Source: an uncultured Hyphomicrobiales bacterium
Lineage (GTDB): Bacteria > Bacteroidota > Ignavibacteria > Kapaibacteriales > UBA2268
Direction of reading: 5' to 3'
Assembly: GCA_964498585.1 (NCBI GenBank)
Contig: CAZCHH010000003.1
Span: forward strand, 9,333-73,332
Length of the DNA: 64,000 bases
The notes beneath the pieces are model-generated. The model had not been told where the DNA came from. It made no database searches and was given only the letters and a program-made list of their open reading frames with translations. Shown here piece after piece: positions 1 through 64,000 of the stretch (positions are counted from its first letter, which is position 1; each line of letters opens with the position of its first letter). Both the position numbers and the translations under genes were made by a program.

Positions 1-490
1 TCTTACCATTAAATTTACAAAGAATTTCTTTAACAGAATTCATAGCTTTTTCTCCAGAAATATTAACAGAAGTAGCTGCTATTGGTTTTCCAAATTTCTC
101 AATTAATTTTAAACAAGTATCGTTCTTCGGAAATCTTACTGCTATATTTTCAGTTTCAGGATAATTCTTAATTTCTTTTCTTTTTTTTAGAATAATTGAT
201 AAAGGTCCGGGAAGGAACGCATCAGCAAGAATATAAAACTCTTCTGGTATAGATTCACAAAGCATATTTGCCATATTTAAATTTGAAATATGAGCAGCGA
301 GAGGTTTTGCCTCTTCCCTGTTCTTTAATTCAAAAATTTTTTTACAGGCATTAATATTAAAAATATCTGCTCCCAAACCATAAACGGTTTCAGTAGGAAA
401 AACTATTACTTCTCCATTTTGTAGTAGTTCAGTTGCTTTTTCTATTGTTTTTTTTATTTCAATTTCACTATTAAAGAGTAAAGTTTTCAT
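1..490 (-). CDS. tsaC: L-threonylcarbamoyladenylate synthase (Sua5/YrdC/TsaC family), 5' portion only; the gene continues beyond the window start
   Basis: Reverse-strand ORF starting at the ATG whose complement lies at 488-490 (MKTLLFNSEIEIKKTIEKATELLQNGEVIVFPTETVYGLGAD...). The 'FPTETVYGLGAD' motif is the YrdC/Sua5 signature. The ORF runs off the window edge. Confidence 0.75.
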   Translation of the reverse strand, partial: MKTLLFNSEIEIKKTIEKATELLQNGEVIVFPTETVYGLGADIFNINACKKIFELKNREEAKPLAAHISNLNMANMLCESIPEEFYILADAFLPGPLSIILKKRKEIKNYPETENIAVRFPKNDTCLKLIEKFGKPIAATSVNISGEKAMNSVKEILCKFNGK

Positions 491-534
491 TATTTCTTTT
501 TTTTTAAAATATAATTTCATAAATTAAATATATT

Positions 535-3120
535 ATGAATAAAAATAAAGAAAATAATGAGGAAAATATGAAACCAGTAAAAAGTTTTATTGTAACTGCC
601 CACTTACCAGAGAATCTATCAAAGCTTAAAGAATTGGCTTATAACTATTGGTGGTGTTGGAATTCTGACGCAAAGGAACTATTTATAAGAACAAACCGTT
701 CGCTTTGGGAAGAAGTAAATCACAATCCAGTGCTATTAATCAATAAATTAAGTCAGGAACAATTAAAAGAGCTTTCTGAACAAGCAGATTACACTAGTTT
801 CATTGATTATATTTATGAAAAATTTCAAAAGTACATAAAAGCAAAAACCTGGTACCAAACCCAAAACAACAGTTCAAAAGGCGTTATTGCTTATTTTTCA
901 ACAGAATATGGAATTAACGAAAGTTTTCCAAATTATTCCGGTGGCTTAGGAATTCTATCCGGCGACCATTTAAAATCTTCAAGTGATTTAGGGCTGCCGC
1001 TTGTAGGAGTTGGGCTTCTATATCAGCAGGGATATTTCAGACAACACTTAACCCAACATGGCTGGCAAACTGAAATATATTCTGATAACGACTTTTTTTC
1101 GATGCCACTAATACTTCAACGTGATTCTTCGGGTAACCCAATTTTAGGAGAAGTCGATTTACCGCTTGGCAGATGCTATTTCCAAATATGGATGCTTAAA
1201 ATAGGAAGAGTCCCTCTTTATCTAATTGATACTAATATTGACCAAAACTCAAATCAAGATTACAAAGACATTACAAATGCGCTTTATGGTGGCGACAGAG
1301 AAACAAGGATTCAGCAGGAAATTGTTCTTGGTATTGGCGGAATGCGAGCTTTAAAGCAACTGGGAATCGTTCCCGAAGTAGTTCATATTAACGAAGGACA
1401 CGCTGCATTTGCTCTTCTTGAAAGAGCACGAATGTACAAAGAAAAATTCAATATTGACTTTCGTTCTGCAAAGCAAATTGTTAAAACAAGTTCAATTTTT
1501 ACTACACATACTCCCGTTCCAGCCGGTAATGAAACATTTAAAGTTGATAAGATTGATACTTATTTTAGTAAATATATAAATGAATTAGGAATTACGCGAG
1601 AAAACTTCATCGAACTTGGACAAACAAATGGTTTCAATAGTAATGAAGATTTTTCTATGACAATCGTAGGACTTAAACTAACTTCATACCACAATGGAGT
1701 TAGTAAACTTCATGGCAATGTTGCAAGAAAAATGTGGAAAAGTATTTGGAAGTGTTTTCCTGATGATGAAGTCCCGATTAAATCTGTTACAAATGGAATC
1801 CATACTATGACCTGGGTTGCACGTGAATTTTCAGAATTATTTGACAGGTATTTAACTCCAAGATGGAGAACTGACTCGGACAATCAGGAATTATGGGAAA
1901 AAATTGAAACAATTCCAGCGGAAGAAATTTGGCGTGAAAAACAAAGACGGCGTATTCGCTTGGTGCTTTTTGCACGTCAATACCTTCAAAGCAAACAAAA
2001 GCAATTTTTAGTGCCAGAACAAATTTCTCAAATTAATAATTATTTAGACCCTGAAGCTCTTACTATTGGATTTGCACGCCGTTTTGCTACATACAAACGT
2101 GCAATGCTGCTTTTCAAGGATATGGACCGGCTGTATAAAATCCTGACTAATCCTGAACGGCCTGTTCAAATTATTCTTGCTGGCAAAGCTCATCCACACG
2201 ATACTCAAGGAAAGGAAGCAATCCAAAGTATAATACACAAAATAAGGACTTATCATTTGGAAAAGCATATTGTTTTCCTTGAAGATTACGATATGGTAAT
2301 TGCACGCTTTATGGTTAAAGGATGCGATGTGTGGCTTAATACACCTATCAGACCTATGGAAGCAAGCGGAACAAGTGGAATGAAAGCTGCGCTTAACGGA
2401 ACATTAAATTTCAGTATTCTCGATGGATGGTGGGACGAAGCTTATAATGGGTCAAACGGTTTTTGCATTGGACGTGGCGAGGAATATACTAATTACGAAG
2501 AACAGGAAATTATCGAATCAGGCGCACTTTATGACGTCCTCGAGCAGCAAATTATTCCTATGTTTTATTATAGAAAACAAGGTAACCGACTCCCCGATAA
2601 ATGGGTTGCTTTTATGAAGAATAGTATTAGTACTATTGCAGGTAATTTTTCTTCTCAAAGAATGGTTAAAGATTATTCTAATGTTTTTTATATTCCAGCT
2701 CTAAAAAATTATCAGAATTTAATTTCAAACAACGGAGCCAAAGCTGTTAAGCTAAAAGAATGGAAAGATACAATCAGGAATCAATGGGATACTGTTGATA
2801 TTATTTCTGTGGAAATGAAAGAAAACGGTGAGTATTACGTTGGGAAGCCCATTAGTGTTCAAGCTATAGTATCTTTGGGAAATTTAACTACTGATGATGT
2901 AGATGTGCAAGTATATTACGGAACTGTTAATTCAAATAATGAAATTGAAAAACCTAATTTCGTCTCTCTCAATCTTAGTAAATCACAGGGAAATATTCAC
3001 AATTATGAAGGAACTTATATTTGTTCTGATACAGGCAAGCAAGGTTTCACAATCAGAGTATTACCAAAACACCCATTAATAGTGGATTCAACTGACTTAT
3101 ATCGTTGCTGCTGGGCGTAG
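535..3120 (+). CDS. glgP: alpha-glucan phosphorylase (glycosyltransferase family 35, GlgP/MalP-like)
   Basis: 861-aa ORF with 'GLGILSGDHLKSSSDLGLPLVGVGLLYQQGYF' and the pyridoxal-phosphate lysine region 'EASGTSGMKAALNGTLNFSILDGWWDE', both typical of alpha-glucan phosphorylases. A hairpin terminator follows. Confidence 0.9.
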   Translation: MNKNKENNEENMKPVKSFIVTAHLPENLSKLKELAYNYWWCWNSDAKELFIRTNRSLWEEVNHNPVLLINKLSQEQLKELSEQADYTSFIDYIYEKFQKYIKAKTWYQTQNNSSKGVIAYFSTEYGINESFPNYSGGLGILSGDHLKSSSDLGLPLVGVGLLYQQGYFRQHLTQHGWQTEIYSDNDFFSMPLILQRDSSGNPILGEVDLPLGRCYFQIWMLKIGRVPLYLIDTNIDQNSNQDYKDITNALYGGDRETRIQQEIVLGIGGMRALKQLGIVPEVVHINEGHAAFALLERARMYKEKFNIDFRSAKQIVKTSSIFTTHTPVPAGNETFKVDKIDTYFSKYINELGITRENFIELGQTNGFNSNEDFSMTIVGLKLTSYHNGVSKLHGNVARKMWKSIWKCFPDDEVPIKSVTNGIHTMTWVAREFSELFDRYLTPRWRTDSDNQELWEKIETIPAEEIWREKQRRRIRLVLFARQYLQSKQKQFLVPEQISQINNYLDPEALTIGFARRFATYKRAMLLFKDMDRLYKILTNPERPVQIILAGKAHPHDTQGKEAIQSIIHKIRTYHLEKHIVFLEDYDMVIARFMVKGCDVWLNTPIRPMEASGTSGMKAALNGTLNFSILDGWWDEAYNGSNGFCIGRGEEYTNYEEQEIIESGALYDVLEQQIIPMFYYRKQGNRLPDKWVAFMKNSISTIAGNFSSQRMVKDYSNVFYIPALKNYQNLISNNGAKAVKLKEWKDTIRNQWDTVDIISVEMKENGEYYVGKPISVQAIVSLGNLTTDDVDVQVYYGTVNSNNEIEKPNFVSLNLSKSQGNIHNYEGTYICSDTGKQGFTIRVLPKHPLIVDSTDLYRCCWA

Positions 3121-3202
3121 GTATTAACGAAGGTCATCTCTGATGAATTTTTATTTCCATTCATACTAACAGCAAACTGTTAGCATTTAATTTCTCATCA
3201 AA

Positions 3203-3241
3203 CTCCTTCCCAAGTGCAACTCGGGAAGGAGAAAATTTTTT
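3203..3241 (+). terminator. rho-independent terminator hairpin (ctccttcccaagtgcaactcgggaaggag plus T-run) after glgP
   Basis: A 10-11 bp inverted repeat followed by 'aaaatttttt', 80 nt after the glgP stop. It belongs to the recurrent 'cccaagtgcaacttggg' hairpin family. Confidence 0.6.
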
Positions 3242-3565
3242 CATTTGTATTAAAATTCTTACCGATTAATTAATTGAGGATTTCAAAATAAGAGAACTTA
3301 TATTAAGAATATAACTGAACTTAAAAATTCCCTTAATTATTCCATTTTTTACCAGTATTTTTTTCTATATTTATATGAATTCTGTTTCTATTGCAATGAT
3401 TCATTCAATTCAAATACTATTTACATCTTTCATTTTATTATTATTATTAATTATTTCTTTAATAATTTTAATATATTTATTCATTTATTTATTTAACGTA
3501 TAAATTTATTTAGTTATCGTATTGATTTTATTTATTAAAATATATATTCTTTAATTAATTTAATT

Positions 3566-3790
3566 ACTATTTTGATTGATTGAATCACTACTTTGAATAA
3601 TTATATTACTACTTTGATTAATTTAATTACTACTTTGATTAATTTAATTACTACTTTGATTGATTTAATTACTACTTTGATTAATTTAATTATTACTTTG
3701 ATTGATTAAATCACTACTTTGAATAGTTAAATTACTACTTTAAATAGTTAAATTACTACTTTAATTAAATTAATTACTACTTTATATATT
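3566..3790. repeat. tandem array of about 10 copies of a 22-bp unit (attactactttgattaatttaa and variants)
   Basis: Direct reading shows repeated 'attactactttgattaatttaattactactttgattgatttaatt...' with point variants (gattgatt/gattaatt, gaatagttaa). It has no spacers and lies in an 840-bp AT-rich intergenic region. Confidence 0.85.
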
Positions 3791-3963
3791 GAAGCAGTGA
3801 AATTTTCAAAGAAAAATCAAAAAAATAAAAAATAATTATTCAGGAATAAAAATAAATTATTAATTTTATCAATATAATTATGAATATTATTAATTTGGTA
3901 ATAAAATTTAATAAAAACTTTTTCAAAATTCAGTAAACAAGCAACTTAGCAATAGGTTTTATA

Positions 3964-4842
3964 ATGAAAAAACAAGTGCAATATTCATTTTATTTATTTG
4001 TTGTATTAACAATAATTAATTCTCTTTTTCTTTCATGCGACAGGCAAAAGCAAGACCCAAAAGAAGAGTTAATAAACAAATATGATACCTTGCTCACTGA
4101 TGAAAATTTTAATTATTTAATCAATACTCAGGATTTTATTGAATATTTTTTATTGCTAAAAAAACAGAATGCAATCTATAATGATTCTCTTGCAAAGCCA
4201 ACAGTATTTGAGCAAGCATCTTCAAGAAAAACAATGCTTCTTCGTTTTGGAATACTTTGCTCAGATATTGCATACAAGCGAATTGTAGGTGAGAAAAAGA
4301 CTTTGCCGGAATACGGCAAGCTTTTTCAAAAATATGTTAATGAGTTAAATATTAAATCATTTTTTAATATTAATTACAATAGTTTTTTTCATATTTTATC
4401 TACTCAGGAAATTACTGATTCCCTTTTATCTGAATTATTAAAAAAAATAAGAGACGAAAGAAAACTAATGTTTGAAAAGGCAAAATTGATAGATTTGGAT
4501 TTCATCGTCTATTATACACTCGGAGCTGCTTTGGAGCAAAGTTATTTTACTGTTAAATCCATTCTTAGCGACAAAACAAATTGCTATTTAGCAAAAATAA
4601 TTGAGCAAAATAAGTTATTAGACAAAACCAACACATTTTCTTCCTGGAAATTTTTAAAAATTACAAATGAATTTGTTTCGGATAATCCTAGATTAATTGA
4701 ATTTAAAAAAGAAATCAGTAAAGCAAAAAGCATTTATGATATTATTCTTGATAGAATTGAAAATGGTAAAGATTTTACAATGCAGGATATTCTTGATTTA
4801 GACAAGTTCATTACTTTATATAGAAATGAAATATTAAATTAA
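3964..4842 (+). CDS. hypothetical lipoprotein (paralog 1 of a tandem pair)
   Basis: Signal peptide with a lipobox-like 'LFLSCD'. It is homologous to the next ORF ('LRFGILCSDIAYKRIVG' vs 'IRFGMLCSDIAYMKIVG'; 'ELINKYDTLL' vs 'ELIEQFDTLL'). Confidence 0.7.
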   Translation: MKKQVQYSFYLFVVLTIINSLFLSCDRQKQDPKEELINKYDTLLTDENFNYLINTQDFIEYFLLLKKQNAIYNDSLAKPTVFEQASSRKTMLLRFGILCSDIAYKRIVGEKKTLPEYGKLFQKYVNELNIKSFFNINYNSFFHILSTQEITDSLLSELLKKIRDERKLMFEKAKLIDLDFIVYYTLGAALEQSYFTVKSILSDKTNCYLAKIIEQNKLLDKTNTFSSWKFLKITNEFVSDNPRLIEFKKEISKAKSIYDIILDRIENGKDFTMQDILDLDKFITLYRNEILN

Positions 4843-4866
4843 TTATTTTTATTAAAGGAAATTATT

Positions 4867-5733
4867 ATGTTTTTATTTTCAAAATCAAATTTAATAACAT
4901 TCATCATTTTAACTTCTATTCTTTGTATTCTTTTTTCCTGCAGTAAGCAGGAACCAGAGCCGAAAACAGAATTGATTGAGCAATTTGATACTTTACTAAA
5001 TCAGGAGCATATAACACATTTAGAAAAAGCCATAGACTTTATGGAATTTTTTATTTATTTAAAGAAAATTGATGTTCCTTTTTCTGATTTAGTTGCAAAA
5101 CCTGAGCAATACGAAAAATCTACAGACAGGCGAAATAAAATAATCCGATTTGGTATGCTTTGTTCTGATATTGCATATATGAAAATTGTTGGTGGTTTAG
5201 CTCAAACTCCTCTTTACGATAAACTTTTTGAAAGATATATTAAAGATTTAAATTTAACTTCTATTATGAAGAATTCTTTTGAGGAATATAAAAATATTAT
5301 TCAAAAAAAAGATTTATCTGAGAGTTTATTCGAAGATTTAAAAGAGAAATTACGTATGGACAGAGTTATCTTTGTGAACAAGACTAAAGATTTAGATGAT
5401 GTTTTTTTGATTTACTTTACCATTGGTAATGCAATTGAGCAGCTATATTTGCTGGAAACTTTAAAAAATGATAGCCAATACAAAGAAAAAATCAAGAAAA
5501 TCAATGATTATATAAAAGCAAATGGTGCTCCAATTCCATATTTATTTAATGATATTTGGAACAGCCAGTTCAAAGATGCACCACATCAAATATGTCACGA
5601 ATATGTTTTGAAAGTAAAACCAATTTATCAGATTATTTTAAATAAAATCAAGGACCAAACAGATTATACTGATGAAGAATTGCTTTTTATTAGTAAAAAA
5701 ACATCTGAATTAAGAAGTGAATTTCTGAAATAA
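4867..5733 (+). CDS. hypothetical lipoprotein (paralog 2 of the tandem pair)
   Basis: Signal peptide with 'LFSCS'. Clear paralogy to 3964..4842 along the whole length. Confidence 0.7.
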   Translation: MFLFSKSNLITFIILTSILCILFSCSKQEPEPKTELIEQFDTLLNQEHITHLEKAIDFMEFFIYLKKIDVPFSDLVAKPEQYEKSTDRRNKIIRFGMLCSDIAYMKIVGGLAQTPLYDKLFERYIKDLNLTSIMKNSFEEYKNIIQKKDLSESLFEDLKEKLRMDRVIFVNKTKDLDDVFLIYFTIGNAIEQLYLLETLKNDSQYKEKIKKINDYIKANGAPIPYLFNDIWNSQFKDAPHQICHEYVLKVKPIYQIILNKIKDQTDYTDEELLFISKKTSELRSEFLK

Positions 5734-5829
5734 GAAAATGCAATTTTTTGTAAATCTTTCATATTTGTCCTTCGCTCATAATGAGAAATAAATATCTTTA
5801 AAATATAGCAATTATACAAAGGAATTTCT

Positions 5830-6021
5830 ATGGGAGCAAAATTAACACAGTTCTACGAAGAAGCTAAGAAAATCGGTGGTATAAAAGCTCAGATGCGTAT
5901 GGCTATTCTAACAAAAATGCCGAGTACTCAAGCTTCAATATCACCTGATTCTCAAGAAAATATTAATATTTTCCAAAATGCTTTAAATGAAATTAAAAAA
6001 GAAAGTGGGAGAATAATATGA
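5830..6021 (+). CDS. small hypothetical protein (63 aa), first gene of a 3-gene operon
   Basis: AGGA 8 nt upstream of the ATG. Its stop overlaps the next start (ATGA), implying translational coupling. Confidence 0.5.
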   Translation: MGAKLTQFYEEAKKIGGIKAQMRMAILTKMPSTQASISPDSQENINIFQNALNEIKKESGRII

Positions 6022-6545
6022 GTAGAGTTCTAAAACAGGAATTTATTATCGAAAGATTTTTCGATGCTAACAATAAAAGGCACTATTTAAATGGTGAATT
6101 AAGCGTTCTGCACTGCCACCATTACGCTGTGCTTTATACTCAACTTGCTCTTGATGCAAAAGAAACGAAAATTATAAGTGAGGTTGCCGAAGAGACTTTT
6201 TATAAAGTAATAACAGAATATTTCCAAAAGCATCAGATCAATAAATTAGAAGACAGAATAGCAATAGCTTCGGAATATTATTCTGTAATTGGATTAGGAC
6301 AATTGATAGTAAAATTTGCCGGCTTAGATTCTGGCATTGTAGAAGTTCCGGTTTCTCATATTGATGCTGGCTGGAGAAGGAAATGGGGCGATTATGATAA
6401 ACCAGTTAATTATATAACAGCTGGTTTTATAAGTGCTATGTTTTCTGCAATTTTCGATAAGCCCTTATTCTACTTTAAAGTTGTTGAAACAAAAAGCATA
6501 GTAATGGGAGATAAAGTTTCTTTTTTCAAAATTAATCATTTATAG
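6018..6545 (+). CDS. V4R-like (4-vinyl reductase / hydrocarbon-binding-like) domain protein, paralog A
   Basis: Pattern 'IGLGQLIVKFAGLDSGIVEVPVSHIDAGW...NYITAGFISAMFSAIFD' resembles the V4R domain consensus (G.G....v.e....e...C.f.aGfi.G). The assignment is tentative. It is translationally coupled to its neighbours. Confidence 0.5.
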   Translation: MSRVLKQEFIIERFFDANNKRHYLNGELSVLHCHHYAVLYTQLALDAKETKIISEVAEETFYKVITEYFQKHQINKLEDRIAIASEYYSVIGLGQLIVKFAGLDSGIVEVPVSHIDAGWRRKWGDYDKPVNYITAGFISAMFSAIFDKPLFYFKVVETKSIVMGDKVSFFKINHL

Positions 6546-6554
6546 GAGAATGAT

Positions 6555-7157
6555 ATGGCTATAGATAGAAAGAAAATCATTGAAGAAATGGCTAAAGTTA
6601 GCGTAGAAAGCAATGAAGAAGGTATTATTGAAGCTTTCAATGTGATGGTAAATCAACTACCAGCAGTATTTTGGAACTCATTTGCCGAACGTCTTACAAG
6701 GAAATCATCTCCGGAAATGATGGAAGCAACTGAATTTTTACTTGTTAATGCTGCACGTGAATGTGGCTATCATACTGGCTATGGAATTATTACTTCTGAA
6801 GAGTGGAAAAGATTAGTTGCTCCAATGATTGATAAAACTCCAAAAGATATTTTGCATGGTGCTTATGCTGTAATTTCAGCTTGGGGTTGGGCTAATGCTG
6901 AGATTGTTGAACTCCTTCCCGGAGAAAAAATGGTTATTCGTGCTTATAATTATTACGAATCCGATGTTGTTAAGTACGGGAAATCAGATAAAATGAACGC
7001 ATATATGATTCGTGGAATTTCTGCTGCTTTTATGGCTTTAGCTTATGCAGGCGAATATTCTCCTAAAGATACTAATAAACTTCATGCTTTTAATTGCCAA
7101 CAGATTAAAGGTATTGAATGTGGTGATGATTACGGAGAATTTATCGTTACAAAGTAA
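6555..7157 (+). CDS. V4R-like domain protein, paralog B
   Basis: 'ISAWGWANAEIVELLPGEKMVIRAYNYYESD...AYMIRGISAAFMALAYAG' has the same architecture as the preceding ORF. Good RBS 'aggaga'. Confidence 0.5.
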   Translation: MAIDRKKIIEEMAKVSVESNEEGIIEAFNVMVNQLPAVFWNSFAERLTRKSSPEMMEATEFLLVNAARECGYHTGYGIITSEEWKRLVAPMIDKTPKDILHGAYAVISAWGWANAEIVELLPGEKMVIRAYNYYESDVVKYGKSDKMNAYMIRGISAAFMALAYAGEYSPKDTNKLHAFNCQQIKGIECGDDYGEFIVTK

Positions 7158-7556
7158 TATATTACTAATTACATCTTTACATTTATTTGTTATTTTTTTT
7201 AATTCATTACTGAAAAATTGGTCTGGACTGGATGATAATTTTAGAACTTATAAATAAATTTAAGAGTTATTTTAAAAATGCAACACTGAGTAATTGAATA
7301 TGGCAACTAAATGCGATATTGTTCTTTATGAAGTAAATCTCCTAACACCTTTATTTTAATTATATTATCTGATATTTTGTTTTACTTTTAATTTATTTTG
7401 AGTTTCCAAAAGTTTGGAAACTAAGAGAAAGTTTAGTATTTTTATAATTAATTTTGTATCAATAATCCTAAATCATTTTTTGATATTGAATTAATTTACA
7501 TTTCAAAATAATGTTAAGTGAAAATTATAAGTTATTAATTTAAAATTAGCTTAAAT

Positions 7557-8537
7557 ATGGACAACAATAAAATTCAATTTTTATCTTTTATAATAATAGC
7601 AGTAGTATTTCTGTCGTCCTGTTCTGATAATTGCAATGAACCTACAAAAGAAGAGATAATTGGTTCTTATAAAGCTCATTTAGAAATAGTTGAGACTGTT
7701 ACCAATTCAATAGATGACGGATTGGAGCATATTTTTAATTCAGAAAAATATAAGGATATTAACAAAGTGCAAATAATTCAGGATTATTTAGAAAAAATCC
7801 GTTTTTTCTCTGATAATTCCGGTTATCTTTATTGCTATGATACTACTATGACAAATATAGCTCATCCAATACTTAAAAGCTATATTGGAACAAATCATCT
7901 AAACGACCAGGATGCTAACGGAAAATTCTTTGCTCTCGAAATGCAAGATAGTTTAAGAAAAGCTGGGCAGGGTGTAATTAGTCATTACTGGCTTAATCCG
8001 TCAAGCGGAGTTGATGAAGAAAAAATTGCATACATTAGATTAATTAACAATACCAAATACTTCATCGGTACTGGTTTCTTTAAAAGTTATTTGAAAGAAT
8101 GGAGTATATCAAAACTCGGTTTAAAAATGGAAGTAACACGTAATGCTGTCCAAGCAACTGCTCTTGGGCTTTCATATCTTTTCCAGACCAATTACAATAC
8201 AAAAGGAGAGCAAATTGAGTTTATGAAAACTTATATGGATTCTCTTCGGTTCTATAACGACAATTCAGGATATTTCTTCGTTGACGACACTAATCATTTT
8301 AGTATTGTTTTCCCAACAAGCAAGCACTACGAAGGAACTAGTTTAGTCGATTATCAAGACACAAAAGGGAATTATCCTGTTCGTCAAATGGTTGATATTA
8401 TAAAAAGGAATGGCAAAGGAAATACAGAATATTATTATATTAATCCGAAAAATGGAATTGAACAAAAGAAATTAGTATTTGTTGAAAAAATCAATGGAAC
8501 TGAATTTTTCATTGGTGCAGGAGTGTATGTGGAGTAG
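7557..8537 (+). CDS. lipoprotein with two tandem sCache_2-like extracytoplasmic sensor domains and no output domain
   Basis: Lipobox 'LSSCSD'. Two repeats match the sCache_2 hallmark: 'GYLYCYDTTMTNIAHP...ANGKFF...GQGVISHYWLNPSSGVDEEKIAYIRL...YFIGTGFF' and 'GYFFVDDTNHFSIVFP...TKGNYPVRQM...GKGNTEYYYINPKNGIEQKKLVFVEK...FFIGAGVY'. Confidence 0.75.
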   Translation: MDNNKIQFLSFIIIAVVFLSSCSDNCNEPTKEEIIGSYKAHLEIVETVTNSIDDGLEHIFNSEKYKDINKVQIIQDYLEKIRFFSDNSGYLYCYDTTMTNIAHPILKSYIGTNHLNDQDANGKFFALEMQDSLRKAGQGVISHYWLNPSSGVDEEKIAYIRLINNTKYFIGTGFFKSYLKEWSISKLGLKMEVTRNAVQATALGLSYLFQTNYNTKGEQIEFMKTYMDSLRFYNDNSGYFFVDDTNHFSIVFPTSKHYEGTSLVDYQDTKGNYPVRQMVDIIKRNGKGNTEYYYINPKNGIEQKKLVFVEKINGTEFFIGAGVYVE

Positions 8538-8632
8538 ATTAGAAAGATTAGATAGATTAGAAAGATTAGAAAGATTAGAAAGATTAGATAGATTAGATAG
8601 TTTAGATAGATTAGATAGATTAGAAAATAATT
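8535..8632. repeat. 9-bp microsatellite (GATTAGAWA)x~11 that begins at the stop codon of the Cache lipoprotein gene
   Basis: Sequence 'tagattagaaagattagatagattagaaagattagaaagattagaaagattagatagattagatagtttagatagattagatagattagaaaat'. Confidence 0.85.
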
Positions 8633-8880
8633 GACATTTTAAAATATTACTTAGTTAAATTTGTAAAAAATAAATTTGAAAACGCATTTATGAGTCCTCT
8701 CAAAAAAAGTCATACCTGTGAATACGGTTATCTAAAAACCATACTGGGAGTGGAATTTCGATTTCTCAGAAATGACATTTCATAGTTATTAGACTGGATG
8801 CATTTGTAATAAATTTATTATAATAACATAATTATATAACATTAAAATACTATAAATAAACAAACTATTAAATTAAAACT

Positions 8881-9270
8881 ATGGAAAAAACATTTCATAA
8901 ATATAGTTTTGAAAACCTTGAAGTATGGCAAATGGCAAAAGATTTTGTTAAAGATATTTATTTACTAACTAATACATTTCCAAATTTTGAGAAGTATTCT
9001 CTTACTAGTCATATAAACAGAGCAGCAATATCAATAGCTTCAAATATTGCTGAAGGCAGTACAAGAACAAATTTTAAAGACCAAGCTAGATTTTCTCAAA
9101 TAGCTTAAGGTTCATTAATGGAAATTCTTTGCCAAATCATTATAGCTAGAGAGTTAAATTATATTAATGATGAAGATTATTATAAATTAAGAAAAAAAAT
9201 TGAAACTATTTCATTTAAAATCAATTCATTGAGAAAATATCAATTAAAGAAAATCACGACTAAACAATGA
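8881..9270 (+). pseudogene. four-helix-bundle protein (23S rRNA intervening-sequence protein family) interrupted by an in-frame TAA at 9106..9108
   Basis: The N-terminal 75 aa ('...NIAEGSTRTNFKDQARFSQIA*') continue in the same frame after the TAA as 'GSLMEILCQIIIARELNYINDEDYYKLRKKIETISFKINSLRKY...'. The family-conserved 'F..IAKGSL.E' motif spans the stop, which sits where Lys is expected. Confidence 0.6.
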
Positions 9271-9328
9271 AATACTAAGCAAAAAAAATCTAAACAAAAA
9301 AAATCTAAACAATGAAAATCTAAACTAT

Positions 9329-10246
9329 ATGAAATTAAAACACATCGTAGAATCGCAACAATTTACAGTTCCATTACTTTTAGAACTGTTTGAACGAACA
9401 AATCAAATGAAAAAAATCGTAGCCCGTGGCGGAACGAGAGATTATCACAATAAAATTATGGCAAATCTCTTTTATCAGCCATCAACACGTACCCGTTTTT
9501 CATTTGAATCAGCAATGTATCGCCTTGGTGGAAGTGTAATCTCTACTGAACAGGCAACTGAATTTTCATCTGAAATAAAAGGTGAAATGCTAGAAGATAC
9601 AATCCAAATTATTTCTAATTATTGTGATGTAATTGTCTTGCGTCATGATGAGGAAGGCGGAGCTAAACGTGCCGCTGCTGTTTCTCCTGTTCCGATTATT
9701 AATGCTGGCGATGGCTCTGGCGGGCAGCATCCTACTCAGGCATTATTAGATTTATACACTATTTTTAATGAATGCCATACTCTTGATGGCTTGTCAGTTG
9801 CTATTATTGGCTCATTAGACCACGGAAGAACTGCACGCTCACTTGCATATCTGTTAAGCAAATTTGACAGAGTAAAGCTTTATTTCATTGCTCCTGATGA
9901 ATTGCAAATTAAGCAGGATATTTTGGAACATCTTGAAGAAAAAAATGTATGGTATCAACTATCAAATACAACTGAAGACATTATTAACAGAGTAAATGTA
10001 GTTTATCAAACCCGCATTCCAAGAGAACGGTTAAAGAATAAAGAACAGGATTTATCAACTTTTAATATTGATTCTACCGTTTTGCAAAAAATGAAATATG
10101 ATTCTATAATAATGCATCCATTACCCCGCTCTGTTGAAATAAATCCAGTAATTGACACTGACCCAAGAGCTGCATACTTCCGTCAGGCACAAAATGGATT
10201 GTATGTGCGTATGGCTTTGCTTACTATGGTTTTTGATGAAGATTAA
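9329..10246 (+). CDS. pyrB: aspartate carbamoyltransferase catalytic subunit
   Basis: 'STRTRFSFE', 'HPTQALLD' and 'HPLPR' motifs. Length 305 aa. Confidence 0.9.
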   Translation: MKLKHIVESQQFTVPLLLELFERTNQMKKIVARGGTRDYHNKIMANLFYQPSTRTRFSFESAMYRLGGSVISTEQATEFSSEIKGEMLEDTIQIISNYCDVIVLRHDEEGGAKRAAAVSPVPIINAGDGSGGQHPTQALLDLYTIFNECHTLDGLSVAIIGSLDHGRTARSLAYLLSKFDRVKLYFIAPDELQIKQDILEHLEEKNVWYQLSNTTEDIINRVNVVYQTRIPRERLKNKEQDLSTFNIDSTVLQKMKYDSIIMHPLPRSVEINPVIDTDPRAAYFRQAQNGLYVRMALLTMVFDED

Positions 10247-10373
10247 TAATAAAGTAAGTATAAAACTTCAAAAAAGAAAATCTTTTGGAACAAGTAGTAG
10301 ATTGATTCAAAGCATTAAATATAAAAAGCTCTTCCACATTTACTCAAATATGGAAGAGCTTTAAAAAATAAAA

Positions 10374-11477
10374 TTATTTCTTTATGAACTCAACTCTTCT
10401 GTTTTTAGCTTTATTTTCAACAGATGTATTTGGTTCTATTGGTTCTGATTGCCCCTTTCCGTCAGTATCAATTCTATCTGAAGCAATACTAAATTCACTT
10501 ATAAGAGCATTTTTCACATTAGCAGCTCTTCTTTTAGACAAATCTAAATTGGATTTTTCATTTCCGTCGCTATCGGTATGCCCTACAACAATTATTTTCA
10601 AATCCGGATTGTCTTTTAAAATTGTAGCAATTTCTTTTAATGCACCATAAGATTCTGGCTTAACTTTGTCTCTGCCACTATCGAAATAAATGCCATAAGA
10701 GATAATTTTCCCTTCGGTTAAAAGCTTGCTTCTGTTGTCTTCACTTGCGTCTGCAACTCTGAAATTAGACATATATACCAAACAGCTATAACCAGTAAAA
10801 ATTCTGAATTGTCTTATTTTTGCATTCGGAACAAAAGCACGTTGGACATCGAAAACTTTGGTTTGGTTTACGTATAATCGCATACGGGTGTTTTGAATCC
10901 AAATAGAAATATGAGCAACTTCCCCTTTTTTAATTCGAGCTTCAGATTTCGTATTTTGTCCGTCAAAATCTTTATTGTTGGGTGCATCATAAGCTCTAAA
11001 AAAAGCACCTTCGGTTGGAGTATCTTCCAAAACCAAAGAGAATTCAATACCACATTTACCCGGGCAAGTAATATTAGCATATAAATCTGGGTCTTCTTCG
11101 TTTAACTCGAAAAGAGTTATGATAGATTCACAGCCGGTTTCTTCTTTGTCATTGAAAAAAACATCAAATTCAATAGTAAAATTTTTATCAACTTTTAAGC
11201 CGTCAAGTAGATAAAAATTTGCTTCTTCATTCATCATTAGCCATTTGCCGGGGAAAAGATTTGTTTGGATAACCTCGCCTGATGAATTAGTATTCCAGGA
11301 AATCGGGAAATCTCCTATTGCAGTTTCGCTGAAATCATCGAAAAACAATACTTTGTTTCCAGGAACGAAATCAAACTTTGAATAAGTTTTTAAATCTTCT
11401 GTTTGAGCGAAGATATTTACGCTAAAAAAAATGCTAATAAATAGCATAATAAAAAAAATCACGTGTTTTTTAATCAT
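10374..11477 (-). CDS. OmpA-family outer-membrane protein
   Basis: Signal peptide plus a C-terminal OmpA-like peptidoglycan-binding domain ('LKIIVVGHTDSDGNEKSNLDLSKRRAANVKNAL...RRVEF'). Confidence 0.8.
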   Translation of the reverse strand: MIKKHVIFFIMLFISIFFSVNIFAQTEDLKTYSKFDFVPGNKVLFFDDFSETAIGDFPISWNTNSSGEVIQTNLFPGKWLMMNEEANFYLLDGLKVDKNFTIEFDVFFNDKEETGCESIITLFELNEEDPDLYANITCPGKCGIEFSLVLEDTPTEGAFFRAYDAPNNKDFDGQNTKSEARIKKGEVAHISIWIQNTRMRLYVNQTKVFDVQRAFVPNAKIRQFRIFTGYSCLVYMSNFRVADASEDNRSKLLTEGKIISYGIYFDSGRDKVKPESYGALKEIATILKDNPDLKIIVVGHTDSDGNEKSNLDLSKRRAANVKNALISEFSIASDRIDTDGKGQSEPIEPNTSVENKAKNRRVEFIKK

Positions 11478-11761
11478 ATTTCTCTACTCATATTATTTAA
11501 CAAAACAATTAGAAATATTGATTCAATATGAATCATTCATCTTTTTAGCAAATATAGTAAAATTTTTCAATAAATTTAAATTTTTTGATATTTTTTCTTA
11601 TACAAATTCCAATATAAAATGTCATAAATAATATTAATATATGAATTTACATTCTGACATCTGTTAGATTGTAAAATATAATGATGACAAATCAATTTAA
11701 AAAAAGGTCTTCATTTATTGTGATATAAGGAATGATGTTTTTAAATTCCCTTAACTCATTC

Positions 11762-13069
11762 TTAACTCATTACTCTTCGCCAAAAATCTGATGAAAATTT
11801 CGGGTCAATATATTCTGAAAATTCTTTCCAGTTAGGATAAAACTTTTTGAAATCTTCTCTCTTCATTCTTGCATCTTTTGCCGGATAAAGCACCCCACCG
11901 GCATTAACTACCAATTCATCTAATTCATCGCAAAGTGATAAAGTTTTTTTATTACTTAAAGGAAAATCAATAGCAAGAGTAATTCCCGGTCTTGGAAACG
12001 ATAGCATTCCAGGTGATTGTATTTCACCAAACGTTTTTAGAACTGTTAAAAATGATGAAATACCAGATTTTGCTATGAATTTCATAATTTTTTTCAGATT
12101 ATTCAAACCATTTTTGAATGGTATAACAAATTGATACTGAACAAAACCACTTTTGCCATACATTTTATTCCAGTTTAATATTGCATCTAAAGGATAGAAA
12201 AAATCGTTGTAATCAACAATTTGCCTTTCAGTAGGATTTAATTGCTTATTAAAATAAAGCATATTGAACGCATTTACTGAAGCTTCATTAATGAAATTAA
12301 AATTGAAAGGAAATGGAATAGAATTAATTTGCTTTTCTTTGGGAATAGAATGAATTTCAGGATTAGCGTGATTTCCTCTGTTAAACAAGCCGCGACCAAG
12401 CCGTCCGCCAGTAGCAGTGCAATCAACCCATGCAACTGTGTAATCATAATTCTTTTCAGAATCTTTGTTAATTTCAAAGAACTCTTCTAAAGAATCAAAT
12501 TTAATACTTTCCATTGCAATAAATGGAGAAGTGCACTTTTTTATATTAAATTCAGCCCAGGTAATTAAGCCGGTAAGACCTAATCCGCCAATAGTAGCTG
12601 CAAACATATCAGAATTTTCATTTTTTGAGCAAATCATTTTCTCACTATTTGAACGAACGAGTTCAAATTGCTTTACGTTGCATCCGAAAGTGCCGCTTAT
12701 ATGATGATTTTTCCCGTGAACATCGTTACCAATAGCACCACCTACGGTGATATGTTTTGTTCCCGGAGTGGAAGGAAGAAAATACCCGTAAGGGATAATA
12801 AAATCTAAAATGGAAGCGAGTGTAGCTCCACTTTCACAGCGAAAAATTGATTCTTCTTTATCAAAACTTATAAAATGAGAGAGCAAATGAGTATCTAAAA
12901 TAGTTCCACCGCTATTTTGACAGCTGTCGCCATAGCTTTTACCAAATCCGAAAGGAAGGATTGAATTTGAAAATTTATTAAAATCGGGTAAATTACTAAT
13001 CCATTTTAAAAAAATAATTTCTTCTGGCGAGTGTTCGGGATACAATCCCCACGATTGATGTGTTTTCAT
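11762..13069 (-). CDS. FAD-binding oxidoreductase, DprE1-like (decaprenylphosphoryl-beta-D-ribose oxidase family)
   Basis: N-terminal PCMH-type FAD-binding region ('GFGKSYGDS...ITVGGAIGNDVHGKNHH'). Size is about 435 aa. It is co-operonic with UbiA and HAD genes, with a 4-nt overlap to UbiA. Confidence 0.65.
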   Translation of the reverse strand: MKTHQSWGLYPEHSPEEIIFLKWISNLPDFNKFSNSILPFGFGKSYGDSCQNSGGTILDTHLLSHFISFDKEESIFRCESGATLASILDFIIPYGYFLPSTPGTKHITVGGAIGNDVHGKNHHISGTFGCNVKQFELVRSNSEKMICSKNENSDMFAATIGGLGLTGLITWAEFNIKKCTSPFIAMESIKFDSLEEFFEINKDSEKNYDYTVAWVDCTATGGRLGRGLFNRGNHANPEIHSIPKEKQINSIPFPFNFNFINEASVNAFNMLYFNKQLNPTERQIVDYNDFFYPLDAILNWNKMYGKSGFVQYQFVIPFKNGLNNLKKIMKFIAKSGISSFLTVLKTFGEIQSPGMLSFPRPGITLAIDFPLSNKKTLSLCDELDELVVNAGGVLYPAKDARMKREDFKKFYPNWKEFSEYIDPKFSSDFWRRVMS

Positions 13070-13971
13070 AAAGTTGCTAAAAATAGAATTATGGCAGAAA
13101 TAAAACCTAAAATATAAGTTAATCTATCTTTCAGAAAAAATGAAACTGGGTCGTCAATAAGTTGTTTCCTTGAAGCAAGAAACCACATACGCATAATCCA
13201 AAAAAGAGCAAAAACAGCAACTATCCAAAGTAACTCTGGTTTTGAATATAATGTATCTTCATTTTTACTAATTAAACCATTTGCGCTCTTGCTATTAATA
13301 TATAAAGTCAGAACAAGCACCGATAGGAAACCTGTTGTAATTCCTATTTGATGCATTATGCTTAAATCCTGAACAGTGTAACCTCTTCGCCTCGCTTCTA
13401 TCCCATTGTTATCTTTTATTATATTAAGTTCTGCGTACCTTTTTATTGTTGCAATACTTAAGAAAAAGAATATAGAAAATTCTGTCAGCCATATCGAAAT
13501 AGGAATGTCAACAGTATAAGCACCAGCCATAATTCTTAAAGTATATAAAAACGAAAGTACAATAATATCAATTATATATATTTTCTTTAATATTAAAGAG
13601 TAAAGAGTTGTGAGTGTTATATAACTGATTAAAATAACTATAAATTCAATATTTAAAGCAATAAGAGCAATTCCTAAACTAATTGTAAAGAAAAGCGGAG
13701 CAATTACATATCCATAAGAAATTGGAAGTTTTCCAGATGCAAATGGTCTGTTTTTCTTTGTTGGGTGATTTCTATCAGACTCAATATCTGCGATATCGTT
13801 AATAACATAGACGGCAGAAGCAGCTAAACTAAATGAAATAAATGCTAAAAACAGGTTAAATATTGAATAATAGTCTTCTATTCTATGAGCCATTATAAGT
13901 GGTAGAAATAGCAAGAAGTTTTTTACCCACTGATAAACACGTATTTGCCTGATAAATAATTTTAATTGCAT
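13066..13971 (-). CDS. UbiA-family prenyltransferase (decaprenyl-phosphate phosphoribosyltransferase-like)
   Basis: Polytopic membrane protein with the UbiA motif 'NDIADIESDRNHPTKKNRPFASG'. Confidence 0.8.
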   Translation of the reverse strand: MQLKLFIRQIRVYQWVKNFLLFLPLIMAHRIEDYYSIFNLFLAFISFSLAASAVYVINDIADIESDRNHPTKKNRPFASGKLPISYGYVIAPLFFTISLGIALIALNIEFIVILISYITLTTLYSLILKKIYIIDIIVLSFLYTLRIMAGAYTVDIPISIWLTEFSIFFFLSIATIKRYAELNIIKDNNGIEARRRGYTVQDLSIMHQIGITTGFLSVLVLTLYINSKSANGLISKNEDTLYSKPELLWIVAVFALFWIMRMWFLASRKQLIDDPVSFFLKDRLTYILGFISAIILFLATL

Positions 13972-13972
13972 A

Positions 13973-14527
13973 TTATTTAGTATATATTATTTCTTTGATT
14001 TTTGTTACTTTTTCTACTTTTTTTATTAAATGTTTTGACGGATTAACTAAAATTGCTCCATTTGCTGCCTGCCATATCGGAATGTCAGCGTAACTATCGC
14101 CAGCATAGTCAAATCCCTTTTCTCCAAACATTCCCACTAATTTATCACGCTTGTTTTTTCCTTTTAAATTAAAATCCTTACGGCTTGATTCTACAATATC
14201 GAAAATTTGAAGGTGATTAGCAATTTGGTCTGCAATTTTTTTTGTGCTTGCAGTTGCCAATACTACTATTCTGTTTTCATCTTTTGCATTTTGGATGTTT
14301 TTTATAATTTTCTTATTAAATGGTAAATTAATAACAGGTAATGTTACTCTTTCGCTTATTTTTTCTTTAAAATTTTCTTTTCCTTTCAATAGCCAGAAAG
14401 GAAACAGGATTAAAACAACTGGATTCTTTTTTATTGACAAAAGAAAGGATTCAATTAAAGAATCAGTCAGAATTAAAGTATTATCCAAATCAATACACAA
14501 AGCAATTTTATTTTTTTCTTTTATCAT
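13973..14527 (-). CDS. HAD-superfamily hydrolase/phosphatase
   Basis: N-terminal HAD motif I 'ALCIDLDNTL' and a C-terminal 'GDSYADI' motif. It lies 1 nt from the UbiA gene. Confidence 0.6.
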   Translation of the reverse strand: MIKEKNKIALCIDLDNTLILTDSLIESFLLSIKKNPVVLILFPFWLLKGKENFKEKISERVTLPVINLPFNKKIIKNIQNAKDENRIVVLATASTKKIADQIANHLQIFDIVESSRKDFNLKGKNKRDKLVGMFGEKGFDYAGDSYADIPIWQAANGAILVNPSKHLIKKVEKVTKIKEIIYTK

Positions 14528-14574
14528 AGTTAAAAAAAGTAGTATATACTAATTTGTTTTTATATTTAGAATTA

Positions 14575-14900
14575 TTGTCATTTCTAATCACGAGATAAAG
14601 CAATTACTTAATTTAAATTGAAATGACATCGTTAAATCCGTCATTCTGACGTATGTCAAAATCCATCTTATTATTATTCAAAGCTATTCAATTTTAACTA
14701 TTTCATTGAAGCATTTGGGCTTGCACAAATGAAACATGTTAGCAAGCTCACTTGCTTTTCCAATATGGATTCTGGCATACGCCATAATGACAAGAAAAGA
14801 TGTCATTTCTAATCACGAGATAAAGCAATTACTTTATTTAAATTGAAATTACATCGTTAAATGCGCCATTCTGACGTATGTCAGAATCCATCTTTAAAAA
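14575..14900. repeat. two ~97-bp direct repeats (14575..14672 and 14806..14900) flanking further palindromic elements (cattctgacgtatgtcagaatc; ttgggcttgcacaaatg; ggattctggcatacgccataatgac)
   Basis: The two copies are near-identical: 'gtcatttctaatcacgagataaagcaattactt(a/t)atttaaattgaaat(g/t)acatcgttaaat(c/g)cg(t/c)cattctgacgtatgtca(a/g)aatccatctt'. Confidence 0.85.
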
Positions 14901-15121
14901 TCAACTATCGTGTAAACCTGATGGTTGATATATATTTTTTCGGATATTAATCATAGGTTTTACTAACAACTAAAGACCAATAACATCGCTTTTTTACAAC
15001 CAAAACTTTGCGAAAGTTAAAATCTAAACTTTCTAAACTTTTTAAAATTTATATCTTTTCATTTAACTAAAGCTTTATTCAGGTAATTCAGAAAAACTAA
15101 GTTGAAATTAAAGATAAAGAT

Positions 15122-16171
15122 TTATTCATCATCACCTTGGAACCAGGTAACGCTTCTCATATCGTTATTGAAATTGGGATCATTCTTTTTCGAGCTAATT
15201 CTTTTCTTAAGTAATTCGCCGAATTGAGTTGCAGGATTATAACCATATACTCTTAACAAATAATTAAGTGCAATTGCTTCGGCAAGCACAGCTACATTTT
15301 TTCCGGTACTAATAGGTAAAACAATAGTAGGAATTTTTACTCCCATAATATCAGTTAAAGATTCTCTGTCACCGAGCCGTGTATATTCATCTTTTGAATC
15401 CCATTCTTCAAGTTCGACTAAAACTTCAACTCTTTTTTGGAAACGAACAGCTTTAATACCAAACATTTGACGAATATCGATTAATCCAACTCCCCGAATT
15501 TCCATAAAATGCTTTGCTAAATTTGATGAAGTACCCATTATAGTAGTATCACGCTTATTACAAAGGATTACGCTATCATCAGCAACTAACCTGTGTCCTT
15601 TTTCAATCAGCGCCAGAGCTAATTCGCTTTTACCAATGGCTGCTCGTCCGTGAAAAAGAATACCAACGCCAAACACATCAATTAAAGTTCCATGAGCCAC
15701 TTGCTGTGGTGCGAAATAGTCATCTAAATATTCTGATAAAAAAATAAATGTATGATTTGTAGTTTTATCAGTCCTGAAAATTGGCACTTTGTTTTCTTTA
15801 GCTATTTCAATTAGAAAATCATCAAAAGCATTGTTATTTGTTAAAACAATACAAGGAATTTTATTTTCTACTAAAGTTTGAAAAGATTTAATTCTCTTTT
15901 GCTTGGACAAACTATTTAAATAATATACTTCTGTATTGCCGAAAATCTGAACGCAGTTTCGACTATATTTCTCGTAGAAACCAGTTAATGCTAATTGAGG
16001 TCTATACAGACTCTTTTCAGATAAAAGATTATTAAGACCAGCATTTCCGGTTAAGCACTCATAGAACAAAGGTTCTCCTTTTAAGGAATCAATTCTGAGA
16101 GCAGGTTTCTTTATAGTTTCTGCTTTTAGTCTGTTTGACAATGTATCGGCAATATAATTTAAATTTTCCAT
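15122..16171 (-). CDS. hprK: HPr kinase/phosphorylase
   Basis: P-loop region 'FGVGILFHGRAAIGKSELALALIEKGHRLVADD' is the HprK signature. Confidence 0.85.
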   Translation of the reverse strand: MENLNYIADTLSNRLKAETIKKPALRIDSLKGEPLFYECLTGNAGLNNLLSEKSLYRPQLALTGFYEKYSRNCVQIFGNTEVYYLNSLSKQKRIKSFQTLVENKIPCIVLTNNNAFDDFLIEIAKENKVPIFRTDKTTNHTFIFLSEYLDDYFAPQQVAHGTLIDVFGVGILFHGRAAIGKSELALALIEKGHRLVADDSVILCNKRDTTIMGTSSNLAKHFMEIRGVGLIDIRQMFGIKAVRFQKRVEVLVELEEWDSKDEYTRLGDRESLTDIMGVKIPTIVLPISTGKNVAVLAEAIALNYLLRVYGYNPATQFGELLKKRISSKKNDPNFNNDMRSVTWFQGDDE

Positions 16172-16676
16172 CTAAAAACTAAGATAATTAAACATTACTG
16201 AACTTTATTCATTGGGAACAGGGGATGGGTGTTGAATTTGTTTCCGTAGTGAACTTTCAACAGCCATTTTTCTCTTCAATTTCCTTAAGCAATTCGTTAT
16301 AGCATCAAGCATTTGTTGTTTTGTATTTGTAGCGAAAAGTTTTTTTGGTGTAAAATCAGACATATTATTTCCTTTCTAATTAAAATAATATGCAAATTTA
16401 TGAAAAATGTTATAATTTTTTAGGAAATTTTCATATTTAGTAATAAAAGAAAAAATTAAATACGATTTTTTCCAATAAAATTTCGGCTAAAGGAGTTCAA
16501 ATGTTACAATATATTATCACAAATGGGGAAATTATGTTATTATTTCACTTTACGCATTCCCCTTTTGAGAGTAATGGCAGGGAGATAAGCGAATAATTCA
16601 AAATTTTTACATACATAAATATTTATTTAACTTATACAATCTTAAATATAAACTATAATAACTTTAATAATAAGAC

Positions 16677-16776
16677 CTTTTAACACCTCCCCTGCCCCTC
16701 CTTGTAGGAGGGGAATAAGAACTGTCCTGTGTTTTAGCGTTCCCCCTCCTAACAAGGAGGGGAAAGGGGAGGTGTA
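16677..16776. repeat. GC-rich ~100-bp palindromic (cruciform-capable) element, copy 1
   Basis: 'cacctcccctgcccctccttgtaggaggggaataagaactgtcctgtgttttagcgttccccctcctaacaaggaggggaaaggggaggtg'. Outer stem is cacctcccct/aggggaggtg plus two inner hairpins (cccctcc..ggagggg). The overlapping 64-aa ORF 16664..16858 is judged spurious. Confidence 0.8.
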
Positions 16777-17217
16777 TTATTCTTGATTTTAACACTTTAA
16801 TTCTTTTAATTTTTATTATTATTTTACAAATAATTACGACTACTTGGAATTTAAGCAATTATCCATAATAATTAATTTCTTTTCTCTGTGACATTACTCT
16901 TGAGAGGGGAATAAGAAAAGTGGATTAAAAAATGTGAGAAAACTACACTTTTTCATTTCTCAAAAGAGGAATTGCGTAAGGTGAGTTATTATATTTAAAT
17001 GATTTTCGAATAGTAGTCGTCTTATGTATAAATAGGTAATAAAAATAATATGTCCTCAAGCAGTAATTCTGTATTGATATTTTTTACCTTTGTCAGTTTA
17101 TATTATTAGGAAATAAACTTTAATTCATAACGTCAATCTACATTAAACAGAATATTTTTATTTTTAAAGTATCATAACATTCAAATACTAAAGTATTTAT
17201 AAAAATTAAGAACAAAA

Positions 17218-18822
17218 ATGCAAAAATATTTAATTTTAATCCTGTTATTCATATTTTGTTTTGCAAATTCATTATTTCTTCAACCATCTGAAAATGTGCG
17301 AATAATTAATGAACAAACTGCAAAATTTAAAGAAATTTTGGATATTGCAACACAAAATTATGTAGATTCTGTTGATATAAAAAAGATTACAGAAGCTGCT
17401 TTTTCTGCTATGCTTAAAGAACTTGATGATTACTCTAATTATCTTTCAGCTGAGCAATACAAAAGAATTTCTGAAATTAATAAAGGAAAAAGCATCGGTT
17501 TTGGTATTAATGTTGTTCAGATTGAAGATAGTATTATTGTTGCCAATGTTGTAAAAAACAGCTCTGCAGATTCTAATGGAATTGTAATTGGCGACAAAAT
17601 TATTTTCATTGACGATATTAAAACTACCGGGAAAAGTATTCAGGAAATCAATAGTTTATTTAGTGGTCCGAAAGGCAGCCAATCGAAATTTATTATTAAA
17701 AAAAATATTGATGATGAAATTAAGGAACTGCTGCTATATCGAAATGATTGTCAAATAAAATCAGTATATTCTTCTTTCATTATTCCTGAAACAGACATTG
17801 CTTATATAAAAATCAGTTCTTTTTCAAATGAATCTGCTGTTGAGATAAAAGATGTAATTAATAAGCTGATTCAAACTGGAGCAAAAAATCTTTTATTTGA
17901 TTTAAGAAGTAATAATGGCGGTTATTTAGAAAAAGTATTAGAATTGCTTGCCCTGTTCTTCAAAAAAGATGATTTGCTCGTTTATACTGAAGCAAGAAAC
18001 AATAACTATTCAATGAAAAAAGAAGTTGAAAAAGAAGGAGAATTTACTGATATACCTGTTATTGTATTAACAGACAATCATACTGCGTCAGCAGCAGAAA
18101 TCTTTGCTGGTGCTATGCAAGATAACGACAGGGGAATTATTATTGGTGAACTGACTTTTGGTAAAGGGCTTGCTCAGAAAATGTGGGAATTCAAAGATGG
18201 TTCTGCCTTTGCTCTTACTATTGCACGATACTTTACTCCTTCAGGCAGAACTGTTCAAAAGAATGTCCAAAATACTCAAAACCTGATTTTTGATGATTCT
18301 ATTGGATTAGATAAAGAAAAAATTAAGGTATATGAAGATATTTACAAGCGAATTGGCAATCAAAAGAGTTTGCCGATATTTAAAAGTAAAAAAGGCAGAG
18401 ATATAGTTGGTGGTGGTGGAATAATACCCGATGTCGTTGTATTTAACGATTCTTTAACTATGCTTACTCAAGTACTTAAAAGCAGAAGCATATTCTTCGA
18501 ATTTGCACTTCTATTCTTGAAATATAATGGAGAAGAAATTCGTCTTAAATCGTCAAATGATTTTTTAAATTTTGCAAAATACTTTATAGTTGACGACAAT
18601 TTACTATCAAAATTTAGAGAATTTTGCAAAATGAAAAATATCTGGAATGAACAAATGTTTTTAACAGATAAGGATTACATAAGTAATTTTATAAAAGCAG
18701 TAATTTCAAATGTGCTTTGGGGTGATGACGGCTTCTTTTCTGTTAGCATATCCAACGACAAACAAGTGTTAAAAGCAATTTCTTTATTCAAAGATGCAAA
18801 AGAACTTTTGGAGTTAAAATAA
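17218..18822 (+). CDS. S41-family C-terminal processing peptidase
   Basis: PDZ plus an S41 catalytic region 'VLTDNHTASAAEIFAGAMQDNDRGIIIGELTFGKGLAQ'. Confidence 0.85.
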   Translation: MQKYLILILLFIFCFANSLFLQPSENVRIINEQTAKFKEILDIATQNYVDSVDIKKITEAAFSAMLKELDDYSNYLSAEQYKRISEINKGKSIGFGINVVQIEDSIIVANVVKNSSADSNGIVIGDKIIFIDDIKTTGKSIQEINSLFSGPKGSQSKFIIKKNIDDEIKELLLYRNDCQIKSVYSSFIIPETDIAYIKISSFSNESAVEIKDVINKLIQTGAKNLLFDLRSNNGGYLEKVLELLALFFKKDDLLVYTEARNNNYSMKKEVEKEGEFTDIPVIVLTDNHTASAAEIFAGAMQDNDRGIIIGELTFGKGLAQKMWEFKDGSAFALTIARYFTPSGRTVQKNVQNTQNLIFDDSIGLDKEKIKVYEDIYKRIGNQKSLPIFKSKKGRDIVGGGGIIPDVVVFNDSLTMLTQVLKSRSIFFEFALLFLKYNGEEIRLKSSNDFLNFAKYFIVDDNLLSKFREFCKMKNIWNEQMFLTDKDYISNFIKAVISNVLWGDDGFFSVSISNDKQVLKAISLFKDAKELLELK

Positions 18823-18824
18823 TT

Positions 18825-19646
18825 ATGAAAAAAATACAAATATATACTATCATCTTTTGGATTGCATCTGCTATTTTGACCTTTGCTATTTCTTATTATC
18901 AGAAATTAACAGGTCCTACATATCCTGTTAATGCAGAAATTGAAATTAATGGTACTGAAGTAAAAAGCATTCTTCCACGCTCTCATCCCGGCGAGGGGGG
19001 GGCGGTCGTTAACGTGTATGCACCAAACAAATCAATTATAGCCGAAATGAAGTTCAAACGTTACAAAAGCTATGACGATTGGACAACGGTTGAACTTACT
19101 CGAACTGGAGATACATTATTTACTGAAATTCCTCATCAACCTCCTGCCGGAAAAGTTGAATATATTATTTATTTTACAGATGAAAACAATTTAAAAATTC
19201 CTTTTACTGAAAATCCGCTTATTATTCGCTTCCGAGGTGATGTTCCAGCTGTTTGGATGATTTCGCATATAGTTTTTATCTTTGCTGCATTTATGCTATC
19301 ATTTAGAACCGGCTTTGAAGCGTTTTTCTTACGCGATAATACTTATAAGCTAACGATTTATACTGTAGTATTCCTTATTCTTGGCGGTTTGATTTTCGGA
19401 CCAATTATGCAAAAATATGCTTTCGATGCTTTCTGGACTGGCTGGCCCTTCGGAAATGATTTAACTGACAATAAAACTTTTGTTGCTTTGATATTTTGGT
19501 TAATTGCCTTATGGAAGCTTCATAAAAACCGAAATAATACAAAATGGATTATTATTGCAACTATTGTGATGATTATTGTCTTTTTAATTCCTCATAGCAC
19601 TTTTGGTTCAGAAATTGATTATATAAAAATTGAGCAGGGAAAATAA
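18825..19646 (+). CDS. hypothetical integral membrane protein; contains a G8 homopolymer at 18995..19002
   Basis: N-terminal TM helix, an extracytoplasmic segment, then four predicted TM helices. It starts 3 nt after the peptidase gene. Confidence 0.6.
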   Translation: MKKIQIYTIIFWIASAILTFAISYYQKLTGPTYPVNAEIEINGTEVKSILPRSHPGEGGAVVNVYAPNKSIIAEMKFKRYKSYDDWTTVELTRTGDTLFTEIPHQPPAGKVEYIIYFTDENNLKIPFTENPLIIRFRGDVPAVWMISHIVFIFAAFMLSFRTGFEAFFLRDNTYKLTIYTVVFLILGGLIFGPIMQKYAFDAFWTGWPFGNDLTDNKTFVALIFWLIALWKLHKNRNNTKWIIIATIVMIIVFLIPHSTFGSEIDYIKIEQGK

Positions 19647-19742
19647 ATTTTTATTGGATTATAATACCTTGACATATGTCTGTTATTATGAATTCCATAA
19701 TAAAGAAAATATTTTATTTAAATGGAGATGATATAATTTTAT

Positions 19743-19845
19743 ACTGTCATTCTGAGCATCAGCTAAAAATCTACTCAACCATCGAATTAATCCGATAATT
19801 GATATAGAAATATAAGATTCCTCATTTCGTATCGGAATCACAAGA
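19743..19845. repeat. MITE-like repeat element (degenerate copy of the tgtcattctga...gaatcaca family)
   Basis: 'tgtcattctgagcatcagc...gattcctcatttcgtatcggaatcacaag' is related to the elements at 28787, 38481 and 49516. Confidence 0.6.
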
Positions 19846-19870
19846 AATCATCAACAGTAACCTATATTAT

Positions 19871-22800
19871 CTAATCCATCTGTAATAATTTATCAATTCT
19901 TTCCATAGTTTGCAAAGTAAATTCTAAAACGTTTATAACATTAATAAAATGCTGCAAATCACCAACAGTTAAAGAATGGTTTAGTTTTTTCCGCTCTGAA
20001 AGCCATTTTTCTAAAACCTGATAGCCACCAACTTTATATTCCCAAATCTCTTTAGGAACATTACTGAAATATCTGTTTTTATTGAAATAAATTCTATTGT
20101 TCTCATATTTTATTGAATCAACTTTAAAATTGTCGGTTTCACCTTCTGAGCGGCAATTCACAGAAACAGGGAATTTCTTTAAAAGATGAGCATTGATCAA
20201 TTCAGTCCCGATATTTGATAGTTCCAAAAACAATTCTTCATTATCAACAAAAGGAACACGCGGAAAATCTATTCTTAAAAATTCATTATATTTTTCTCTG
20301 AAATTTGGGCTGTGCAAAACTGCATAAATATAAGCAAATACCTGCTCCGGTGAATAAGCATTTTTATATTTATTTTTAATGAAATGCCTGAATTCCTTTG
20401 TAAAATTGTCCCTTTTTCCTTCCTGATTAAAAAGGAAATCGTTACCGTTAGAAATATAGTTTTTATCAATATATAAATACAGAGGAAAAAAATTAGTTGA
20501 TTCTTTTGTGAATCCAATATCACCAATAAATTCAGTTACAAAAATATGCTTCCATATATTTGTTTTTATTTGTCTTGGAATTGCAAGTGCAACAGAACCT
20601 TTTAAAATATGCTGCATAACATTAAACCTGTTAGTTCCTGGTTCAATAAAATCAAAATCGTAATATAAAAATCTTTTATCAAAAGGGCGATAATGATAAT
20701 CAATAATTTTTTCTTTGTTAAAATGCCCTTTTTCAAGAACCTTTTTTATTTTCCAATCTCTTGTATCATTTAAACCTAATTCTCTGTTTATTTCACTTTT
20801 ATCTAATTTCAAAAAAGTAGTAATTCTTTTTTCAATTAATTCTTTTTGCAGAGCTATTAAAAACTTGTCCCGATGAGTTTTTACTCCACTTGATTGAATT
20901 TTAAAAATTTCGTCAATTTTATAACCCTTTTTATATTCATCTCTATTAGTCCAATTCTTTTTTACAAAAAAATAAAATTCATCGTTAGGAAAAATTTGAT
21001 TCCATTTTACTGTTCTTAATGAATTGTTCCATAAAAACTCATATTTGCTTTTTTTAGTTCCAAATAAATCATAGTAATTAACAGTGGATTCATTGCTTTT
21101 ATTTGGATTCTTAATAAATAAAGAAATACAAACTCCCTGCATAATTTCAAAAACATTTTCATCTTTTGTTCCATCAGGAGATTTTTCACCGATTCTTGAA
21201 CTACCATGCAGGTTCATAATATAAATTTCATTAAACGTTTTCATCAACTCCAGTCTCATTCCTTTATGAATCAGACCATCAATATATGAATTATTTGATA
21301 TTATCCCTATTACACCGTTTTTTACATTTTCCATTTTCCAATGAGCAAAACGAATAAATTTAATGTAATCGTCTGAAAGTGGTTGAATATTCTTTTCATT
21401 TCTCACTGCTTCTTTATAAGTAATCATTTTTTCATCTGTAATAAAGCCGGCTTTGTTTTGACTGCTAACTGAGTAAGGAGGATTTCCAAGAATAACAAGA
21501 ATATCCTGATTCTTTATTCGGTTTGCTTCTTTACCTTCCTTCGAGAGGGCTGGCATAATTGGAAATGGCTGTGGCTCTTTATTTGTAAGTGTGTTTGTAA
21601 GAAAGATATTTATTCGTTTACTTTCGTCTAAAGAATAGCCAAGTTCTTTGATAAATTCAGTGATTTTTAATTGAGCAACGATATATGGAGCAACAAGTAA
21701 TTCAAATCCATAGAAATTATTAATTATTTGTTCATTTAATATTTTATTTACTGTTTGCCTGTCACCAAGCGTTTGTGCCTGTTCTAATGCAAGTTTGAAA
21801 GCGTTTAAAAGGAAAGTGCCGGTGCCTGTTGCAAAATCAAGCAAAGTAACTTTCTTATTGATTAAGCCATCGCTAAGTCCAAAAGTTACCTTTAAAATCT
21901 CTTCAATAGAACGAACGATAAAAGAAACTACCGGTTCAGGTGTATAATAAACACCTCGCAGTTCTCTTTGCGATTTGTCATAATTTGTAAGGAAATCTTC
22001 ATAAAAATAAATAAATGGGTCGTTGAATCCCTGGTCTTTGTTACGATAATCGGTAAATTCCTTTTTTATTGCAGTATAATCAGTTACTTTTAATATGTTA
22101 ATAATTTCATCTATTGCCCAGGTTATTTCTCTCGGAAAATCATCTAAACGATGGAATAATTCTTTAATTAAAGGAAAAGAATGGGGGAGAAGTGAAAATG
22201 CACTGCTTCTGTTAAGTTGTTTATGTGGTTCATCGCAGTTAAGTGCAGCTAAAAACAAAGAATATGTCAGTGTTTGAGCATAAATATCTGAAAAATATTG
22301 CGTTTCTAAAAGAGGAAGCAGCGATTCTTTGAACACTTCGTAAACTCCCTGCATAAGATTTGTTTCGTCTCTTTCCTTTTCCAATTCAATATAGCAGTAT
22401 TCCCTTAAAAAAGTAGCTTTTTCTGCAAGTTTAAAAGCAAGTGTTTCCACTTTGAAAATCGGCTCCGGCTCTGCTTCAAAAAATTGTTTTAAAAGCCGAG
22501 AAAGTTCTTCTGTTTTACTTTTTGCTAATTTTATTTCCTTTGATTTTAAATCTTCAACAGAGCAGAGTGTAGTATCAAAAACCACATCACCTTTTACAAG
22601 CAGGATAAAACGAAGATAATCAGTAAGAATAATATTATCGGAAAGTTGCTTATAACGTTCAATTTGCTCTGTATTAAGAGTTCTTTCCAAATCGGTGCCT
22701 AATTTTTTCGTTTCAAGCAAACCGATTGTTAATATATTTGGAGTAATTATTTTAAAATCGGGGCGCCCTTTTCCTTCAACCTGTGTTGGCTCGTGCTTAA

Positions 22801-22936
22801 TAATCAACTCACGGCTAATATTTTCACTTAAAAAACGATTAAGCATATTTTGCAAATATGTTCTGTATGAATGTTCCGAACTTTCACTATTCGAGACAAA
22901 CTCCTTTAATATACTATCAATGTATTCTTTAAACAT
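19871..22936 (-). CDS. single-polypeptide Type IIL/IIG restriction-modification enzyme (MmeI-like): N-terminal PD-(D/E)xK nuclease, gamma-class N6-adenine methyltransferase and C-terminal target-recognition region
   Basis: N-terminal 'GRPDFKII...LLETKK' (D..ExK), 'GVYYTPEPVVSFIV', motif I 'LLDFATGTGTFL' and motif IV 'LGNPPYSV'. At 1021 aa it is comparable to MmeI-family enzymes. Confidence 0.65.
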   Translation of the reverse strand: MFKEYIDSILKEFVSNSESSEHSYRTYLQNMLNRFLSENISRELIIKHEPTQVEGKGRPDFKIITPNILTIGLLETKKLGTDLERTLNTEQIERYKQLSDNIILTDYLRFILLVKGDVVFDTTLCSVEDLKSKEIKLAKSKTEELSRLLKQFFEAEPEPIFKVETLAFKLAEKATFLREYCYIELEKERDETNLMQGVYEVFKESLLPLLETQYFSDIYAQTLTYSLFLAALNCDEPHKQLNRSSAFSLLPHSFPLIKELFHRLDDFPREITWAIDEIINILKVTDYTAIKKEFTDYRNKDQGFNDPFIYFYEDFLTNYDKSQRELRGVYYTPEPVVSFIVRSIEEILKVTFGLSDGLINKKVTLLDFATGTGTFLLNAFKLALEQAQTLGDRQTVNKILNEQIINNFYGFELLVAPYIVAQLKITEFIKELGYSLDESKRINIFLTNTLTNKEPQPFPIMPALSKEGKEANRIKNQDILVILGNPPYSVSSQNKAGFITDEKMITYKEAVRNEKNIQPLSDDYIKFIRFAHWKMENVKNGVIGIISNNSYIDGLIHKGMRLELMKTFNEIYIMNLHGSSRIGEKSPDGTKDENVFEIMQGVCISLFIKNPNKSNESTVNYYDLFGTKKSKYEFLWNNSLRTVKWNQIFPNDEFYFFVKKNWTNRDEYKKGYKIDEIFKIQSSGVKTHRDKFLIALQKELIEKRITTFLKLDKSEINRELGLNDTRDWKIKKVLEKGHFNKEKIIDYHYRPFDKRFLYYDFDFIEPGTNRFNVMQHILKGSVALAIPRQIKTNIWKHIFVTEFIGDIGFTKESTNFFPLYLYIDKNYISNGNDFLFNQEGKRDNFTKEFRHFIKNKYKNAYSPEQVFAYIYAVLHSPNFREKYNEFLRIDFPRVPFVDNEELFLELSNIGTELINAHLLKKFPVSVNCRSEGETDNFKVDSIKYENNRIYFNKNRYFSNVPKEIWEYKVGGYQVLEKWLSERKKLNHSLTVGDLQHFINVINVLEFTLQTMERIDKLLQMD

Positions 22937-23052
22937 AGATTATTTTTTACTCAACTTTCATTGTTAATAAAATATAATAAATATAAAGTAGTAGTGCATT
23001 ACAAATAAGAATATGGATTAAAATTCTTAGAAAATACTACTTTAATTAATAA

Positions 23053-23154
23053 AACTTTTTACACCTCCCCTGCCCCTCCTTTTTAGGAGGGGAATAAGAA
23101 CTGTACTGATTTTAAGCGTTCCCCTCCTACCAAGTAGGGGCAGGGGAGGTGTAT
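23053..23154. repeat. GC-rich ~100-bp palindromic element, copy 2
   Basis: 'cacctcccctgcccctcctttttaggaggggaataagaactgtactgattttaagcgttcccctcctaccaagtaggggcaggggaggtg' has a 16-bp outer stem and shares its central sequence with copy 1. Confidence 0.8.
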
Positions 23155-23200
23155 TTTATGCTTTTTATACCAAACCACTAACAATAATGGCAGTATAATC

Positions 23201-23300
23201 TGTCATTCTGAAGCGTAGCGAAGAATCTCACAAGTCATTGCTAATATAGGACTTGATTCTCAGTCATGCTATCAACAAGTTGTTCGCATGACTTAAAATA
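23201..23300. repeat. MITE-like repeat element (tgtcattctgaagcgtagcgaagaatctcacaagtcattg... plus the 'caacaagttgttcgcatgac' palindrome)
   Basis: Shares TIR and core sequence with elements at 28787, 38481, 42300, 58860, 61080 and 63700. The 'caacaagttgttcg(c/t)atgac' part recurs at 54420..54445. Confidence 0.7.
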
Positions 23301-23311
23301 TCTTCACTTTT

Positions 23312-24322
23312 TTAAAACTGCACAAATCCCAATTTCTTATACACTTTTCTTAATGTTTTAAAAGCACGTTTTCTTGCTTTTTCTGCACCGGCAGTTAAAA
23401 GTTCCTCTAAATACTTTTTATTATTCATCAAATCAAGATATTTTTCTCTGATTGGCTTAACGTATTCGGCAACGGCATCAGCAACCTCACTTTTGAATAC
23501 GCCATAGCCCTTACCAGCAAATTCCTTTTCAATATCCTCAAAACTCATTTCTTTTGCAATGTGATAAAGCGTCATTAAATTTGAAATGCCCTGCTTTTCT
23601 TCAGACATTTTTACTTCGGAGCCGGAATCGGTTACAGCACGCTTGATTTTGCTTTTTATTTCCTCATCGGTATCGGAAAGGAAAATTGTTGCCTTGTCGT
23701 TATCATCGGATTTCGACATTTTTTTGTTTGGTTCCTGCAAACTCATAATCCTTGCACCGACAGGGGCAATATATGGCTCTGGAACTTTAAAAGTATCGGA
23801 ATAATGGAAATTGAAACGTTGAGCTAAGTTACGGGTTAATTCGAGATGTTGCTTTTGGTCTTCGCCAACCGGCACCAAATCTGCCTGATAGAGCAAAATA
23901 TCGGCTGCCATCAAAACCGGATAGGCAAAAAGTCCAACGTTTATGTTTTCTGCGTGCTGGGCAGATTTATCTTTAAACTGCGTCATTCGGCTACATTCAC
24001 CCATACCGGTAAAGCAATTAAGTACCCATGCAAGCTGGGTGTGCATCGGAACAAATGACTGTATAAATAATGTGCTGATATTTGGGTCAACACCGCAAGC
24101 GATAAAAAGGGCAGCAGTTTCAAGGGTTCTTCGCCTTAATTCTGCCGGATTTTGCTTAACAGTAATTGCGTGTAAATCGACAATAGTGTAAAAACATTCA
24201 TATTCTTGCTGTAGTTTAGCCCAGTTTTTTATTGCTCCCGTTAAATGTCCGATGTGCAGTTTTCCAGAGGGCTGTATTCCACTTAAAATTACTTTTTTTT
24301 CAATTTGATTTTTCTCTTCCAT
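23312..24322 (-). CDS. trpS: tryptophan--tRNA ligase
   Basis: 'GIQPSGKLHIGHLTGAI' (HIGH) and 'KMSKSDDN' (KMSKS). The ORF extends to 24358, but Met13 (MEEKNQIEKKVILSGIQPSG) gives the canonical N-terminus. Confidence 0.85.
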   Translation of the reverse strand: MEEKNQIEKKVILSGIQPSGKLHIGHLTGAIKNWAKLQQEYECFYTIVDLHAITVKQNPAELRRRTLETAALFIACGVDPNISTLFIQSFVPMHTQLAWVLNCFTGMGECSRMTQFKDKSAQHAENINVGLFAYPVLMAADILLYQADLVPVGEDQKQHLELTRNLAQRFNFHYSDTFKVPEPYIAPVGARIMSLQEPNKKMSKSDDNDKATIFLSDTDEEIKSKIKRAVTDSGSEVKMSEEKQGISNLMTLYHIAKEMSFEDIEKEFAGKGYGVFKSEVADAVAEYVKPIREKYLDLMNNKKYLEELLTAGAEKARKRAFKTLRKVYKKLGFVQF

Positions 24323-24418
24323 ATCTTTTCTTATTTTTGTTAAATTAATTCTTTGCAAATTAAATTTTTTATAGTTAATTTCAAAAATTATAGTAATTAT
24401 AATTTAAAAAATACTGAT

Positions 24419-25243
24419 ATGAAAGAAAATATTATAAATTGTTTGGATAAAGGTTTTGTCAGGTTGGTGGACTCAATGGGTAATGACAGCTCAATTGTGC
24501 AGGCAGCCCGCGTTTCTTATGGAGAGGGAACAAAAACGAAGCGTGAGGACCGCGAGCTAATCCGCTATTTGATGAGACACCGCCATACTTCACCTTTTGA
24601 GATGGTAGAGTTTAAATTCCACGTTAAGCTGCCAATCTTTGTAGCACGCCAGTGGATTCGCCACAGAACTGCTAATGTAAATGAATATAGTGGCAGATAT
24701 TCAGAAATGAAAGACGATTTCTATATTCCCGAACCAGAGCAGGTGCGGATTCAAAGTTTGTATAACCACCAGGCAAGAGGCGAAGAGCAGATTTCAGCAG
24801 AAAAAACACTGGAAATCATTGAAACATTGGAAAACAGCCAGAAAAAACTATTTGCGGAATATCAGGATTTTCTTTCTCTAAATCTTGCACGTGAGCTTGC
24901 AAGGATTAATCTGCCGCTTGCAACATATACGGAATGGTATTGGAAAATCGACCTGCACAATTTATTTCATTTCCTTAAATTAAGATTAGATGCAACTGCT
25001 CAGTATGAAATTCGCGTTTATGGCGAGGCTATTTGCAAGCTAATCAAACCAATAGTCCCTACGGCTTTTGAAGCATTTGAAGATTTCATTTTAAATTCAA
25101 TGAATTTTTCCTCGCAGGAATTAAATGCTATAAAAAATGCAATTTCCTTTGAAAAACTTGATGATGAAGCTTTAAAATCAATTGGCTTTACAAACAGAGA
25201 AATATTGGAATTCAAAGAGAAAATAACAGTTTTACAAAAATAA
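24419..25243 (+). CDS. thyX: FAD-dependent thymidylate synthase
   Basis: ThyX motif 'RHRHTSPFEMVEFKFHVKLPIFVARQWIRHR'. The ORF could start at 24353, but that start overlaps trpS on the opposite strand, so the Met at 24419 is preferred. Confidence 0.85.
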   Translation: MKENIINCLDKGFVRLVDSMGNDSSIVQAARVSYGEGTKTKREDRELIRYLMRHRHTSPFEMVEFKFHVKLPIFVARQWIRHRTANVNEYSGRYSEMKDDFYIPEPEQVRIQSLYNHQARGEEQISAEKTLEIIETLENSQKKLFAEYQDFLSLNLARELARINLPLATYTEWYWKIDLHNLFHFLKLRLDATAQYEIRVYGEAICKLIKPIVPTAFEAFEDFILNSMNFSSQELNAIKNAISFEKLDDEALKSIGFTNREILEFKEKITVLQK

Positions 25244-25266
25244 TTTTAAATTTATCGGAGAAAATA

Positions 25267-25980
25267 ATGAAAGCAAAGATACTTTCAATTCTAATTCTAA
25301 TTTTTGCAGTAACCTATGCAAATTCACAAACTGCTGAAATGATTATCGGCAAGGCAATCAACGCTATTGGAGGCGAAAAATCCTTTAAAAATATTAATTC
25401 TGTTGAATATAATATGACTTTAACAGGTATGGGACAGGAAATGCCTATGAAATTCTATAAAAAAGGTGAAGATAAATTTCGTTTAGAGATGAACTATATG
25501 GGACAAGAAATGATTTCTGTCTTTAATGGAAAATCTGGTTGGACTAAAACTGCTGGAAATGTAATAGAAGTTCCTGAAGTTGCTTTAAATGAGTATAAAG
25601 AACAGTTAAAATCTCAAGTCGCAGCTTTTGATATGCCTTTTCTTAATTATAAGGAAAAAAATATTACCTTTGAATTAATTGGGGAAGAGCCAGTAAATGG
25701 CATAGATGCTTATAAAATTGAAGCTACTTCCGCTGATGGCAATTCTACTCTATATATTGAGAAAGCTACTAATTTACTAATTAAAGCTACTTCAGTTCAA
25801 AACATTAACGGACAAAATATTGAAGCTGATGTATATATGTCTGACTATAAATCAGTTGGTTCATTAAAAATGCCTCATAAAATTGAATTAAAAAGCAATG
25901 GCGAAAATTTAGTTAATATTGTATTAACTTCTTTAAAAATCAACGAAAATATTGATGACAGTTTGTTTCAAAAGCCATAA
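25267..25980 (+). CDS. secreted hypothetical protein (paralog A; same family as 27835..28575)
   Basis: Signal peptide 'ILILIFAVTYANSQTA'. The N-terminus and the C-terminus ('LKINENIDDSLFQKP') are near-identical to the paralog downstream of the E2 gene. Confidence 0.65.
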   Translation: MKAKILSILILIFAVTYANSQTAEMIIGKAINAIGGEKSFKNINSVEYNMTLTGMGQEMPMKFYKKGEDKFRLEMNYMGQEMISVFNGKSGWTKTAGNVIEVPEVALNEYKEQLKSQVAAFDMPFLNYKEKNITFELIGEEPVNGIDAYKIEATSADGNSTLYIEKATNLLIKATSVQNINGQNIEADVYMSDYKSVGSLKMPHKIELKSNGENLVNIVLTSLKINENIDDSLFQKP

Positions 25981-25994
25981 TTTGTGGAGTTATT

Positions 25995-27617
25995 ATGAAA
26001 ATTGATGTTGTTATGCCAAAAATGGGCGAATCTCTTCAGGAAGGCACTATTATTCGCTGGCTCAAAAATGTCGGTGATAAAGTGGAACGCGATGAAATGA
26101 TTCTCGAAATCTCTACCGATAAAGTTGACACTGAAGTTCCTTCCCCGGTAACTGGGGTAATTACTAAAATCCTTGCTCAAGAGCAGGAAACTGTTGAAGT
26201 CGGAAAAGTTATTGCAGAAATTGGAACTGATGCCGAAAATGCCGTTGTTGAAAAAACTGCTGAAGTCCCAAAGGAAATTATATCGGAAGCACAGCCAGTA
26301 AAACGGACAGAATCCGCTTCTTTATCTGCTGAAAATACAATAGAAGTTGTTATGCCAAAAATGGGCGAATCTCTTCAGGAAGGCACTATTATCCGCTGGC
26401 TAAAGCAAGTGGGCGACAAGGTAGAACGCGATGAGATGATTCTCGAAATTTCTACTGACAAAGTGGATACTGAAGTTCCAGCACCTGCCGGCGGAATACT
26501 TGTTGAAATTCTTGCTCAGGAAAAAGAAATAATCGAAGTAGGAAAAGTAATTGCAAGAATTGCAACTGGTGATACTCCTGCTATTTCTCAAACTGCTGTA
26601 TCTGAGCAAAAGGCAGTTGAGGAGCAAACTACTGAAATACCAGCAAGTTCCGGCAACAGGTTCTATTCGCCGCTTGTTCGTTCTATTGCTTCAAGCGAAG
26701 GAATTACCCTTGAAGAGCTTAATATGATTCAAGGCAGCGGTGCAGACGGCAGGGTAAACAAACAGGATTTGCTCAGTTTTATAGAACAAAAGAAGCAAAA
26801 ATTTTCTATTACTCCCCAGCCACCGAAATCGGTTGTTAAGCCGGAACCAGCCCAGCCGGTTAAAGTTATTAAGCCAGCAATTTCTCCTGTTCCACTTGGC
26901 GAAGATAAAGTAATTATTCCGATGGACAGGATCCGGCAAATCATTGCTGAACATATGATTTTCTCTAAAAAAACTTCTGCCCACGTTACAAGCGTTGCTG
27001 AAGCAGACGTTACTAATATTGTAAAATTCAGAGAAAGTTACAAAGACGAATTTCAAAAGCAGGAAGGATTCAAACTCACTTATACTGCTTTCTTTTCCAA
27101 AGCATTGATTGACGGAGTTAAGCAATTTCCAATGGTAAATGTAAGCGTTGAAGAAAAAAATATAATCCTTCACAAACGCATTCATCTGGGTTTTGCTACT
27201 GCTCTTGAGGACGGCAATTTAATTGTTCCGGTAATCAAAAATGCAGATAGCTTAAATTTAAGTGGCATAGCACGTTCAATATTCGATTTATCAAGCCGTG
27301 CAAGAAGCAAAAAGCTAAATCCCGACGACATTCAAGGCGGAACAATAACACTAACAAACGTTGGCACTTTCGGAACACTATTCGGAACACCGGTAATTAA
27401 TCAGCCGCAGTGCGCTATAATTGGAGTTGGTGCTATTCAAAAGCGTCCTGTAGTCCGCGAATTCAACGGTGAGCATCTGGTCGTTGTTCGCGATATGCTA
27501 TACGTTTCTATAACTTATGACCACAGGGTAATTGACGGTATGTTAGCCGGTCAATGCCTTGCTGCAATTACAAGAAATTTAGAAAGTATGAATCCGGAAA
27601 AAGAATTCGGTATGTAA
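25995..27617 (+). CDS. 2-oxo-acid dehydrogenase complex E2 component (dihydrolipoamide acyltransferase) with two tandem lipoyl domains
   Basis: Duplicated 'VVMPKMGESLQEGTIIRWLK.VGDKVERDEMILEISTDKVDTEVP' lipoyl domains, a peripheral subunit-binding domain 'SPLVRSIASSEGITLEEL...GSGADGRVNKQDL' and a catalytic 'DHRVIDG'. Confidence 0.9.
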   Translation: MKIDVVMPKMGESLQEGTIIRWLKNVGDKVERDEMILEISTDKVDTEVPSPVTGVITKILAQEQETVEVGKVIAEIGTDAENAVVEKTAEVPKEIISEAQPVKRTESASLSAENTIEVVMPKMGESLQEGTIIRWLKQVGDKVERDEMILEISTDKVDTEVPAPAGGILVEILAQEKEIIEVGKVIARIATGDTPAISQTAVSEQKAVEEQTTEIPASSGNRFYSPLVRSIASSEGITLEELNMIQGSGADGRVNKQDLLSFIEQKKQKFSITPQPPKSVVKPEPAQPVKVIKPAISPVPLGEDKVIIPMDRIRQIIAEHMIFSKKTSAHVTSVAEADVTNIVKFRESYKDEFQKQEGFKLTYTAFFSKALIDGVKQFPMVNVSVEEKNIILHKRIHLGFATALEDGNLIVPVIKNADSLNLSGIARSIFDLSSRARSKKLNPDDIQGGTITLTNVGTFGTLFGTPVINQPQCAIIGVGAIQKRPVVREFNGEHLVVVRDMLYVSITYDHRVIDGMLAGQCLAAITRNLESMNPEKEFGM

Positions 27618-27636
27618 ATTTTAATACTTTTTAAAA

Positions 27637-27672
27637 CTCCTTCTTAAGTTGCACTTGGGAAGGAGTTTTTTT
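27637..27672 (+). terminator. rho-independent terminator after the E2 gene (ctccttcttaagttgcacttgggaaggag plus T7); a second perfect 12-bp-stem hairpin lies at 27683..27714
   Basis: Inverted repeat followed by 'ttttttt', 20 nt after the stop. The second hairpin 'gaaggactccactttccccggtggagtccttc' has a T-run on the opposite strand. Confidence 0.65.
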
Positions 27673-27834
27673 ATGTAGAAAAGAAGGACTCCACTTTCCC
27701 CGGTGGAGTCCTTCTGCGAAATATAGCAACGTAGTTGCAACCTGTTTGTAAAAAAATATCTTGTTGAAAGAAAGCGATTACACCTAATTTTTTTCTGATT
27801 ACTAAATAAAATTTAAAATAATTTGAGGAACTAA

Positions 27835-28575
27835 ATGAAAAATTTTCTATCATTAATATTTCTAATTTTTGCAGTAACTTATGCAAATTCACAAACCGCT
27901 GATTCAATTATAAGCAAAGCAATAGACGCTATTGGAGGTGAAAACGCTTTGAAAAATATTAATACCATAGAATATAATATGACTTTAACAGGTAAGGGAA
28001 TAGATATGTCTATGATATATATTAAAAAAGCAAATGATAAAATTCGTGTAGAAATTAATACTGATGATGAGAATGTGATTTTTATTATGAATGGAAAAAC
28101 TGGTTGGCTTATTAATTCTGATAAAGTAGATGAAGTAGATGAAGATGATTTAGACGAGCTAAAAAAGCAATATGAAAATCTTATTGGAGTTTTTAATACA
28201 TACGATTACATTAATAAAGAAAAAAATACTACTTTTAAATTAATAGAAGAAGAGCAGGTTAATGGAATAGCTACATATAAGATAGAAGCTACTACTCCAG
28301 ATATAGATTATACTCTATATATTGATAAAGTTACATTTCTGCTTGTTAAAATGAGTACAGTTCGATATATTCATCAACATTTTGATGATAATAATTTTAA
28401 AGAACCAAATTTTTTCGATTTATACTTCTCTGATTATAAATCAGTTGGTTTAATCAAAATGCCTCATAAAGTAGAACAAAAAATAAATGTAGGTGTAGAA
28501 TTAATAACTAATTATGTTTTAAAAAATTTAAAAATTAATGAAAACATTGATGACAGTTTGTTTCAAAAGCCATAA
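27835..28575 (+). CDS. secreted hypothetical protein (paralog B)
   Basis: Signal peptide 'IFLIFAVTYANSQTA' and shared 'EYNMTLTG', 'YKIEAT' and 'LKINENIDDSLFQKP' segments with 25267..25980. Confidence 0.65.
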   Translation: MKNFLSLIFLIFAVTYANSQTADSIISKAIDAIGGENALKNINTIEYNMTLTGKGIDMSMIYIKKANDKIRVEINTDDENVIFIMNGKTGWLINSDKVDEVDEDDLDELKKQYENLIGVFNTYDYINKEKNTTFKLIEEEQVNGIATYKIEATTPDIDYTLYIDKVTFLLVKMSTVRYIHQHFDDNNFKEPNFFDLYFSDYKSVGLIKMPHKVEQKINVGVELITNYVLKNLKINENIDDSLFQKP

Positions 28576-28786
28576 TTTCATAGCTTCTGAATCTAGTGTA
28601 GTGATTTGTTAAAAGACTTACTATCTTGTTCATTCCGAACCCCCTGATAAAAAAGACTTTTATTTAAATAATGATGACATAAAGAGCTATCCCCCGCTGG
28701 CGGGGGACAAAGATGTCATTGGTAATCCCCTTAGAAAGCAAATGCTTTATTTAAATTGAGATGACAAAATTTTATACAGTCATTCT

Positions 28787-28862
28787 GAGCGCTGCGAAGA
28801 ATCCAGAAAAATTTCTTTAATCACTATTCTCTGGATTCTTCACTTCGTTTCGGAATGACAGT
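28787..28862. repeat. MITE-like element with perfect terminal inverted repeats (gtcattctgagcg ... cgtttcggaatgac) and internal inverted repeat (gaagaatccag/ctggattcttc)
   Basis: Direct reading. It is flanked by other family members (28640..28760: 'gatgacataaagagc', 'atgtcattggtaatcc'). Confidence 0.8.
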
Positions 28863-28939
28863 GTAAAGTTTTGTCATTTCCTTTTAAAAAAATCATTTGC
28901 TTTATCTAATTGTTGTAATGACAAAAAAAAGTAATGATT

Positions 28940-31900
28940 TTACTGGGAACTTTCTTTATTTTTTCCGATAACAGACATAATAATGCTGAACAATTCATTT
29001 TTTTCAATAGGTTTAGAAATGAAGGCATCGCAACCTGCATCAAGAGCTTCTTGCTTTTCGTCTAGATGTGAATAAGCAGTTTGAGCTATAATTGGTATAT
29101 TAGGATTCGAATTTTTGATTATTTTAGTAGCTTCAAAGCCGCTTAAGAGAGGCATTTTTAAATCCATAAGAACTAAATCGAATTTTTCTTCTTCAACTTT
29201 CTTTATAGCATCAAATCCAGTTTTCACCAAGGTAATCTGGACATTTTCATTTTTTAGTAACTGCTTTAAATAAAAATAATTAGTATTCTCATCTTCAACA
29301 ATAAGAATTTTCATTTGAGGAAGTCGAATTTTTTCTTTCTTTTCTTCACTGTTTTTTGGCATTATGTTACCTCCTTTGACGTAAAATAATGGAATACTTA
29401 AAGAAAATATTGAACCAACATTAAGTTCTGAATCAACAGATAAATCGAAATCCAAAAGCTTTGCAGTTTCTTTACAAATAGACAGACCAAGCCCAGTACC
29501 ACCAAATTTTGCATTTGAAAAAGCTTCATATTGCCAGAATCTTTCAAAAACTTTATCTATATATTCTTCATTTATACCAATTCCGGTATCTCTTACAGAT
29601 ATAATCAGCATATCTTCTTCAATTTTGAAAGCTAATTCAATTTCACCCTGTTTAGTAAATTTAATAGCATTATTCAATAAATTAATAATAATCTGATATA
29701 ATTTGTCTTTATCCGTAATCAGATATAGCTTCGATAATTCAAATGGTAAGTTAGAGATAAAATTAATTCCTTTTTCTTTAATTGTTTCACTATATAAAGA
29801 GTTAATATAATGAAACATTTCATCTAAAGAGAAGTTTGAAATATTTACCTTAGCCAGACCACTATCAAGGCGTGATATTTCAAGAACATCATTAACAATA
29901 GCCAGTAGTCTTTTTGAAGAGCTAATAATTAATTCAATATATTCATTTCTTTCGTCGTCAGTTAATTCGTTAAAATCCTGCAATAAATTAGAAAAACCGA
30001 CAATTCCATTCAGAGGAGTTCTAATTTCGTGAGACATATTTTGCAGGAAAGAGGTTTTTAATTTATCACTTTGTTCAGCTTTGTCTTTTGCGATTAGCAG
30101 TTCATTTTCCATTTTAATTCTATCAGAAAAATCAATACCAACGCCCATTAATAAAGTGCCTTCATTAGTATCAAGACGCTTGCCAATTATATGATAAGAA
30201 CAAATTTCACCGTCTTTGCGGATTAATCTAACGATACCTTGAGCTTCTCCTTTTTCAAGAGCAATTTTTATGGAATCCTGTAAGAGTTGTTTATCGTCAT
30301 CATATATAGAATTGAAAATGTTGTGAGCTCTAATAGTATCAGAATCCAACCCGACGAATCTTTCATTATTTTTATTGCACCTAATAATTTGCATATTAGA
30401 ATCGAACATAAAGAAAAGTCCGGGCAAGCTTTCAATCAGTTTGTCTGAAAAATATTTTTCATTTCTTAGCACCTCGTCATATTTTTCCATTTGAGTAATA
30501 AACCGGGCTTGCTGAACGTTTTGATAAGCAATATTAGACAACTGATTTGCTAAAGTAAAAAGAACCTGAGAAATCTTTTCAAATTCTTCTTTTGACATTA
30601 CTGGCACTTTGTGAAATGCTTCCAAGAAAAGATTTTTATCAACGCCAATATATTCTGCATATTTTGCCATATTTTCATCGGTTTGCGTTTCGTCTCGGAC
30701 TTGACCGATTAGCCAGTTAGCAATATGTTTTCCACCGACAGAAATACCTGCTCCGGCTTCCCAAAGTCCACCGCTAAGGCAGGGCTGAATTCTTGGACCA
30801 TCTAAAGAAATAACTCCTGATTCAGCATCAGATTTAATGCAGTTTTCAAGTCCTTTATCTGTTTTTCTAATTATATCTTTGCAAAGCGGGCAAAAATTGC
30901 TCGGTTGTGTGATAGAGCTTCCATCAGGATAAGTAATTAATGAAGCAACACCGGTTGCGTTAGCGAAATCATCCTGAAGTTTTTGAATTTCTTTTATATT
31001 AAATAAATCCTCAAATGTAATGTCTATGCTATCATTAATTGGTTGAGTTAATGCTATAATCCTTTTTTCAAGTGCTTCTTCTGCTCGCTTTTGTTTTGTA
31101 ATATCAATTACGGTCGATACCATCGAATCCTGTTCTGCCAAAGGAATATTTGCAACATTAATAAATTTAATATCACCATTTTTTGTATGAATTTTTAAAT
31201 TTTCCCAATGCATTCTGTTTTCATCTAATGATTTCATATCATTAGCTATTCTTGTTCTAATTTCACTCCTGTATTTTTCATCTGGAATAGCATTCATATA
31301 GAATTTATCAATATCACTTAAAATTTCTTTATTCCAGCCATTTATTTCTTCAAACTTATGATTGAAGTAAAAAACCTGATTATTGCTAATAGAATTAATT
31401 GCAATTCCAATAGGAAGATTATCCAAAACTGTTTGAATAAATTCATTCTTTTGTCTTAATTCTTCTTCATTCTTTTTCTGTTGAGTAATGTCGGTTGAAA
31501 TACCGCAGAGAGCAATAGGATTATTATTCAAGTCAAAAATTTTAGTTATTCTGCAATCTAAGATAATTTCTTCACCTTGTTTATTGTAATTAACAACTTC
31601 ACCTCTCCAGTGCCCATATTTCAGAGTATTTTCCAATATTTCATTTTGTGAAGCACCTTTTTGAATGTCATCACCAAACAAATTCACATGGGACCCAATG
31701 ATTTCATCTTTATTATAGCCGAGTAATTCGAGCTCTGCTTTGTTTATGTCAATAATGATACCATTCAAATCAGTTATAGTAACCTTATCCTGTATTTGAT
31801 TAATGACTAAAGATTTAAGATAAATTTGTTCTTCAGTTTTTTTCTTTTCTGAAATATCCCTAATAACGAAAACCATACCAACAGGTTGATTATTAATATC

Positions 31901-34900
31901 ATGAATCACATCGCCGTTTACTTCACATATTAACTCAAACCCATCTTCAAATCTTAATTTATATTCAATAATACCTTGAGGTTTATCAATCATTTTTTTT
32001 GCATTTTCGATAGCTCTTTCTTTATCTTCATCGGCAATAAAATCGAAAATATTTTTCCAATATACTCTTTCAATGGGTAACATATTGAATAATGGGAAGG
32101 AAGTTTCATTAATAAAAGTAATATGACCATTAATATCAGTCCTAATGATAATATCCGGAACTGTCATTATGAGTTTTCTGTGCAATTCTTCGCTATCTCT
32201 TAATGCTTCTTCAATTTGTTTTCTTTGATGAGTTTCTAAGCATAAAGAAATGAGGGAAGCAAGAGTTAAGGATAACTGAATTTCATCGGGCAACCATTTT
32301 CGATGCTGTCCGGTGTTTTCAAAACATAAAATAGCAGCAAGACGTCCCTGCGTCCAAACAGGAGCATCAAGCAATGATTTGGTATCTTTTTCAATAAAAT
32401 ATGATGAAGGGATTTGATTAGTTATCGGGTCTTCATATACGTTTTCGACAGCAATAATTCGCCCGGATTTATGTTCTTCAACATAATTTGGAAATTCTTT
32501 TGTAAACAATTTTAAACCTTTACTAAATGAGTCTTTTGATTTCTCATAAAGAGTTTTACAATACATTTCTGTATAATTTTGATTATAAATCCAGATACTT
32601 ACTCTTTCAGTATCTAACATAACAGAAGCTGTTTTTACAATTTTCCTTAAATTATCGCTAAATTTTCCGGAAACAAATTCTCCGTCTTTAATTAGTTCGG
32701 CAATATATGTGTTGAATTTTTGCTGACGAAAGTTATCTTCTATAATTCTTAGTTCTGTTTGCTTTCTTTCGGTAATGTCTCTCATTATTCCTAAGACCAA
32801 TAATAGTTCCTTTTCTTCAAGGACAACGGTGCTAACTTCAATTATCTTTAGTTCATTATTTTTACTGATTATTTCTATTTCATATAAGTTGCTAACTTCC
32901 TGATGAGAATATCTTGCTTCATATCTTTTTCTCATTAGTTCCTTACTTTTTTCAGTAAGCAATACATTAAAATCAAATTGAACGGAAAGCAATTCTTCGC
33001 GTGTATATCCGGTAATTTCGCAAAATCTCTCATTCACAAATTCATATTTTTTATCTCTAATTAAATAAATGCCGTCGAATGCATTTTCTACTAAACTTTG
33101 GAAACGTTTTTCGCTTTTCCTTACTTTTTCAATAACTTGTTTCTTCTCGGTAATATTTCTTATAATAGCTCCAAGCCCAACTTTAGCTGCTTTTAGTTTT
33201 ATTGGAAATTTGGTAACTTCAAATGTCTGATTAGCAACAAGTTCTTCAACTACAACTGTTTTTCCAGTCGATAAGGCAAGTTTATCACTATCCTTACATT
33301 TATCTGCTTCTGCTCTTTGCATTAACTGATAATCTGTTTTTAAAAGTATATCCTTTCTTTCTTTCTTTAAAAAATTACAATAAGCATCATTTGCAACAAT
33401 ATATCGAAGTGAATCATCTTTTACAAAAATAATATCAGTATTGGAGTTTATAAAGCGATTATAACGTTCTTCACTTTCACGCAATGATTCTTCTGTTTTT
33501 TTCCTTTCTGTTATGTCATGAATAACAGAGTAAAGCAATGGACGTTCGTTTATTACAATAGGTCCGCTATATACCTCGACATCTCTTAAAGAACCATCTG
33601 CTATAAGATGTTTAAAAATAAAACAATTTCTTTTTTCCTGCTGAGCCAAACTCATTTCATTTTGAACTTCTTTTTCGCCTAATATATTAATCTCAGAAAT
33701 TTTCTTTTGCAGTAGCTCTTCTTTACTCCATCTGTAAAATTTGACAGCGGCAGGATTTGCGTCAATTATTTCACCATTTTTTGGGTCAATAATCAGCATT
33801 ACAGCATGATTATTTTCGAATAAGCTGCGGTATCTTTCTTCACTGTCTTTTATTGCCAGTTCAGCAAGTTTTTGTTCAGTTATATCTGTAAATGTAATTG
33901 CAAAGTAACCTTTTTGGGGACAAAATGCTTTTATGTTATAGTATTTATTTAAGGTTTTTGAATGATTAATTAAATTTATAGATTTTCCAGTAAAAGCGAC
34001 TTCTTTAAAAATATTGACACGCGTATCTACTATGTTTGATAATGCTTCAGATGCTCTTTTTCCAATTAAATCTTCTTTTTTTACTCCGGAAATTTCTTCA
34101 AAAACTGAATTAATTTCAATAAATCTGTAATCAACTGGTTCATTATTTTCATCTAAAATAATTTCGTGCAAAGCAAAAGCTTCGTTCATATTTTCAAAAA
34201 GTGTTCTATACTTTTTCTCGCTTTCAATCAGAGCTTTTTCATTTTCTTTTAGTTTAGTAATATCACGGGCAACTGCAAAAATTACTCTTTCATCTGGATA
34301 AGGATAGATATTCCATGATAGCCATTTATATGTTCTATCTTTACATAAAAATCTAATACTATAATTCAATAAATCAATTTCATCAATAGTTTTTCCATAA
34401 ATATCATCTGGATGAATAAATTCTTTATATGGCTTTGAAAGAAGTGTTTGCAAATCCCAGCCGAGAGTTTTCTCCCAAGCCGGATTAAGGTGAGTAAAAA
34501 ATCCATCATAATTAGCAGTGCAAAGCATATCAACGCTAAAATTAAATACTCTGTCGCTTGCTTTAAGTTTTTCTTTAAGAATTATTTCTTCAGTTATATC
34601 GCTTGCAAATCCAAGTATAGTGTTATCAGTTATTTTTACAGCTTTTACTGACCAACTCCTGATTGAACCGTCTTTTAATTTAAAACGGAAATCTCCGGTT
34701 GCTTCGCCTTTTTCTAATATCCTTTGAAAGTGTTTTAATCCAATATCTAAATCTTCTTCATATACTATATCCCGTATATTTAATTTTATAAGTTCTTCCA
34801 GAGAATAACCAGACATTATCGCAGCTGAATTATTAATATTTATCAAATTTCCCTGATTGTCAGCTATAAAAACACCGTCTGGTGCATTATCAATATAGCT

Positions 34901-35914
34901 TCTAAATCTTTTTTCGCTTTCTGTTAAATTTTTTCTTGCTTTGTGGCTTTCAGTAACATCAGAAAAAACGATTACTACTCCTTTTACATTTCCAAATATA
35001 TCTTTAATTGGAGCAGCGCCATCTGAAATATTGTATTCTTTGCCATCTTTAGAAACTAATATAGTATGATTGGAAAGTCCAACAATTTCTCCAGATGCAA
35101 GAACCTGAGCAACAGGACATTGTATATCGTCTTTAGTTGTTTCATTATAAATTTTAAAATAGTTACAAAATTTATTGCCTTTGGCTTCTTCCATCTTATA
35201 ACCCAAAATCTTTTCTGCCGCCGGATTCATCATTACCACATTTCCGTTTTCATCAGTAGAAACAACGGCATCTGAAATTGAATGTAAGGTAATTGATAAA
35301 TTTTCCTCGCTTTGAAGGATTCGGTTATATATTATTTCTTCATTTAATTGATTTCTGATTAAAATACCAAGTAAGACTGTCGCGATTGGATATATAATTA
35401 AAACTGGTAAACTTATATGCTCTAATACTTCTATAGCTTTTTCATAAGGCATTAAAAGCATTAGTGCAAGCATTACAATATGTACGATAATCCCAATTAA
35501 ATATAATTCCCAGTTTTTTATATTTACAAGAGGTGTTTTCCGAAAATACCGCCACGCTAAACCAATTAGCCCAGACGCTAAAATTACTGAAACACCTGTT
35601 ACTGCTGCAGTTCCGCTAATCACTATTCTGTATATTATTGCAATAACCATTGTAATAATAGTCGGGATTGCACCGAAGAACAAACCGCTAATGCACAGCA
35701 ATACTGAACGTGTATCGAAAATAATTCCTAACTCCAATACCCAGGGCGTTGCCATTAAAGCAATACAAACAACACCCATTAAAATACCAACAAGTATTTT
35801 GCCGGGTATTGCCCTTTCAAACTGCCATTTTCTTAATGTAATATTAAAAATAAAAGCGATTGCAAGCAGCAAAGCTGCGTTATGCAATAAATCCAAATAA
35901 ATACTATTATTCAT
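28940..35914 (-). CDS. giant hybrid sensor histidine kinase (2324 aa): N-terminal membrane domain, ~10 PAS/PAC domains, a GAF domain, a PocR-like sensory domain, HisKA, HATPase_c and a C-terminal receiver
   Basis: HisKA 'SFLQNMSHEIRTPLNGIVGFSNLL', an ATPase G-box region 'GGTGLGLSICK' and a receiver 'KILIVEDENTN...DLVLMDLKMP'. The Cys-rich 'CPLCKD...CIKSD...CLSGGLWEAGAGISVGGKHIANWLIGQV' resembles PocR. PAS-like blocks recur throughout. Confidence 0.85.
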   Translation of the reverse strand: MNNSIYLDLLHNAALLLAIAFIFNITLRKWQFERAIPGKILVGILMGVVCIALMATPWVLELGIIFDTRSVLLCISGLFFGAIPTIITMVIAIIYRIVISGTAAVTGVSVILASGLIGLAWRYFRKTPLVNIKNWELYLIGIIVHIVMLALMLLMPYEKAIEVLEHISLPVLIIYPIATVLLGILIRNQLNEEIIYNRILQSEENLSITLHSISDAVVSTDENGNVVMMNPAAEKILGYKMEEAKGNKFCNYFKIYNETTKDDIQCPVAQVLASGEIVGLSNHTILVSKDGKEYNISDGAAPIKDIFGNVKGVVIVFSDVTESHKARKNLTESEKRFRSYIDNAPDGVFIADNQGNLININNSAAIMSGYSLEELIKLNIRDIVYEEDLDIGLKHFQRILEKGEATGDFRFKLKDGSIRSWSVKAVKITDNTILGFASDITEEIILKEKLKASDRVFNFSVDMLCTANYDGFFTHLNPAWEKTLGWDLQTLLSKPYKEFIHPDDIYGKTIDEIDLLNYSIRFLCKDRTYKWLSWNIYPYPDERVIFAVARDITKLKENEKALIESEKKYRTLFENMNEAFALHEIILDENNEPVDYRFIEINSVFEEISGVKKEDLIGKRASEALSNIVDTRVNIFKEVAFTGKSINLINHSKTLNKYYNIKAFCPQKGYFAITFTDITEQKLAELAIKDSEERYRSLFENNHAVMLIIDPKNGEIIDANPAAVKFYRWSKEELLQKKISEINILGEKEVQNEMSLAQQEKRNCFIFKHLIADGSLRDVEVYSGPIVINERPLLYSVIHDITERKKTEESLRESEERYNRFINSNTDIIFVKDDSLRYIVANDAYCNFLKKERKDILLKTDYQLMQRAEADKCKDSDKLALSTGKTVVVEELVANQTFEVTKFPIKLKAAKVGLGAIIRNITEKKQVIEKVRKSEKRFQSLVENAFDGIYLIRDKKYEFVNERFCEITGYTREELLSVQFDFNVLLTEKSKELMRKRYEARYSHQEVSNLYEIEIISKNNELKIIEVSTVVLEEKELLLVLGIMRDITERKQTELRIIEDNFRQQKFNTYIAELIKDGEFVSGKFSDNLRKIVKTASVMLDTERVSIWIYNQNYTEMYCKTLYEKSKDSFSKGLKLFTKEFPNYVEEHKSGRIIAVENVYEDPITNQIPSSYFIEKDTKSLLDAPVWTQGRLAAILCFENTGQHRKWLPDEIQLSLTLASLISLCLETHQRKQIEEALRDSEELHRKLIMTVPDIIIRTDINGHITFINETSFPLFNMLPIERVYWKNIFDFIADEDKERAIENAKKMIDKPQGIIEYKLRFEDGFELICEVNGDVIHDINNQPVGMVFVIRDISEKKKTEEQIYLKSLVINQIQDKVTITDLNGIIIDINKAELELLGYNKDEIIGSHVNLFGDDIQKGASQNEILENTLKYGHWRGEVVNYNKQGEEIILDCRITKIFDLNNNPIALCGISTDITQQKKNEEELRQKNEFIQTVLDNLPIGIAINSISNNQVFYFNHKFEEINGWNKEILSDIDKFYMNAIPDEKYRSEIRTRIANDMKSLDENRMHWENLKIHTKNGDIKFINVANIPLAEQDSMVSTVIDITKQKRAEEALEKRIIALTQPINDSIDITFEDLFNIKEIQKLQDDFANATGVASLITYPDGSSITQPSNFCPLCKDIIRKTDKGLENCIKSDAESGVISLDGPRIQPCLSGGLWEAGAGISVGGKHIANWLIGQVRDETQTDENMAKYAEYIGVDKNLFLEAFHKVPVMSKEEFEKISQVLFTLANQLSNIAYQNVQQARFITQMEKYDEVLRNEKYFSDKLIESLPGLFFMFDSNMQIIRCNKNNERFVGLDSDTIRAHNIFNSIYDDDKQLLQDSIKIALEKGEAQGIVRLIRKDGEICSYHIIGKRLDTNEGTLLMGVGIDFSDRIKMENELLIAKDKAEQSDKLKTSFLQNMSHEIRTPLNGIVGFSNLLQDFNELTDDERNEYIELIISSSKRLLAIVNDVLEISRLDSGLAKVNISNFSLDEMFHYINSLYSETIKEKGINFISNLPFELSKLYLITDKDKLYQIIINLLNNAIKFTKQGEIELAFKIEEDMLIISVRDTGIGINEEYIDKVFERFWQYEAFSNAKFGGTGLGLSICKETAKLLDFDLSVDSELNVGSIFSLSIPLFYVKGGNIMPKNSEEKKEKIRLPQMKILIVEDENTNYFYLKQLLKNENVQITLVKTGFDAIKKVEEEKFDLVLMDLKMPLLSGFEATKIIKNSNPNIPIIAQTAYSHLDEKQEALDAGCDAFISKPIEKNELFSIIMSVIGKNKESSQ

Positions 35915-36070
35915 ATTATTTAATTTATAATAAATTATACTCTAAAAACAAATATAGATTTATTATAAAAAAAAAGCAAGTTTTATTTTGTTTTATTTGA
36001 AAAAGTTGAAGTATGAGGGATTTTTTGCTAAAGATGGAACCCACTTTCGTAGCGTGAAGTCCATCTGAAT

Positions 36071-37174
36071 TTAAGAACCTACCTTATCACAAAATTCAAA
36101 GAATTTATTGCGTTGAGTAAGATAATCGTATTTTTCTAAAGCGTCTTCTCTTGCTTGCTTAGCAAAAACTTTTCTTATATCGGGATTTTTATAATAGAAA
36201 GATAGCAAATCTGCTAAAGTGTTTATATCCTTTTGCCCGAAAATCAGCCCATTTCTTTTATTAGTAATTATTTCCGGAACGCCACCGGAATTTGTTCCAA
36301 TTACGGCAAGCCCGGAAGCCATTGCCTCAATCAGCACTAAACCGAAAGTCTCTGAATTGGAGGGCATAACAAAAACATCAAGGCAGGCAAGCAATTCATT
36401 CACATTTTCGATGAAAGGAATATATTTAAAACTATTTTGAATTTCATTTGCTTCAATTTCTTTCAATAAATTTTCAAAATATTCCTTATCGTCAGCACTA
36501 CCGCATATCACAAGGAAAGAGTTTTGAAGCTTTGCTTTAATGAATGCCTGAGTCAAAATTTGCTGTCCCTTATGCTCTTCTATTCTGCCAATGCATGCGA
36601 TAATGAAACTGTTTTGAGGCAGACCGAATTTTGCACGTAAATCCTGTTTATTATTGTTTTCCGGATTGTATTTTTCAAGTTCAATGCCATAAGGAATAGC
36701 TTTGATTTTTTCTGTTGGGAAAATTGTTGTTTCGCTAAGTTCCTTTTTCATAATGTTTGTAAGGACAATGGCCGAATGAAGATTTTTATATACCCAATTA
36801 TGATAAATGTCTTTTTTGATAAGACCCGACTGCATTTGCTGGTATAATACTATTTTGAATTGCTTTTTGCAAAACTTCCTTGCCAATGCTAAAAGTCCAA
36901 TGCTTTCTGTTTTTCCGACTATGCAAATATCGGTGCTATGTTTGTTAAGGATTTTTGAGATTTTATAAGCAGAAAAAAAATCTAAATATCTAAAATAATT
37001 GGGAATATTTTCGATATTCAAATTATTTTTTTTTGAAAGCAAATCGGCTTTGCTGTCTTTTAAAGTAAAAATAAAGAAAGAATATCCCAAATCGCTGGCA
37101 TCAGTGGCTCTTTTCACCATTTGGATTTCTAAGCCACCGAAGCCGGGATATGCGTTGAAAAAACTAAAATTCAT
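36071..37174 (-). CDS. glycosyltransferase family 4 (GT-B fold)
   Basis: 'EAMASGLAVIGTNSGGVPEII' and 'E.FGLVLIEAM' are typical of GT4 retaining glycosyltransferases. Confidence 0.8.
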   Translation of the reverse strand: MNFSFFNAYPGFGGLEIQMVKRATDASDLGYSFFIFTLKDSKADLLSKKNNLNIENIPNYFRYLDFFSAYKISKILNKHSTDICIVGKTESIGLLALARKFCKKQFKIVLYQQMQSGLIKKDIYHNWVYKNLHSAIVLTNIMKKELSETTIFPTEKIKAIPYGIELEKYNPENNNKQDLRAKFGLPQNSFIIACIGRIEEHKGQQILTQAFIKAKLQNSFLVICGSADDKEYFENLLKEIEANEIQNSFKYIPFIENVNELLACLDVFVMPSNSETFGLVLIEAMASGLAVIGTNSGGVPEIITNKRNGLIFGQKDINTLADLLSFYYKNPDIRKVFAKQAREDALEKYDYLTQRNKFFEFCDKVGS

Positions 37175-37655
37175 ATTTATATTATTAGCAAATTTATCGT
37201 GGTTATTTTACTTATTATAAAACAAATATTATTATATTAACTCACCTTACGCAATTTTATTTTAATATTTTAAACAAGTTAATTTGATGCACTATTTTCT
37301 TTTTAAACCAAGAACCATTACCATCTTTAGAGGGGAATGCGTAAGGTGAGTTACCATCATATTTCAAAAATGTTTAGTTAGTTAAAATATCTCAGAAATT
37401 AAACAATTTATTTGATAATTAAAACCTAAGCTAAGTTGATATGCTTCCTTAAATCTATCATTGATTGCAAATTTATAGTAATCTAATAATAAATATATTT
37501 CAAAATCCTTTTGTAATACTTCCCACTTGCTATCAATATGTTCCACTTGTTTTTTTGCTCTGAAAAGAATACAAAAATTTTGTTTTTAATGCCAGAATAC
37601 TCTTTAAATCTCCTAATGTTAACTTATTATAAATTAAAGATAAATTAGCATTAAT

Positions 37656-38294
37656 TTAGTTGATTGAATATTTTGCATCAGCCCTAAAATTTATTTGTAA
37701 ACTTGAATAATCATCATCTGGTTTTTTTTCATAATTTTCAAATATCTTGTCATCAAGTTTATAGGTGTTATATGAAAAACCTAAACGTAGAAGCAACAAC
37801 AAATGATTCTCTAACTTATTCAAATAATCATAACCATATCCGTAAGATAAATCGAACCACTCTTTATTATCATCAAAAAGTAAATTAGATTTTAAATTTA
37901 TTAAATTTATGTTATAACAATGTAAGGTTTTGCTACTCCATCGGTTTGCATAAAAGAAACTGTTCATTAAAGAAAAATTAAAATGATTTTTTACTTTAAC
38001 AAAATCCTCACTTTTAAAATTTACTCCAAAACGCAATAAGTTAACATAAGAATTTAAACAAATATTTTCATCACTTTTTTTTAAAAAATCATTTTGCTTA
38101 TATTCTAAAACTTGACCTTCTTCAGATTTGTATAATCCAAAATCAATATCAAAATTCTTTAAATTACTATTAAACAAAGTTTCGTAAGTAATATTTAAAG
38201 ATGGTTTTAAACCAATTTTTGCTTTATCTTCTTCAGAAATTAAAATGGAAAATGCACTGATAATAAACAACAAAACAGAAAAGAATAATTTCAT
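37656..38294 (-). CDS. hypothetical secreted protein (possible small outer-membrane beta-barrel)
   Basis: Signal peptide. Alternating hydrophobic/aromatic pattern and a C-terminal aromatic-rich segment. No recognisable motif. Confidence 0.45.
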   Translation of the reverse strand: MKLFFSVLLFIISAFSILISEEDKAKIGLKPSLNITYETLFNSNLKNFDIDFGLYKSEEGQVLEYKQNDFLKKSDENICLNSYVNLLRFGVNFKSEDFVKVKNHFNFSLMNSFFYANRWSSKTLHCYNINLINLKSNLLFDDNKEWFDLSYGYGYDYLNKLENHLLLLLRLGFSYNTYKLDDKIFENYEKKPDDDYSSLQINFRADAKYSIN

Positions 38295-38480
38295 ACATTA
38301 GCTCCGCTTTTTTTAGCAAATTAGTAATTTCTTCTTAAAATTCAAAAATATTTTAAGCTGTATTGTTCAAATATTCAAAATAAACATATTATTACTCTTT
38401 CCCAAGTTGCACTTGGGAATGTAACTTTCACAAAAGCTATGCTTATACCAAGTTGTTTTTAAAAATATAATATGTTTATT

Positions 38481-38563
38481 TGTCATTCCGATACGAAGTG
38501 AGGAATCTCAAATGTAGTGATAACAAAGATTTGTGAGATTTCTCGCTGCGCTTCGAAATGACA
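38481..38563. repeat. MITE-like element (TIR tgtcattccga/tcgaaatgaca; internal inverted repeat gaggaatctcaaa/tttgtgagatttctc)
   Basis: Direct reading. 'cccaagt(t)gcacttggg' hairpins lie at 38385..38411 and 38645..38673 on either side. Confidence 0.8.
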
Positions 38564-38879
38564 CTTTCATTTTATCTATGAATGCTACTTGGTATTAAAC
38601 TCTTAATTCATAAAAAGAATGTAAAGCACAGATTAAAAAGAAATCTTCCTTCCCAAGTGCAATTTGGGAAGGAGTTCAAAAATTTAAATATTTTTAATTA
38701 AATTGTTTTTTTTCTTGTAAATAAAAAAAAAATTTTGTATTTTAATTTAAGATGAAATAATTAAAAAATTGAATAAATAAATATAATTTCAAGAAGTAAA
38801 ACAACTTACTTTATAGTTTAAAGTGTAGATTCGTAAAGAACTAATTAATAAATTTTCTACAATAAGGAGTTGCTTCATT

Positions 38880-39563
38880 ATGAAAAAATGTATTTTTTTA
38901 TTTGCTTTATTAGCTTTAATGCTAATAGATAATAATAAGTTGGTATCTCAATGCCCGACTTACCCGCCAATTAACTGGATTGGGCCTATAACAGGTACTA
39001 TTGATGATGGATGTGAATTTATGTATACGTATTGTTATTGTTATGATATCAATTTAGAATATTGTATTAGTATAACAAGTCTTCAGATTTTACCACCTTG
39101 CGACGAGAATTACTACAATAATTTATATACTGGAGCGATAATTAGGATTAGAAATAAAATAATCATTAATATTTTAGAAACGCTTATAAATAATGATTGG
39201 TCAGAATTAGAATCACAAGGCAATTGTCCGGACTCAGTAATAGTAAGATTATTTAATAAACCTGCTTGCTATTGGATAAAATGGGAACGTGAAGAAGGAA
39301 CTGGAATTATCAAACAAGTAGAATGTCAAGACAGAATACCAAGAGATTGTAATCATGCAATTGTAAAACTATGTTGGGAATGGGTAACTCAAAACGGAAT
39401 TCTTACAAAAGTTTATCATATGAACAGATATTGGTATCCTTCTATCCCCAATCCTCCTAATCCTCCTCCTTATCCTTATCAAGGTTATACTCCTCTTGAA
39501 AATGTTTGGTTTTGTGGTCCAAGATATTATGAAAAACCAAGTTGTTGTGATAATTGTTATTAA
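38880..39563 (+). CDS. cysteine-rich secreted hypothetical protein (20 Cys; Pro-rich 'PNPPNPPPYPY' tract)
   Basis: Signal peptide. Paired Cys spacing (CYCYD, CCDNCY). No known motif recognised. Confidence 0.55.
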   Translation: MKKCIFLFALLALMLIDNNKLVSQCPTYPPINWIGPITGTIDDGCEFMYTYCYCYDINLEYCISITSLQILPPCDENYYNNLYTGAIIRIRNKIIINILETLINNDWSELESQGNCPDSVIVRLFNKPACYWIKWEREEGTGIIKQVECQDRIPRDCNHAIVKLCWEWVTQNGILTKVYHMNRYWYPSIPNPPNPPPYPYQGYTPLENVWFCGPRYYEKPSCCDNCY

Positions 39564-39609
39564 AGTTTTATTTAAGTGGTTTTCAAAAAATTTAATTTTG
39601 TTTATCATT

Positions 39610-39830
39610 CTGAACCCCAAAATAAAGAAGACCTTTATTTAAAGGTTGATGACATAACTAAATTTGTGTCATTCTGACGGATGTCAGAATCCATTTTAAA
39701 AATAGTGTTTATAGGTCATTAGTTATTAGTCATTTGTATTTTTACTAACAACTAATGACTGAAAAGAACCATTTTCTTAATTATTTAAGAAAACAAAGAT
39801 GGATTCTGGCATACGCCAGAATGACATACA
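39610..39830. repeat. composite cluster of palindromic repeat elements (ataaagaagacctttatttaaaggttgatgacataa; cattctgacggatgtcagaatc; ggattctggcatacgccagaatgac)
   Basis: The same modules occur at 14640..14800, 45060..45300, 49600..49830 and 61170..61380. Confidence 0.75.
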
Positions 39831-39905
39831 AAGATGTCATTGGTACCAAATTAAAAAATCTCAAATCTTTTAAACAATTAATAAATTTAAATAATAAGGA
39901 AATTT

Positions 39906-42002
39906 ATGAAAAAGATACTAATACTGATATTATTCGTAATCTTAAGCAATTTTTCTTTAGCTTCAGATTATTGGAAGCAACCGTTGCATAGTATATCAAC
40001 AAGTTCAATTATTGCAAATGGTTCTGATGTCTTTATCGGCACCTGGTATGGTATATACTCAACAACGAATAATGGTGAAAGCTGGATTGCAAAAAGCAAT
40101 GGATTGACATCGTATAAAATAATTTCCCTAGTAACAGATGGGATTAATATTTTTGCAGGAACAAATGATGCAGGAGTTTTTAGAACTACAGACAACGGAG
40201 AGAACTGGTTCCCTGTTAATAATGGTTTAAATTCATTAGATGTAAAATATTTAGAAATAATTGATTCTAAATTGTTTGTTGTTTGTTATTCAGAAATTGA
40301 AGGGATTGGAGGCATTTTTAAATCTTCTGATTATGGTGAAAATTGGATAAAAGTTACAACTGGTTTATCTGATTATAGGTATCCTAAAATGTGTGCTTTT
40401 GGTAATGATATTTATCTTTGTACTGGGGTATCAAGTGGAGGCATAATTGTTTCAAAAGATTTTGGCGAGAACTGGTCGATAATTGGTTCAACTTTACCAG
40501 AATATACAAGTGTAAGTTGTTTAGCAATAAATGACTCATTGATTTTTGCCGGTTTAGCTTACGATGGAATATATTGTTCATCAAATAATGGCGAAAGTTG
40601 GACTGCTATCAACACTGGGCTGCCTTGTTTAGAAATTAATTATTTAGGTATTATTAATAACAAAATATATGCAGATGTTTCCGGAGAAGGACTATATGTT
40701 TCATCAAATAACGGCGAAAGCTGGGAAAATGTAAAATTTGGCGATTTTATATTTTTTATGAAATTTCTAAATTCTATGATTGAAATTAATGGTGTTATTT
40801 GGGCTGGTTCTGTCGCTGGAGTTTTTCAATCAACAGACGACGGAGTAACTTGGAAAGGAATAAATTCCGGTTTAATCAGTTCTAATACATATTGCTTATT
40901 GATAGACGATTCTAATGTATATTGCGGTTCAAACAATGGAATATTCAAATCAACAGACGAAGGCAATAGTTGGGTTAAAATAAATAAAGAATATGATAGT
41001 ATATATGGTATAAGAAGTATTGTTAAAAGTGGTGATAAGATGTTCGTTGGTTGTTATTATCAGGGAGTTTTCAAATCACTAAACAATGGAAAAAGTTGGA
41101 GTAAAATGAACACTGGAATAACAGATACTACTGTAACCTGTTTAATTCAAAATAAAGGCAAAATGTATTTAGGAACTTGGGAAGGAACTATTTATTTTTC
41201 AGAAGATGATGGGAATAGTTGGGAAAAAATCAATATGGTGCAGTCTCATTTTCCTACTTACAATAGAAATATTACTCTTGCAATTAAGGATTCATTGATA
41301 ATTGCAGGTACATTATACGGTTTATATACAACTACTAATGGTGGTGAATTTTGGGAATTAACTACAAAAGATGATATTCAATATATCAATACATTATCAT
41401 TAGCAATTGATGGTGTTGACATTTACATAGGAACGGCTAACGGAATATACAAAACTTCAGATAATGGAGATATCTGGACTCCATTAAATTCTGGTATGGA
41501 AGGAATAGAAGTTACTCGCATTTTAATACACAACTCTTACATTTTTGCCGGAACAAAGAATAATGGCGTCTATTTATCTATAGATAAAGGTGTAAATTGG
41601 AAAACGGTAAACGCTGGTTTATATACATCAAATATTAATGATATAGCAATTTCCGGTTCCATTATTTATGTAGCAACAGAAGGTGCTGGAGTTTATACTG
41701 CTAATTTGTCTGAATTAATTATTTCTGATGTCAAAAAAGATATTTATTTGTCAAATGAATTAAAGCTTTTTCCTAATCCGGCTACAGATAAAATTACCAT
41801 TAATTTTTCTGAAAATATAGCATTTAACTCTATATCAATAGTAAATTCGCTCGGAATTCCAGTAAAAAAGTTTGAATATGAAGAAATATTTGGAACTAAT
41901 TCTATATATATATCAACCAATGATTTGCCAGTTGGTCTATACTACTGCATTTTCGAAAGTAATACTGGCAAAATCGCAAAAAGTTTTATGGTTATGAAAT
42001 AG
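39906..42002 (+). CDS. secreted BNR/Asp-box repeat beta-propeller protein (Ycf48/sortilin-like) with a T9SS C-terminal sorting domain
   Basis: At least 12 'S-x-D-x-G-x-(S/T)-W' repeats (TTNNGESW, TTDNGENW, SSDYGENW, STDDGVTW ...). C-terminal 'LKLFPNPATDKITINF...YYCIFESNTGKIAKSFMVMK' matches Por_Secre_tail. Confidence 0.75.
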   Translation: MKKILILILFVILSNFSLASDYWKQPLHSISTSSIIANGSDVFIGTWYGIYSTTNNGESWIAKSNGLTSYKIISLVTDGINIFAGTNDAGVFRTTDNGENWFPVNNGLNSLDVKYLEIIDSKLFVVCYSEIEGIGGIFKSSDYGENWIKVTTGLSDYRYPKMCAFGNDIYLCTGVSSGGIIVSKDFGENWSIIGSTLPEYTSVSCLAINDSLIFAGLAYDGIYCSSNNGESWTAINTGLPCLEINYLGIINNKIYADVSGEGLYVSSNNGESWENVKFGDFIFFMKFLNSMIEINGVIWAGSVAGVFQSTDDGVTWKGINSGLISSNTYCLLIDDSNVYCGSNNGIFKSTDEGNSWVKINKEYDSIYGIRSIVKSGDKMFVGCYYQGVFKSLNNGKSWSKMNTGITDTTVTCLIQNKGKMYLGTWEGTIYFSEDDGNSWEKINMVQSHFPTYNRNITLAIKDSLIIAGTLYGLYTTTNGGEFWELTTKDDIQYINTLSLAIDGVDIYIGTANGIYKTSDNGDIWTPLNSGMEGIEVTRILIHNSYIFAGTKNNGVYLSIDKGVNWKTVNAGLYTSNINDIAISGSIIYVATEGAGVYTANLSELIISDVKKDIYLSNELKLFPNPATDKITINFSENIAFNSISIVNSLGIPVKKFEYEEIFGTNSIYISTNDLPVGLYYCIFESNTGKIAKSFMVMK

Positions 42003-42091
42003 ATTCGTATAATTTTTGAACTCCTGACCCCATATCGAAATTAAAGGAGTTATGAGATTTGCTTCGCAAAGAATATTTTCGCAAATTCAGA

Positions 42092-42130
42092 ACTCCTGAC
42101 TCCATAACGAAAATAAAGGAGTCAGGAGAA
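42092..42130 (+). terminator. stem-loop (ctcctgactcc...ggagtcaggag) downstream of the T9SS cargo gene; a weaker related hairpin lies at 42016..42050
   Basis: 11-bp perfect inverted repeat. The T-run that follows is modest. Confidence 0.45.
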
Positions 42131-42504
42131 TTGTCTTGTAATTAATACTTGCACATATTATCCGAAAAAAGTGTTATTCTGAATCCCCTGATAAAGCAAG
42201 TGCTTTATTATAATGGAGATGACATAAGGTTTAGAAAGATTAGATGGTTTAGATAGTATAGGTTTTTAAACTTTCGTAAAGTTTTGCAAGACAAAAGTAA
42301 AGATGTCACTCATAGCCCATCGAAGAATCTCACAAGTCATTGTTACCAAAGAGTTGAGATTTTTCTAATGTAAAAATAAATCAAATATTTTATAAGCAAG
42401 TAACTTCATTAATTTTATGTAAAAACCAGAAAAACCTTTTATCAACTATAAGTTTAATACAATTTTCGTATTTTTGTATTTTTTGAAATAAAAATAAGTA
42501 AATT

Positions 42505-43719
42505 ATGTTTCCTACTTTAAATGAACAAATGGATTTGATTCGCGCAGGAGCAGTTGAAATTATACCTGAGGACGAATTAGTAAAAAAAATTGAAGATTCA
42601 ATAAAAAATAAAAAACCACTAATAATAAAGTTAGGTTGCGACCCGAGCCGTCCGGATTTGCATATTGGTCACGCAGTTGTGCTTCAAAAGATGCGTCAGT
42701 TTCAGGATTTAGGTCATACCGCAGTGCTAATCATCGGTGATTTTACTGCAATGATTGGCGACCCTTCCGGACGCTCCAAAACACGTCCTCAGCTAACTTT
42801 GGAGGAAACCAGAATTAATGGACAGTCTTATTTAGAGCAGGCAAATAAAGTGCTTCGTGAAGACAGAATGCAAATCCGTTATAACTCCGAATGGCTTAAC
42901 AAAATGAATTTTAATGATGTTATTCTTCTTACTTCAAAATATACAGTTGCTCAAATCCTCGTCCGCGATGACTTTGAAAAGCGTTTCAAACAGGAATTAC
43001 CGATTTCTCTCCACGAACTACTTTATCCACTCGCTCAGGCAATGGATTCCGTTGCTATTGATTCTGATTTGGAACTTGGCGGGACTGACCAAAAATTCAA
43101 TCTGCTTGTTGGCAGAGAAATACAAAAGGGATACAACAAGCCAGCGCAGTGCATTTTAACTATGCCTATTCTCGAAGGAACCGATGGCGTTGAAAAGATG
43201 AGTAAATCTCTTAATAACTACATTGCTTTAACTGATACTCCACGCGATATGTTTGGAAAAGTTATGTCTATTCCAGACAATTTAATCAGCCGATATTTCA
43301 AATATGCCTGCCGTCCAAGTTTATCTGAAGCAAATGAATTTGAACAGAAATTAAACAATGGGATTTTGCACCCAAGAGACGCAAAAGTTCAGGTTGCTGT
43401 TAAAATTGTTAGCTTATATCATAGCGAAGAAGCGGGCATTGCGGCATTCGAAGAATTTGAACGCATTTTTAAAAATAAAGATATTCCGGACGATATTGAA
43501 GAAAGATGTTTAAATTTAGAAAATCCAAATCAAAATATTGTTGAAATACTTTTTTTAACTAAACTCGTTGAATCGAAAAAAGAAGGGAAAAGAGTTATTG
43601 AACAGGGCGGCGTTTCTGTTGATGGTAATAAAATTGCATCAGTTAATGATATGATTGATTTTTCTGAGCAAAAGCTAATCAAAGTAGGAAAGAGAAAATT
43701 TTTAAAAGTTAAAATATAA
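42505..43719 (+). CDS. tyrS: tyrosine--tRNA ligase
   Basis: 'GCDPSRPDLHIGHAV' (HIGH), 'KMSKSLNNYI' (KMSKS) and a C-terminal S4-like domain. Confidence 0.9.
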   Translation: MFPTLNEQMDLIRAGAVEIIPEDELVKKIEDSIKNKKPLIIKLGCDPSRPDLHIGHAVVLQKMRQFQDLGHTAVLIIGDFTAMIGDPSGRSKTRPQLTLEETRINGQSYLEQANKVLREDRMQIRYNSEWLNKMNFNDVILLTSKYTVAQILVRDDFEKRFKQELPISLHELLYPLAQAMDSVAIDSDLELGGTDQKFNLLVGREIQKGYNKPAQCILTMPILEGTDGVEKMSKSLNNYIALTDTPRDMFGKVMSIPDNLISRYFKYACRPSLSEANEFEQKLNNGILHPRDAKVQVAVKIVSLYHSEEAGIAAFEEFERIFKNKDIPDDIEERCLNLENPNQNIVEILFLTKLVESKKEGKRVIEQGGVSVDGNKIASVNDMIDFSEQKLIKVGKRKFLKVKI

Positions 43720-43724
43720 TTTAA

Positions 43725-44813
43725 ATGAAAAAGAAATGCCTTGTTGGAATGTCCGGTGGAGTAGATTCCTCAGTTTCAGCTGCTTTATTGCTCGAAATGG
43801 GCTATGAAGTTGAGGGATTAACAATTACTCCATTTCGTATTGATCCAAACTGCCGTCAGTCAGAAACAGAGAAAAGCTGCTGCTCGGCAAAAAGTATGCA
43901 AGATGCCCATAACATTTGCGAGCTACTTGGTATAAAACATCATTTAATTGATTTAACTGAAGAATTTAAAGAGAAAATTGTAAGCAAATTCATTTATGAT
44001 TATCTTTCAGGAAAAACCCCCAATCCCTGTGTGCTATGCAATCCTTTGATTAAATGGGAAGCTTTGACTAAAATTGCTGAAAAATATAGTTGCGATTTCG
44101 TTGCTACGGGACATTATGCTAAAATAAATTTCAATGAGCAAAATCAAAGATATTATATTACAAAAGGAAAAGACTCCACAAAAGACCAATCTTATTTCCT
44201 TTGGAAGTTGTCGCAGAAGCAGCTTTCTAAAACTATTTTTCCTCTATCAAATTTCAGCAAAACAGAAATAAAAGAAATTGCAGTAAAACTGGATTTTAAT
44301 ATTGAAAAAAAGCCGGAATCACAGGAAATTTGCTTCATTCCCGATAACAATTACCACAATTTTTTAGAAAATAATGTTTTAGACATCGAAAAGAAAATAA
44401 GCAAAGGCAATATTGTTTTTAATGGCGAGATTATTGGGCAGCATAGTGGCTCCCCATTTTATACTATTGGGCAGAGAAAAGGGCTTGGTATCTCGCATCC
44501 GAAGCCGCTTTACGTAAAAAGCATTGATGCTAAGGAAAATGTATTGGTAGTTGCTGAAGATGATGATATAAGCAGTATTTCATTAATTGCCAGTGAATTA
44601 AATTTCCAAAAATATATTGAAATTGAAGAAGAAAAAATCTTTAATGTAAAAATTCGCTATAAAGACAAGGGTAGCGATGCAAAATGCAAAATGCTTGCTA
44701 ACGGAACTTTGCGTATTGATTTTCTGGAAAAGAAAAAAGCAGTAACTCCCGGTCAATCTATTGTAATTTACGAAGATAATGATTTATTAGCAGGTGGAAT
44801 TATTTTGGAGTAA
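43725..44813 (+). CDS. mnmA: tRNA 2-thiouridine(34) synthase
   Basis: PP-loop 'CLVGMSGGVDSSVSAALL', the catalytic Cys region, and typical length. Confidence 0.9.
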   Translation: MKKKCLVGMSGGVDSSVSAALLLEMGYEVEGLTITPFRIDPNCRQSETEKSCCSAKSMQDAHNICELLGIKHHLIDLTEEFKEKIVSKFIYDYLSGKTPNPCVLCNPLIKWEALTKIAEKYSCDFVATGHYAKINFNEQNQRYYITKGKDSTKDQSYFLWKLSQKQLSKTIFPLSNFSKTEIKEIAVKLDFNIEKKPESQEICFIPDNNYHNFLENNVLDIEKKISKGNIVFNGEIIGQHSGSPFYTIGQRKGLGISHPKPLYVKSIDAKENVLVVAEDDDISSISLIASELNFQKYIEIEEEKIFNVKIRYKDKGSDAKCKMLANGTLRIDFLEKKKAVTPGQSIVIYEDNDLLAGGIILE

Positions 44814-45054
44814 ATCATTTTCCTCTGCTTGTATTAGTTTGAATAGATTCAGTAACGATATTAGAATTTAATAAAAATTACAGAAAAAACTTAGTTTTTT
44901 ACAGTATTTTAAGCAAACCATTTATTATCAATTACTACTGAATATTTTTTTTTAATTTATGAATAATACAGGTTTATTAATATAACTTCTAAAAATAGTC
45001 ATTCTACACTGCAGGAAAATCAAATATTTTGTTAAAAATCAAAAGACATTTAAA

Positions 45055-45300
45055 GTAAGTATCATTCTGACATACGTCAGAATGACACTTTTAGTTATGT
45101 CATTTCTATTAAATAAAGGTCTCTCTTTATCTGGGGATTACCAATGACATCTTTACTTTAAACTTTACGAAAGTTAAGAAACTTCCGCAAAGTAAGAAGA
45201 TTAATACTTTCGTAAAGTTTCTTAAGTTTGCGAAAGTTTAAAATATGTCATCTCCATTTAAATAAAAGTCTTCTTTTATCTAGGGATTCGAAATGAAAAG
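45055..45300. repeat. composite palindromic repeat cluster (tcattctgacatacgtcagaatgaca perfect palindrome; aaataaaggtctctctttatctggggatt; ctttcgtaaagtt inverted copies)
   Basis: Direct reading. 'ctttacgaaagttaag...cttaactttcgtaaag' forms a long inverted repeat. Confidence 0.75.
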
Positions 45301-45361
45301 ACTGCGAAATAGCATGCTACGAGGCATCAGGAGTTCTGAAATTCTTAAAACTCCTTTATAA

Positions 45362-45757
45362 TTAGTAATCTCTCATAAAGACACTCATTGTTATATTCAG
45401 CCAATTTCCTACCCACTTTTTATCAACAATTTTTGCTAAAATCAATTTTCCCGCATCCATTAACCGTGCTAAAATTTCGTTCTTATCCCGAGGAATATAA
45501 CCAAGTTTTTTCCCTTTTTGAGTTAAAATTAGAATAGCAAATTCATCAAATTGGTTTTCTGGTTCTCTAAGTGTAAGCAAAATCTCGTCTATCAAAAGAT
45601 GTGGCTCAATTTCAGTGAGATTCAAATAGCTTGTTCCTGCAACTTTACATTCAATCAAAAAAATTTCCTGAACAAAAGGCATTGGCAGGCCATCTGTTGT
45701 AAATGAACTTTGAATAATCGCAAGCAGATTCGGGTCAATTACAGCTAAATCCGACAT
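45362..45757 (-). CDS. standalone HIRAN-domain protein
   Basis: 'CKVAGTSYLNL...LTLREPENQFDEFAILILTQKGKKLGYIPRDKNEILARLMDAGKLILAKI...ITMSVFM' follows the HIRAN pattern (VvG..YY...L.R.P.N.yD.NAI.V....G..vGyl.r..A..L...mD...l...g...). It overlaps the upstream gene by 23 nt. Confidence 0.7.
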   Translation of the reverse strand: MSDLAVIDPNLLAIIQSSFTTDGLPMPFVQEIFLIECKVAGTSYLNLTEIEPHLLIDEILLTLREPENQFDEFAILILTQKGKKLGYIPRDKNEILARLMDAGKLILAKIVDKKWVGNWLNITMSVFMRDY

Positions 45758-46571
45758 TATTTTCGTATCCTAAAGTTTTTAGCACATTTTTATAAAAAAT
45801 TATTATTGATTCTAATTGCAGTTTTTCTATTTCTGTTTTTTCTTTTTCACTATTGATTAGGTTTTCATTTTCAATGATATTGATAAGAATATATGGTTTT
45901 TTACTTTTTACATCATTAATTTTTTCAATATAATATTTTATGCTTTTATCTAATTTATTTTTTATTTCTGATAAATCATTTTGAACTTCTGTGATTTTAT
46001 AATCTTCATCATTATCTAAAATTAATTCAATAGCTTTCAGTTCATCAAGATTACAATCTTTATATGCTTCGTAAACCCGCGTCCAAAGTAATTTTTGCAT
46101 TTCATTTAAATTTGGATTGATGTCCGGATGCAGTATTTTGCATAATTTTCTGAACAAACTTTTTAATTGAGTAGAATCAGGTTCGGTTTCTAATAACTTT
46201 ATCCTCTTTTCAGCATTTTTCAAAGCGGTAGCGTAGTTCCTTATTTCTCTTTCCCAATCCAGCGATTCCCGTAGCAAAATATTTTCAACTTCAGTAATAT
46301 TGACCGATTTATTTTGATTTACATAGCTTTGTATCAGTTCAATTTTCCTTTTAAGTTTTTTTGCTTCAAATTCAAGATAAAGTTTTTCAAGCTGATATTT
46401 ACCAATAATAGTAAAATATTGAGCTTCAATATTCTTGCAAACTGTGTTTATCAGCAGTTCATATTCATTAACAAGGATTGATAATTCCTCTTTCAAGTTT
46501 GAAATATCTTGTTTGAGTTTTTTATTCTTTTCATTTTCAATAATTTGCATATTTCGGATATCTTTATTCAA
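45735..46571 (-). CDS. coiled-coil protein with a C-terminal J-domain-like module (HPD motif)
   Basis: 'LKSLFRKLCKILHPDINPNLNEMQKLLWTRVYEAYKDCNLDEL' matches J-domain helices II-III with the invariant HPD. The long N-terminal heptad-rich region suggests coiled coil. Confidence 0.6.
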   Translation of the reverse strand: MNKDIRNMQIIENEKNKKLKQDISNLKEELSILVNEYELLINTVCKNIEAQYFTIIGKYQLEKLYLEFEAKKLKRKIELIQSYVNQNKSVNITEVENILLRESLDWEREIRNYATALKNAEKRIKLLETEPDSTQLKSLFRKLCKILHPDINPNLNEMQKLLWTRVYEAYKDCNLDELKAIELILDNDEDYKITEVQNDLSEIKNKLDKSIKYYIEKINDVKSKKPYILINIIENENLINSEKEKTEIEKLQLESIIIFYKNVLKTLGYENNVGFSCN

Positions 46572-46582
46572 ATGTAAAAAAA

Positions 46583-47092
46583 TTATGCACTTATATTATG
46601 TTGCCAGAATATTTTATCATTAATAAAAACTTTATAACTAATAAATGCGGCTAATGGGCCACCTATCCAAGCATTTGATTCTACAGTAACTTCTCTAATA
46701 TATTCATCATTTTTTTTATCATAAATAATATACATTGCAGATTCAAATAGTGTTCTATAGGAAACCCAGAAATTTTCTCCCCAATAATCTAAATCAAATT
46801 TTTCATTTGGGAATAAATTATTTTCACTATTTTCATTAATTAAGGATTCAGCGTATTTAAATAACTCAATTAATTCACTATCTTTTTTAATTATTATATG
46901 ATTAACAAGAGAAGTCAACGGAATTTGTAATTCATAATCATTATTAGAATATAGCAAAATCATTGTATTTTTCTTTAAAATTTTGGGGTCTATTAAATGT
47001 ATAGTTTTTTTATATTCTGATGAATTTTGGTTATAAGTTGAACAAGAACTTATAAAAATAATAATCAAAAGTAAATAAATTAGATTTTTCAT
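46583..47092 (-). CDS. hypothetical lipoprotein
   Basis: Signal peptide with 'ISSCST'. It lies 12 nt upstream of the J-domain gene. Confidence 0.5.
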   Translation of the reverse strand: MKNLIYLLLIIIFISSCSTYNQNSSEYKKTIHLIDPKILKKNTMILLYSNNDYELQIPLTSLVNHIIIKKDSELIELFKYAESLINENSENNLFPNEKFDLDYWGENFWVSYRTLFESAMYIIYDKKNDEYIREVTVESNAWIGGPLAAFISYKVFINDKIFWQHNISA

Positions 47093-47124
47093 AAAAACCT
47101 CACTTTCTTATAAATTTTATAATA

Positions 47125-47592
47125 CTACTTATTTTGATTTATCATAGATTTAACTAATACTTTTGTATCTATTACAGGAAGAATGAATTTATTTAAGAAA
47201 CTTCCCTGCGTTTTAGCAAAAATTATTCCTCTTGCAGTTGAGTATGTCATTCCTACTAATTCTGTCAATAAATCATCTGGCAAAGTGAAACTTTCATTGT
47301 TCATTTGAATTATTGAAGTTAAATTTAAAATTTTAAAATCACAAACTAATACTAATTCAATTAACTTTATATTTTTATTATTAAAAAGATAATTATTCAC
47401 TACAGTTAGTTGAATTTGAAAAATATTTTGTTCTTTTATGTAAGCATAAGCAAGATTAAATCCTAAATTTAAATTTTTTGAATTAAAATTAGAGGTAATA
47501 TCAAGGGCTGGTTCAATCAAGCTAAAGCGTCTTATTGAAATGTTGTTCAACTTGTAAGAAATTGTAATATTCTCATACTGTTTCGTATTCAT
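47125..47592 (-). CDS. SecB-like chaperone, putative TAC-system chaperone
   Basis: From Met 'MNTKQYENITISYKL...' about 155 aa. Segments 'FQIQLTVVNN', 'IELVLVCDFKIL' and 'MTYSTARGIIFAKTQGSFLNKFILPVID' parallel E. coli SecB ('VVLRVTVTAS', 'FLCEVQQGGIFSI', '[29 protein letters not shown]'). It sits immediately downstream of the HigA-like gene. Confidence 0.55.
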   Translation of the reverse strand: MNTKQYENITISYKLNNISIRRFSLIEPALDITSNFNSKNLNLGFNLAYAYIKEQNIFQIQLTVVNNYLFNNKNIKLIELVLVCDFKILNLTSIIQMNNESFTLPDDLLTELVGMTYSTARGIIFAKTQGSFLNKFILPVIDTKVLVKSMINQNK

Positions 47593-48055
47593 CTGCTTTT
47601 TCAAAATTAATGTTAGTAAAACATAGGTTTGATAAAAAATCATCATCTGAATTTGTTGTATTTTCTAAATCAATATTTTGATAATTAGAAATTCCCGAAT
47701 TTTCACCTAAATTTAATTGTATATTTATATGCTCGTAAAGATTGTCATTAAGATAGCCCAATTCGTCCTGCTTAATAATTTCTTCAATATCAATAAATTT
47801 TACTCTTGGAACTTTATCTATTGCTAATGCTAAATCAATAAATTTAGATAATCTATGGTCAAATTCTCCATTCAAAATCTGAGAGACGTAACCTTTTGTT
47901 ACATTTAGTTTTTGAGCAAATTGAATACGGGTTAGATTATTCTCTTTTAGGTATTCCTTAATAAGTTCGAATAATTCCTGCTGAATTTCACCAATCCAAT
48001 ATTCTCTGCTTTTAAGCAATTCAGCTCTTGTCATTTTCTTTTCTCCTGTATTCAA
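47573..48055 (-). CDS. XRE-family HTH antitoxin (HigA-like) with a ~75-aa acidic C-terminal extension, a candidate chaperone-addiction region
   Basis: HTH 'LTRIQFAQKLNVTKGYVSQILNGE'. It overlaps the toxin gene by 35 nt and has an extended C-terminus 'DDDFLSNLCFTNINFEKADEYETV'. Confidence 0.7.
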   Translation of the reverse strand: MNTGEKKMTRAELLKSREYWIGEIQQELFELIKEYLKENNLTRIQFAQKLNVTKGYVSQILNGEFDHRLSKFIDLALAIDKVPRVKFIDIEEIIKQDELGYLNDNLYEHINIQLNLGENSGISNYQNIDLENTTNSDDDFLSNLCFTNINFEKADEYETV

Positions 48056-48422
48056 GATATTGGTTAATAGTTTTTCTAAAATGATTTAAATCTTTCTTTT
48101 GACTTGTTTTATAACCACCAGTAATAACAATATTTCCGTTTTCTTTATCAATAAAATAATATAATCTTAAATGTTTTGTTTTTATTTCACATTCAGTAAC
48201 AAAAGTTTCCTTGCTATTAAGAATTCTAAATTGTTTTTCCGGCAACCTGCGTCCTGAAGCTAATACGTTCAACTTGTGATAAATTGAGTTTATTTCAGTT
48301 TTATAATTTTGCCTTGCCTTAATCTCAAAAACATCAAATTCACAATTTTCATCTTTTTGCAGTTTGAAAAAAATCAATTTCCCTTTAACAGCTTCAATTC
48401 TTATTAACGCAAATTTACTCAT
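48021..48422 (-). CDS. HigB/Gp49-like (RelE/ParE superfamily) toxin
   Basis: 133 aa with 'FRILNSKETFVTECEIKTKHLRLYYFIDKENGNIVITGGYKTSQKKD' (RelE-fold beta-sheet region). It lies upstream of, and overlaps, the XRE antitoxin gene in the HigB-HigA order. Confidence 0.6.
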   Translation of the reverse strand: MSKFALIRIEAVKGKLIFFKLQKDENCEFDVFEIKARQNYKTEINSIYHKLNVLASGRRLPEKQFRILNSKETFVTECEIKTKHLRLYYFIDKENGNIVITGGYKTSQKKDLNHFRKTINQYLEYRRKENDKS

Positions 48423-48495
48423 TTTAGTTTACTTTTTACTAAACTTTTTTAATTTTTGACAATATTTATCTTTGCAAAAGTTTTAATAATTTCAC

Positions 48496-49431
48496 CTACA
48501 TTTCAATAAACTCTAAGCATTTTTCTTTATCTTCTTCAAGTTGAGTTTTTATTTCTTCTATACCTTTAAACTTTTTCTCTTCCCGAATAAATTTGATGAA
48601 ATTCACCGATACTTTTTTCCCATACAAATCCTCCTCAAAATCGAAAAGATGAACTTCCAAAAGCAATTCACCATCTTCTTCAAATGTAGGCCTTACTCCA
48701 ATATTTGCCATTCCGTAATATGTTTTATTTTGAATTTCAGAAGAAACCAAGTAAACTCCTTTAGCCGGAATTAATTTATACTTATTTGAAAAAGAAAAAT
48801 TGAGTGTAGGAAAACCGATTGTCCTGCCGCGTTTTTGTCCTTTTACAACCACATCTTCAATAAAATAAGAATAGCCAAGCAGTTCGTTTGCAAGTTCAAC
48901 CTGCTGAGATAAAATCAGATTACGGATTTTGGTGCTTGAAATTATTAATTCTTTTTCCAGAAAAGCATCAATTTTTTCAATTTGGAAATTATATTCATTA
49001 GATAACTCAATAAGTAACGATTCGTTACCTTGACGGTTTTTTCCAAAAAGATGGTCGTAACCAATTAAAAGAGTGTGTAATCCGGTTTTTTTTACTAAAT
49101 ATTCAACAATGAAATCTTTTGCATCAGTTTTTGCAAACTCTATTGAAAATGGGATAATTAAAACATTTTCAATCCCTTTACTTTTGAATAATTTCAATCG
49201 CTCATCAATCGTGGTTAAAAGAAAAATCTGCTTTCTGTCCACTTTGTTCAAAACAATTTGCGGATGTGGGTCTATTGTCAAAATCAAATGCCTTAAATTT
49301 TTACGATTAGACATTTCTAATAATTTGTCAATAATCAACTGATGACCGCGATGGACGCCGTCGAATGTACCAACAGTAATTATAGTATTTGGATTATATT
49401 CTATTTCGTTAAAATTGTTGTAAATGTTCAT
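48496..49431 (-). CDS. ribF: bifunctional riboflavin kinase / FMN adenylyltransferase
   Basis: 'VGTFDGVHRGHQ' nucleotidyltransferase motif and a C-terminal riboflavin kinase 'GFPTLN'. Confidence 0.9.
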   Translation of the reverse strand: MNIYNNFNEIEYNPNTIITVGTFDGVHRGHQLIIDKLLEMSNRKNLRHLILTIDPHPQIVLNKVDRKQIFLLTTIDERLKLFKSKGIENVLIIPFSIEFAKTDAKDFIVEYLVKKTGLHTLLIGYDHLFGKNRQGNESLLIELSNEYNFQIEKIDAFLEKELIISSTKIRNLILSQQVELANELLGYSYFIEDVVVKGQKRGRTIGFPTLNFSFSNKYKLIPAKGVYLVSSEIQNKTYYGMANIGVRPTFEEDGELLLEVHLFDFEEDLYGKKVSVNFIKFIREEKKFKGIEEIKTQLEEDKEKCLEFIEM

Positions 49432-49515
49432 AAAATATTTTTAAAAAATTTAATCCACTAATAATATCTACTCAACTTTTCTAGTGTAATAATTCATTAA
49501 AAGACTTACTATTTG

Positions 49516-49830
49516 GTGTCATTCCGAAACGAAGTGAGGAATCTCACAACTCATTGTATCCACAGAACTTGAGATTCTTCACTTCGTTACCAATGACATC
49601 TTTTCTTGTCATTCTGACGGATGTCAGAATCCATCTTATTATTGTCCTGTCTTATTCGATATATGCTATCTTACGAAGCATTTGGGCTCGCCCAAATGTA
49701 ACAAGTGAGCAAGTTTACTTGCTTTCCTAAGATAGATTCTTCACTTCGTTTCAGAATGACACTTTTAGTTATGTCATTTCTATTTAAATAAAGGTCTTCC
49801 TTTATCTGGGGTTCAGAATGACAAAAAATT
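49516..49830. repeat. array of MITE-like and palindromic repeat modules
   Basis: Modules read directly: tgtcattccgaaacgaagtgaggaatctcacaa; gagattcttcacttcgtt; cattctgacggatgtcagaatc; cgaagcatttgggctcgcccaaatgtaacaagtgagcaagtttacttgc; attcttcacttcgtttcagaatgaca; aaataaaggtcttcctttatctggggttcagaatgaca. The same modules recur elsewhere in the window. Confidence 0.8.
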
Positions 49831-49853
49831 ACTACACCAGGAAAATTGAATTT

Positions 49854-51242
49854 CTATTTTGAAAATCTGATAACTCCTTTGGGGCAGCCGACATAAGCAG
49901 TACCATCAGGAGCAATAACAATACCGGAGTAGTGATTATTATAAAAATACTCATCAGGCCCAGCTTTTTTTCTAAAAGCAAGTTCTCCGTTACTAGCTTT
50001 AACTGCAGTGAAATACCAGCCCTCCATATCCTTTGTATAAGTATATACTAAATCATTAACCGACGAATACTTGGAAATGAGGGAAGGAATAATTAAATTT
50101 GAAGTCCAGGCGATATTATAACTGCCATCTTTATTAAAATCAATTCTTGTTAAGCCGGGTTCTGAAAGCTTTCCAATAAAATCAACTACTTTTGTATAGC
50201 CGTAATTATTTTCAACAATAATGGAATTGTTAAATGCAATCAAAGAGTTTTCTGTAGCTGAAGCTCCGCTTGCAAACACAGGAACTTTGCACAGTAGCCG
50301 ATTAGAGCTAATCTGCTTCGCTCTTTTATAAACCAGGACATTCATTTGTGGCTCAGCATTATCGGTAATAGCAACGTAATCCTTTGAAATCAAAGTCGGA
50401 GTAGTCCCTGAACCTTGTGAAAACTGGCTTGGTTTCTTAACAGTTCCTCTATCATATTCTTCACGCCAGGAAATAACCGGTTTCCCATTATTATCAGAAT
50501 CTAACCTATATAAAGCATAATCAGATACGATAAACACACCACCAGTTTCATCAACTGCAAATGAATTAGCGATGGATTCTTTAACTTCAATATCAGAATC
50601 GAAATGTGATAATTGAACTGTATCTAATTTATTGCTGCTAACAATTCCCACAATGCCTTCTTCAGTAGCAAACCAAAGATTTCCATACCAGTCTGGTAAA
50701 GCAGATATTATGTGGCAGGGGTCCGGCAAAGAAGATAAATCATATTCATTTTCCAAAATAAATTTAGCTGGATTTCCTTCACAGCTTAATTTAAAAATTC
50801 GTTTATCTACAGTTGGAACGATAACTCTATAATTTTGGTCAAGATAGAAATATCCTGCACCTGATGGTGTTAAGTCAGTGCCTGTTGGAAGTTGATAGGT
50901 ATCAATTACTTCCAATGTCGTTGGTTCTAAAATATATAAGTTTCTTTTACTATCTGCACCTACTCCAAGAGTAACTAATTTGTTTTCTCTATTGAATGCA
51001 ATAGAAACACAAAGTTGATTTAAATTAGACATAGTGATATTCAGAATTTCACTATCAGGACCTTTTATGGAATAAGCATCTGTCATATATGCATCATTAT
51101 GGACATTACTTTTGCCGTTTGGTGCCATAAATGGATGAGTAGGGGCTGTCCAATCCATTTTGTTGTTAACTACATCAGTTGAATTTTCACAAGCAGCAAA
51201 TAAAAATGCAAAAACTAAAGCGAAAACACATAAATTCTTCAT
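49854..51242 (-). CDS. hypothetical lipoprotein (462 aa; probably a beta-propeller/beta-rich fold)
   Basis: Lipobox 'LFAACEN'. No recognisable catalytic motif. Confidence 0.6.
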   Translation of the reverse strand: MKNLCVFALVFAFLFAACENSTDVVNNKMDWTAPTHPFMAPNGKSNVHNDAYMTDAYSIKGPDSEILNITMSNLNQLCVSIAFNRENKLVTLGVGADSKRNLYILEPTTLEVIDTYQLPTGTDLTPSGAGYFYLDQNYRVIVPTVDKRIFKLSCEGNPAKFILENEYDLSSLPDPCHIISALPDWYGNLWFATEEGIVGIVSSNKLDTVQLSHFDSDIEVKESIANSFAVDETGGVFIVSDYALYRLDSDNNGKPVISWREEYDRGTVKKPSQFSQGSGTTPTLISKDYVAITDNAEPQMNVLVYKRAKQISSNRLLCKVPVFASGASATENSLIAFNNSIIVENNYGYTKVVDFIGKLSEPGLTRIDFNKDGSYNIAWTSNLIIPSLISKYSSVNDLVYTYTKDMEGWYFTAVKASNGELAFRKKAGPDEYFYNNHYSGIVIAPDGTAYVGCPKGVIRFSK

Positions 51243-51547
51243 AATTTATCCTATTATAAAGTGAATTTAGAAAATTATTATTTTCATTACATAGACAAAT
51301 CCTTGCTAGCAAACAATATTTGAGATTCCTAACTTAAAATGCTAAAGACTTATATATATTTACCTTTCAAAATCTTTACTAAAGTTAAAAATATAAACTA
51401 TTGTAATAATTCGTTAAAAGACTTACTATCTTGTGTCATTCTTCGCTCCGCTCAGAATGACAGAGTAAAATTATTTTCATTCACGAAACCTGTGGTTATG
51501 TCTTAGCACAATAACTTTACAATTATTTTTTATTGACGAAAACAAAA

Positions 51548-52279
51548 TTATTGTATTGATTGTTTATATGTATTTAATTGATTTATGCTAACAGCGTCAT
51601 CAACAGAATATTTCCCAATAACTGTTCTTCGCAAATCAAAGAGATAAGCTCCACAGCCGAGTTTTTCACCAATTTCATTAGCAATTGAGCGAATATAAGT
51701 TCCTTTTGAGCAGTCAATATCTAAATGAATAAAAGGTAAATCAATTTTATTGATGATGATGTTTTGGACATTTACAATTACTGGCTGGATTTCAACTTCT
51801 TTTTCTGCTCTTGCGTATTTATAAAGCCGTCTTCCATTAACTTTTTTTGCTGAAAAAATAGGTGGCTTCTGACTTATTTCGCCAATAAATGAAGACGTTA
51901 CTTTAATTATTTCATTTAAAGTGATTTGAGAAAAATCCTTAATGTTTTCTTCCGGAAATTCAGAATCGAAAGATTTGGTGGTTGCTCCTAATTTCAGAAC
52001 TGCAGAATATTTTTTTCCTAAATCCAGATAATTATTGATTTCCTTTGTTGCTTTCCCAAGTGCAAGAATAAGCAAACCTGTTGCCAGCGGGTCGAGAGTG
52101 CCGCAATGCCCGATTTTCTTAATATGAGTAATACCTCTCATTTTAGCAACAACGTCAAACGAAGTCCAATCTCTATCTTTATCAATCAATGCAAATCCAC
52201 CTGAAGCAGCTACATTTTCAAGCCATTCCGAAAAATTGCTAATAGTGTCTTTTGTTAAGAAATTTTCTTCGTTTATCAT
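51548..52279 (-). CDS. truB: tRNA pseudouridine(55) synthase
   Basis: 'GHCGTLDPLATGLLILALGKATK' TruB motif II with the catalytic Asp. Confidence 0.9.
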   Translation of the reverse strand: MINEENFLTKDTISNFSEWLENVAASGGFALIDKDRDWTSFDVVAKMRGITHIKKIGHCGTLDPLATGLLILALGKATKEINNYLDLGKKYSAVLKLGATTKSFDSEFPEENIKDFSQITLNEIIKVTSSFIGEISQKPPIFSAKKVNGRRLYKYARAEKEVEIQPVIVNVQNIIINKIDLPFIHLDIDCSKGTYIRSIANEIGEKLGCGAYLFDLRRTVIGKYSVDDAVSINQLNTYKQSIQ

Positions 52280-52623
52280 TGCTGCTCGCTTTTAATCGAA
52301 TCAATTAATTTTTGGATATGCTCCATTTCGTTCAAAGTATCGTCAAGGAAGAAACGAAGCTCCGGAACACGCCTAAGCCGCAATTTCGAAGCAATATGAT
52401 AACGGATTTGCTTATTATTTTCTTCTAATACTTCAATGAATTTTGGTGGAGAAATTTTGCCACCATAGACGCTTAAATATACTTTAGCAATTTGTAAATC
52501 CTTTGAAAGACGAACTGCTGTAATTGTTGCAAGACCCGCAGAATGCTCTGATGCTAAATCGCTTATTGGACTTACAAGAAATTTTTTTACTTCACTTGCT
52601 ACTTTTTCTGCTCTTATTGACAT
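52276..52623 (-). CDS. rbfA: ribosome-binding factor A
   Basis: 115 aa. 'RAEKVASEVKKFL...LRRVPELRF' is RbfA-like. It overlaps truB by 4 nt. Confidence 0.85.
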   Translation of the reverse strand: MSIRAEKVASEVKKFLVSPISDLASEHSAGLATITAVRLSKDLQIAKVYLSVYGGKISPPKFIEVLEENNKQIRYHIASKLRLRRVPELRFFLDDTLNEMEHIQKLIDSIKSEQQ

Positions 52624-52627
52624 CTTC

Positions 52628-52795
52628 TTTATAATTGTTAATTGTTAATTGTTAATTATTAATGGTTTATGGTTTATAGTTTATTGTTTATAGTTTATAT
52701 TGTAATTTAGTCATTAGTTATTGGTCATTTGTCATTAGTATTGTTTTCAAATTATCACTTATAATTAATAATTAATAATTAATAATTAATAATTA
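52628..52795. repeat. block of short tandem repeats: (TTAATTG)x4, (GTTTATR)x5, (GTCATTWGT)x3, (ATAATTA)x5 ending at the methyltransferase stop codon
   Basis: Direct reading of 'ttaattgttaattgttaattattaatggtttatggtttatagtttattgtttatagtttata...ataattaataattaataattaataattaataatta'. Confidence 0.85.
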
Positions 52796-54298
52796 TTTTA
52801 TCAGTAACTCAACATTTTCATATTTTCTTCCATTGACTGCTTTTTTAAATGTAGTATTGGTTACTCCGCCGGGTAAATGAACGTTTTTTCCCTGCAATAA
52901 TTGTTCAATCGTTAAGATTTGAATTTTATCTATTTTATATCCCATGAAATGACCCTGCTGCTTTGCTTTCTGAAGCATACCATCAGTTAAAAATTCTTCA
53001 AAGCAAACAAAGACAGCTAAATCTGCTTTTTTTCTTGCTGCAACTTCAATTATATAAGCAATATCACTAATTTTTACATTTCCGCTTTTAACTTCAATAA
53101 TTCCAATTCCTTTTTCCTTGTCATTTTTATTAAAAGTAAAATAACCATCGAAACCACTATCTGACGTCTTTTTTTCGTTAGAAACGCCACCGATAAGAAC
53201 TTCAATAACCCAATCCTGAAACTTAAAACGACCTTTCTTAGTTGACTGGGCAAGCTGGTATGCTGAAGCAATATCCTTTGGATAGCCATTGATTTCTATT
53301 TCAGTCAATAATGTTTTCTTGCTGTTTTCGTCAAGTGGATTAGTTAATCTATCTAAAATAAGTTTTATTGCAAGATGTGAAATGTCCACACCGAGCCAGT
53401 TCCGATTAAGTTTTTCGGCAACTGCAATAGTGGTTCCGCAACCACAGAAGAAATCAGCAACGACATCACCTTCATTGGTGCTCGCTTTGATAATACGTTC
53501 AAGGAGTGATTCAGGTTTCTGAGTAGGATATCCGAGACGTTCAATAGCAGATGGAGCTATTGGTTGAATTTGCCACCAATCATCGGGATGCTTTCCTAAA
53601 GAATGAAGTGTTTGCATTCCAAAATCACCGGATTTCCTTTTATTTCCAATATAATATTTGAAGCGTTCTATTGTTGCTGGTGCATATTCATCTCTAATAG
53701 AATCTAAATTAAACAAATAATTATAATTTTTAGAATATCGTAAAATAGTATCATGCCTACGTCCAAAATCTTTTTTAGGATATCCAGCACCTCTGTAGCA
53801 CCACACAATTTCATTCCTAAAATTCTTTTTTCCAAACAGATAATCGCAAACTAGCTTCAAATAATGGCTCATTGTCGGGTCGCAGTGCAAATAGAAACTT
53901 CCGGTATCTGTAAGCAACGATTTCATATAATAAACTCTATGAGCCATAGTAGTTAAATAAGCTGCTGCACTATGGTCTGTAATTTCAACGAGTTTTAAAA
54001 AATTGTATAAGTCCAATTGTTTATGCTCTAAAAGTTCATTCATAGAATCAATGTATTTAACATTGCTCCAAGTATCTGAGAATGCTTCTTTTTGCGCCTT
54101 TGTATCGCTCATATCTATGTCTTCAAAAAGAACATTATAATTTCTTTTTGAGTTAAATGGCGGGTCTATATAAATCAAATCAATAAAACCCTCTGGATGC
54201 TTAAAAGAAAGTTCTTTTAAAACATCAAGGCAATCTCCGAAGTATAGTTGTTTCATAATTAAGCTTTTATTTTTTCCGATTGTGGTTTGTATTGTCAT
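52793..54298 (-). CDS. beta-class DNA N6-adenine/N4-cytosine methyltransferase with a C-terminal PD-(D/E)xK-like domain; no partner endonuclease gene is adjacent
   Basis: Motif IV 'LIYIDPPFNS' near the N-terminus and motif I 'VVADFFCGCGTTIAVAE' later (beta order). The C-terminal ~150 aa contains 'GFDGYF...IGIIEVKSG', a D...E.K arrangement. Confidence 0.8.
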   Translation of the reverse strand: MTIQTTIGKNKSLIMKQLYFGDCLDVLKELSFKHPEGFIDLIYIDPPFNSKRNYNVLFEDIDMSDTKAQKEAFSDTWSNVKYIDSMNELLEHKQLDLYNFLKLVEITDHSAAAYLTTMAHRVYYMKSLLTDTGSFYLHCDPTMSHYLKLVCDYLFGKKNFRNEIVWCYRGAGYPKKDFGRRHDTILRYSKNYNYLFNLDSIRDEYAPATIERFKYYIGNKRKSGDFGMQTLHSLGKHPDDWWQIQPIAPSAIERLGYPTQKPESLLERIIKASTNEGDVVADFFCGCGTTIAVAEKLNRNWLGVDISHLAIKLILDRLTNPLDENSKKTLLTEIEINGYPKDIASAYQLAQSTKKGRFKFQDWVIEVLIGGVSNEKKTSDSGFDGYFTFNKNDKEKGIGIIEVKSGNVKISDIAYIIEVAARKKADLAVFVCFEEFLTDGMLQKAKQQGHFMGYKIDKIQILTIEQLLQGKNVHLPGGVTNTTFKKAVNGRKYENVELLIK

Positions 54299-54598
54299 AA
54301 GTATTATTTATTTTTTTTCAACAAAAATAGTTAAAAATTATGGACAAGACAAAAGAAAAATGTAAAGAAAAATTCCAAACAAAATAAAGATTAGAAAGTT
54401 TAGAAGGTTTATTCCACTCATACAATCAACAAGTTGTTCGTATGACTGAAAAAATTCCTTCTCAAGTTCAACTTGGGAAGGAGAGAACCATCTAAACCAA
54501 TCAACCAATCAACTCCCATTCTTTTCTACTTGCAAAAACGCTCAAGTTTAGATAGTTTTGTATTTTAGATTTCGTAAAATTAGGAAATCAATCAAAAT

Positions 54599-55723
54599 AT
54601 GTTTGAATTAATAAAAACTGACACACATTCTAAAGCAAGGGCTGGCGTTTTGCAGACTGCTCACGGCGAAATCGAAACACCGATTTTTATGCCGGTTGGA
54701 ACGCAAGGAACAGTGAAAGCGATTGACCACCGCTCGTTAAAAGAAATTGGCTCGCAAATCATACTTGGCAATACATATCATCTTTACCTGCGTCCCGGAA
54801 CGGAAGTATTAAAGGAATTTGGCGGACTGCATAATTTTATGAACTGGGACAAGCCGATTCTTACCGATAGCGGCGGCTATCAGGTGTTTTCACTTCAGGA
54901 TTTGCGAAAAATTAAAGAAGACGGCGTAGAATTTAAATCGCATATTGACGGCTCAAAGCACTGGTTTTCTCCGCAAAAAGTAGTGGAAATCCAGCAGACG
55001 ATTGGCTCCGATATTATGATGCAGCTTGACGAATGTATCCACTATCCTGCTTCTTTTATAGATGCAAAGAAAGCAATGGAGCGTTCTGTCCGCTGGGCAA
55101 AAACATCGCTTGACTTCTTAAAAGAAACCCGCGACAATTACGAAACAAAGCAACACCTTTTTGCAATAGGGCAGGGGAGCGAATTTAAGGAATTGAGGAA
55201 AATCTGCCTTGAAGAAAACTGCTCGCAAGATTTCGATGGTTTTTCAATCGGTGGGCTTTCAGTCGGTGAACCAACCGAAATAATGTATGAAATAGTTGAT
55301 TTTTCAACAGATATAATTCCGAAAAACAAACCGCGCTATTTAATGGGAGTTGGCACACCAGAAAATATTTTGGAATCAATAGAAAGAGGCGTTGATATGT
55401 TTGATTGCGTGCTTCCTACGCGTAACGCCCGCAACGGACAGCTTTTTACAAGCAATGGAAAAATCAATATAAAAAATTCCAAATACAAATACGAAAAGAA
55501 ACCGATAGACGATAGCATTCCATCTTGGGCATCGAACAATTTTTCACTTGCCTATCTGCGGCACCTTTTCATATCTGGAGAAATATTTGGTTTGCTGTTA
55601 AGCACTTTCCATAACCTTGCTTTTTACCTTTGGCTAGTAAAAACAGCAAGGCAAAAAATCTTAAATGGAGAGTTTTTAAGCTGGAAAAAAGATTTTTTAG
55701 AGAAATATCGTTCAGAAGAGTAA
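54599..55723 (+). CDS. tgt: queuine tRNA-ribosyltransferase
   Basis: 'ILTDSGGYQVFSL', 'LMGVGTPE' and the zinc-site region. Confidence 0.9.
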   Translation: MFELIKTDTHSKARAGVLQTAHGEIETPIFMPVGTQGTVKAIDHRSLKEIGSQIILGNTYHLYLRPGTEVLKEFGGLHNFMNWDKPILTDSGGYQVFSLQDLRKIKEDGVEFKSHIDGSKHWFSPQKVVEIQQTIGSDIMMQLDECIHYPASFIDAKKAMERSVRWAKTSLDFLKETRDNYETKQHLFAIGQGSEFKELRKICLEENCSQDFDGFSIGGLSVGEPTEIMYEIVDFSTDIIPKNKPRYLMGVGTPENILESIERGVDMFDCVLPTRNARNGQLFTSNGKINIKNSKYKYEKKPIDDSIPSWASNNFSLAYLRHLFISGEIFGLLLSTFHNLAFYLWLVKTARQKILNGEFLSWKKDFLEKYRSEE

Positions 55724-55788
55724 AAAATTTTATATTTTTGTATAAAAGAAGTTTGAAATATATTTATTATTAATATAAAGGATTAAAG

Positions 55789-56115
55789 ATGTTTTTCTTC
55801 CCATTAGAATTGAATGCTTTTACTACGCCTCCGGCAGGCGGTCAGGGTGGCGACTCCGGCAGCGGAATGATAATGACTTTAGTAATGTTTGGTGCTATTA
55901 TTCTTATTATGTATTTCCTGATGATTAGGCCGCAGCAGAAGCGTCAGAAAGAGCATCAAAAAATGCTGAACGAATTGCACAAAGGCGATAAAATCATCAC
56001 TTCAGCTGGAATGCACGGCACAATTACCGATATTGACGGAAACACATTTATTATTCAAATTGCAGACAACGTAAAAATCACTATTGAAAAGAGCGCTATA
56101 GCTGCTAAAAAATAA
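55789..56115 (+). CDS. yajC: preprotein translocase subunit YajC
   Basis: Single TM helix followed by 'RPQQKRQKEHQKMLNELHKGDKIITSAGMHGTITDID'. Confidence 0.85.
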   Translation: MFFFPLELNAFTTPPAGGQGGDSGSGMIMTLVMFGAIILIMYFLMIRPQQKRQKEHQKMLNELHKGDKIITSAGMHGTITDIDGNTFIIQIADNVKITIEKSAIAAKK

Positions 56116-56120
56116 ATAAA

Positions 56121-57884
56121 ATGTTATCACATTTGTTTATCCAAAATTTTGCATTAATCGAAAAAATTGAATTAGATTTTGCCCCCGGTCTCAACATAAT
56201 CACTGGCGAGACCGGTGCGGGTAAATCTGTTATGGTTGATGCACTCCAGCTCGCACTCGGTGAGCGTGCTTCTAATGATTTAATACGCTCAGGCGAGCGT
56301 AAAGCTATTATAGAAGCAATTTTTAAAATTCACCCGAACCACTCCATCTTTGAGCTATTAAAAGAAGAAGATTTGGATAGCGAAGATTCATCTCTTATTC
56401 TTAGACGCGAGCTTTCAGACAAAGGGACATCGCGTTCCTTTATCAACGATACTCCAGTCCAGCTTTCTTTCCTAAAGACTATTGGCGATTTATTAGCTGA
56501 TTTTCACGGACAGCACCAGCACCAGCTTTTACTCCGTAAAGAAATTCATATTAAAATATTAGATAACATAGCTGATTTAAATGTAAAAAAGAAGAATTAC
56601 TTTCACTTATTTCATCAAATTCAAAAAAGTATTGAGCAACTTCATCAGCTATTGAACAGGGAAAACGAAATTAAGCTGAAGAAAGAACAATACGAATTTG
56701 AGCTATCTGAAATAAAAAAAATTGCTCCAAAAGAAAATGAATACGATGAATTAGAAAAGCAAATCAATATAATGCAAAACTCTGAACTGCTTTTCAATTT
56801 GTCTAATGATTTGAATGTTTTTCTTTCTGAAGATGATTATTCTGCAAGAGCGCGGCTTATCAAATCACAAAAAATATTAGAGCAGATTTCAAGTATTGAC
56901 AGCAGTTTTGAGGTATTTTTGAAAGAATGTAGTTCTGCCCTCATTTCTATTGATGAGATTTCAAAATTTACATTTAATTATTTGCAAAATATATCATTCG
57001 ACCCCGAGCAAATTGAAGCAATGCGAGAGCGACAGCTTCTTTTAAAAGGATTACGCAAAAAATACGGAACAGTTGAGCAGGCAATAGAACGAACTACATT
57101 TTTAGAGCAGGAATTAAGTTTGATTTCAAATTTCGATATTGAAATAAATAAAAAAATTCTTGAAATACAAGATTTAAAAATTGAACTTGGGACAAATGCC
57201 GCGGAAATTTCAAAAATCAGAAAAGAAAGTGCAAAGAAGTTCGAAAAAGCAATTGAGGAATATTTGGTTGAGCTTGGGATTGCTTTTCCGCAGTTTAAAG
57301 TTACAATTAATCAGGAAGAAATTCCAAATAATTCAAATAATTCAAAGCAAAAAAATTTATCAAAGAATTCAACTATCTCAGCAAATATTCATCAGCTAAC
57401 CGCAACAGTTGGCAAGCAGGAATTCAAGGCATATCCAGATGGTATTGATTTAGTTGAGTTCTTCATTTCTACAAATAAAGGGGAAGTGCCGAAGCCACTC
57501 GTCTCGGTTGCATCAGGTGGCGAAATATCAAGAATAATGCTCGCTTTGAAAAATATAATTGCAAAAAGCGACGAACTTGATTTATTGATATTTGATGAGA
57601 TAGATACTGGCGTAAGCGGCAGAATTGCAACAAAGGTAGGTCAAGCAATGAAAAACCTAACTGACCACCATCAAGTCATTGCGATAACTCACTTACCGCA
57701 AATTGCCGCTTTCGCTGATTCCAATATCTTAGTCGAAAAAGTCGAAGAAAATAATAATACTTATACTAAAATGAAAATTTTAGAGGAAAACGAAAAAGTT
57801 TATGAAGTTGCCCGTCTTATGAGTGGAGAAAACGTTACTGACAGCTCAATAGAAGCAGCAAAACAATTGATAATTGTTAATTGA
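56121..57884 (+). CDS. recN: DNA repair protein RecN
   Basis: Walker A 'NIITGETGAGKS', a long coiled-coil middle and a C-terminal signature region 'ASGGEISRIMLALK...LLIFDEIDTGVSG'. Confidence 0.9.
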   Translation: MLSHLFIQNFALIEKIELDFAPGLNIITGETGAGKSVMVDALQLALGERASNDLIRSGERKAIIEAIFKIHPNHSIFELLKEEDLDSEDSSLILRRELSDKGTSRSFINDTPVQLSFLKTIGDLLADFHGQHQHQLLLRKEIHIKILDNIADLNVKKKNYFHLFHQIQKSIEQLHQLLNRENEIKLKKEQYEFELSEIKKIAPKENEYDELEKQINIMQNSELLFNLSNDLNVFLSEDDYSARARLIKSQKILEQISSIDSSFEVFLKECSSALISIDEISKFTFNYLQNISFDPEQIEAMRERQLLLKGLRKKYGTVEQAIERTTFLEQELSLISNFDIEINKKILEIQDLKIELGTNAAEISKIRKESAKKFEKAIEEYLVELGIAFPQFKVTINQEEIPNNSNNSKQKNLSKNSTISANIHQLTATVGKQEFKAYPDGIDLVEFFISTNKGEVPKPLVSVASGGEISRIMLALKNIIAKSDELDLLIFDEIDTGVSGRIATKVGQAMKNLTDHHQVIAITHLPQIAAFADSNILVEKVEENNNTYTKMKILEENEKVYEVARLMSGENVTDSSIEAAKQLIIVN

Positions 57885-58011
57885 AAATTTGTTTTGTCAT
57901 TGTCAATGAAGTGAAGAATCTAATTAATTGTTTTTTCGAAGCAAAAGAATTTTTATTTCTGAATGAAATTAAATGAGCTAAAAATTTGTATTATTAAAAA
58001 ATTCTGGAATT

Positions 58012-58824
58012 ATGATAACAATTGAAAATGTACACAAGAAATTTAATCCGGGCACAATAAATGAAGTTTATGCTTTGCGTGGAGTCAATTTAAATGTCAA
58101 AGAAGGTGATTTTGTAACTATTATTGGAACCAACGGAAGTGGAAAAACTACATTACTTAATGCAATTGCTGGTTCTTTTTTCCCTGATGCAGGCAAAATC
58201 AAAATAGATAGCAATGATGTTTCATTTAATCCTGATTTTAAAAGGGCAAAACATATTGCCCGTGTTTTTCAAAATCCTTTTACAGGAACTTCAGCCAATA
58301 TGTCAATAGCAGAAAATTTGCATATTGCTTATTTACGTAATCATCATAAAAAGCCCAAGCTTGGATTAAGCAAACATCAGCTTTCTTTTTTTAAAGAAGA
58401 AGTAAAATATTTAGAAATGCAGCTTGAAGAACGCTTGCAAGATACCATTGGAACTCTATCTGGCGGACAGCGTCAGGCACTTACTTTGCTTATGGCGGTT
58501 ATCAACAAACCAAAAGTACTACTTCTTGATGAACACACTGCTGCCCTTGACCCAAAATCTGCAGCCCAAGTAATGAAATTAACTAATCACTTCGTTGAAA
58601 AATATAATCTTACAACGATTATGATTACTCATTCTATGCAGCAAGCTCTTGATTTCGGTAACCGAACTATTATGATGCACAAAGGACAGATTATTGATGA
58701 CATTCCATTAAATGAAAAAAAATGGCTTACTGTTGATGATTTATTAGAAAAATTCAATAATATTCGCAAAAATGAAATGTTAAATCAAGAGATGCTATCT
58801 GAACTTACAAGCGTTTATACCTGA
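58012..58824 (+). CDS. ABC transporter ATP-binding protein (no permease gene adjacent)
   Basis: Walker A 'GTNGSGKTT', signature 'LSGGQRQ' and Walker B 'LLLDEHT'. Confidence 0.8.
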   Translation: MITIENVHKKFNPGTINEVYALRGVNLNVKEGDFVTIIGTNGSGKTTLLNAIAGSFFPDAGKIKIDSNDVSFNPDFKRAKHIARVFQNPFTGTSANMSIAENLHIAYLRNHHKKPKLGLSKHQLSFFKEEVKYLEMQLEERLQDTIGTLSGGQRQALTLLMAVINKPKVLLLDEHTAALDPKSAAQVMKLTNHFVEKYNLTTIMITHSMQQALDFGNRTIMMHKGQIIDDIPLNEKKWLTVDDLLEKFNNIRKNEMLNQEMLSELTSVYT

Positions 58825-58859
58825 TTAGATTTAACAAATTTTTTTAAGTTTTTGCTAAA

Positions 58860-59000
58860 ATGACTTGTGAGATTCCTCGCTGCGTTCCTAATAAACTACT
58901 TCGGCTTTTGTTGCACGTAAATATATGTAAAACATATAATTATAATAATTTCATTCCTAAACAGTAGTCATCGGATGACTGGCAGTCTTCCGATGACTAA
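58860..59000. repeat. repeat modules: MITE-like fragment (tgacttgtgagattcctcgctgcgttcc) and palindrome tagtcatcggatgactggcagtcttccgatgacta (second copy at 63873..63897)
   Basis: Direct reading. The second palindrome copy 'gtcggatgactggcagtcatccgatgat' is at 63873..63897. Confidence 0.7.
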
Positions 59001-59076
59001 AAAGTTCATTTCACTAAAAGTAAAAGTCTTCGTTTATATTTGCCTCAGAATTACAATTTTAAAAACTCATCATAAT

Positions 59077-61050
59077 TTACAACTGAAATGAAGCACCAAT
59101 TATGAAAGCCCGCTGTGGCATTGGATAATTTTTGATTATTTCATATTTTTCATTGAAAACGTTTAATGCTTCTGCCCGCAATTCAATTTTGTATTCGTTT
59201 ATTTTAATCGTCTTTGAAAAGAAAAGATTTGTAATAAAATTCGAGGGTATTACTGATTCCTTTGAATTATCTGCGATTGAATAAACAAAACTGGTATAGT
59301 TAAGCAACATCCCAAGATAATAACCATCAATATTAAAAACACAATTTGCATTTAATAGTTCTTTAGGAGTGTAAACAATTTGCCTGCCTTTTAAAACAGA
59401 ATTTTCGCTTTCGTCTGTGGTAGCTTGCAATGTGTATGCAATTTTCAAATCTATAAAATCGAAAAGAGAATCGTTTGAAATTGCAAATTCAATGCCTTTC
59501 GAAATCGCTTTTTTTATATTCATCGCCTCCCATGTAATTGGGCTTGTTGCAGTTGAAACAATTAAATCCTTCGTTATTATATTAAAAACATCTAAACCGA
59601 CTTTAAAACCAAATACTTTTGAATTTGCTCCAATATTAAATGAAGTGGATTTTTCCGTTTTCAAATTTGTTGAACCATAATTTAAATAATACATTTCGTT
59701 AAAACTCGGAGTGCGGTAATTGCTTGATACTGTGAACTTTAGCTCTAACGGAAAATTGTTTGCAGATATTAATGCACCGAGCATCGGAGATAATGTAGGA
59801 GAAAAATTTTCAACCCCATCAATGCGGAATCCGGTAAAGGCATTGCTCGTAAGCAATTCAGTATTATAAATTTGAAAATCATAATTGGAATAAAAACCAA
59901 TGCTATTCCTTTTAATGTAATCACCTACATTTTTCTGCAACATATTTCCACGCAAATCAGAAAAAGCTCCTTCCAAACCAACTTGCAAATTAGATTTTTT
60001 CTTTAAAAGATTGAAATTTAAATTGAACTTTATATCTCTGCTCGTGAAGTCAGTTTTTTTTAGTTCACTTGTAAATTTATCCAAATCAACAAAGTTGAAA
60101 TTTGAAAGCTTACCATAAACTGAAAATGAAATATTGCTGTTTTCAGAAAGAAAATAAGAATATTTTAAGGAACTGAGAAAGTCTTTTTCTTTGAGCCGTG
60201 CAACAGAATTTTCGATTGCTCCCTGAACGACAGCACCGGGCGAGCCACGCTCCGAACTTCTAATTAGAAAAAATCCATTAAGTTTGGAATTTTCAAACAA
60301 AGCACTTGCATTCAATCCACCCGAAATATTTTCAAAGTCAGCATTTTCGCGTTTTACTTCTTTTTCCTCGCCAAAATGAATCACATTAATAGGATAATTT
60401 CCTTTTGAACTTTGGTATTCAATCAAACCAGATATGCTAACAATTTTTATTGGAACAGAAATACTTGCAGCAGTTGATAAATCGTAAAAAGAACCATATT
60501 TGCTTTCTACTTTATATGATAGTTTATTGCTGTGTTTAGTGTTAATTTCAATTACACCGCCGATAGCACCAGTTCCATATATAGCAGAAAGGCCACCTTT
60601 GGAAATACTGATATTCTCTACAATTTTCATCGGAAGCAGAGATAAATCGAAAGTGGAATTTTGCGAGGAATTGAGTGTAATGCCGTCAAGTTGTATTAAT
60701 GTATGCTGAGCATTAGTTCCGCGGATAGAAACAGTTTTCAGCCCAGCCAAACCGCCATAGTTTTTCACGAAGAGACCTGGCGAAATATTGATTATATCGC
60801 TAAGTTGCATCGGTGATATAAGGTTGAAATAATCCGATTCAATTTTTGTATTTGATGTGTATTTGATTGATGTGTTGTTATCTTCTGCTTTTGCTTCTAC
60901 TTTTATTTCTGGAAACTGTTTAACAATAGAATCACTAAGTATATCAAAGTTATTTGGCTCAGCATTTAAGGAAATTGAAAGAAAGAAAAGGAGAAAGATT
61001 AGTGATAATAATTTTGAAATAGAAATTCCATAAAAATTTCTCCTTTTCAA
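59077..61050 (-). CDS. TonB-dependent outer-membrane receptor (probable TTG start at 61048..61050)
   Basis: Plug-domain region '...GLAGLKTVSIRGTNAQHTLIQLDGITLNSSQNSTFDLSLLPMKIVENISISKGGLSAIYGTGAIGGVIEIN' and beta-barrel C-terminus. A TTG start gives the signal peptide MKRRNFYGISISKLLSLIFLLFFLSISLNA. The extension to 61446 reads through repeat elements and is judged spurious. Confidence 0.75.
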   Translation of the reverse strand: MKRRNFYGISISKLLSLIFLLFFLSISLNAEPNNFDILSDSIVKQFPEIKVEAKAEDNNTSIKYTSNTKIESDYFNLISPMQLSDIINISPGLFVKNYGGLAGLKTVSIRGTNAQHTLIQLDGITLNSSQNSTFDLSLLPMKIVENISISKGGLSAIYGTGAIGGVIEINTKHSNKLSYKVESKYGSFYDLSTAASISVPIKIVSISGLIEYQSSKGNYPINVIHFGEEKEVKRENADFENISGGLNASALFENSKLNGFFLIRSSERGSPGAVVQGAIENSVARLKEKDFLSSLKYSYFLSENSNISFSVYGKLSNFNFVDLDKFTSELKKTDFTSRDIKFNLNFNLLKKKSNLQVGLEGAFSDLRGNMLQKNVGDYIKRNSIGFYSNYDFQIYNTELLTSNAFTGFRIDGVENFSPTLSPMLGALISANNFPLELKFTVSSNYRTPSFNEMYYLNYGSTNLKTEKSTSFNIGANSKVFGFKVGLDVFNIITKDLIVSTATSPITWEAMNIKKAISKGIEFAISNDSLFDFIDLKIAYTLQATTDESENSVLKGRQIVYTPKELLNANCVFNIDGYYLGMLLNYTSFVYSIADNSKESVIPSNFITNLFFSKTIKINEYKIELRAEALNVFNEKYEIIKNYPMPQRAFIIGASFQL

Positions 61051-61075
61051 GTTGAACTTGGGAAGGAGTGGAAAC

Positions 61076-61380
61076 AATGGTGTCATTCCGAGCGGAGCGA
61101 GGAATCTCACAAGTATTTGATACCACAAGAATAGAGATTCTTCACTTCGTTCAGAATGACATCTTTTCTTGTCATTCTGACGGATGTCAGAATCCATCTT
61201 GGAAAAGCAAGCGAGCTTACTCGCTTGATACATTTGGGCAAGTCCGAATGTATTAATGAAATAGCTAATATAGAATATCGACTGAACAAAAATAAGATGG
61301 ATTCTGACATCCGTCAGAATGACATATTTAGTGATGTCATCTTCATTTAAATAAAGGTCTTCCTTCATTGAGGATTCAGA
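61076..61380. repeat. array of MITE-like/palindromic modules (gtcattccgagcggagcgaggaatctcac; gattcttcacttcgttcagaatgaca; cattctgacggatgtcagaatc; gcaagcgagcttactcgcttgatacatttgggcaagtccgaatg; inverted cattctgacatccgtcagaat; aaataaaggtcttccttcattgaggattcagaatgaca)
   Basis: The same modules as at 49516..49830, in a partly inverted order. Confidence 0.8.
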
Positions 61381-61568
61381 ATGACAAGTAAAAAACAAAA
61401 TATATTTTATAAATCTAATTAAAATCATCAAACAAATAATTCGCAACTAAAAATTATTCAAATTTAAGAAAATTAAATGAAAATCTTATGTTTGGCTTCA
61501 ATTTCTATTTCTGTTTAAGAAAATAAAGATTAAATTTGTATTTTATTAAAAAAGAAAAAGATAAGTAA

Positions 61569-63110
61569 ATGGTAAAAAGCAGCAGCCCTTCAAAATTCAG
61601 TTTTAATAAAATTGTTCTTAAATTTTTAGATTATGTAGAAATAATTGGAAATAAACTTCCGCATCCGGCAACGATTTTTGCTTTACTAGCTATAATTGTT
61701 GTAATTTTATCTTGGATTGCAGCAATGCTTGATTTCACTGCAATTCATCCAATAAGTAAGGAAGTAATCAAGGTATCTAACTTATTGAGTGGCGATGGAA
61801 TACGCTGGATTTACACAAACGTAATAAATAATTTCGTAGAATTTCCTCCTTTGGGCTACGTGCTTGTGGTAATGATTGGAATAGGAGTAGCAGAAGGTTC
61901 CGGCTTATTCAACATAATGATAAGAGCGTTGGTTTTGGGCGCTCCGCCAAAGTTACTAACGGGTTCTATTGTGCTTGCCGGCATTTTATCTCATATCGCT
62001 TCTGAAGCCGGATACGTAATTTTAATTCCACTTGGTGCTTTAATTTTCAATGCGGTTGGGAGGCATCCTATGGCTGGTCTTGCAGCAGCTTTCTGTGGAG
62101 TGAGCGGTGCCTTTGGTGCGAGTTTTTTAATTGGTGCTGACGAACAAATTTTGGCTGGACTTTCCACTCCGGCAGCTCAAATCCTGCATCCTGAAATGGT
62201 TATTAATCCAGCTGTTAATTTTTATTTTATGTTCTTTTCTGCCTTTTTTATTATTCTTGCTGGAATCTGGATAACTGAAAAAATTGTAGAACCGCGTCTT
62301 GGAAAATATAGCGGGGCAGCCCCACAAATTGCGATAGACCAGCTTAAGCCGTTAGAAAAAAAGGGCTTAAAATGGGCTTTGATTAGCTTGCTTTTTGTAA
62401 TTGCAATTCTGGCAATTACGATTATTCCTGAAAACGGGCTATTGCGTAATCCAACTGATGGTTCAATTTTACGTTCTCCATTCTTCGATGGAATAATAAT
62501 TGGTATTGTGTTGTTCTTTATATTTCCCGGTTTAGTTTATGGAATAATAGTGGGAACAATAAAAAACGATAGGGATACAATCAAACATATCTCTCATTCA
62601 ATAGCTGATTTATCCGGTTACATAGTGCTTGTGTTTTTCGCTGCACAATTTGTTTACTTTTTCAAACATAGTAATCTTGGAATTATTTTAGCAATAAACG
62701 GTGCTGATTGGCTACAAAGCATAAATTTAACTGGAATACCGCTTATTGTTGGTTTTGTTTTGCTTTGTGCTTTTATTAATCTCTTTATGGGGAGTGCATC
62801 GGCTAAATGGGCAATTATGGCGCCAGTATTTATACCAATGTTTATGCTTCTGGGCTACCACCCCGGACTTACGCAGGCAGCTTTTAGAATAGGTGATTCC
62901 GTTACAAATATAATAACACCGATGATGAGCTATTTTGCATTGATAGTTACTTTTTCACAAAAATACGATGAAAAATACGGCATTGGAACCATTATTTCTA
63001 CTATGCTGCCCTATTCTATTGTTTTCACAATTGGCTGGCTAATAATTTTAGTTATATGGATTTTACTTGGTCTCCCAGTAGGACCAGATGGACCTTTGTA
63101 TTTGAAGTAA
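61569..63110 (+). CDS. AbgT-family transporter (p-aminobenzoyl-glutamate transporter family)
   Basis: 513-aa polytopic membrane protein. The N-terminus 'FLDYVEIIGNKLPHPATIFALLAIIV' is characteristic of AbgT/MtrF. Confidence 0.8.
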   Translation: MVKSSSPSKFSFNKIVLKFLDYVEIIGNKLPHPATIFALLAIIVVILSWIAAMLDFTAIHPISKEVIKVSNLLSGDGIRWIYTNVINNFVEFPPLGYVLVVMIGIGVAEGSGLFNIMIRALVLGAPPKLLTGSIVLAGILSHIASEAGYVILIPLGALIFNAVGRHPMAGLAAAFCGVSGAFGASFLIGADEQILAGLSTPAAQILHPEMVINPAVNFYFMFFSAFFIILAGIWITEKIVEPRLGKYSGAAPQIAIDQLKPLEKKGLKWALISLLFVIAILAITIIPENGLLRNPTDGSILRSPFFDGIIIGIVLFFIFPGLVYGIIVGTIKNDRDTIKHISHSIADLSGYIVLVFFAAQFVYFFKHSNLGIILAINGADWLQSINLTGIPLIVGFVLLCAFINLFMGSASAKWAIMAPVFIPMFMLLGYHPGLTQAAFRIGDSVTNIITPMMSYFALIVTFSQKYDEKYGIGTIISTMLPYSIVFTIGWLIILVIWILLGLPVGPDGPLYLK

Positions 63111-63141
63111 ACATATTTTTTCCACTAATTAAAATAAACCT

Positions 63142-63578
63142 ATGTATAATAATCTTTTTAAAATCTTAAGCATATACTTACTTGCATTATCACTATTTTC
63201 TTGTAGCGATTCTAATTCAAATGAATCAATATCTCCGATTTATAATCAGTGGCAGCGTCATATAGTTGAAAATGATACTCTACAATTTAATTGTAATTTA
63301 ACTTTCAACTAAAACAGCACTTTTAATTTTGTTGTAAATGATACCGTTAAAGGACATATCAATACAACAATCGATTATGAACTGCTTCCGGGAAATAAAA
63401 TGAAATTCTTTTCTGACAATGAATGTCAAAATGAGGCAGTTTATAATTATACTTTTACAAATAATAATTCAACTTTAGTATTGCAATCAGTAATAGAGGA
63501 TTGCCAAGCTAGAATGTTTATTTTTAGATGGGGAATGGACACTTCTACCTCAGGATTAGAAGTAATAAGGAAAAGTTA
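63142..63578 (+). pseudogene. small lipoprotein gene interrupted by an in-frame TAA at 63310..63312 (absent from the ORF track because both halves are <60 aa)
   Basis: 'MYNNLFKILSIYLLALSLFSCSDSNSNES...LQFNCNLTFN*NSTFNFVVNDTVKGHINTTIDYELLPGNKMKFFSDNECQNEAVYNYTF...RWGMDTSTSGLEVIRKS' is one reading frame with a lipobox 'LFSCSD' and a single internal TAA. Confidence 0.4.
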
Positions 63579-63639
63579 AGTTTAAGTAAGAGTAGTTTTA
63601 TACCAAACCGCTAACTAAAAGTGCAAAATCAAAATGTCA

Positions 63640-63790
63640 ATCCGAACCCCCTTATAAAAGAAGACTTTTATTTAAATAGAGAATGACCGACAAAAGTAAA
63701 GATGTCATTGGTAACGAAGTGTTGAATCTCAAGTATAGATGTAACAATGACTTGTGAGATTCCTCGCTACGTCCGGAATGACATAATATA
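63640..63790. repeat. MITE-like repeat modules (aaaagaagacttttatttaaatagagaatgac; atgtcattggtaacgaagtgttgaatctcaag...cttgtgagattcctcgctacgtccggaatgacat)
   Basis: Shares TIRs and internal inverted repeats with the 38481 and 49516 elements. Confidence 0.75.
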
Positions 63791-63924
63791 TTGCTATTAT
63801 TGTAAGCGGTTTGATATTAACTGTAAAGTCTGAAATATGAGTGTATCTATTTGAACAATAAAAATTTTTTTGTCGGATGACTGGCAGTCATCCGATGATT
63901 GAAATAATAAATATTATTTGTAAA

Positions 63925-64000
63925 CTTTTACTTCAATTTCACCAATAGAAGAATAATAAACACTTTCAGCAAGAGCTTGCATTTCATCTTCACCGGGATA
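63925..64000 (-). CDS. 3' end of an unidentified gene running off the window (C-terminus ...YPGEDEMQALAESVYYSSIGEIEVKVYK*)
   Basis: Open frame from the window edge to TAA. Too short to classify. Confidence 0.3.

Follow-up and report, generated by a model that had tools for sequence, protein, structure and literature searches.

Three small genes in the 64-kb stretch of DNA analysed here (the window) form a strongly conserved cassette without a name, encoding proteins that we call S, A and B, and the AlphaFold models of A and B have the V4R/Bet3 fold. We put at roughly even odds (probability about 0.5) the reading that the three proteins constitute a stand-alone heteromeric sensor in the cytoplasm, of the V4R (MopR) type and with a His/Cys-rich cofactor site, which signals to chemotaxis and two-component proteins.

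The S-A-B trio and its neighbours in the window

The ORF list placed S (63 aa) at 5830-6021, A (175 aa) at 6018-6545 and B (200 aa) at 6555-7157, all on the forward strand. Reading of the sequence confirmed their translational coupling, with the stop of S and the start of A overlapping in an ATGA (6018-6021, forward strand), and the stop codon TAG of A (6543-6545) followed by a 9-nt gap to the start of B. The ribosome-binding site of B on the same strand, AGGAG at 6544-6548, shares bases with the stop codon of A and is separated by 6 nt from the ATG at 6555. Database searches returned 207 homologs of A, more than 1,138 of B and 11 of S (the last by a word-indexed search), and in 81 of 86 loci an S-like ORF lay directly 5' of A; S, A and B are therefore true genes, and chance ORFs are ruled out. 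No signal peptide was seen on reading the sequences of S, A and B. Promoter and terminator scans of positions 3500-9000, in AT-rich DNA, gave the same results as shuffled controls.

Two lipoprotein genes recognised by their lipoboxes, LP1 (3964-4842) and LP2 (4867-5733), lie upstream on the same strand as the trio. They are paralogs (35% identity, E 1e-54) without a Pfam or NCBIfam family, as had been claimed. Downstream on that strand is a lipoprotein gene (7557-8537) with an LSSC lipobox, two sCache_2/dCache_2 stretches (E 6e-40 and 1e-43) and no output domain, again as described, but it starts 400 nt downstream of B and is therefore not immediately adjacent to the trio as had been stated. 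A repeat search of the intervening spacer found an imperfect palindrome at 7390-7433, to which no strand was assigned and whose core, AGTTTCCAAA/TTTGGAAACT at about 7402-7423, is perfect; this is possibly a terminator or operator, weakly indicated, and a consensus scan made no terminator call there.

The original prediction had joined the trio, the two lipoproteins and the tandem-sCache_2 lipoprotein into one ligand-sensing or scaffolding system. These genes share one strand and each encodes a putative binding protein, and in the nearest relative, locus L007, homologs of LP1/LP2 again directly precede S-A-B. Among the loci fetched, however, LP1/LP2 homologs were limited to L007 and a homolog of the Cache lipoprotein was found in none, B and the Cache gene lie on either side of the 400-nt spacer with its palindrome, and the flanks of the trio in other phyla consist of unrelated housekeeping genes. 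Since signal peptides are lacking in S, A and B and lipoboxes are present in their neighbours, the two sets of proteins would also belong to different compartments. A V4R fold and conservation in related genomes had been set in advance as the tests; the fold is present in the models, but the described neighbourhood is not conserved and a different one is. The single-system reading is thus largely refuted, we consider it highly improbable, and the lipoprotein and Cache neighbours are incidental to the trio.

Conservation, fold and invariant residues

A relative of B is encoded in 205 of 185,579 species genomes, and the trio is carried by about 200 species in at least 15 bacterial phyla. The gene order S-A-B is retained in 81 of the 86 loci, where A and B overlap or lie a short distance apart. 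The carriers belong mainly to poorly studied and mostly uncultured lineages, among them Ignavibacteriota, Planctomycetota, Omnitrophota, Acidobacteriota and Elusimicrobiota, many of which are known from anoxic habitats. One cultured carrier is Paludibaculum fermentans (locus L060), which makes the sensor hypothesis testable. We rejected an origin from plasmids or phages, since tblastn with B found no match among 72,556 plasmids and 50,697 phages. From 80 species loci we defined a conserved module, S-A-B-(CD-T), in which CD is a cysteine desulfurase and T a small cysteine protein; the trio of the window shows the same S-A-B order, the tight coupling and the invariant HCHH and H114 of A and C70 and E135 of B.

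B is the most conserved member of the trio, with a mean pairwise identity of 69% in about 80 species across phyla, and, among bacterial proteins without a name, is one of the more strongly conserved that one may meet. Such identity across at least 15 phyla indicates a constrained and probably multi-partner function. It is above what is usual for a small-molecule sensor, which speaks against the sensor reading, and would also suit a scaffold or an enzyme subunit. Natural A-B fusions of 380-435 aa, in the order A then B, were found among distant relatives (at least 54 cluster representatives), and A and B therefore very probably act as a pair. The remaining homologs of A and B are 171-207 aa long, the fusions about 400 aa, and none carries an AAA+ domain.

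None of the three proteins matched NCBIfam or PADLOC, and S and B had no match in Pfam. The best that A achieved against Pfam V4R (PF02830) was 15 bits (E 0.027, residues 121-159 only), below the gathering threshold of 31 bits, so that neither A nor B is a member of that family by sequence. Searches of PDB sequences with A, B and their profiles (phmmer, hmmsearch) gave chance matches only. Although the fold itself has precedents, the architecture of the trio is absent from Pfam, NCBIfam, PADLOC, the PDB sequences and the searchable literature, and publications on V4R proteins with cysteine desulfurase or chemotaxis, and on COG1719, contained nothing about the module. S has neither Cys nor His, and an alignment of 77 sequences gave its conserved pattern as MGxKL..[FY]Y..A...GG.KA.MRLA..T..PS.KA...PDSPENI.KF..A..EI.KEF.

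The proposal that A and B are V4R-like paralogs was borne out. Profile comparison with hhalign aligned their C-terminal portions of about 100 residues (E 6e-5, probability 65%), identifying them as distant paralogs, and their models share the same top structural matches. Both AlphaFold models matched best, along almost their whole length, the phenol-sensor domain of MopR/PoxR/DmpR; the model of A (AF2, pLDDT 90.3) matched 5kbh/5frw with a Foldseek E of 2e-8 and a TMq of 0.77 over 172-175 columns. The predicted structures thus have the two-layer α/β fold of the V4R/Bet3 superfamily, seen in MJ1460, Bet3 and the MopR sensor domain. Bet3-family subunits heterodimerise, with heterodimers of paralogs as the working unit, and Bet3 carries a ligand on a conserved cysteine, the acylated Cys68; the profiles of A and B gave no alignment with Bet3 in which C70 of B could be placed against Cys68. 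The trio might be pictured as a bacterial TRAPP-like scaffold, with A/B as a Bet3-type platform regulating a small GTPase or membrane process and S as an adaptor. The match to MopR/PoxR/DmpR is, however, clearly better and of full length, and the neighbours of the 80 loci include no recurrent gene for a GTPase, longin or roadblock protein. We consider such a scaffold very improbable.

The invariant residues of A are H32-C33-H34-H35, H114, G92/G94, W119 and E157, and those of B are C70-G-Y-H73-T-G, W110-G-W112, Y133-Y134-E135, C181 and E188, with C189 nearly invariant (at least 90%). In the 54 divergent fusions, H32, C33, H35, H114 and C70 are retained in about 90% or more, E135 in 53/54 and H34 in 39/54. 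In MopR, zinc is bound by C155, C181 and C189, and phenol is anchored by H106 and W134 (PMC9556785). An extended profile of A aligned to DmpR placed H114 of A on MopR W134 and Y88 on MopR H106, in a register that is approximate at 10-17% identity and unreliable in the N-terminal (HCHH) part, and the phenol-anchoring His and Trp are thus both replaced in A. The MopR structural zinc site (C155, C181 and C189, with E178 as what we take to be the fourth ligand) is not kept in A, which in the same alignment has N131/E157/S160/S168 at these positions and has lost the site through N131, S160 and S168. Sequence profiles gave no alignment of B to DmpR. Through the A-B profile alignment, also approximate in register, I107 and Y133 of B fall on MopR H106 and W134. 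The zinc site is rearranged in B, with C181/E188/C189 in a different register; many fused relatives retain C/E/C/C at the zinc-ligand positions.

Desulfurase and signalling genes beside the trio

The original prediction had reported no kinase or enzyme partner, which holds for the window but not elsewhere. In 67 of the 80 species loci the trio is adjoined on the same strand by genes for a SufS/CsdA-type cysteine desulfurase (CD) and for T, a protein of about 95 aa. CD matched Aminotran_5 (E 7e-66) and TIGR01977 (E 9e-95), the latter with 318 bits, below the 377-bit cut-off. The PLP lysine and catalytic cysteine of CD are 99% conserved and the cysteine of T is 99% invariant; T had no Pfam, NCBIfam or PADLOC match. 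We rejected T as a truncated V4R paralog (hhalign probability below 1%; unrelated to A or B), and a cluster of 74 loci (c2) that might have been antisense shadow ORFs in fact consists of the desulfurase and T genes. No homolog of CD or T was found in the window by tblastn or by hmmsearch of the six frames, and neither gene lies near the trio in its nearest relatives, L007 and L008, or in L078. A dedicated sulfur supply is therefore not obligatory, and the lineage of the window must draw any such supply from another part of the genome.

The dominant co-directional neighbours of the trio are chemoreceptor (MCP), CheA/CheW and histidine-kinase genes. Seventeen of 93 co-directional neighbours encode MCPs, and others have PAS, REC, HATPase, CheW or SpoIIE domains. 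In 18 of the 80 loci the trio has a same-strand MCP gene no more than 300 bp away, so that of the 28 flanking MCPs 18 are in this position versus about 1.3 expected under uniform placement, an excess of about 14-fold. The gene order is CheW-MCP-CheA-S-A-B-CD-T-CheB in L079 and CheW-MCP-CD-T-S-A-B-CheW-MCP in L041, and CheR and CheA adjoin a distant fused relative. Several of the adjacent MCPs lack any sensor domain. No MCP adjoins the trio in about three quarters of the loci, and the MCPs that do adjoin it belong to many types; no single partner is thus indicated. The window contains no chemotaxis genes in its 64 kb, which, like the missing CD and T of the window, L007 and L008, counts against the sensor reading.

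These associations also bear on a different reading, in which the trio is a machine for sulfur transfer or cofactor assembly: CD would load persulfide on T, A/B with S would be the scaffold or carrier that builds and passes on a sulfur cofactor, cluster or thiolated molecule, and chemotaxis would be secondary. The desulfurase and T are the most frequent partners, their catalytic residues and acceptor cysteine are invariant, B far exceeds typical sensors in conservation (mean identity 0.69, against 0.43 for CD), and the universal Cys and His of A and B appear acceptor-like from their sequences. A role in carrying biosynthetic intermediates has been proposed for V4R proteins such as BchJ, and this adds to the case. 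However, signalling genes alone recur near the trio, and no other biosynthetic enzymes do (radical SAM proteins, ATPases and transporters included); MCP genes are enriched at the module boundary as described; S-A-B is kept without CD or T nearby in the window, L007, L008 and L078; and the closest structural relatives are non-catalytic sensors. We therefore regard the sulfur machine as possible but doubtful. The trio is both conserved and undescribed, and its partners point to sensing, and to this extent the original proposal of an undescribed sensing or scaffolding system survives without its lipoproteins and Cache protein.

A proposed sensor and its relation to known systems

MopR/PoxR/DmpR-type sensor domains dimerise, those of MopR as homodimers. 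In the cytoplasmic sensor that we favour, A and B would by analogy pair with each other, as MopR homodimers and Bet3-family heterodimers do, and S would be a small helical third subunit supplied in stoichiometric amounts through translational coupling. The phenol pocket of MopR would be kept but relined in both paralogs, with H114 and Y87/Y88 in A (H32-C33-H34-H35 being near in sequence) and Y133, Y134 and E135 together with C70 and H73 in B. Such chemistry would fit a metal ion, a metal-sulfur centre or a persulfide cofactor and would be unsuited to a hydrocarbon. In most genomes CD and T may supply or repair this cofactor, and in the lineage of the window any sulfur for it would be drawn from elsewhere in the genome. 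A complex without an output domain would presumably signal by protein-protein contact with chemoreceptors, CheA/CheW or histidine kinases. If a cofactor-bearing sensor does feed chemotaxis in this way, it would represent a new class of input for chemoreceptor arrays, mainly in poorly studied lineages, and an example of the V4R/MopR pocket being converted from hydrocarbon binding to metal or sulfur chemistry.

A more specific version, which we offer as speculative and rather unlikely, is that S/A/B is a new class of soluble input sensor for chemotaxis and two-component systems, in which the A-B interface holds a His/Cys-ligated metal-sulfur centre that is installed and repaired by a dedicated CD-T relay and reports O2, redox state, NO or sulfide to chemoreceptors without sensors of their own. 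The centre might, for example, be of a 2Cys/2His [2Fe-2S] type or persulfide-bridged, with C33 and histidines of A and C70 of B as candidate ligands. Were this true, the MopR "hydrocarbon sensor" fold would have been turned into a sensor of gas or redox state that works through a cofactor.

Several known systems share parts of this arrangement. Stand-alone V4R proteins (PF02830; MJ1460, BchJ; COG1719, "predicted hydrocarbon binding protein") lack the extra N-terminal XylR_N-like module of A and B, which differ further in being an obligate pair or fusion that occurs with S. The Bet3-family TRAPP subunits (Bet3-Trs33 and Bet3-Trs31 heterodimers) have the superfold in common with A and B, but with structural scores below those for MopR, and the trio is bacterial, sparsely distributed and without a GTPase or longin context. 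H-NOX gas sensors also stand alone, beside histidine kinases, cyclases or MCPs, but match A and B much more weakly in structure and differ from their two-subunit architecture with a cysteine-desulfurase partner; direct reading of A and B showed no proximal His with the Y-x-S-x-R heme-propionate motif. Absent here and present in the related loci, CD and T resemble SufS-SufE and CsdA-CsdE in that CD belongs to the group II (RxGLHCAP) desulfurase family and the protein encoded next to it is small and has a single invariant Cys, and differ from them in that T has no Pfam or NCBIfam family and CD falls under the TIGR01977 cut-off. Closest are the sensor domains of MopR, PoxR, DmpR and XylR (XylR_N plus V4R), in which, as in A and B, an N-terminal β-meander precedes the V4R α/β core. 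Those proteins are σ54 activators with AAA+ and HTH output, whereas A and B stand alone without either; a homodimer is replaced by a diverged pair of paralogs plus a 63-aa subunit, and the hydrophobic phenol cage by what their sequences suggest is a lining of His, Cys, Tyr and Glu.

The trio and its surroundings in the window

The three genes of the trio, S (5830-6021, 63 aa), A (6018-6545, 175 aa) and B (6555-7157, 200 aa), all lie on the plus strand, and direct reading of the sequence placed the S stop over the A start in an ATGA, with the TAG stop of A followed by a 9-nt gap and an AGGAG 6 nt ahead of the B start. Two lipoprotein genes upstream, LP1 (3964-4842, +) and LP2 (4867-5733, +), encode paralogs (35% identity, E 1e-54), and downstream of B a 400-nt AT-rich spacer with a palindrome leads to a 326-AA lipoprotein composed solely of two sCache_2/dCache_2 modules (Pfam). 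Everything that the original prediction described around the trio, from the coupled ORFs to the paralogous upstream lipoproteins and the downstream two-Cache lipoprotein, was present. In contrast to these lipoprotein neighbours, S, A and B carry no signal peptides.

The remainder of the window is ordinary chromosome, with genes for glucan phosphorylase, aspartate carbamoyltransferase, HPr kinase, TrpRS, TyrRS, ThyX, MnmA, TGT, RecN, a TonB-dependent receptor, a T9SS-tailed protein and a Type ISP restriction enzyme, and its gene content and nearest homologs are consistent with an Ignavibacteriota/Kapabacteria-like organism. From the stop codon of the Cache gene, a 9-nt tandem repeat, AGATTAGAA, runs in perfect register (8536-8626, ~10 copies, 92% matches) and gives rise to a spurious 'LERLDRLERL' ORF at 8479-8634. 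A gene for a 23S rRNA-intervening-sequence protein (four-helix bundle; 8881-9270) is interrupted by an in-frame TAA at 9106-9108, leaving ORFs of 75 and 50 AA that correspond to positions 1-65 and 71-105 of the Pfam profile; the gene is likely pseudogenised or recoded. A 15-nt tandem repeat, CTAAACAAAAAAAAT (9260-9335, ~4.4 copies), sits directly upstream of the aspartate carbamoyltransferase-like gene (9329-10246). The minus strand carries a single ORF of 2,324 AA (28940-35914) and at least two restriction-modification-type genes, the Type ISP enzyme (19871-22936; Type_ISP_C 3e-78, N6_Mtase) and a separate N6_N4 DNA methylase (52793-54298).

Distribution of the trio and its fused relatives

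Database homologs numbered 207 for A (~50% identity) and more than 1,138 for B (65-84% identity), labelled 'hypothetical protein' where they bear a name at all, with JGI calling some of the A homologs 'predicted hydrocarbon binding protein'. B was encoded in 205 of 185,579 species scanned at one genome per species. The 80 fetched species loci include Ignavibacteriota, Planctomycetota, Acidobacteriota (with the cultured Paludibaculum fermentans), Armatimonadota, Verrucomicrobiota, Gemmatimonadota, Myxococcota, Omnitrophota, Latescibacterota, Elusimicrobiota, Spirochaetota, Bacillota, Desulfobacterota and others. The S-A-B order was held in 81/86 loci, the other five being contig ends or S ORFs under threshold, and mean pairwise identity among species loci was 0.69 for B, 0.48 for A and 0.46 for S. 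The labels of four metagenome-assembled genomes (L007, L009, L064, L076) look at odds with their content and nearest relatives, such as 'Hyphomicrobiales' on ~30% GC Ignavibacteria-like contigs or 'Thermoplasmatales archaeon' on a locus with bacterial che genes, and probably reflect mis-binning or mislabelling in public records.

The original prediction had joined trio, flanking lipoproteins and Cache lipoprotein into one ligand-sensing module. Conservation held for the S-A-B order and for a linkage to two other genes described below, but not for these flanks: LP1/LP2 homologs occurred among the fetched loci only in L007, the nearest relative, a homolog of the Cache protein in none, and in other phyla the trio is flanked by unrelated housekeeping genes. 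The lipoprotein/Cache neighbourhood is lineage-specific, its place beside the trio most likely incidental, and the single-module model is highly improbable. LP1 and LP2 are members of a lipoprotein family restricted to this lineage, which matched nothing in Pfam or NCBIfam; L007 carries three tandem paralogs in the same place upstream of S-A-B (6502-9196). A DUF3034 gene is an extra lineage-specific cluster member in six species loci (L011 8218-9177, L013, L014, L016, L023, L034; also L001 5369-6283), immediately preceding S in some of them and preceding the two linked genes in others.

An exhaustive search with the B profile returned 257 representatives of 50%-identity clusters, the entire core family being one representative. 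At least 54 distant representatives are 380-435 AA long and resemble A over the N-terminal half and B over the C-terminal half. They are naturally occurring A-B fusions that follow the gene order of the window, and A and B very probably act as a pair. Three fused relatives were examined: a 77-AA gene and a 118-AA gene with weak likeness to T (described below) flank the first, a second has 118-AA and 68-AA genes ahead and CheR, CheA and a hybrid kinase after it, and a third lies on a short contig beside a substrate-binding protein. In this divergent family of ~400 AA (P0252, P0257, P0285, P0293, P0311 and others; loci L087, L090, L091), the Cys/Glu/Cys/Cys zinc motif of MopR type is preserved in the A half and frequently also in the B half, and small S-like and T-like genes of the family's own lie alongside.

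Fold and pocket of A and B

Against Pfam, A gave only a sub-threshold V4R match (15 bits, cut-off 31) and B gave none. AlphaFold2 models, built from alignments of 41 and 44 homologs, reached pLDDT 90.3 (A) and 84.9 (B). In Foldseek searches of the PDB, the best matches of A were the MopR/PoxR/DmpR phenol-sensor domains (172-175 columns, E 2e-8, TMq 0.77), followed by Bet3/TRAPPC3 and the V4R protein MJ1460, and B best matched the same MopR/PoxR set (E 3e-5). The A and B profiles align across their C-terminal ~100 residues (E 6e-5). These structural matches and the profile alignment therefore bear out the earlier guess of two V4R-like paralogs. Bet3/TRAPPC3 ranked behind the phenol sensors, and a TRAPP-like scaffold is a very improbable reading of the trio.

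Core family and fusions share H32, C33, H35, H114, G92, G94 and G136 in A, and C70, T74, E83, W84, D98, W112, Y134, E135 and G154 in B; looser in the fusions are A H34 (39/54), W119 (36/54) and E157 (28/54, otherwise mostly Gln). When the extended A profile was aligned with DmpR, N131, E157, S160 and S168 fell on the MopR zinc-site positions C155, E178 (the fourth zinc ligand), C181 and C189, and H114 and Y88 fell on the phenol-anchoring W134 and on H106. Cysteines at the zinc-site positions are present in many fusions and absent from window-type A. The conserved-residue sets and this alignment indicate that the MopR pocket has probably been kept but given a new lining, of His, Tyr and Asp in A and of Tyr and Glu in B, and that A appears to have lost its structural zinc site. 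The MopR roles of C155, C181, C189, H106 and W134 follow PMC9556785. The HCHH motif and H114 of A would cluster in space with C70/H73 of B.

Linked sulfur and signalling genes, and a proposed role

Clustering every ORF of the 80 species loci identified two partner genes, a cysteine desulfurase (CD) and a small Cys protein (T), abutting the trio on the same strand in 67/80 loci, as CD-T-S-A-B in 47 and S-A-B-CD-T in 20. T occurred without CD in six loci and neither gene in seven, including L007 and L008, the closest relatives of the window; tblastn and a six-frame profile search found no CD or T homolog in the entire 64 kb. The window offers the bare trio, devoid of informative partner genes. 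CD is a class-V PLP enzyme of ~380 AA in the cysteine desulfurase family (Aminotran_5 7e-66; TIGR01977 9e-95 but under cut-off; next best SclA and SufS), its PLP lysine and RxGLHCAP catalytic cysteine 99% conserved. T (~95 AA) carries a 99% invariant Cys within an EDCxDG motif, and has no match to any Pfam or NCBIfam family and no relationship to A or B detectable by profile alignment. Its previously unnamed family has the pattern EDCxDG...FxRPxF...KGxEG with a single invariant Cys (e.g. L060 7831-9263, L025 10617-12082); it comes after the TIGR01977-like desulfurase in every locus that has both genes, and looks like a new sulfur-acceptor family.

Among 93 co-directional genes at most two positions from the module, Pfam domains included MCP signalling (17), PAS (9), receiver (6), HATPase (5) and CheW (3), with HAMP, Hpt and SpoIIE, the remainder being singletons. 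A same-strand MCP gene lay within 300 bp of the module boundary in 18/80 loci, and 18 of the 28 MCP genes in ~1,000 kb of flanks fell in the first 300 bp, against ~1.3 expected under uniform placement. In L079 the module lies within a che operon (CheW-MCP-CheA/CheW/REC-S-A-B-CD-T-CheB), and in L041 CheW-MCP pairs stand on either side of it. The adjacent MCPs are heterogeneous, comprising sensor-less short forms and PAS, CZB, dCache, 4HB and poly-HAMP types.

As the most likely reading, with a probability of about 0.5, we propose that S, A and B assemble in the cytoplasm into a heteromeric, cofactor-bearing sensor of MopR/V4R type. A metal or sulfur-containing cofactor would sit in its His/Cys-rich site, and in most genomes the linked CD-T relay would supply or repair this cofactor. 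Since S/A/B have no output domain, the complex would pass its signal on through protein contacts, with chemoreceptors, CheA/CheW or kinases as recipients. The main rival is a scaffold for sulfur transfer or cofactor assembly that plays no part in sensing. It is favoured by how universal CD-T is and by the unusually high conservation of B, but the signalling neighbours and the lack of any other biosynthetic gene speak against it, and we consider it the less probable account.

The profile libraries and literature searched held no description of an obligate A/B pair with S, of a linkage between the trio, a dedicated desulfurase and a new small Cys-containing protein, of the trio's association with chemotaxis operons, or of a His/Cys relining of a MopR-type pocket. 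The fold is already known, as is the broader concept of V4R proteins as ligand sensors. A and B resemble the whole XylR_N+V4R sensor module, beyond the 62-residue V4R core.

Follow-up and report, generated by a model that had tools for sequence, protein, structure and literature searches.

Three contiguous minus-strand genes in the window (the whole 64-kb stretch of DNA analysed) raise the question of whether the host, an Ignavibacteria-like bacterium, makes a lipid-linked pentofuranose donor, and whether such a pathway would be new for its lineage. The genes, all intact open reading frames (ORFs), encode a HAD phosphatase (13973-14527, 184 aa), a UbiA-family protein (13066-13971, 301 aa) and a FAD oxidase (11762-13069, 435 aa). 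In the ORF listing the oxidase and UbiA genes overlap by 4 nt (13066-13069), and the sequence of the HAD/UbiA junction reads TAA-t-ATG, i.e., a 1-nt gap; the first-pass annotation had described the same layout with identical coordinates. Close relatives assembled independently (L003/L008, L004, L005, L092 and L093) share the gene order HAD, UbiA, oxidase. Relatives on record matched at 99% on the HAD protein and at 88% and 84% on the oxidase; the exact sequence of the window oxidase had no entry on record. The title 'uncultured Hyphomicrobiales' borne by MAGs of the closest relatives (L008, L009, L014 and L025) was given no taxonomic weight, as it clashes with composition, T9SS domains and the oxidase tree.

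The oxidase matched Pfam FAD_binding_4 (PF01565; 61 bits, 1e-16), a FAD-binding domain of VAO/PCMH type, and resembles solved DprE1 structures along nearly its whole length. Its score on the NCBIfam DprE1 model NF053785 was 360.1 bits (2e-107), below the equivalog cut-off of 500, whereas the next-best family model reached 50.7 bits and models of lactone and related FAD oxidases 32-51 bits. Residues 35-433 matched the DprE1 structures of M. smegmatis (4aut) and M. tuberculosis (4kw5 and others) at 244-250 bits; the next structure family in the PDB, cytokinin oxidase, followed at 43 bits. With 360 bits on the DprE1 model and no more than 51 on any other, the oxidase is, by homology, a DprE1-type FAD-dependent enzyme, predicted to oxidise the 2'-OH of polyprenyl-P-ribofuranose to a 2'-keto intermediate. 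The active-site residues of DprE1 (His132, Lys134, Gln336 and Lys418 in M. tuberculosis numbering) correspond to H118, K120, Q313 and K398 and were invariant in 14 relatives. Cys387, to which benzothiazinones bind covalently and which is typical of the drug-sensitive DprE1 of mycobacteria but dispensable for catalysis, is replaced by Ala366, an alanine invariant across the FCB-clade alignment, and Asn385 is replaced by Thr364.

The UbiA protein (Pfam UbiA, 8e-20) aligned with positions 191-480 of NF006088 (PRK08238, the HAD-UbiA fusion family) at 351.1 bits (9e-105), just over the cut-off of 351. Actinobacterial DPPR-synthase equivalog models gave 159, 154 and 130 bits, short of their cut-offs of 207, 234 and 474, and the quinone and heme O models gave 41 bits (ubiA) and 40 bits (cyoE). 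Rv3806c was the sole match in the PDB (8j8j, 113 bits). In that enzyme, Asn73 and Asp77 bind Mg/PRPP, Lys28, Tyr70 and Tyr157 are ligands of the 5'-phosphate, Tyr138 is catalytic and Gln135 contacts the ribose (PMC10994848). Lys28, Tyr70, Asn73, Asp77, Tyr138 and Tyr157 correspond to K17, Y55, N58, D62, Y124 and Y143 in the window protein, and Gln135, the ribose O3 contact, to Thr121. A simple Kyte-Doolittle scan, approximate by nature, gave eight hydropathy peaks (about 8 TM segments), against about nine TM helices expected for the family. As a family assignment, the protein is an Rv3806c-like polyprenyl-phosphate 5-phosphoribosyltransferase (PPPRS) of the UbiA superfamily and not of the quinone or heme O type; it is predicted to convert PRPP and polyprenyl-P to polyprenyl-P-ribose-5-P.

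The generic Pfam names UbiA and FAD_binding_4 would also fit a pair that has nothing to do with glycan donors, in which a prenyltransferase for aromatics (menaquinone, ubiquinone or heme O type) is teamed with an oxidase of the sugar-lactone or alditol kind. This pairing is barely credible, the score margins being wide enough to refute it in effect: scores were 32-51 bits on the ubiA, cyoE and lactone-oxidase models against 130-360 on the DPPR-synthase and DprE1 models, and the PDB matches were exclusively Rv3806c for one protein and predominantly DprE1 for the other. The family scores thus support the biochemical reading of the first-pass annotation, in which a UbiA phosphoribosyltransferase, a phosphatase and a DprE1-type oxidase yield a polyprenyl-phospho-pentose donor. 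Neither protein sided with the rival families that the annotation had named, the oxidase scoring 360 bits on DprE1 against 32-51 on lactone and related FAD oxidase models and the UbiA protein 130-159 bits on DPPR-synthase models against about 40 on UbiA/CyoE.

The HAD protein scored 22.6 bits on Pfam HAD, under the cut-off, and 187 bits (4e-55) on positions 8-185 of the 482 in NF006088. It aligned collinearly with the N-terminal part of the fused proteins of five related loci (L001, L002, L011, L012 and L089). HAD motifs I-IV are DLDNT (with D13 and D15 as the DxD nucleophile motif), LATAS, NLKGKNK and GDSYAD, and are conserved across homologs. A sequence search of the PDB returned no meaningful match; for the AF2 model (pLDDT 92.8), the best Foldseek matches were phosphoserine-phosphatase-type HAD enzymes. 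Homology thus identifies the protein as the stand-alone N-terminal phosphoribose-phosphatase (PRP) domain of the fusion family PRK08238, predicted to take the 5'-phosphate off polyprenyl-P-ribose-5-P. It is not covalently fused to the PPPRS module, as a TAA stop and a frame change separate the two ORFs. The HAD and UbiA genes of the window are the two halves of what is normally one fusion gene, a point that the first-pass annotation had missed, and in the window clade these halves are translationally coupled genes. The split is kept in five or more independent assemblies, where the ORFs are intact and the junction takes one of two forms (TAAtATG or an ATGA overlap). A stand-alone HAD homolog of a marine proteobacterium (P0395) adjoins glmS and glmU rather than a UbiA gene and is uninformative on the three-gene system.

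Purifying selection acts strongly on all three window genes. Compared with relatives, dN/dS was about 0.10 for the HAD gene, 0.05-0.08 for the UbiA gene and 0.06-0.07 for the oxidase gene (0.05-0.11 across the three, at dS of about 1). These values bear on whether the module is a decaying remnant, its fusion broken, its reductase lost and its transferase absent nearby. The stop codon and frame change between HAD and UbiA would fit decay, as would the local lack of an SDR, a flippase and a GT-C enzyme. Nevertheless, decay is very improbable given the low dN/dS of every gene, the intact catalytic motifs and the conservation of the split across assemblies; pseudogenisation of the split gene was rejected on the dN/dS values and the conserved split.

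The three genes probably constitute an operon whose products make a pentofuranose donor linked to polyprenyl phosphate, in the cytoplasm and in association with the membrane. We favour this reading because the families are assigned with large margins, the PRPP/Mg residues of Rv3806c and the catalytic residues of DprE1 are conserved, the four HAD motifs are present in what is confidently a HAD fold, and the HAD protein corresponds to the N-terminal half of PRK08238 fusions, one of which (ORF15) has been shown to make polyprenyl-P-Ribf. It is further favoured because an SDR and a fused HAD-UbiA gene neighbour the oxidase gene in related loci, purifying selection is strong and the sister genome L002 carries a distant SDR ortholog. 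Following transfer of phosphoribose to the lipid, the stand-alone HAD phosphatase would strip the 5'-phosphate to leave polyprenyl-P-ribofuranose, whose C2' would be oxidised by the DprE1-type flavoenzyme to a 2'-keto sugar; the basis for these three steps is homology and conserved residues. The remaining reactions would draw on proteins encoded outside the window: a DprE2-type SDR may turn the keto sugar into polyprenyl-P-D-arabinofuranose, a flippase may carry the donor across the membrane, and one or more GT-C glycosyltransferases may put the pentofuranose on an envelope glycan or protein. Several observations were counted against the donor operon. No DprE2-like reductase, flippase or GT-C enzyme was found in the 64 kb, so that the end product may be Araf, Ribf or another pentose; the oxidase (360 vs. 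500 bits) and the UbiA protein (159 vs. 207 bits) fell under equivalog cut-offs and that of PRK08238 was barely reached; Gln135 of Rv3806c is a threonine; and we found no literature on decaprenyl-linked sugars in Ignavibacteria.

The mycobacterial decaprenyl-phospho-arabinose pathway comprises the UbiA protein Rv3806c, the PAP2 phosphatase Rv3807c, DprE1 (Rv3790) and DprE2 (Rv3791). The window genes share its reaction logic, with homologous UbiA and oxidase proteins (HMMER scores of 113 bits against Rv3806c and about 246 bits against M. tuberculosis DprE1) and conserved key residues. The differences are a HAD-type rather than a PAP2 phosphatase, a lipid that is presumably undecaprenyl rather than decaprenyl, alanine in place of Cys387 in the oxidase, the lack of an adjacent dprE2, scores under the NCBIfam equivalog cut-offs for the oxidase and UbiA protein, and a host that is a diderm FCB-group bacterium.

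A parallel for the phosphatase is offered by Citrobacter, in which HAD-UbiA fusions make undecaprenyl-P-ribofuranose (Kelly et al., PNAS 2024, PMC11127046). The C. youngae fusion ORF15 converts PRPP to polyprenyl-P-Ribf, its HAD domain acting as the 5'-phosphatase, and the three-component O1/O2 system consists of this PRP-PPPRS fusion, a MATE flippase and a GT136 GT-C enzyme (PMC11127046). Set against ORF15 by description, the window likewise encodes a HAD-type phosphoribose phosphatase and a PRPP-using UbiA-type phosphoribosyltransferase, with the N-D-x-x-D-x-x-x-D loop and the HAD nucleophile Asp conserved. Unlike in ORF15, the PRP and PPPRS modules are separate, translationally coupled genes, and unlike in the O1/O2 systems, a DprE1-type oxidase gene comes next and no flippase or GT-C gene lies nearby.

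The Citrobacter precedent suggests that polyprenyl-P-ribofuranose alone could be the donor, as in C. youngae O1, with the oxidase acting on another substrate; a characterised HAD-UbiA system delivers Ribf without an epimerase (PMC11127046), and the window has no reductase. We regard this as distinctly unlikely, given that the oxidase gene overlaps the UbiA gene by 4 nt, which couples the two in translation, that it accompanies HAD-UbiA in about 37 of 80 related loci spanning many phyla, and that it encodes a protein that keeps the DprE1 active-site residues and has no close likeness to other FAD oxidase families. DprE1/E2 homologs accompany those HAD-UbiA systems whose glycan contains Araf (PMC11127046).

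A reductase gene was looked for in the window and its relatives. The first-pass annotation had seen no DprE2-like SDR in the window, and both searches bore this out. The Pfam scan gave no adh_short match in 44 of the 46 listed ORFs of at least 100 aa; the two ORFs outside it (14244-14552, plus strand, and 47573-48055, minus strand) both largely overlap scanned ORFs. Likewise, tblastn with four SDR queries from related loci gave no match at E ≤ 1e-3 in the 64 kb. Among 80 related loci, about 70 have a DprE2-like SDR gene directly 3' of the oxidase gene, and about 37 of these also have a fused HAD-UbiA gene directly 5' of it; the SDRs adjoining the oxidase reached 288-304 bits with the PRK07102 model and 175-182 bits with that of DprE2. 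In the window clade the reductase gene is probably unlinked from the oxidase gene.

If DprE2 has truly been lost in this clade, the 2'-keto product might be used directly, be transaminated or pass to a non-orthologous reductase, and the donor would carry a keto or amino pentose or some pentofuranose that is not D-Araf. Consistent with loss, no SDR adjoins the oxidase in the window or its close relatives (L003-L008 and L092), other loci without an adjacent SDR recur inside the FCB clade, and no SDR of L001, a complete genome that also lacks the adjacent gene, was among the top 120 SDR matches. However, an SDR gene is present in L002, the closest of the complete genomes that lack the adjacent gene: its product P0205 is a clear ortholog, 57% identical to the linked SDR of Ignavibacteria, and is encoded on the same chromosome at a distance of about 600 kb. 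An IS200-like gene is inserted between the oxidase and SDR genes in L089/L090, so simple unlinking does happen, and in L013 the SDR gene is displaced by about 5.5 kb. Absence in the window is, moreover, judged from 64 kb of the host genome. Loss is therefore unlikely. It is with low confidence that we consider whether the window clade, and possibly other Ignavibacteriota without an adjacent SDR, dispensed with the DprE2-type reductase, so that the oxidase would pass a 2'-keto-pentofuranosyl-phosphopolyprenol to a different finishing enzyme, for example a non-orthologous reductase or an aminotransferase; if so, the product would be a lipid-linked pentofuranose donor of a kind not yet described.

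With respect to partners downstream of the donor operon, a Pfam and hydropathy scan of the 64 kb gave no candidate MATE, GtrA, Polysacc_synt or multi-TM GT-C protein, and of the three-component set for extracytoplasmic pentofuranose glycosylation (PMC11127046) only the donor synthase is present. An AbgT transporter (61569-63110) and a sensor kinase are the only large polytopic proteins. A 273-aa membrane protein (18825-19646) and a 462-aa lipoprotein-like ORF (49854-51242) are not GT-C-like. In related loci, flippase candidates (GtrA-like, MOP-type and LPG_synthase_TM-type) and PMT_2 GT-C genes recur nearby.

A Gram-negative D-Araf system is known from P. aeruginosa PA7/Pa5196, whose type IV pilin cluster spans PsPA7_6245-6251 (Harvey et al. 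2011; bioRxiv 10.1101/2020.04.19.049825). Its pilin glycosylation requires homologs of Rv3806c, DprE1 and DprE2 (bioRxiv 10.1101/2020.04.19.049825), and the donor route also has a GtrA-like protein. As in the window, the transferase gene lies apart from those for the donor. The Pseudomonas system differs in its phosphatase, which has no HAD fusion, and in having dprE1 next to dprE2; the window, in turn, shows no link to tfpW or pilin. A module annotated by PGAP as UbiA (PRK08238), GtrA, FAD oxidoreductase and SDR (PRK07102) occurs on Rhizobium leguminosarum WSM1325 pR132503 and a Flammeovirgaceae plasmid. The window has the same families in the order UbiA then oxidase, its oxidase being 39-42% identical, and lacks the fused HAD-UbiA of the Rhizobium module as well as the adjacent SDR and candidate GT-C genes of both.

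The oxidase is encoded in the genomes of at least 595 species spread over many phyla, Ignavibacteria and Kapabacteria included, usually in the order HAD-UbiA, oxidase, SDR, and its family has thousands of members outside Actinobacteria. The first-pass annotation had considered the pathway unusual outside Actinobacteria and for this lineage. Neither view was upheld, because the pathway is experimentally known in Gram-negatives (PMC11127046; bioRxiv 10.1101/2020.04.19.049825) and the module is widespread, being common within Ignavibacteria and Kapabacteria. The three genes are an incomplete but ordinary copy of a known, widespread pathway and not a new one. Peculiar to the window clade are the split fusion gene and the non-adjacent reductase gene, both of which recur in independent assemblies.

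For the locus itself, the outcome is functional names for genes called 'HAD hydrolase', 'UbiA prenyltransferase' and 'FAD-binding oxidoreductase', with little significance beyond annotation, and the prediction of a pentofuranose, probably D-arabinofuranose or ribofuranose, on a surface glycan or protein of the FCB-group host. More broadly, the module of HAD-UbiA, DprE1-like oxidase and PRK07102-type SDR occurs in hundreds of species of many phyla, and its fusion can split and its reductase unlink while selection on the remaining genes persists. In Ignavibacteria the module is often linked to glf and a Wzx-like flippase gene, related members having a conserved cluster of wzx-like, glf, HAD-UbiA, dprE1 and dprE2 genes. 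With low confidence, this glf-linked cluster would point to an 'arabinogalactan-like' envelope glycan of Galf and Araf in a diderm FCB lineage; the linkage is a lead for envelope-glycan studies of the phylum.

Upstream of the operon, a 594-bp intergenic region (14528-15121, strand not assigned) separates the HAD gene from hprK and presumably contains the operon promoter; its membership of the system is suggested by position alone. A promoter scan of the operon region was uninformative, with 36 promoter-like sites against 30.6 expected, a terminator scan gave none that was convincing 3' of the oxidase gene, and an Rfam scan of 11400-15300 gave no family, its one match being a chance miRNA hit whose 26 bits fall far short of the gathering score of 100. 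A 94-nt repeat that is dispersed elsewhere occurs twice in the intergenic region, at 14576-14669 and 14801-14894.

The trio of minus-strand genes in the window is a partial, rearranged copy of a known and very widespread system. The ORF listing places a HAD protein (13973-14527, 184 aa), a UbiA protein (13066-13971, 301 aa) and a FAD oxidase (11762-13069, 435 aa) exactly where the first-pass annotation had put them. A single nucleotide lies between the stop codon of the HAD gene and the start codon of the UbiA gene (TAA-t-ATG), and the oxidase start overlaps the UbiA stop by 4 nt. The trio stands apart from both neighbours, hprK (15122-16171) and an OmpA-family lipoprotein gene (10374-11477), with gaps of 594 bp and 284 bp, respectively.

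The UbiA protein covers the C-terminal 290 positions of the 482-position PRK08238 model of HAD-UbiA fusion proteins and barely reaches its cut-off (351.1 versus 351 bits). It scored 130-159 bits against decaprenyl-phosphate phosphoribosyltransferase models versus ~40 bits against 4-hydroxybenzoate prenyltransferase and heme O synthase models, so a quinone or heme O prenyltransferase, the assignment that would have counted against a pentose donor pathway, is disfavoured. Only Rv3806c was matched in the PDB. All six Rv3806c residues named as binding Mg-PRPP and its 5'-phosphate (Lys28, Tyr70, Asn73, Asp77, Tyr138 and Tyr157; PMC10994848) are kept, while Gln135 is replaced by Thr.

The HAD protein matches PRK08238 at model positions 8-185 (187 bits) and has all four HAD motifs. 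Its AlphaFold model (pLDDT 92.8) has phosphoserine-phosphatase-type HAD enzymes as nearest structural neighbours. The fusion gene is broken precisely where a linker joins the HAD domain to the first transmembrane helix. Because the split recurs in independent assemblies of all close relatives (L003/L008, L004, L005, L092 and L093) with two kinds of junction, TAAtATG and an ATGA overlap, it is a true gene fission in this clade and not an assembly error. The dN/dS values of 0.05-0.11 against relatives for all three genes indicate that they are in use and that the module is not decaying.

The oxidase scored 360 bits against the NCBIfam DprE1 model, below the equivalog cut-off of 500 and seven times the score of the next family; grouping with lactone or alditol oxidases was not observed. 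Solved structures of mycobacterial DprE1 match it over nearly the whole length at 244-250 bits, whereas the next-best structure family reaches 43 bits. Four residues of M. tuberculosis DprE1 are kept in the alignment: His132, Lys134, Gln336 and Lys418. The position of Cys387, the benzothiazinone target of DprE1, is occupied by Ala in the window oxidase and in all 14 aligned relatives.

Comparable pathways have been described. In C. youngae, ORF15, an N-terminal HAD phosphoribose phosphatase fused to a C-terminal UbiA-type transferase, was shown biochemically to make polyprenyl-P-ribofuranose from PRPP, with the HAD domain taking off the 5'-phosphate; periplasmic use of this donor then depends on a flippase and a GT-C enzyme, and DprE1/E2 homologs accompany such systems for Araf-containing glycans (Kelly et al., PNAS 2024, PMC11127046). 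D-Araf glycosylation of P. aeruginosa PA7/Pa5196 pilin requires a GtrA-like protein as well as homologs of Rv3806c, DprE1 and DprE2 (bioRxiv 10.1101/2020.04.19.049825). Cultured bacteria with annotated genomes carry the module too: plasmid pR132503 of Rhizobium leguminosarum WSM1325 encodes a UbiA family prenyltransferase, GtrA, a FAD-binding oxidoreductase and an SDR followed by two large hypothetical proteins, and a Flammeovirgaceae plasmid encodes a decaprenyl-phosphate phosphoribosyltransferase, a FAD-binding oxidoreductase and an SDR.

The UbiA enzyme would convert polyprenyl-P and PRPP to polyprenyl-P-Ribf-5-P, the HAD enzyme would remove the 5'-phosphate to give polyprenyl-P-Ribf, and the DprE1-like oxidase would produce the 2'-keto intermediate, as predicted from homology and conserved residues. 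A reductase encoded outside the window would then yield polyprenyl-P-D-Araf, and a flippase and GT-C transferase(s), likewise encoded elsewhere, may deliver the sugar to a putative acceptor; relatives and the literature suggest these two steps. The mechanism for a polyprenyl-phospho-pentose donor proposed in the first-pass annotation is thus essentially right, given the family scores and the Citrobacter and Pseudomonas precedents. It is not new outside Actinobacteria, because both studies already describe the pathway.

Nor is the module unusual for the lineage. Oxidase relatives occur in at least 595 genomes (one genome per species scanned), and those at 48-61% identity include Ignavibacteria, Kapabacteria, Chloroflexota (Ktedonobacter, Dictyobacter, Anaerolineae), Acidobacteriota, Verrucomicrobiota, Nitrospirota, Myxococcota and many Gammaproteobacteria. 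One protein search returned at least 8000 matches, another at least 1677 cluster representatives at E ≤ 1e-30.

ORFs were called and clustered in 80 fetched loci, and SDRs were located by tblastn. An SDR of ~245 aa immediately follows the oxidase in ~70 of them; it meets NCBIfam PRK07102, with DprE2 as second-best model (175-182 bits). A fused HAD-UbiA protein (~480 aa) lies immediately upstream in ~37 of the 80. Genes that recur nearby encode GtrA-like proteins, LPG_synthase_TM 'flippase-like' proteins, NAD-dependent epimerases, Wzx/MOP-type Polysacc_synt proteins and PMT_2-type GT-C glycosyltransferases.

As previously noted, no DprE2-like SDR is present in the 64-kb window; tblastn found none downstream of the oxidase in any close relative. 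A Pfam and hydropathy scan detected no flippase or GT-C in the 64 kb. Loci without an adjacent SDR occupy several separate positions within the FCB clade of the neighbour-joining tree (L059; L010 with L001; L002 with the window clade). In locus L013 the SDR is encoded on the other strand, ~5.5 kb upstream. In L002, a complete 4.23-Mb genome sister to the window clade, ~600 kb lies between the oxidase gene and a solitary gene for an orthologous SDR (P0205), which shares 57% identity with a linked Ignavibacteria SDR. On a GWB2_35_12-type Ignavibacteria contig, an IS200-like gene (Y1_Tnp, faint match; L089 11474-11935, L090 11345-11935) separates the DprE1-like oxidase from the DprE2-like SDR, a snapshot of their unlinking. 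These cases show routes by which the reductase gene becomes unlinked. It is improbable that the window organism has no reductase and makes an end product other than Araf.

In Ignavibacteria relatives, glf (UDP-galactopyranose mutase) often directly precedes the HAD-UbiA and DprE1-like module (L002 6004-8531, L011 456-2965, L025 6018-8530, L089/L090 7321-8436). A Wzx/MOP-type Polysacc_synt flippase gene lies before glf in L002, L011 and L025, and a GH57 gene is frequently found further upstream. This linkage points to a conserved gene cluster for a furanose glycan (Galf plus pentofuranose) in these relatives, and glf with Wzx-like genes hints at furanose-rich glycans in the phylum; the window has no glf. 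PAP2 is the phosphatase type of mycobacteria (Rv3807c). Because a Kapabacteria MAG carries a PAP2-family phosphatase gene immediately upstream of a DprE1-like oxidase (L091 9029-9982), with no UbiA nearby, the phosphatase module appears interchangeable within the FCB group.

The window has a G+C content of ~30%, one of its proteins carries a T9SS C-terminal sorting domain, and the window oxidase clusters with sequences annotated as Ignavibacteria, Kapabacteria, Bacteroidota or FCB group. An uncultured bacterium of the Ignavibacteriota, or of a nearby FCB lineage, is therefore the most likely source. Oxidases of MAGs titled 'uncultured Hyphomicrobiales bacterium' (L008, L009, L014, L025) group with Ignavibacteria and Kapabacteria, and the labels of these records look unreliable. 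The closest MAG so titled has an 88% identical oxidase and the gene order of the window.

Upstream of the HAD gene lie two 95% identical copies (14576-14669 and 14801-14894) of a dispersed intergenic repeat with a ~94-nt unit containing the palindrome TTCTGACGTATGTCAGAA. Beyond this pair, at least six sites in the window match at 76-84% identity, some as inverted pairs, with copies at 28709-28788, 39633-39841, 45064-45158, 49592-49827 and 61155-61356; another copy occurs in relatives (L003/L008 124-198). The repeat belongs to no Rfam family, and its folding z-score is only about -1.5 to -1.8. Candidate identities are a REP/MITE-like element and a family of small RNAs. The first ~290 nt (upper coordinates) of a TonB-dependent receptor ORF (59077-61446, minus strand, TTG start) overlap the copies at 61155-61356, and its true start is probably further downstream.

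The window also encodes, on the minus strand, a Type ISP-like restriction-modification enzyme (Type_ISP_C and N6_Mtase; 19871-22936, 1021 aa), a separate N6_N4 DNA methylase (52793-54298, 501 aa) and a hybrid sensor kinase of 2324 aa (28940-35914) with 5TMR-LYT, many PAS, GAF, PocR, HisKA-HATPase and receiver domains. This one window further contains a pair of genes for class-I W/Y-type aminoacyl-tRNA synthetases (tRNA-synt_1b): the first (23312-24358, minus strand) presumably encodes TrpRS, and the second (42505-43719, plus strand) has TyrRS C-terminal domains.

Follow-up and report, generated by a model that had tools for sequence, protein, structure and literature searches.

A GC-rich palindrome in an AT-rich bacterial genome is probably the core of a non-autonomous transposon and resembles a doublet of triplex motifs

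Introduction

Bacterial MITEs such as Correia/NEMIS of Neisseria, ERIC/IRU of enterobacteria, RUP of pneumococcus, Nezha of cyanobacteria and MITECca01 of Cardinium are small, non-coding elements with TIRs and a target-site duplication of fixed length, which occur as many dispersed intergenic copies, fold into a long single-strand hairpin and diversify into subfamilies and chimeras (PMC3733652, PMC9769881). A separate literature describes intrastrand triplex motifs, composed of a pyrimidine, a purine and a mirrored purine domain with loops of 1-6 nt (PMC4666352). Loci bearing triplex motifs are rearrangement hot spots (Holder 2015, PMC4666352).

Here, we analyze two GC-rich palindromes in a 64,000-nt stretch of DNA, hereafter the window. 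Both appeared in a first-pass annotation as elements of ~100 nt, candidates for either a structured RNA or a selfish palindrome. The units that make up the palindromes have the same three-domain order as the BoxC/PIT/triplex motifs (TMECO; Hoyne & Maher 2000, 2002; Holder et al. 2015, PMC4666352), and the palindromes reside in elements with the properties of MITEs. The locus thereby joins three literatures, those on MITEs, on REP/REPIN-like doublets and on BoxC/PIT triplex motifs.

Results

Both GC-rich palindromes were confirmed, and their limits were refined to positions 16684-16774 (copy 1) and 23062-23151 (copy 2), each on the plus strand and ~91 nt in length. GC contents of 57% and 54%, respectively, versus 31% for the whole window agree with the contrast to background originally noted, and the inner CCCCTCC-loop-GGAGGGG hairpins and shared core are as annotated except for one mismatch (GTAGGGG) in the right inner hairpin of copy 2. 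The left unit of copy 1 consists of CCTCCCC (16686-16692), TG, CCCCTCC (16695-16701), a loop (16702-16706) and GGAGGGG (16707-16713); the core follows at 16714-16741, and the right unit consists of CCCCTCC (16743-16749), a loop (16750-16755), GGAGGGG (16756-16762), AAA and GGGGAGG (16766-16772). The corresponding left unit of copy 2 comprises CCTCCCC (23064-23070), TG, CCCCTCC (23073-23079), a loop (23080-23085) and GGAGGGG (23086-23092), and its right unit CCCCTCC (23121-23127), a loop (23128-23133), GTAGGGG (23134-23140), CA and GGGGAGG (23143-23149). Each palindrome is an inverted doublet of ~30-nt three-domain units separated by a 28-nt spacer. Within a unit the order is C-tract, 2-nt linker, mirrored C-tract, loop and G-tract (CCTCCCC-TG-CCCCTCC-loop-GGAGGGG), which on the opposite strand becomes C-tract, loop, G-tract, linker and mirrored G-tract. 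The left linker, TG, is invariant and the right linker is variable (CA, AAA, TAA, TTA, AA, CCA). An 18-nt left arm (CACCTCCCCTGCCCCTCC) and a 19-nt core (GGAGGGGAATAAGAACTGT) are exact at both sites, each with a chance expectation of 0.00-0.01; the proposal that sequence is conserved beyond the needs of pairing was borne out.

Predicted folding energies of both copies on either strand ranged from -62 to -66 kcal/mol (~-64; z ~-9), a stability equaled by 0/200 shuffles, and the prediction for the palindrome as single-stranded DNA was -31 to -33 kcal/mol, compared with -60 to -66 kcal/mol for RNA. Of the fold proposed in the first-pass annotation, the inner hairpins are present, but an outer stem enclosing two hairpins is not the favored single-strand form: the optimum is one long imperfect hairpin, better by 16-18 kcal/mol. 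Nor did the ~100-nt limits hold: in copy 1 a further ~29 nt on the upstream side and ~75 nt on the downstream side of the palindrome are conserved, and in copy 2 a further 113 nt on the upstream side.

The larger conserved unit is a MITE, termed family A, that is ~289 bp when intact (full copies, 287-289 bp), with the palindrome in a central position. From left to right it comprises a TIR of 16 bp, an arm of 99 nt, the 91-nt palindrome, an arm of 67 nt and a second TIR, both arms being AT-rich. MAG copies were retrieved by exact match to an 18-mer of the core, so diverged or core-less relatives are under-sampled in the counts of 25 copies (on 25 contigs) in MAG CAZCLJ01 and two in a Candidatus Kapaibacterium MAG; others were present in metagenomes. 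The TIRs (ACTCAACTTTCCTAGT / ACTAGGAAAGTTGAGT) are perfect, 16/16, in most MAG copies, and the 5-bp target-site duplication, made at AT-rich sites, is perfect in 9/16 full-length copies and matches at 4/5 positions in three more. Flanking DNA is unrelated from locus to locus among MAG copies. The immediate flanks of the palindrome (CCTTTTAA before CACC...GGTG and TAT after it) are common to all family copies, as are the MITE arms. An intergenic position is common to all 17 elements examined, the two window copies and 15 at related loci; the neighboring genes are variously convergent, divergent or tandem, with no preference of orientation or position. The TIRs pair in whole-element folds (z -9 to -10), and the sole ORF in the element is a 64-codon frame with a TTG start that runs through the palindrome on the minus strand. 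Overall, the element is of less than ~500 bp and non-coding, with TIRs, a fixed-length duplication and many dispersed copies, as is characteristic of MITEs.

Copy 2 is a right-truncated relic of a family A MITE. The element spans 22949-23167 on the plus strand, corresponding to positions 1-221 of the 289-bp MITE (E=1.1e-56 over 219 nt by nhmmer, using a model built from 12 full MAG copies). It retains the left three-quarters, including a left TIR at 22949-22964 (ACTCAACTTTCATTGT; 14/16 match), and is without the right ~68 nt and right TIR; with the right end lost, a target-site duplication cannot be scored. Sequence of different repeat families (D11/D16) occupies 23197-23256.

Copy 1 is a chimera in which the palindrome and right arm of family A lie inside a related MITE, family B, with longer TIRs. 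The carrier occupies 16543-16986 (444 bp), has ~37-bp TIRs that pair in the whole-element fold, and is flanked by a perfect TATTA duplication that is evident by direct reading (16538-16542, identical to 16987-16991). Its left TIR (16543-16579, plus strand; TTTCACTTTACGCATTCCCCTTTTGAGAGTAATGGCA) contains three mismatches. The right TIR (16890-16986, minus strand), defined by repeat search and alignment, is split into 16890-16912 and 16973-16986, the two parts to which the left TIR is complementary, by a 60-nt hairpin-forming insert (16913-16972) that is flanked by GAGGGGAAT and GAGGAAT and folds as its own hairpin in the whole-element prediction. The family A-homologous segment, at 16655-16849 on the plus strand, equals positions 86-280 of the 289-bp MITE (nhmmer E=3.9e-49 over 195 nt) and includes a degenerate A-type right TIR at ~16840-16857. 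Family B ends also bound elements at L012, L025, L115, L022 and L001, and the copy 1 composite has itself been copied to at least four loci. The same palindrome core is found in two MITE types with different TIRs.

Two further elements in the window share these termini. A 112-bp mini-MITE at 37240-37351 contains little beyond two family B TIRs (ACTCACCTTACGCA ... TGCGTAAGGTGAGT) and no palindrome. A 382-bp element at 49470-49851 has family A-type TIRs (ACTCAACTTTTCTAGT ... ACCAGGAAAATTGAAT) and, in place of the GC-rich palindrome, an interior of repeat families D3, D12, D13 and D16. Partial relatives of the palindrome had been proposed at 16900-16990 and 37320-37345; these are real repeats, but represent carrier TIRs, not degenerate palindrome copies.

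An empty site was recovered for neither window copy: L031, the single close strain (99.5% identity in this region), also carries copy 1, exact-protein look-ups for the peptidase, the restriction-modification enzyme and TrpS yielded no further strains, and in a syntenic comparison of L001 with the window the intergenic region was not alignable. Searches of the window (Pfam, 40 ORFs), of ~1 Mb of fetched loci and of plasmid, phage and viral collections revealed no autonomous IS with matching TIRs; the collections likewise contained no match to either MITE. Viral matches to the TIR 16-mer and the 18-nt left arm were isolated and are most likely due to chance, because neither partner repeat nor palindrome surrounds them. 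A literature search with the arm sequence gave no bacterial matches.

Pfam confirmed the annotated gene neighbors of both palindromes. Copy 1 lies between the divergently transcribed genes for HprK (15122-16171, minus strand) and an S41 peptidase (17218-18822, plus strand). Copy 2 lies between the stop of trpS, encoding a class-I Trp/Tyr tRNA synthetase (23312-24358, minus strand), and the start of a gene for an MmeI/Type ISP-like restriction-modification enzyme (19871-22936, minus strand), 160 nt downstream of trpS on the transcribed strand. The left end of this MITE is 12 nt upstream of the restriction-modification gene ATG (22936) and, consequently, the 5' region of the gene is transposon-derived.

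The copies were next compared for signs of selection on structure. In the three-way fold, 21/25 pairs never vary and 0/25 show compensatory change among 17 distinct copies, and in the long hairpin 27/33 pairs never vary and 1/33 shows two-sided change, a value reached by 474/500 shuffles, although the scarcity of stem changes limits the power of the covariation test. Scored only outside columns fixed by the search patterns, 2/39 columns are variable in GC stems versus 16/34 in loops, bulge and core (Fisher p=3e-5). A search of the whole window against Rfam 15 at gathering thresholds gave 0 matches; at both loci with E<=10, only generic long-hairpin, miRNA-precursor-like matches below threshold appeared. 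A terminator scan of both loci made 0 calls, with no T-run following the hairpin on either strand (3' flanks, TATTATTC and TATTTTAT), and a sigma-70 promoter scan of both loci revealed nothing above shuffles.

Judged by domain order, the palindrome arms belong to the class of triplex-prone C/G-tract hairpins. The units read CCCCTCC-(5-6 nt)-GGAGGGG-(2-3 nt)-GGGGAGG, the left unit on the minus strand and the right unit on the plus strand. In such motifs every triad is isomorphic (G.G-C, A.A-T or T.A-T) once the third domain folds back antiparallel; this would hold for 7/7 triads, six of them G.G-C and one A.A-T, in 3/4 window units, a single mismatch being present in the right unit of copy 2. 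Three-domain units also occur in unrelated metagenomic bacteria of 27% to 70% GC, where a mirrored third tract is present on one side of 74/87 independently found hairpins and the control arrangement in 0/87. A G-quadruplex reading of GGAGGGGCAGGGGAGG was considered; the outer tracts of the family have only two Gs, and NMR of the E. coli motif argued against G4 (PMC4666352).

At the MAG locus L022, an IS splits the palindrome, having inserted in the hairpin loop. Related IS occupy C-tract/G-tract hairpin loops at 8/9 independent sites, against a frequency of 0.7% for random sites with such flanks. This IS belongs to an IS4/Tn5-like family with TIRs CTAACCTTGTAGCTTAAAA, element ends CTAATCWTGTAGCWTAAAA and 9-10-bp duplications, and it lands specifically in the loops of triplex-motif-type hairpins; the window contains no such IS4-family IS. 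The possibility that the 1.8-kb element of L022 is the MITE's autonomous parent was dismissed: its transposase gene resides in the separate loop-inserted IS, which has its own TIRs and 9-10-bp duplication.

Discussion

We put at about 0.85 the probability that the GC-rich palindromes are central parts of MITEs (non-autonomous transposons) and not genes or sites in their own right. This single account covers the two palindromes, their supposed partial relatives and the two further elements with the same TIRs. The MITE family is, from its termini and core, new: the core is a triplex-motif doublet, and the TIRs are unlike those of any named family found. TIRs together with a fixed-length duplication suggest that a DDE-type transposase recognizing ACTCAACTTTCCTAGT would mobilize the element in trans. 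To the host, the element would probably be a neutral or mildly disruptive intergenic insert, one that may block or process read-through transcripts, such as those from trpS to the restriction-modification gene, and whose palindrome would offer a landing pad to hairpin-loop-specific IS. The likeliest role of the core, at about even odds in our estimation, is that of a DNA-level structural cargo that forms a hairpin as a single strand; on this reading it would be kept intact in element lineages that are still multiplying. It counts against the MITE account that G/C stems vary so little in an AT-rich genome, which indicates a constraint for which selfish cargo alone does not account.

Four other explanations were weighed against the MITE. 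A structured RNA that acts through its fold, be it a small RNA gene or a cis-regulatory element, would account for the very stable prediction (z ~-9), for stems that are much better conserved than loops and for the core sequence common to the copies. However, the palindrome folds equally well from both strands, its copies occur in every orientation and gene context, and all are embedded in elements with TIRs and target duplications. The lack of compensatory change among 17 distinct copies also speaks against an RNA, albeit with low power, as does the lack of an Rfam match or of promoter or terminator signals above shuffles. It had been set beforehand that identity with no covariation would mark a selfish repeat rather than an RNA, and the outcome favors the selfish repeat. 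Units of other lineages are likewise not placed as Shine-Dalgarno-sequestering leaders, 16/129 (12.4%) preceding a long ORF versus 12.4% of random control sites. Nothing in this analysis supports a role at the RNA level, and we consider the structured-RNA option of the first-pass annotation highly improbable. Its alternative, a selfish palindrome, was right as to a selfish repeat and wrong as to the mobile unit, which is the larger element with TIRs and 5-bp duplications. The same annotation had argued that the palindromes are not simple terminators, and we agree. A duplicated Rho-independent terminator would explain a GC-rich hairpin that follows trpS at 160 nt on the transcribed strand, but at 91 nt, -64 kcal/mol and with a 28-nt conserved core the palindrome is far outside terminator dimensions, copy 1 sits in a divergent promoter region, and the related MAG holds 25 near-identical copies with TIRs and duplications. 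The absent U-tract (no T-run on either strand and 0 calls by the scan) and the transposon anatomy refute this reading for practical purposes.

Two inverted ~30-nt hairpin units with a 28-nt spacer that form a long hairpin also fit a REPIN, an inverted REP doublet moved by RAYT, that lies inside other repeats by accident only. Indeed, units of other lineages occur as singletons, tandem arrays and head-to-head/tail-to-tail dimers, like REPs and BIMEs. Against this, all family copies share immediate flanks and MITE arms, and the palindrome was never seen moving alone. HUH transposition does not duplicate its target, in contrast to the 5-bp duplications observed here. Pfam detected no Y1 transposase domain in the window, and tblastn found no RAYT in ~1 Mb of loci, a weak test that used an E. 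coli RayT query. Furthermore, neither the family consensus nor 129 other-lineage units carry the GTAG or CGTC tag (PMC3733652), leaving a REPIN very unlikely. Less remote, though still improbable, is a host-exapted structural element retained by host selection, such as a bidirectional insulator, an mRNA-end stabilizer or a non-B DNA (triplex/cruciform) site with effects on replication or recombination; such exaptation is compatible with a MITE origin. Insulator and mRNA-end stabilizer roles have been proposed for REP, BIME and Correia elements. Exaptation would explain why stems are far better conserved than loops and core (p=3e-5) despite the AT-biased erosion expected, and the site of copy 2 between the trpS stop and the restriction-modification start is a sensible position for an insulator. 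In addition, BoxC-type motifs are triplexes in vitro and mark hypervariable E. coli loci, but neither promoter/terminator activity nor an in-vivo triplex was found for E. coli PIT (PMC4666352). The position of copy 1 between divergent genes suggests no obvious insulator use, MITE copies lack positional or orientation preference, and intergenic regions are not alignable across species. Multiplication of none but intact master copies would explain the stem conservation equally well.

The MITE reading removes a candidate RNA gene from the genome annotation. It also bears on a wider problem, as to our knowledge the origin and spread of BoxC/PIT-class motifs have been unexplained since the 1990s. 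We offer, as a tentative and rather doubtful proposal, that MITE transposition is one route by which such motifs are scattered through bacteria and that the motifs serve as landing pads for IS4-family elements. If true, IS4-family landing on triplex motifs would provide a mechanistic reason for rearrangement at triplex-motif loci. In a stronger version of the proposal, the near-invariant C/G stems would be retained for a hairpin or triplex fold of the single-stranded element on which transposition or protein recognition depends. Should the proposal hold in complete genomes, triplex-motif spread and locus instability would become directly testable.

Among described MITEs, none of those cited above has the features that set this family apart, namely a center of 54-57% GC in a 31% GC window and two triplex-motif-type units. 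With REPIN, REP and BIME sequences it shares an inverted doublet of short GC-rich hairpins and, in other lineages, units that are single, arrayed or dimeric; unlike REPIN/RAYT systems, there is no GTAG/CGTC tag, no RAYT was found in the loci searched, autonomous movement of the doublet was not seen, and TIRs with 5-bp duplications are present. Shared with BoxC/PIT are the three consecutive domains with loops of 5-6 nt and 2-3 nt, strictly intergenic location, no strand bias, stems better conserved than loops, and occurrence in many unrelated bacteria. The proteobacterial TMECO consensus is CCCTCNCCC-N3-6-GGGNGAGGG-N3-GGGNGAGGG with 9-nt stems, and because the palindrome units differ in sequence and have 7-nt stems, we assign them to the same architectural class and not to the E. 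coli TMECO/BoxC family. Whereas no association of TMECO with mobile elements was found (PMC4666352), the units described here ride in a transposon with TIRs and target-site duplications, a kind of link previously not found for triplex motifs. The inverted doublet is a further feature of this palindrome, unlike TMECO. Several IS are specific for REP loops, including IS1397 and ISKpn1 of the IS3 family and IS110/IS1111 members in Pseudomonas REPs. Loop targeting by the IS described here is alike, but the element is of an IS4/Tn5-like family and its target is a hairpin of the triplex-motif type.

Palindromes of the window

Two near-identical GC-rich palindromes, as recognized in the first-pass annotation, lie on the + strand at 16684-16774 (copy 1, 57% GC) and 23062-23151 (copy 2, 54% GC), against a window GC content of 31%. 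An 18-nt arm, CACCTCCCCTGCCCCTCC, and a 19-nt core, GGAGGGGAATAAGAACTGT, are identical at both, where shuffles gave 0.00-0.01 expected matches for each, and RNA folding of either strand yielded -62 to -66 kcal/mol (z ~ -9). The palindrome is a real, non-random feature. An outer stem enclosing two inner hairpins, the fold originally proposed, can be drawn, but the favored fold is a single long imperfect hairpin, by 16-18 kcal/mol under RNA and DNA parameters alike. Pfam agreed with the neighbors already named: divergent HprK and S41 peptidase genes for copy 1 and, for copy 2, two - strand genes encoding an MmeI/Type ISP-like restriction-modification enzyme and a class-I Trp/Tyr tRNA synthetase. 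A T9SS sorting domain identifies the window as unremarkable chromosomal DNA from an FCB-group bacterium, and no transposase or RAYT gene is encoded within its 64 kb.

A MITE family in related genomes

Scanning the core 18-mer over one genome per species recovered 25 copies in a single metagenome-assembled genome (MAG), CAZCLJ01 (32% GC, genes 77-95% identical to those of the window), and 2 further copies in a Candidatus Kapaibacterium MAG (Bacteroidota); 3 other matches were chance hits. Loci L001-L030 of CAZCLJ01 (GCA_964499465.1; contigs of ~32% GC, 77-95% nucleotide identity) share the repeat families of the window. The "uncultured Hyphomicrobiales" title of this MAG is probably wrong, as the window to which it is related carries FCB/Bacteroidota-type genes.

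Copy sets were gathered with exact sequence patterns. Anchored comparison revealed conservation that reaches ~140 nt upstream of the motif and ~155 nt downstream before stopping abruptly; the palindrome is only the central portion of a larger element. Aligned copies of this element, family A, are 287-289 bp long, start with ACTCAACTTTCCTAGT, end with its exact reverse complement and are bordered by 5-bp direct repeats (for example TATTT, GAATA, ATAAG, AAGTG, ACCTT and AAATA) in otherwise unrelated DNA. The duplication is perfect in 9 of 16 full copies and matches at 4 of 5 positions in 3 more. All 17 elements examined (15 in related loci and 2 in the window) lie between genes, whether these are convergent, divergent or in tandem. 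Terminal repeats, 5-bp duplications and dispersed intergenic copies are the defining features of MITEs, from which we infer that family A would be mobilized in trans by a DDE transposase. The parent transposase was not found in the window, in ~1 Mb of fetched loci or in plasmid, phage and viral collections. The elements are best explained as a previously undescribed MITE family, and we judge it highly probable (about 0.85) that the palindrome is its conserved core.

Window copies as remnants and composites

A family A profile built from 12 full copies matched the window at 22949-23167 (model positions 1-221, E=1e-56) and 16655-16849 (model positions 86-280, E=4e-49), and nowhere else. Copy 2 retains the left terminal repeat (22949-22964), left arm and palindrome, with 12 nt separating its left end from the restriction-modification gene's ATG; the right ~68 nt are missing and another repeat family follows. 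Copy 1 lacks the family A left arm and is enclosed in a second MITE, family B (16543-16986), flanked by a perfect TATTA target-site duplication (16538-16542 and 16987-16991). Family B terminal repeats are ~37 nt long and start with ACTCACCTTACGCA, with three mismatches in the left one at copy 1; the right one is interrupted by 60 nt of inserted, hairpin-forming sequence (16913-16972) bordered by GAGGGGAAT and GAGGAAT. This insert starts with AAGAAAAGTGGATT, resembling the start of the palindrome core after GGAGGGGAAT (AAGAACTGT), and related sequence occupies the same position at L025 and L012. The copy-1 composite recurs at L012 and L025 of the MAG and at L115 of another metagenome, and was therefore copied as one unit. 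Family B elements elsewhere also carry 5-bp duplications, such as AATTA on both sides in L022. Sequences previously listed as partial relatives of the palindrome are real repeats, but proved to be family B terminal repeats.

A 112-bp mini-element at 37240-37351 comprises little beyond two family B repeats. Another element (49470-49851, 382 bp) combines ends of family A type with other repeat modules in place of the GC-rich palindrome; different cargo is therefore mobilized by the same ends. No empty site for either window copy was recovered from the 99.5%-identical strain (L031), the syntenic MAG region or exact-protein look-ups. In two MAG copies of the palindrome, at L013 and L025, the G-rich right arm has yet another small element (the third, ends CAGGGCTGATACGTTC...GAACGTATCAGCCCTG) inserted in or beside it; L012 is also listed.

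Many intergenic regions of the window are mosaics of other dispersed, mostly palindromic repeat families (14572-14894, 19677-19757, 23197-23256, 28622-28905, 38377-38692, 39596-39869, 42168-42348, 45052-45298, 49517-49828, 58859-59037, 61076-61393 and 63631-63783), exemplified by GTCATTCTGACGGATGTCAGAATCC and TGTCATTCYGA..CG.AGYGARGAATCTCACAAG and common to CAZCLJ01. Small repeats look unusually abundant in this genome. Tandem arrays occur at 3432-3783, 8535-8626, 9260-9335 and 52634-52795; one is an intergenic 21-nt unit repeated ~11 times upstream of 3964, another a 9-nt unit, AGATTAGAA, repeated 10 times from the stop codon of a Cache-domain ORF, and there are also one 15-nt array and two 7-nt arrays. 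A GT4 glycosyltransferase gene (36238-37196) is 95% identical to L005 4-962 of the MAG and may have been recently horizontally transferred; other genes shared by window and MAG show 77-83% identity. Paralogous ORFs at 25267-25980 and 27835-28575 (~75-79% DNA identity, one LolA-like) bracket a 2-oxoacid dehydrogenase E2 gene.

RNA gene, host site or mobile repeat

The first-pass annotation left open whether the palindrome is a structured RNA or a selfish repeat, while suggesting that it was no simple terminator. The latter point stands: no T-run follows the hairpin and a terminator scan made 0 calls. By the criterion set in that annotation, the selfish repeat is favored over the RNA, covariation being absent in both folds. 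Across 17 distinct palindromes, the three-way fold has 21 of 25 pairs invariant and 0 compensated, and the long hairpin 27 of 33 invariant; only one long-hairpin pair occurs in a G-C and an A-U form, and it has a mismatch in 12 of the 17 copies, no better than shuffles. An Rfam search, proposed earlier, returned no match for the palindromes at gathering thresholds. A Shine-Dalgarno-sequestering leader was also rejected, the hairpin units not being enriched upstream of ORFs.

The 17 palindromes are not merely young and identical. Variable columns number 2 of 39 in GC stems and 16 of 34 in loops, bulge and core (Fisher p=3e-5, columns fixed by the search pattern left out); stem sequence is therefore being preserved in some way, perhaps by selection among element lineages that keeps stems intact, by hairpin-templated correction or by a role at the host level. 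The linkers are asymmetric (alignment A4, columns 19-20 versus 90-92; window 16693-16694 versus 16763-16765), the left being TG in 17/17 copies and the right CA, AAA, TAA, TTA, AA or CCA. Exaptation by the host as an insulator or non-B DNA site, which is compatible with a MITE origin, is unlikely; the lack of positional preference among the elements and the placement of copy 1 between divergent genes speak against a general role. A REPIN/RAYT system fits the palindrome architecture, yet is very improbable given the absent GTAG/CGTC tag, MITE flanks that are constant across copies, the target duplications, and the lack of a RAYT in the window and, as a weak probe, in the fetched loci.

The hairpin unit and its insertion sequence

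Metagenomes scanned with the left half of the palindrome, CTCCCCTGCCCCTCC-N4-8-GGAGGGG, yielded at least 120 loci. Among the matches listed, ~4 belong to this MITE family; in the remainder, at 27-70% GC with unrelated flanks, the same ~33-nt unit is present singly, in tandem arrays or as dimers. CoxL on one such contig (66% GC) shares 88-89% identity with proteins of Candidatus Dormibacteraeota/Chloroflexi MAGs, which tentatively suggests a different phylum. The unit has three domains and consists, in order, of a C-tract, short linker, mirrored C-tract, loop and complementary G-tract. When 87 further hairpins were collected from the scanned loci without requiring the third domain, 74 had a mirrored tract to one side only and 0/87 the control arrangement, among the matches listed.

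In L022 of CAZCLJ01, a 1.5-kb insertion sequence (IS) with an IS4/Tn5-like transposase splits the palindrome (2697-4208); it has its own terminal repeats, with ends CTAATCWTGTAGCWTAAAA, and has duplicated 9-10 bp of the hairpin loop. Eight additional sites, from other metagenomes, hold homologues 42-86% identical. At 8 of the 9 independent sites, listed as L022, L164, L165, L166, L167, L168, L170 and L171, a C-tract lies 5' and a G-tract 3' of the IS, placing it in the hairpin loop of this unit class. Where both flanks were tested, 6 of 7 sites fit, against 0.66% of random positions (binomial p ~6e-13; ~1e-10 without the discovery case). The IS looks like one with target specificity for the C-tract/G-tract hairpin class; its ends do not occur in the window. 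MAG copies at L016 (~7520) and L020 (~50) are broken at the same right-hairpin-loop point (cctaacaa|), after which both run on with (A/G)GCTAACGATTATACACAAATATT and then differ; this point may mark the terminus of a different IS or MITE, one related to the loop-targeting IS.

Comparison with known systems

IS1397 and ISKpn1 are specific for REP loops, a specificity that the loop-targeting IS resembles. The unit has the same architecture as the BoxC/PIT elements, or intrastrand triplex motifs. Its G-rich strand, CCCCTCC-loop-GGAGGGG-CA-GGGGAGG, can on paper fold back into six G.G-C triads and one A.A-T triad, a predicted class II purine motif. The E. coli motif forms a triplex in vitro that is not detectable in vivo, lacks promoter or terminator activity, is always intergenic, has loops less conserved than stems and marks hypervariable loci, with no mobile-element link found (Holder et al., PMC4666352). 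Targeting of hairpin loops by an IS could partially explain the instability of triplex-motif loci. In the window palindrome, two of these units are arranged as an inverted doublet around a 28-nt core; the palindrome falls outside the E. coli TMECO family because its sequence differs and its stems are 7 nt, not 9. The MITE core is best explained, as judged from sequence, as a doublet of triplex-motif-type hairpins.

What the first reader, a model, noticed from the sequence alone, without database searches (positions are those of the whole stretch)
19871..22936. MmeI-like single-chain Type IIL restriction-modification enzyme flanked by repeat elements
The 1021-aa ORF has an N-terminal PD-(D/E)xK motif ('GRPDFKII...LLETKK'), the 'YYTPE' segment, methyltransferase motif I 'LLDFATGTGTFL' and motif IV 'NPPY', plus a ~350-aa C-terminal region consistent with a target-recognition domain. 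That layout matches MmeI-family enzymes, which cut about 20 bp from their site and methylate only one strand. The gene is bounded by MITE-like elements (19743..19845 and 23053..23300), consistent with a mobile defence islet. The recognition sequence would be new, and these TRDs are engineerable. BREX PglX is the main alternative, but it lacks the nuclease motif and no BREX partner genes are present.
Basis: partly seen in the sequence, partly recalled or inferred. Interest (0 to 1): 0.5.

Follow-up and report, generated by a model that had tools for sequence, protein, structure and literature searches.

The report
DrdV-type single-chain restriction-modification enzyme
This gene encodes an intact one-protein restriction-and-methylation enzyme from a very common, already characterised family (DrdV / Borrelia BBQ67 type, not MmeI), so it is ordinary apart from a swapped DNA-recognition segment that probably gives it its own target sequence.

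The parts
19871..22936 (-). Complete gene for a 1021-aa single-chain RM enzyme (nuclease-connector-MTase-TRD), including the stop codon
   Evidence: ORF list and translation. PADLOC REase_MTase_IIG, 825 bits. Profile versus DrdV E 3.5e-91 over the full length. AF2 model pLDDT 87.3.
22547..22936 (-). N-terminal PD-(D/E)xK endonuclease domain (aa 1-130). Catalytic E21, D60, E75, K77, plus the invariant Q91xxxY95.
22706..22762 (-). PD...ExK catalytic core (aa 59-77, PDFKIITPNILTIGLLETK), spacing D-X14-E-X-K
   Evidence: D is at the start of beta-2 and ExK at the end of beta-3 in the model.
22037..22546 (-). Helical connector (aa 131-300). In DrdV this region forms the dimer interface and positions the nuclease in trans.
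   Evidence: All-helical in the model. It aligns to the DrdV connector. It is 91% identical to the syntenic orthologue.
21017..22036 (-). Gamma-class N6-adenine DNA methyltransferase domain (aa 301-640). Motif I DFATGTG is at aa 367-373 (nt 21818-21838). Motif IV NPPY is at aa 485-488 (nt 21473-21484).
   Evidence: Pfam N6_Mtase 7e-11. Motifs are invariant in 50 homologues. It aligns to the LlaBIII, LlaGI and DrdV MTase.
19874..21016 (-). Target recognition domain (aa 641-1021), Type ISP-like
20491..21212 (-). Variable recognition cassette (about aa 575-815: end of the MTase Loop III region plus the TRD core), replaced relative to the syntenic orthologue in L001
   Evidence: Protein identity falls from 75-100% to 23-38% and recovers to 70-93%. 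Nucleotide and third-codon identity fall to background. blastn homology blocks stop at 21213 and resume at 20490. DrdV base contacts D803 and K807 map into it. Its GC3 is 0.159 against 0.24-0.26 for the rest of the gene.
19775..19802 (-). Terminator-like hairpin plus T-run about 70 nt downstream of the stop codon. It lies inside the downstream repeat element.
   Evidence: Consensus scan only. Fold of 19740-19870, minus strand. Weak evidence.
19681..19851 (.). Downstream intergenic dispersed repeats (GTCATTCTGAGC-type units). Context only, not functionally tied to the gene.
   Evidence: Families D6 and D8 and pairs I14, I23, I24 have copies at 14576, 28714, 38472, 42172, 45240, 61325 and 63635. 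21 matches against 3.25 expected.
23034..23300 (.). Upstream intergenic repeats between the TrpRS stop and the RM start: the 94-nt GC-rich palindrome (23060-23153) and a GTCATTCTGA/GAATCTCACAAGT unit (23197-23246). Context only.
   Evidence: (D10, D18). They are absent in L001, where TrpRS and the RM gene overlap. Copies of the same families occur in L086.

Best explanation
The gene encodes an intact, stand-alone Type IIG/IIL restriction-modification enzyme of the DrdV type. This is the helicase-less branch of the lineage that also gave rise to the Type ISP enzymes. Other members are the Borrelia BBE02/BBQ67 enzymes and, going by the literature, the Thermus TaqII/TspGWI family. Proposed mechanism, inferred from homologues rather than shown here: the MTase and TRD clamp a short (about 5-7 bp) asymmetric site. 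The target adenine is flipped into the NPPY pocket and methylated with SAM on one strand only, which protects host DNA. On unmethylated foreign DNA carrying several sites, site-bound protomers associate through the helical connector. Each N-terminal PD-(D/E)xK nuclease is delivered in trans to a neighbour's DNA. Two nuclease domains then make a double-strand cut at a fixed short distance downstream, about 10/8-11/9 nt, not the 20/18 of MmeI. Specificity resides mainly in a roughly 240-aa cassette (aa ~575-815). In this lineage that cassette has been exchanged by recombination between otherwise orthologous genes, so this enzyme very probably recognises a different sequence from its syntenic orthologue. 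Shown here: the gene is intact; the domain order and folds; all catalytic residues are conserved; there is no helicase and no partner gene; the cassette is mosaic; the gene is present or absent among relatives. Inferred: enzymatic activity, single-strand methylation, multi-site requirement, cut distance and the recognition sequence.
Against: No activity, methylome or cleavage data exist for this protein. DrdV's fifth active-site residue K94 is not conserved: the query has E90 there, and the invariant Q91 follows. The connector carries about a 16-aa insertion relative to DrdV, so the cut distance could differ. The DrdV oligomer-interface residues were not examined. Identity to DrdV is only about 21-23%, so mechanistic transfer is by fold and architecture. 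Chromosomal position among housekeeping genes and conserved synteny in one relative could also fit a domesticated, regulatory methylase role. The lp56 gene is equated with bbq67 by location only, because the record uses new locus tags.
Confidence: 0.8

Rival explanations
1. It is a member of the MmeI family proper and cuts about 20/18 nt from its site.
Against: There are no MmeI_N, MmeI_hel, MmeI_TRD or MmeI_C hits. NCBIfam gives no hit. The family profile does not find MmeI (5HR4) in the PDB even at E<=10. DrdV and LlaBIII score more than 30 orders of magnitude better. The nuclease spacing is D-X14-ExK, whereas MmeI has D70-X9-E80-X-K82. The TRD is Type_ISP_C.
Confidence: 0.03
2. It is a BREX PglX/BrxX-type methyltransferase or another methylase that works only with partner proteins, and it is not itself a nuclease.
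Against: No PADLOC PglX model or NCBIfam model hits. No BREX or other defence genes appear among the neighbouring ORFs scanned, from about 9 kb on one side to about 14 kb on the other. Of the remaining large ORFs in the window, those scanned with Pfam show no BREX-type domains. A complete, conserved PD-(D/E)xK nuclease domain is present. Homologues act alone: DrdV is active as a purified protein, and BBE02/BBQ67 are thought unlikely to need accessory proteins.
Confidence: 0.02
3. It is a Type ISP enzyme, as NCBI names its homologues: an ATP-driven translocating enzyme that cleaves at distant collision sites.
For: The MTase-TRD is closest in sequence to LlaBIII and LlaGI, and Pfam names the C-terminus Type_ISP_C. 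Sources annotate homologues as 'type ISP restriction/modification enzyme' or 'predicted helicase'.
Confidence: 0.02
4. The gene is retained mainly as a chromosomal single-strand m6A methylase with regulatory (epigenetic) effects, and its restriction activity is weak or lost despite intact motifs.
For: It sits among housekeeping genes, with native composition and conserved adjacency to TrpRS in a relative. Methylation by BBE02 and BBQ67 alters the Borrelia transcriptome. DrdV's K94 is not conserved.
Against: E21, D60, E75, K77, Q91 and Y95 are conserved in 49-50 of 50 homologues, which indicates purifying selection on the nuclease. TRD cassette turnover and presence/absence among close relatives are typical of active defence genes. 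The two roles are not mutually exclusive.
Confidence: 0.1

Closest known systems
DrdV (Deinococcus wulumuqiensis 479; PDB 7LO5/7LVV), Type IIL single-chain RM enzyme
   Different: Identity is only about 21-23%. DrdV K94 is replaced: E90 sits at that position and the invariant Q91xxxY95 follows. The connector has about a 16-aa insertion. The TRD core is unrelated in detail, so the target will not be CATGNAC. Cut distance and oligomeric mechanism are untested here.
Borrelia burgdorferi BBQ67 (lp56) and BBE02 (lp25) bifunctional RM enzymes
   Same: These are the closest genetically characterised relatives found. The lp56 enzyme is 38% identical over aa 11-1019, including the nuclease motifs. They are stand-alone genes, methylate single strands of short asymmetric motifs (CGRKA, GNAAYG) and form a barrier to transformation.
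   Different: They are plasmid-borne in a spirochaete, whereas this gene is chromosomal in an Ignavibacteria-like genome. The TRDs differ. Their cleavage positions have not been reported in the paper read. The identity of the lp56 gene with bbq67 is by location only.
[quoted passage not shown]
   Different: Type ISP enzymes carry an Mrr-type nuclease and an SF2 ATPase, translocate and cut at distant collision sites. This protein has no ATPase, and its nuclease is of the DrdV/BpuSI kind.
Thermus-family Type IIC/IIG/IIL enzymes (TaqII, TaqIII, TspGWI, TspDTI, TsoI)
   Same: They are single chains of about 1100 aa, methylate one strand of asymmetric sites, cut 11/9 downstream and have TRDs 'remarkably similar' to Type ISP TRDs. 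TaqII and TaqIII are 93% identical with different specificities. Nine Thermus plasmid records match the query.
   Different: No direct sequence comparison could be made here because no Thermus sequence was retrieved. The relationship therefore rests on the literature.
MmeI family (PDB 5HR4), Type IIL
   Same: The functional logic is the same: one polypeptide, PD-ExK nuclease at the N-terminus, gamma-MTase, one TRD, single-strand methylation, a requirement for two or more sites and no partner genes.
   Different: No detectable sequence relationship exists beyond the generic MTase core. TRD, helical and N-terminal Pfam families differ. MmeI has D-X9-ExK spacing and cuts 20/18.

Membership tests
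MmeI family (Morgan et al. 2009 criteria, PMC2731913) | Significant similarity (E<1e-20) to MmeI over its entire length | tested here: not met
   The family profile does not hit MmeI (5HR4) in the PDB at E<=10. Pfam MmeI_N, MmeI_hel, MmeI_TRD and MmeI_C are absent, and MmeI_Mtase scores 28.5 bits against a 27-bit cut-off. NCBIfam gives no hit.
MmeI family | PD-ExK residues aligning with MmeI D70, E80, K82 (D-X9-E-X-K) | tested here: inconclusive
   A PD-ExK site is present, but its spacing is D60-X14-E75-X-K77, the DrdV spacing. The MmeI nuclease is disordered in 5HR4, so no structural superposition is possible.
MmeI family | Cleavage about 20/18 nt downstream and methylation of one strand | not testable with these tools
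   This needs biochemistry or a methylome. The closest homologue, DrdV, cuts 10/8.
DrdV-type Type IIL enzymes | Full-length homology and fold: nuclease, helical connector, gamma-MTase, TRD in about 1000-1050 aa | tested here: met
DrdV-type Type IIL enzymes | Nuclease active site E25, D64, E79, K81 (plus K94) | tested here: met
DrdV-type Type IIL enzymes | Single-strand m6A methylation, multi-protomer trans cleavage at 10/8 | not testable with these tools
   Inferred from DrdV and from the single-strand motifs of BBE02 and BBQ67.
Type ISP (LlaGI/LlaBIII) | SF2 helicase-like ATPase domain between nuclease and MTase | tested here: not met
   There is no helicase Pfam hit and no Walker A or DEAH motif. 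The protein is 1021 aa, and the LlaBIII alignment starts after its ATPase, at residue about 749-845.
Type ISP (LlaGI/LlaBIII) | Type ISP MTase-TRD unit including the C-terminal specificity/guide domain | tested here: met
BREX PglX/BrxX | Match to PglX models and lack of a nuclease domain | tested here: not met
   No PglX model appears among the PADLOC hits and NCBIfam gives none. A conserved PD-(D/E)xK domain is present. PglX is only a distant fold match.
BREX PglX/BrxX | Co-located BREX genes (brxA/B/C, pglZ, brxL) | tested here: not met
   Neighbours are HPr kinase, an S41 protease, TrpRS, ThyX, a LolA-like protein and E2 acyltransferase. None has a PADLOC hit other than generic domains. Only the 64-kb window could be examined.
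Type IIG (combined R and M in one polypeptide) | Endonuclease and methyltransferase domains in a single chain with its own TRD | tested here: met
   Domain evidence as above. Four PADLOC REase_MTase_IIG models hit.
Thermus family (TaqII/TspGWI) | Sequence homology to TaqII, TaqIII or TspGWI | not tested
   No Thermus sequence could be fetched: CP010825.1 is not in the collection. The evidence is indirect: 9 Thermus plasmid matches and the literature statement on Type ISP-like TRDs.

The most novel reading that the evidence does not exclude
The window enzyme and its syntenic orthologue (L001) form a natural pair. A cleanly bounded, roughly 240-aa module (aa ~575-815, nt 20491-21212) has been swapped on a scaffold 75-100% identical in sliding 40-residue windows. 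If the two enzymes are active with different, previously unlisted recognition sequences, the pair would define the transplantable specificity module of the DrdV, Thermus and Borrelia type IIL enzymes. It would also add a new specificity with short-reach (about 10/8) cutting.
Probability: 0.4. Interest if true: 0.35.

Novelty: new member of a known kind. Interest (0 to 1): 0.22.

Why it matters
Practically, the result corrects the family assignment, and with it the expected cut geometry (about 10/8-11/9 rather than 20/18). It also shows that the NCBI label 'type ISP restriction/modification enzyme' is being applied to helicase-less DrdV-type enzymes. Biologically the enzyme is one of at least 7,800 homologues across bacteria and archaea, so its existence is unsurprising. 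The modest point of interest is the sharply bounded recognition-cassette replacement between orthologous genes at the same chromosomal site. This repeats in the Type IIL branch the LlaGI/LlaBIII pattern known from Type ISP enzymes. It suggests where to cut and paste when engineering specificities in this family. If the host is ever cultured or manipulated genetically, this gene would be a predictable transformation barrier, as BBE02 and BBQ67 are in Borrelia.

Tried and rejected
(1) The plus-strand reading of the given coordinates contains only stop codons. The gene is on the minus strand.
(2) NCBIfam gave no hit, and Rfam gave no family for the whole window, including the flanking repeats.
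(3) An exact-protein look-up of the window enzyme found nothing on record.
(4) A genome-contig scan with the adjacent TrpRS returned only Clostridia and other loci at <=62% identity and no close relatives. The protein-index route replaced it.
(5) The Thermus plasmid CP010825.1 is not in the collection, and a 'spread' listing of plasmid hits showed no Thermus row. Homology to TaqII and TaqIII could not be tested directly.
(6) I tried to read the specificity from the Type ISP recognition code. Loop III maps cleanly: LlaGI Q1118 and K1131 correspond to query S580 and N594, the pattern of enzymes that do not read position -1. DrdV, however, appears (by my reading of the alignment) to have Asn at the K1131-equivalent position and still reads that base. 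Loop V maps ambiguously onto query 763-770 (FIEPGTNR). I make no motif prediction.
(7) Phase-variable simple repeats in the gene: none.
(8) Compositional evidence for recent horizontal transfer of the whole gene: none. GC is 0.300 and GC3 0.227, against 0.329+-0.037 and 0.257+-0.05 for window ORFs. Only the cassette is AT-richer (GC3 0.159).
(9) The sigma-70-like promoter at 22967-22939 ends 3 nt before the ATG, and such matches are no commoner than in shuffled sequence (25 against 19.8+-4.9). I do not rely on it.
Full report
OBSERVATION. The ORF at 19871..22936 is real, but it lies on the minus strand: 1021 aa with an ATG start. The plus-strand frame is full of stops. Repeat elements occur on both sides of the gene.

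WHAT THE PROTEIN IS. Pfam finds N6_Mtase (aa 308-516) and, very strongly, Type_ISP_C (aa 676-990, E 2.9e-78). The generic MmeI_Mtase model scores at threshold (28.5 against 27 bits). None of the MmeI-specific N-terminal, helical, TRD or C-terminal models hit. PADLOC assigns it to REase_MTase_IIG models (best 825 bits) and returns no PglX hit. NCBIfam returns nothing. Against solved structures, the single sequence hits LlaBIII (4e-53, aa 308-1017), LlaGI, and DrdV (9e-40, aa 144-984). A profile of 50 homologues (A1) aligns end to end with DrdV (E 3.5e-91; profile 3-991 against DrdV 7-979). It aligns with LlaBIII and LlaGI only from the MTase onward. Even at E<=10 it finds no MmeI, BpuSI or PglX.

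RELATIVES AND PRECEDENT. The family is very large and broad. At least 7,886 proteins match at E<=1e-10, mostly 1,000-1,050 aa, from Ignavibacteria, Kapabacteria, Planctomycetes, Nitrospira, Bacteroidia and archaea. Among plasmids, 373 records match. The B. burgdorferi B31 lp56 gene at 40436-43696 is 38% identical over aa 11-1019, nuclease motifs included. By location this is bbq67. Casselli et al. show that BBE02 and BBQ67 are bifunctional enzymes. They restrict transformation and methylate one strand of GNAAYG and CGRKA respectively. DrdV methylates one strand of CATGNAC and cuts 10/8 downstream. It does so only when three or four site-bound protomers assemble with nuclease domains swapped in trans. 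Its authors note that its MTase-TRD is highly similar to those of LlaGI and LlaBIII. The Thermus family (TaqII, TaqIII, TspGWI) likewise has Type ISP-like TRDs, methylates one strand and cuts 11/9. I could not compare those sequences directly.

MECHANISM (inferred). The enzyme binds a short asymmetric site through the MTase and TRD. It flips the adenine into the NPPY pocket and methylates one strand with SAM. On multi-site unmethylated DNA, protomers assemble through the helical connector and the nuclease domains. Cleavage is in trans at a short fixed distance, about 10/8-11/9.

CONTEXT AND THE 'MOBILE ISLET'. The neighbours are housekeeping genes: HPr kinase, an S41 protease and a 273-aa ORF on one side; TrpRS, ThyX, a LolA-like protein and E2 acyltransferase on the other. 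None of the neighbouring ORFs scanned, from about 9 kb on one side to about 14 kb on the other, has a meaningful PADLOC hit. The flanking repeats belong to families dispersed through the window. GTCATTCTGAGC has 21 matches against 3.25 expected, in at least 10 intergenic regions. The GC-rich palindrome at 23060-23153 (MFE -64 kcal/mol, z -10) has another copy near 16684. Rfam knows none of them. The gene's composition is native.

In L001, whose enzyme is 71% identical, the gene abuts the same TrpRS-ThyX-LolA-like-E2 cluster with no intergenic repeats at all. The repeats are therefore later, independent insertions and not the vehicle of the gene. In L086, the closest relative found (91% nt identity over 4.4 kb; TrpRS 98% aa), collinearity stops exactly at the TrpRS stop codon. 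Repeats and unrelated genes follow, with no RM gene. Relatives with TrpRS about 75% identical also lack it. The gene is thus an accessory, patchily distributed gene at a rearrangement-prone junction. Parsimony favours ancestral presence with loss or rearrangement in L086. Misassembly of that MAG contig at the repeats cannot be excluded.

CASSETTE EXCHANGE. Against the syntenic orthologue P0002, identity is 75-100% over aa 1-560. It collapses to 23-38% over about aa 570-810 and returns to 70-93% over aa 820-1000. The housekeeping neighbours are 69-92% identical. At the DNA level, identity and third-codon identity fall to background in the cassette. blastn homology stops at 21213 and resumes at 20490. 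The window's cassette resembles those of other Ignavibacteria-clade members (47-51%). P0002's cassette has no close relative among the 120 hits (<=38%). The window cassette is also AT-richer than the rest of the gene (GC3 0.159 against 0.24-0.26). DrdV's TRD base contacts D803 and K807 map into the cassette. This is recombinational replacement of the recognition module. It has precedent in LlaGI/LlaBIII, which are more than 95% identical outside the TRD, and in TaqII/TaqIII. It implies that the two orthologues recognise different sequences.

I tried to read the specificity from the Type ISP code and found it inconclusive. The S580/N594 pattern at the LlaGI Q1118/K1131 positions suggests no reading of the base beyond the methylated adenine. 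DrdV appears to break that rule, however, and Loop V maps ambiguously.

VERDICT. It is wrong on family (DrdV / Borrelia / Type ISP-derived, not MmeI), on the expected cut distance, and on the MITE-bounded islet. The enzyme is a new member of a well-populated, structurally and genetically characterised kind. The swapped recognition cassette is a tidy but precedented feature. Interest 0.22.

Noticed in passing
window 23060-23153 (also about 16684-16745; L086 7171-7310): A 94-nt GC-rich near-perfect palindrome (CACCTCCCCTGCCCCTCC...GGGGCAGGGGAGGTG) in a genome of about 30% GC. RNA MFE is -64 kcal/mol with z = -10 on either strand. It is a dispersed element with copies elsewhere in the window and in the related contig L086. 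It has no Rfam family. It sits between the TrpRS stop and the RM start, and is absent at that junction in L001.
   Followed up: partly
window, at least 10 intergenic regions (e.g. 14576-14900, 28590-28920, 38470-38700, 39596-39870, 45052-45300, 49481-49830, 61032-61400, 63635-63790): Several interrelated families of 40-120-nt dispersed repeats built around GTCATTCTGA(G/C)..., GAGGAATCTCACAAGT and TTTATTTAAAT units. They occur in both orientations and fill most intergenic spacers: 21 core matches against 3.25 expected. The same families populate L086. They are REP- or MITE-like, and their function is unknown.
   Followed up: partly
window 52793-54298 (-): A second DNA methyltransferase: 501 aa, N6_N4_Mtase (beta-class), with PADLOC Type II and Type III MTase models at about 1e-50. 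It is flanked by truB (51548-52279) and tgt (54599-55723), and no recognisable endonuclease partner is nearby. It is probably an orphan MTase. The 462-aa ORF at 49854-51242 has no Pfam or PADLOC hit.
   Followed up: partly
window 20491-21212 within the RM gene: The recognition cassette has a markedly lower GC3 (0.159) than the rest of the same gene (0.24-0.26) and than window ORFs (0.257+-0.05). This is consistent with a different origin for the cassette.
   Followed up: partly
window 25267-25980 and 27835-28575; 26000-26232 and 26339-26571: Two paralogous LolA-like/TP_0789-like genes (73-79% nt identity over 158-219-nt blocks) bracket the E2 acyltransferase gene. The E2 gene itself carries a tandem duplication of its lipoyl domain (79% nt identity).
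   Followed up: no
window 28940-35914 (-): A 2324-aa hybrid sensor kinase with a 5TMR-LYT membrane domain, multiple PAS and GAF domains, a PocR domain, HisKA/HATPase and a receiver domain. It is unusually large.
   Followed up: no
window 3486-3804 and 8526-8635: Tandem repeats: a 21-bp unit in at least 11 overlapping register copies, and a 9-bp AGATTAGAW unit in about 12 copies. The second begins at the 3' end of the ORF 7557-8537. A 15-bp A-rich repeat lies at 9260-9339.
   Followed up: no
L005 (B. burgdorferi B31 lp56, NC_000956.1 40436-43696) and many plasmid records: RefSeq/PGAP names helicase-less enzymes of about 1,000-1,090 aa of this family 'type ISP restriction/modification enzyme', while true Type ISP Lactococcus genes are labelled 'DEAD/DEAH box helicase'. 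The naming does not separate the two architectures.
   Followed up: partly
L001 10511-11353: In the syntenic relative, a separate 280-aa N6_N4_Mtase gene lies about 3 kb from the RM orthologue, next to recA. No counterpart exists at the corresponding place in the window.
   Followed up: no
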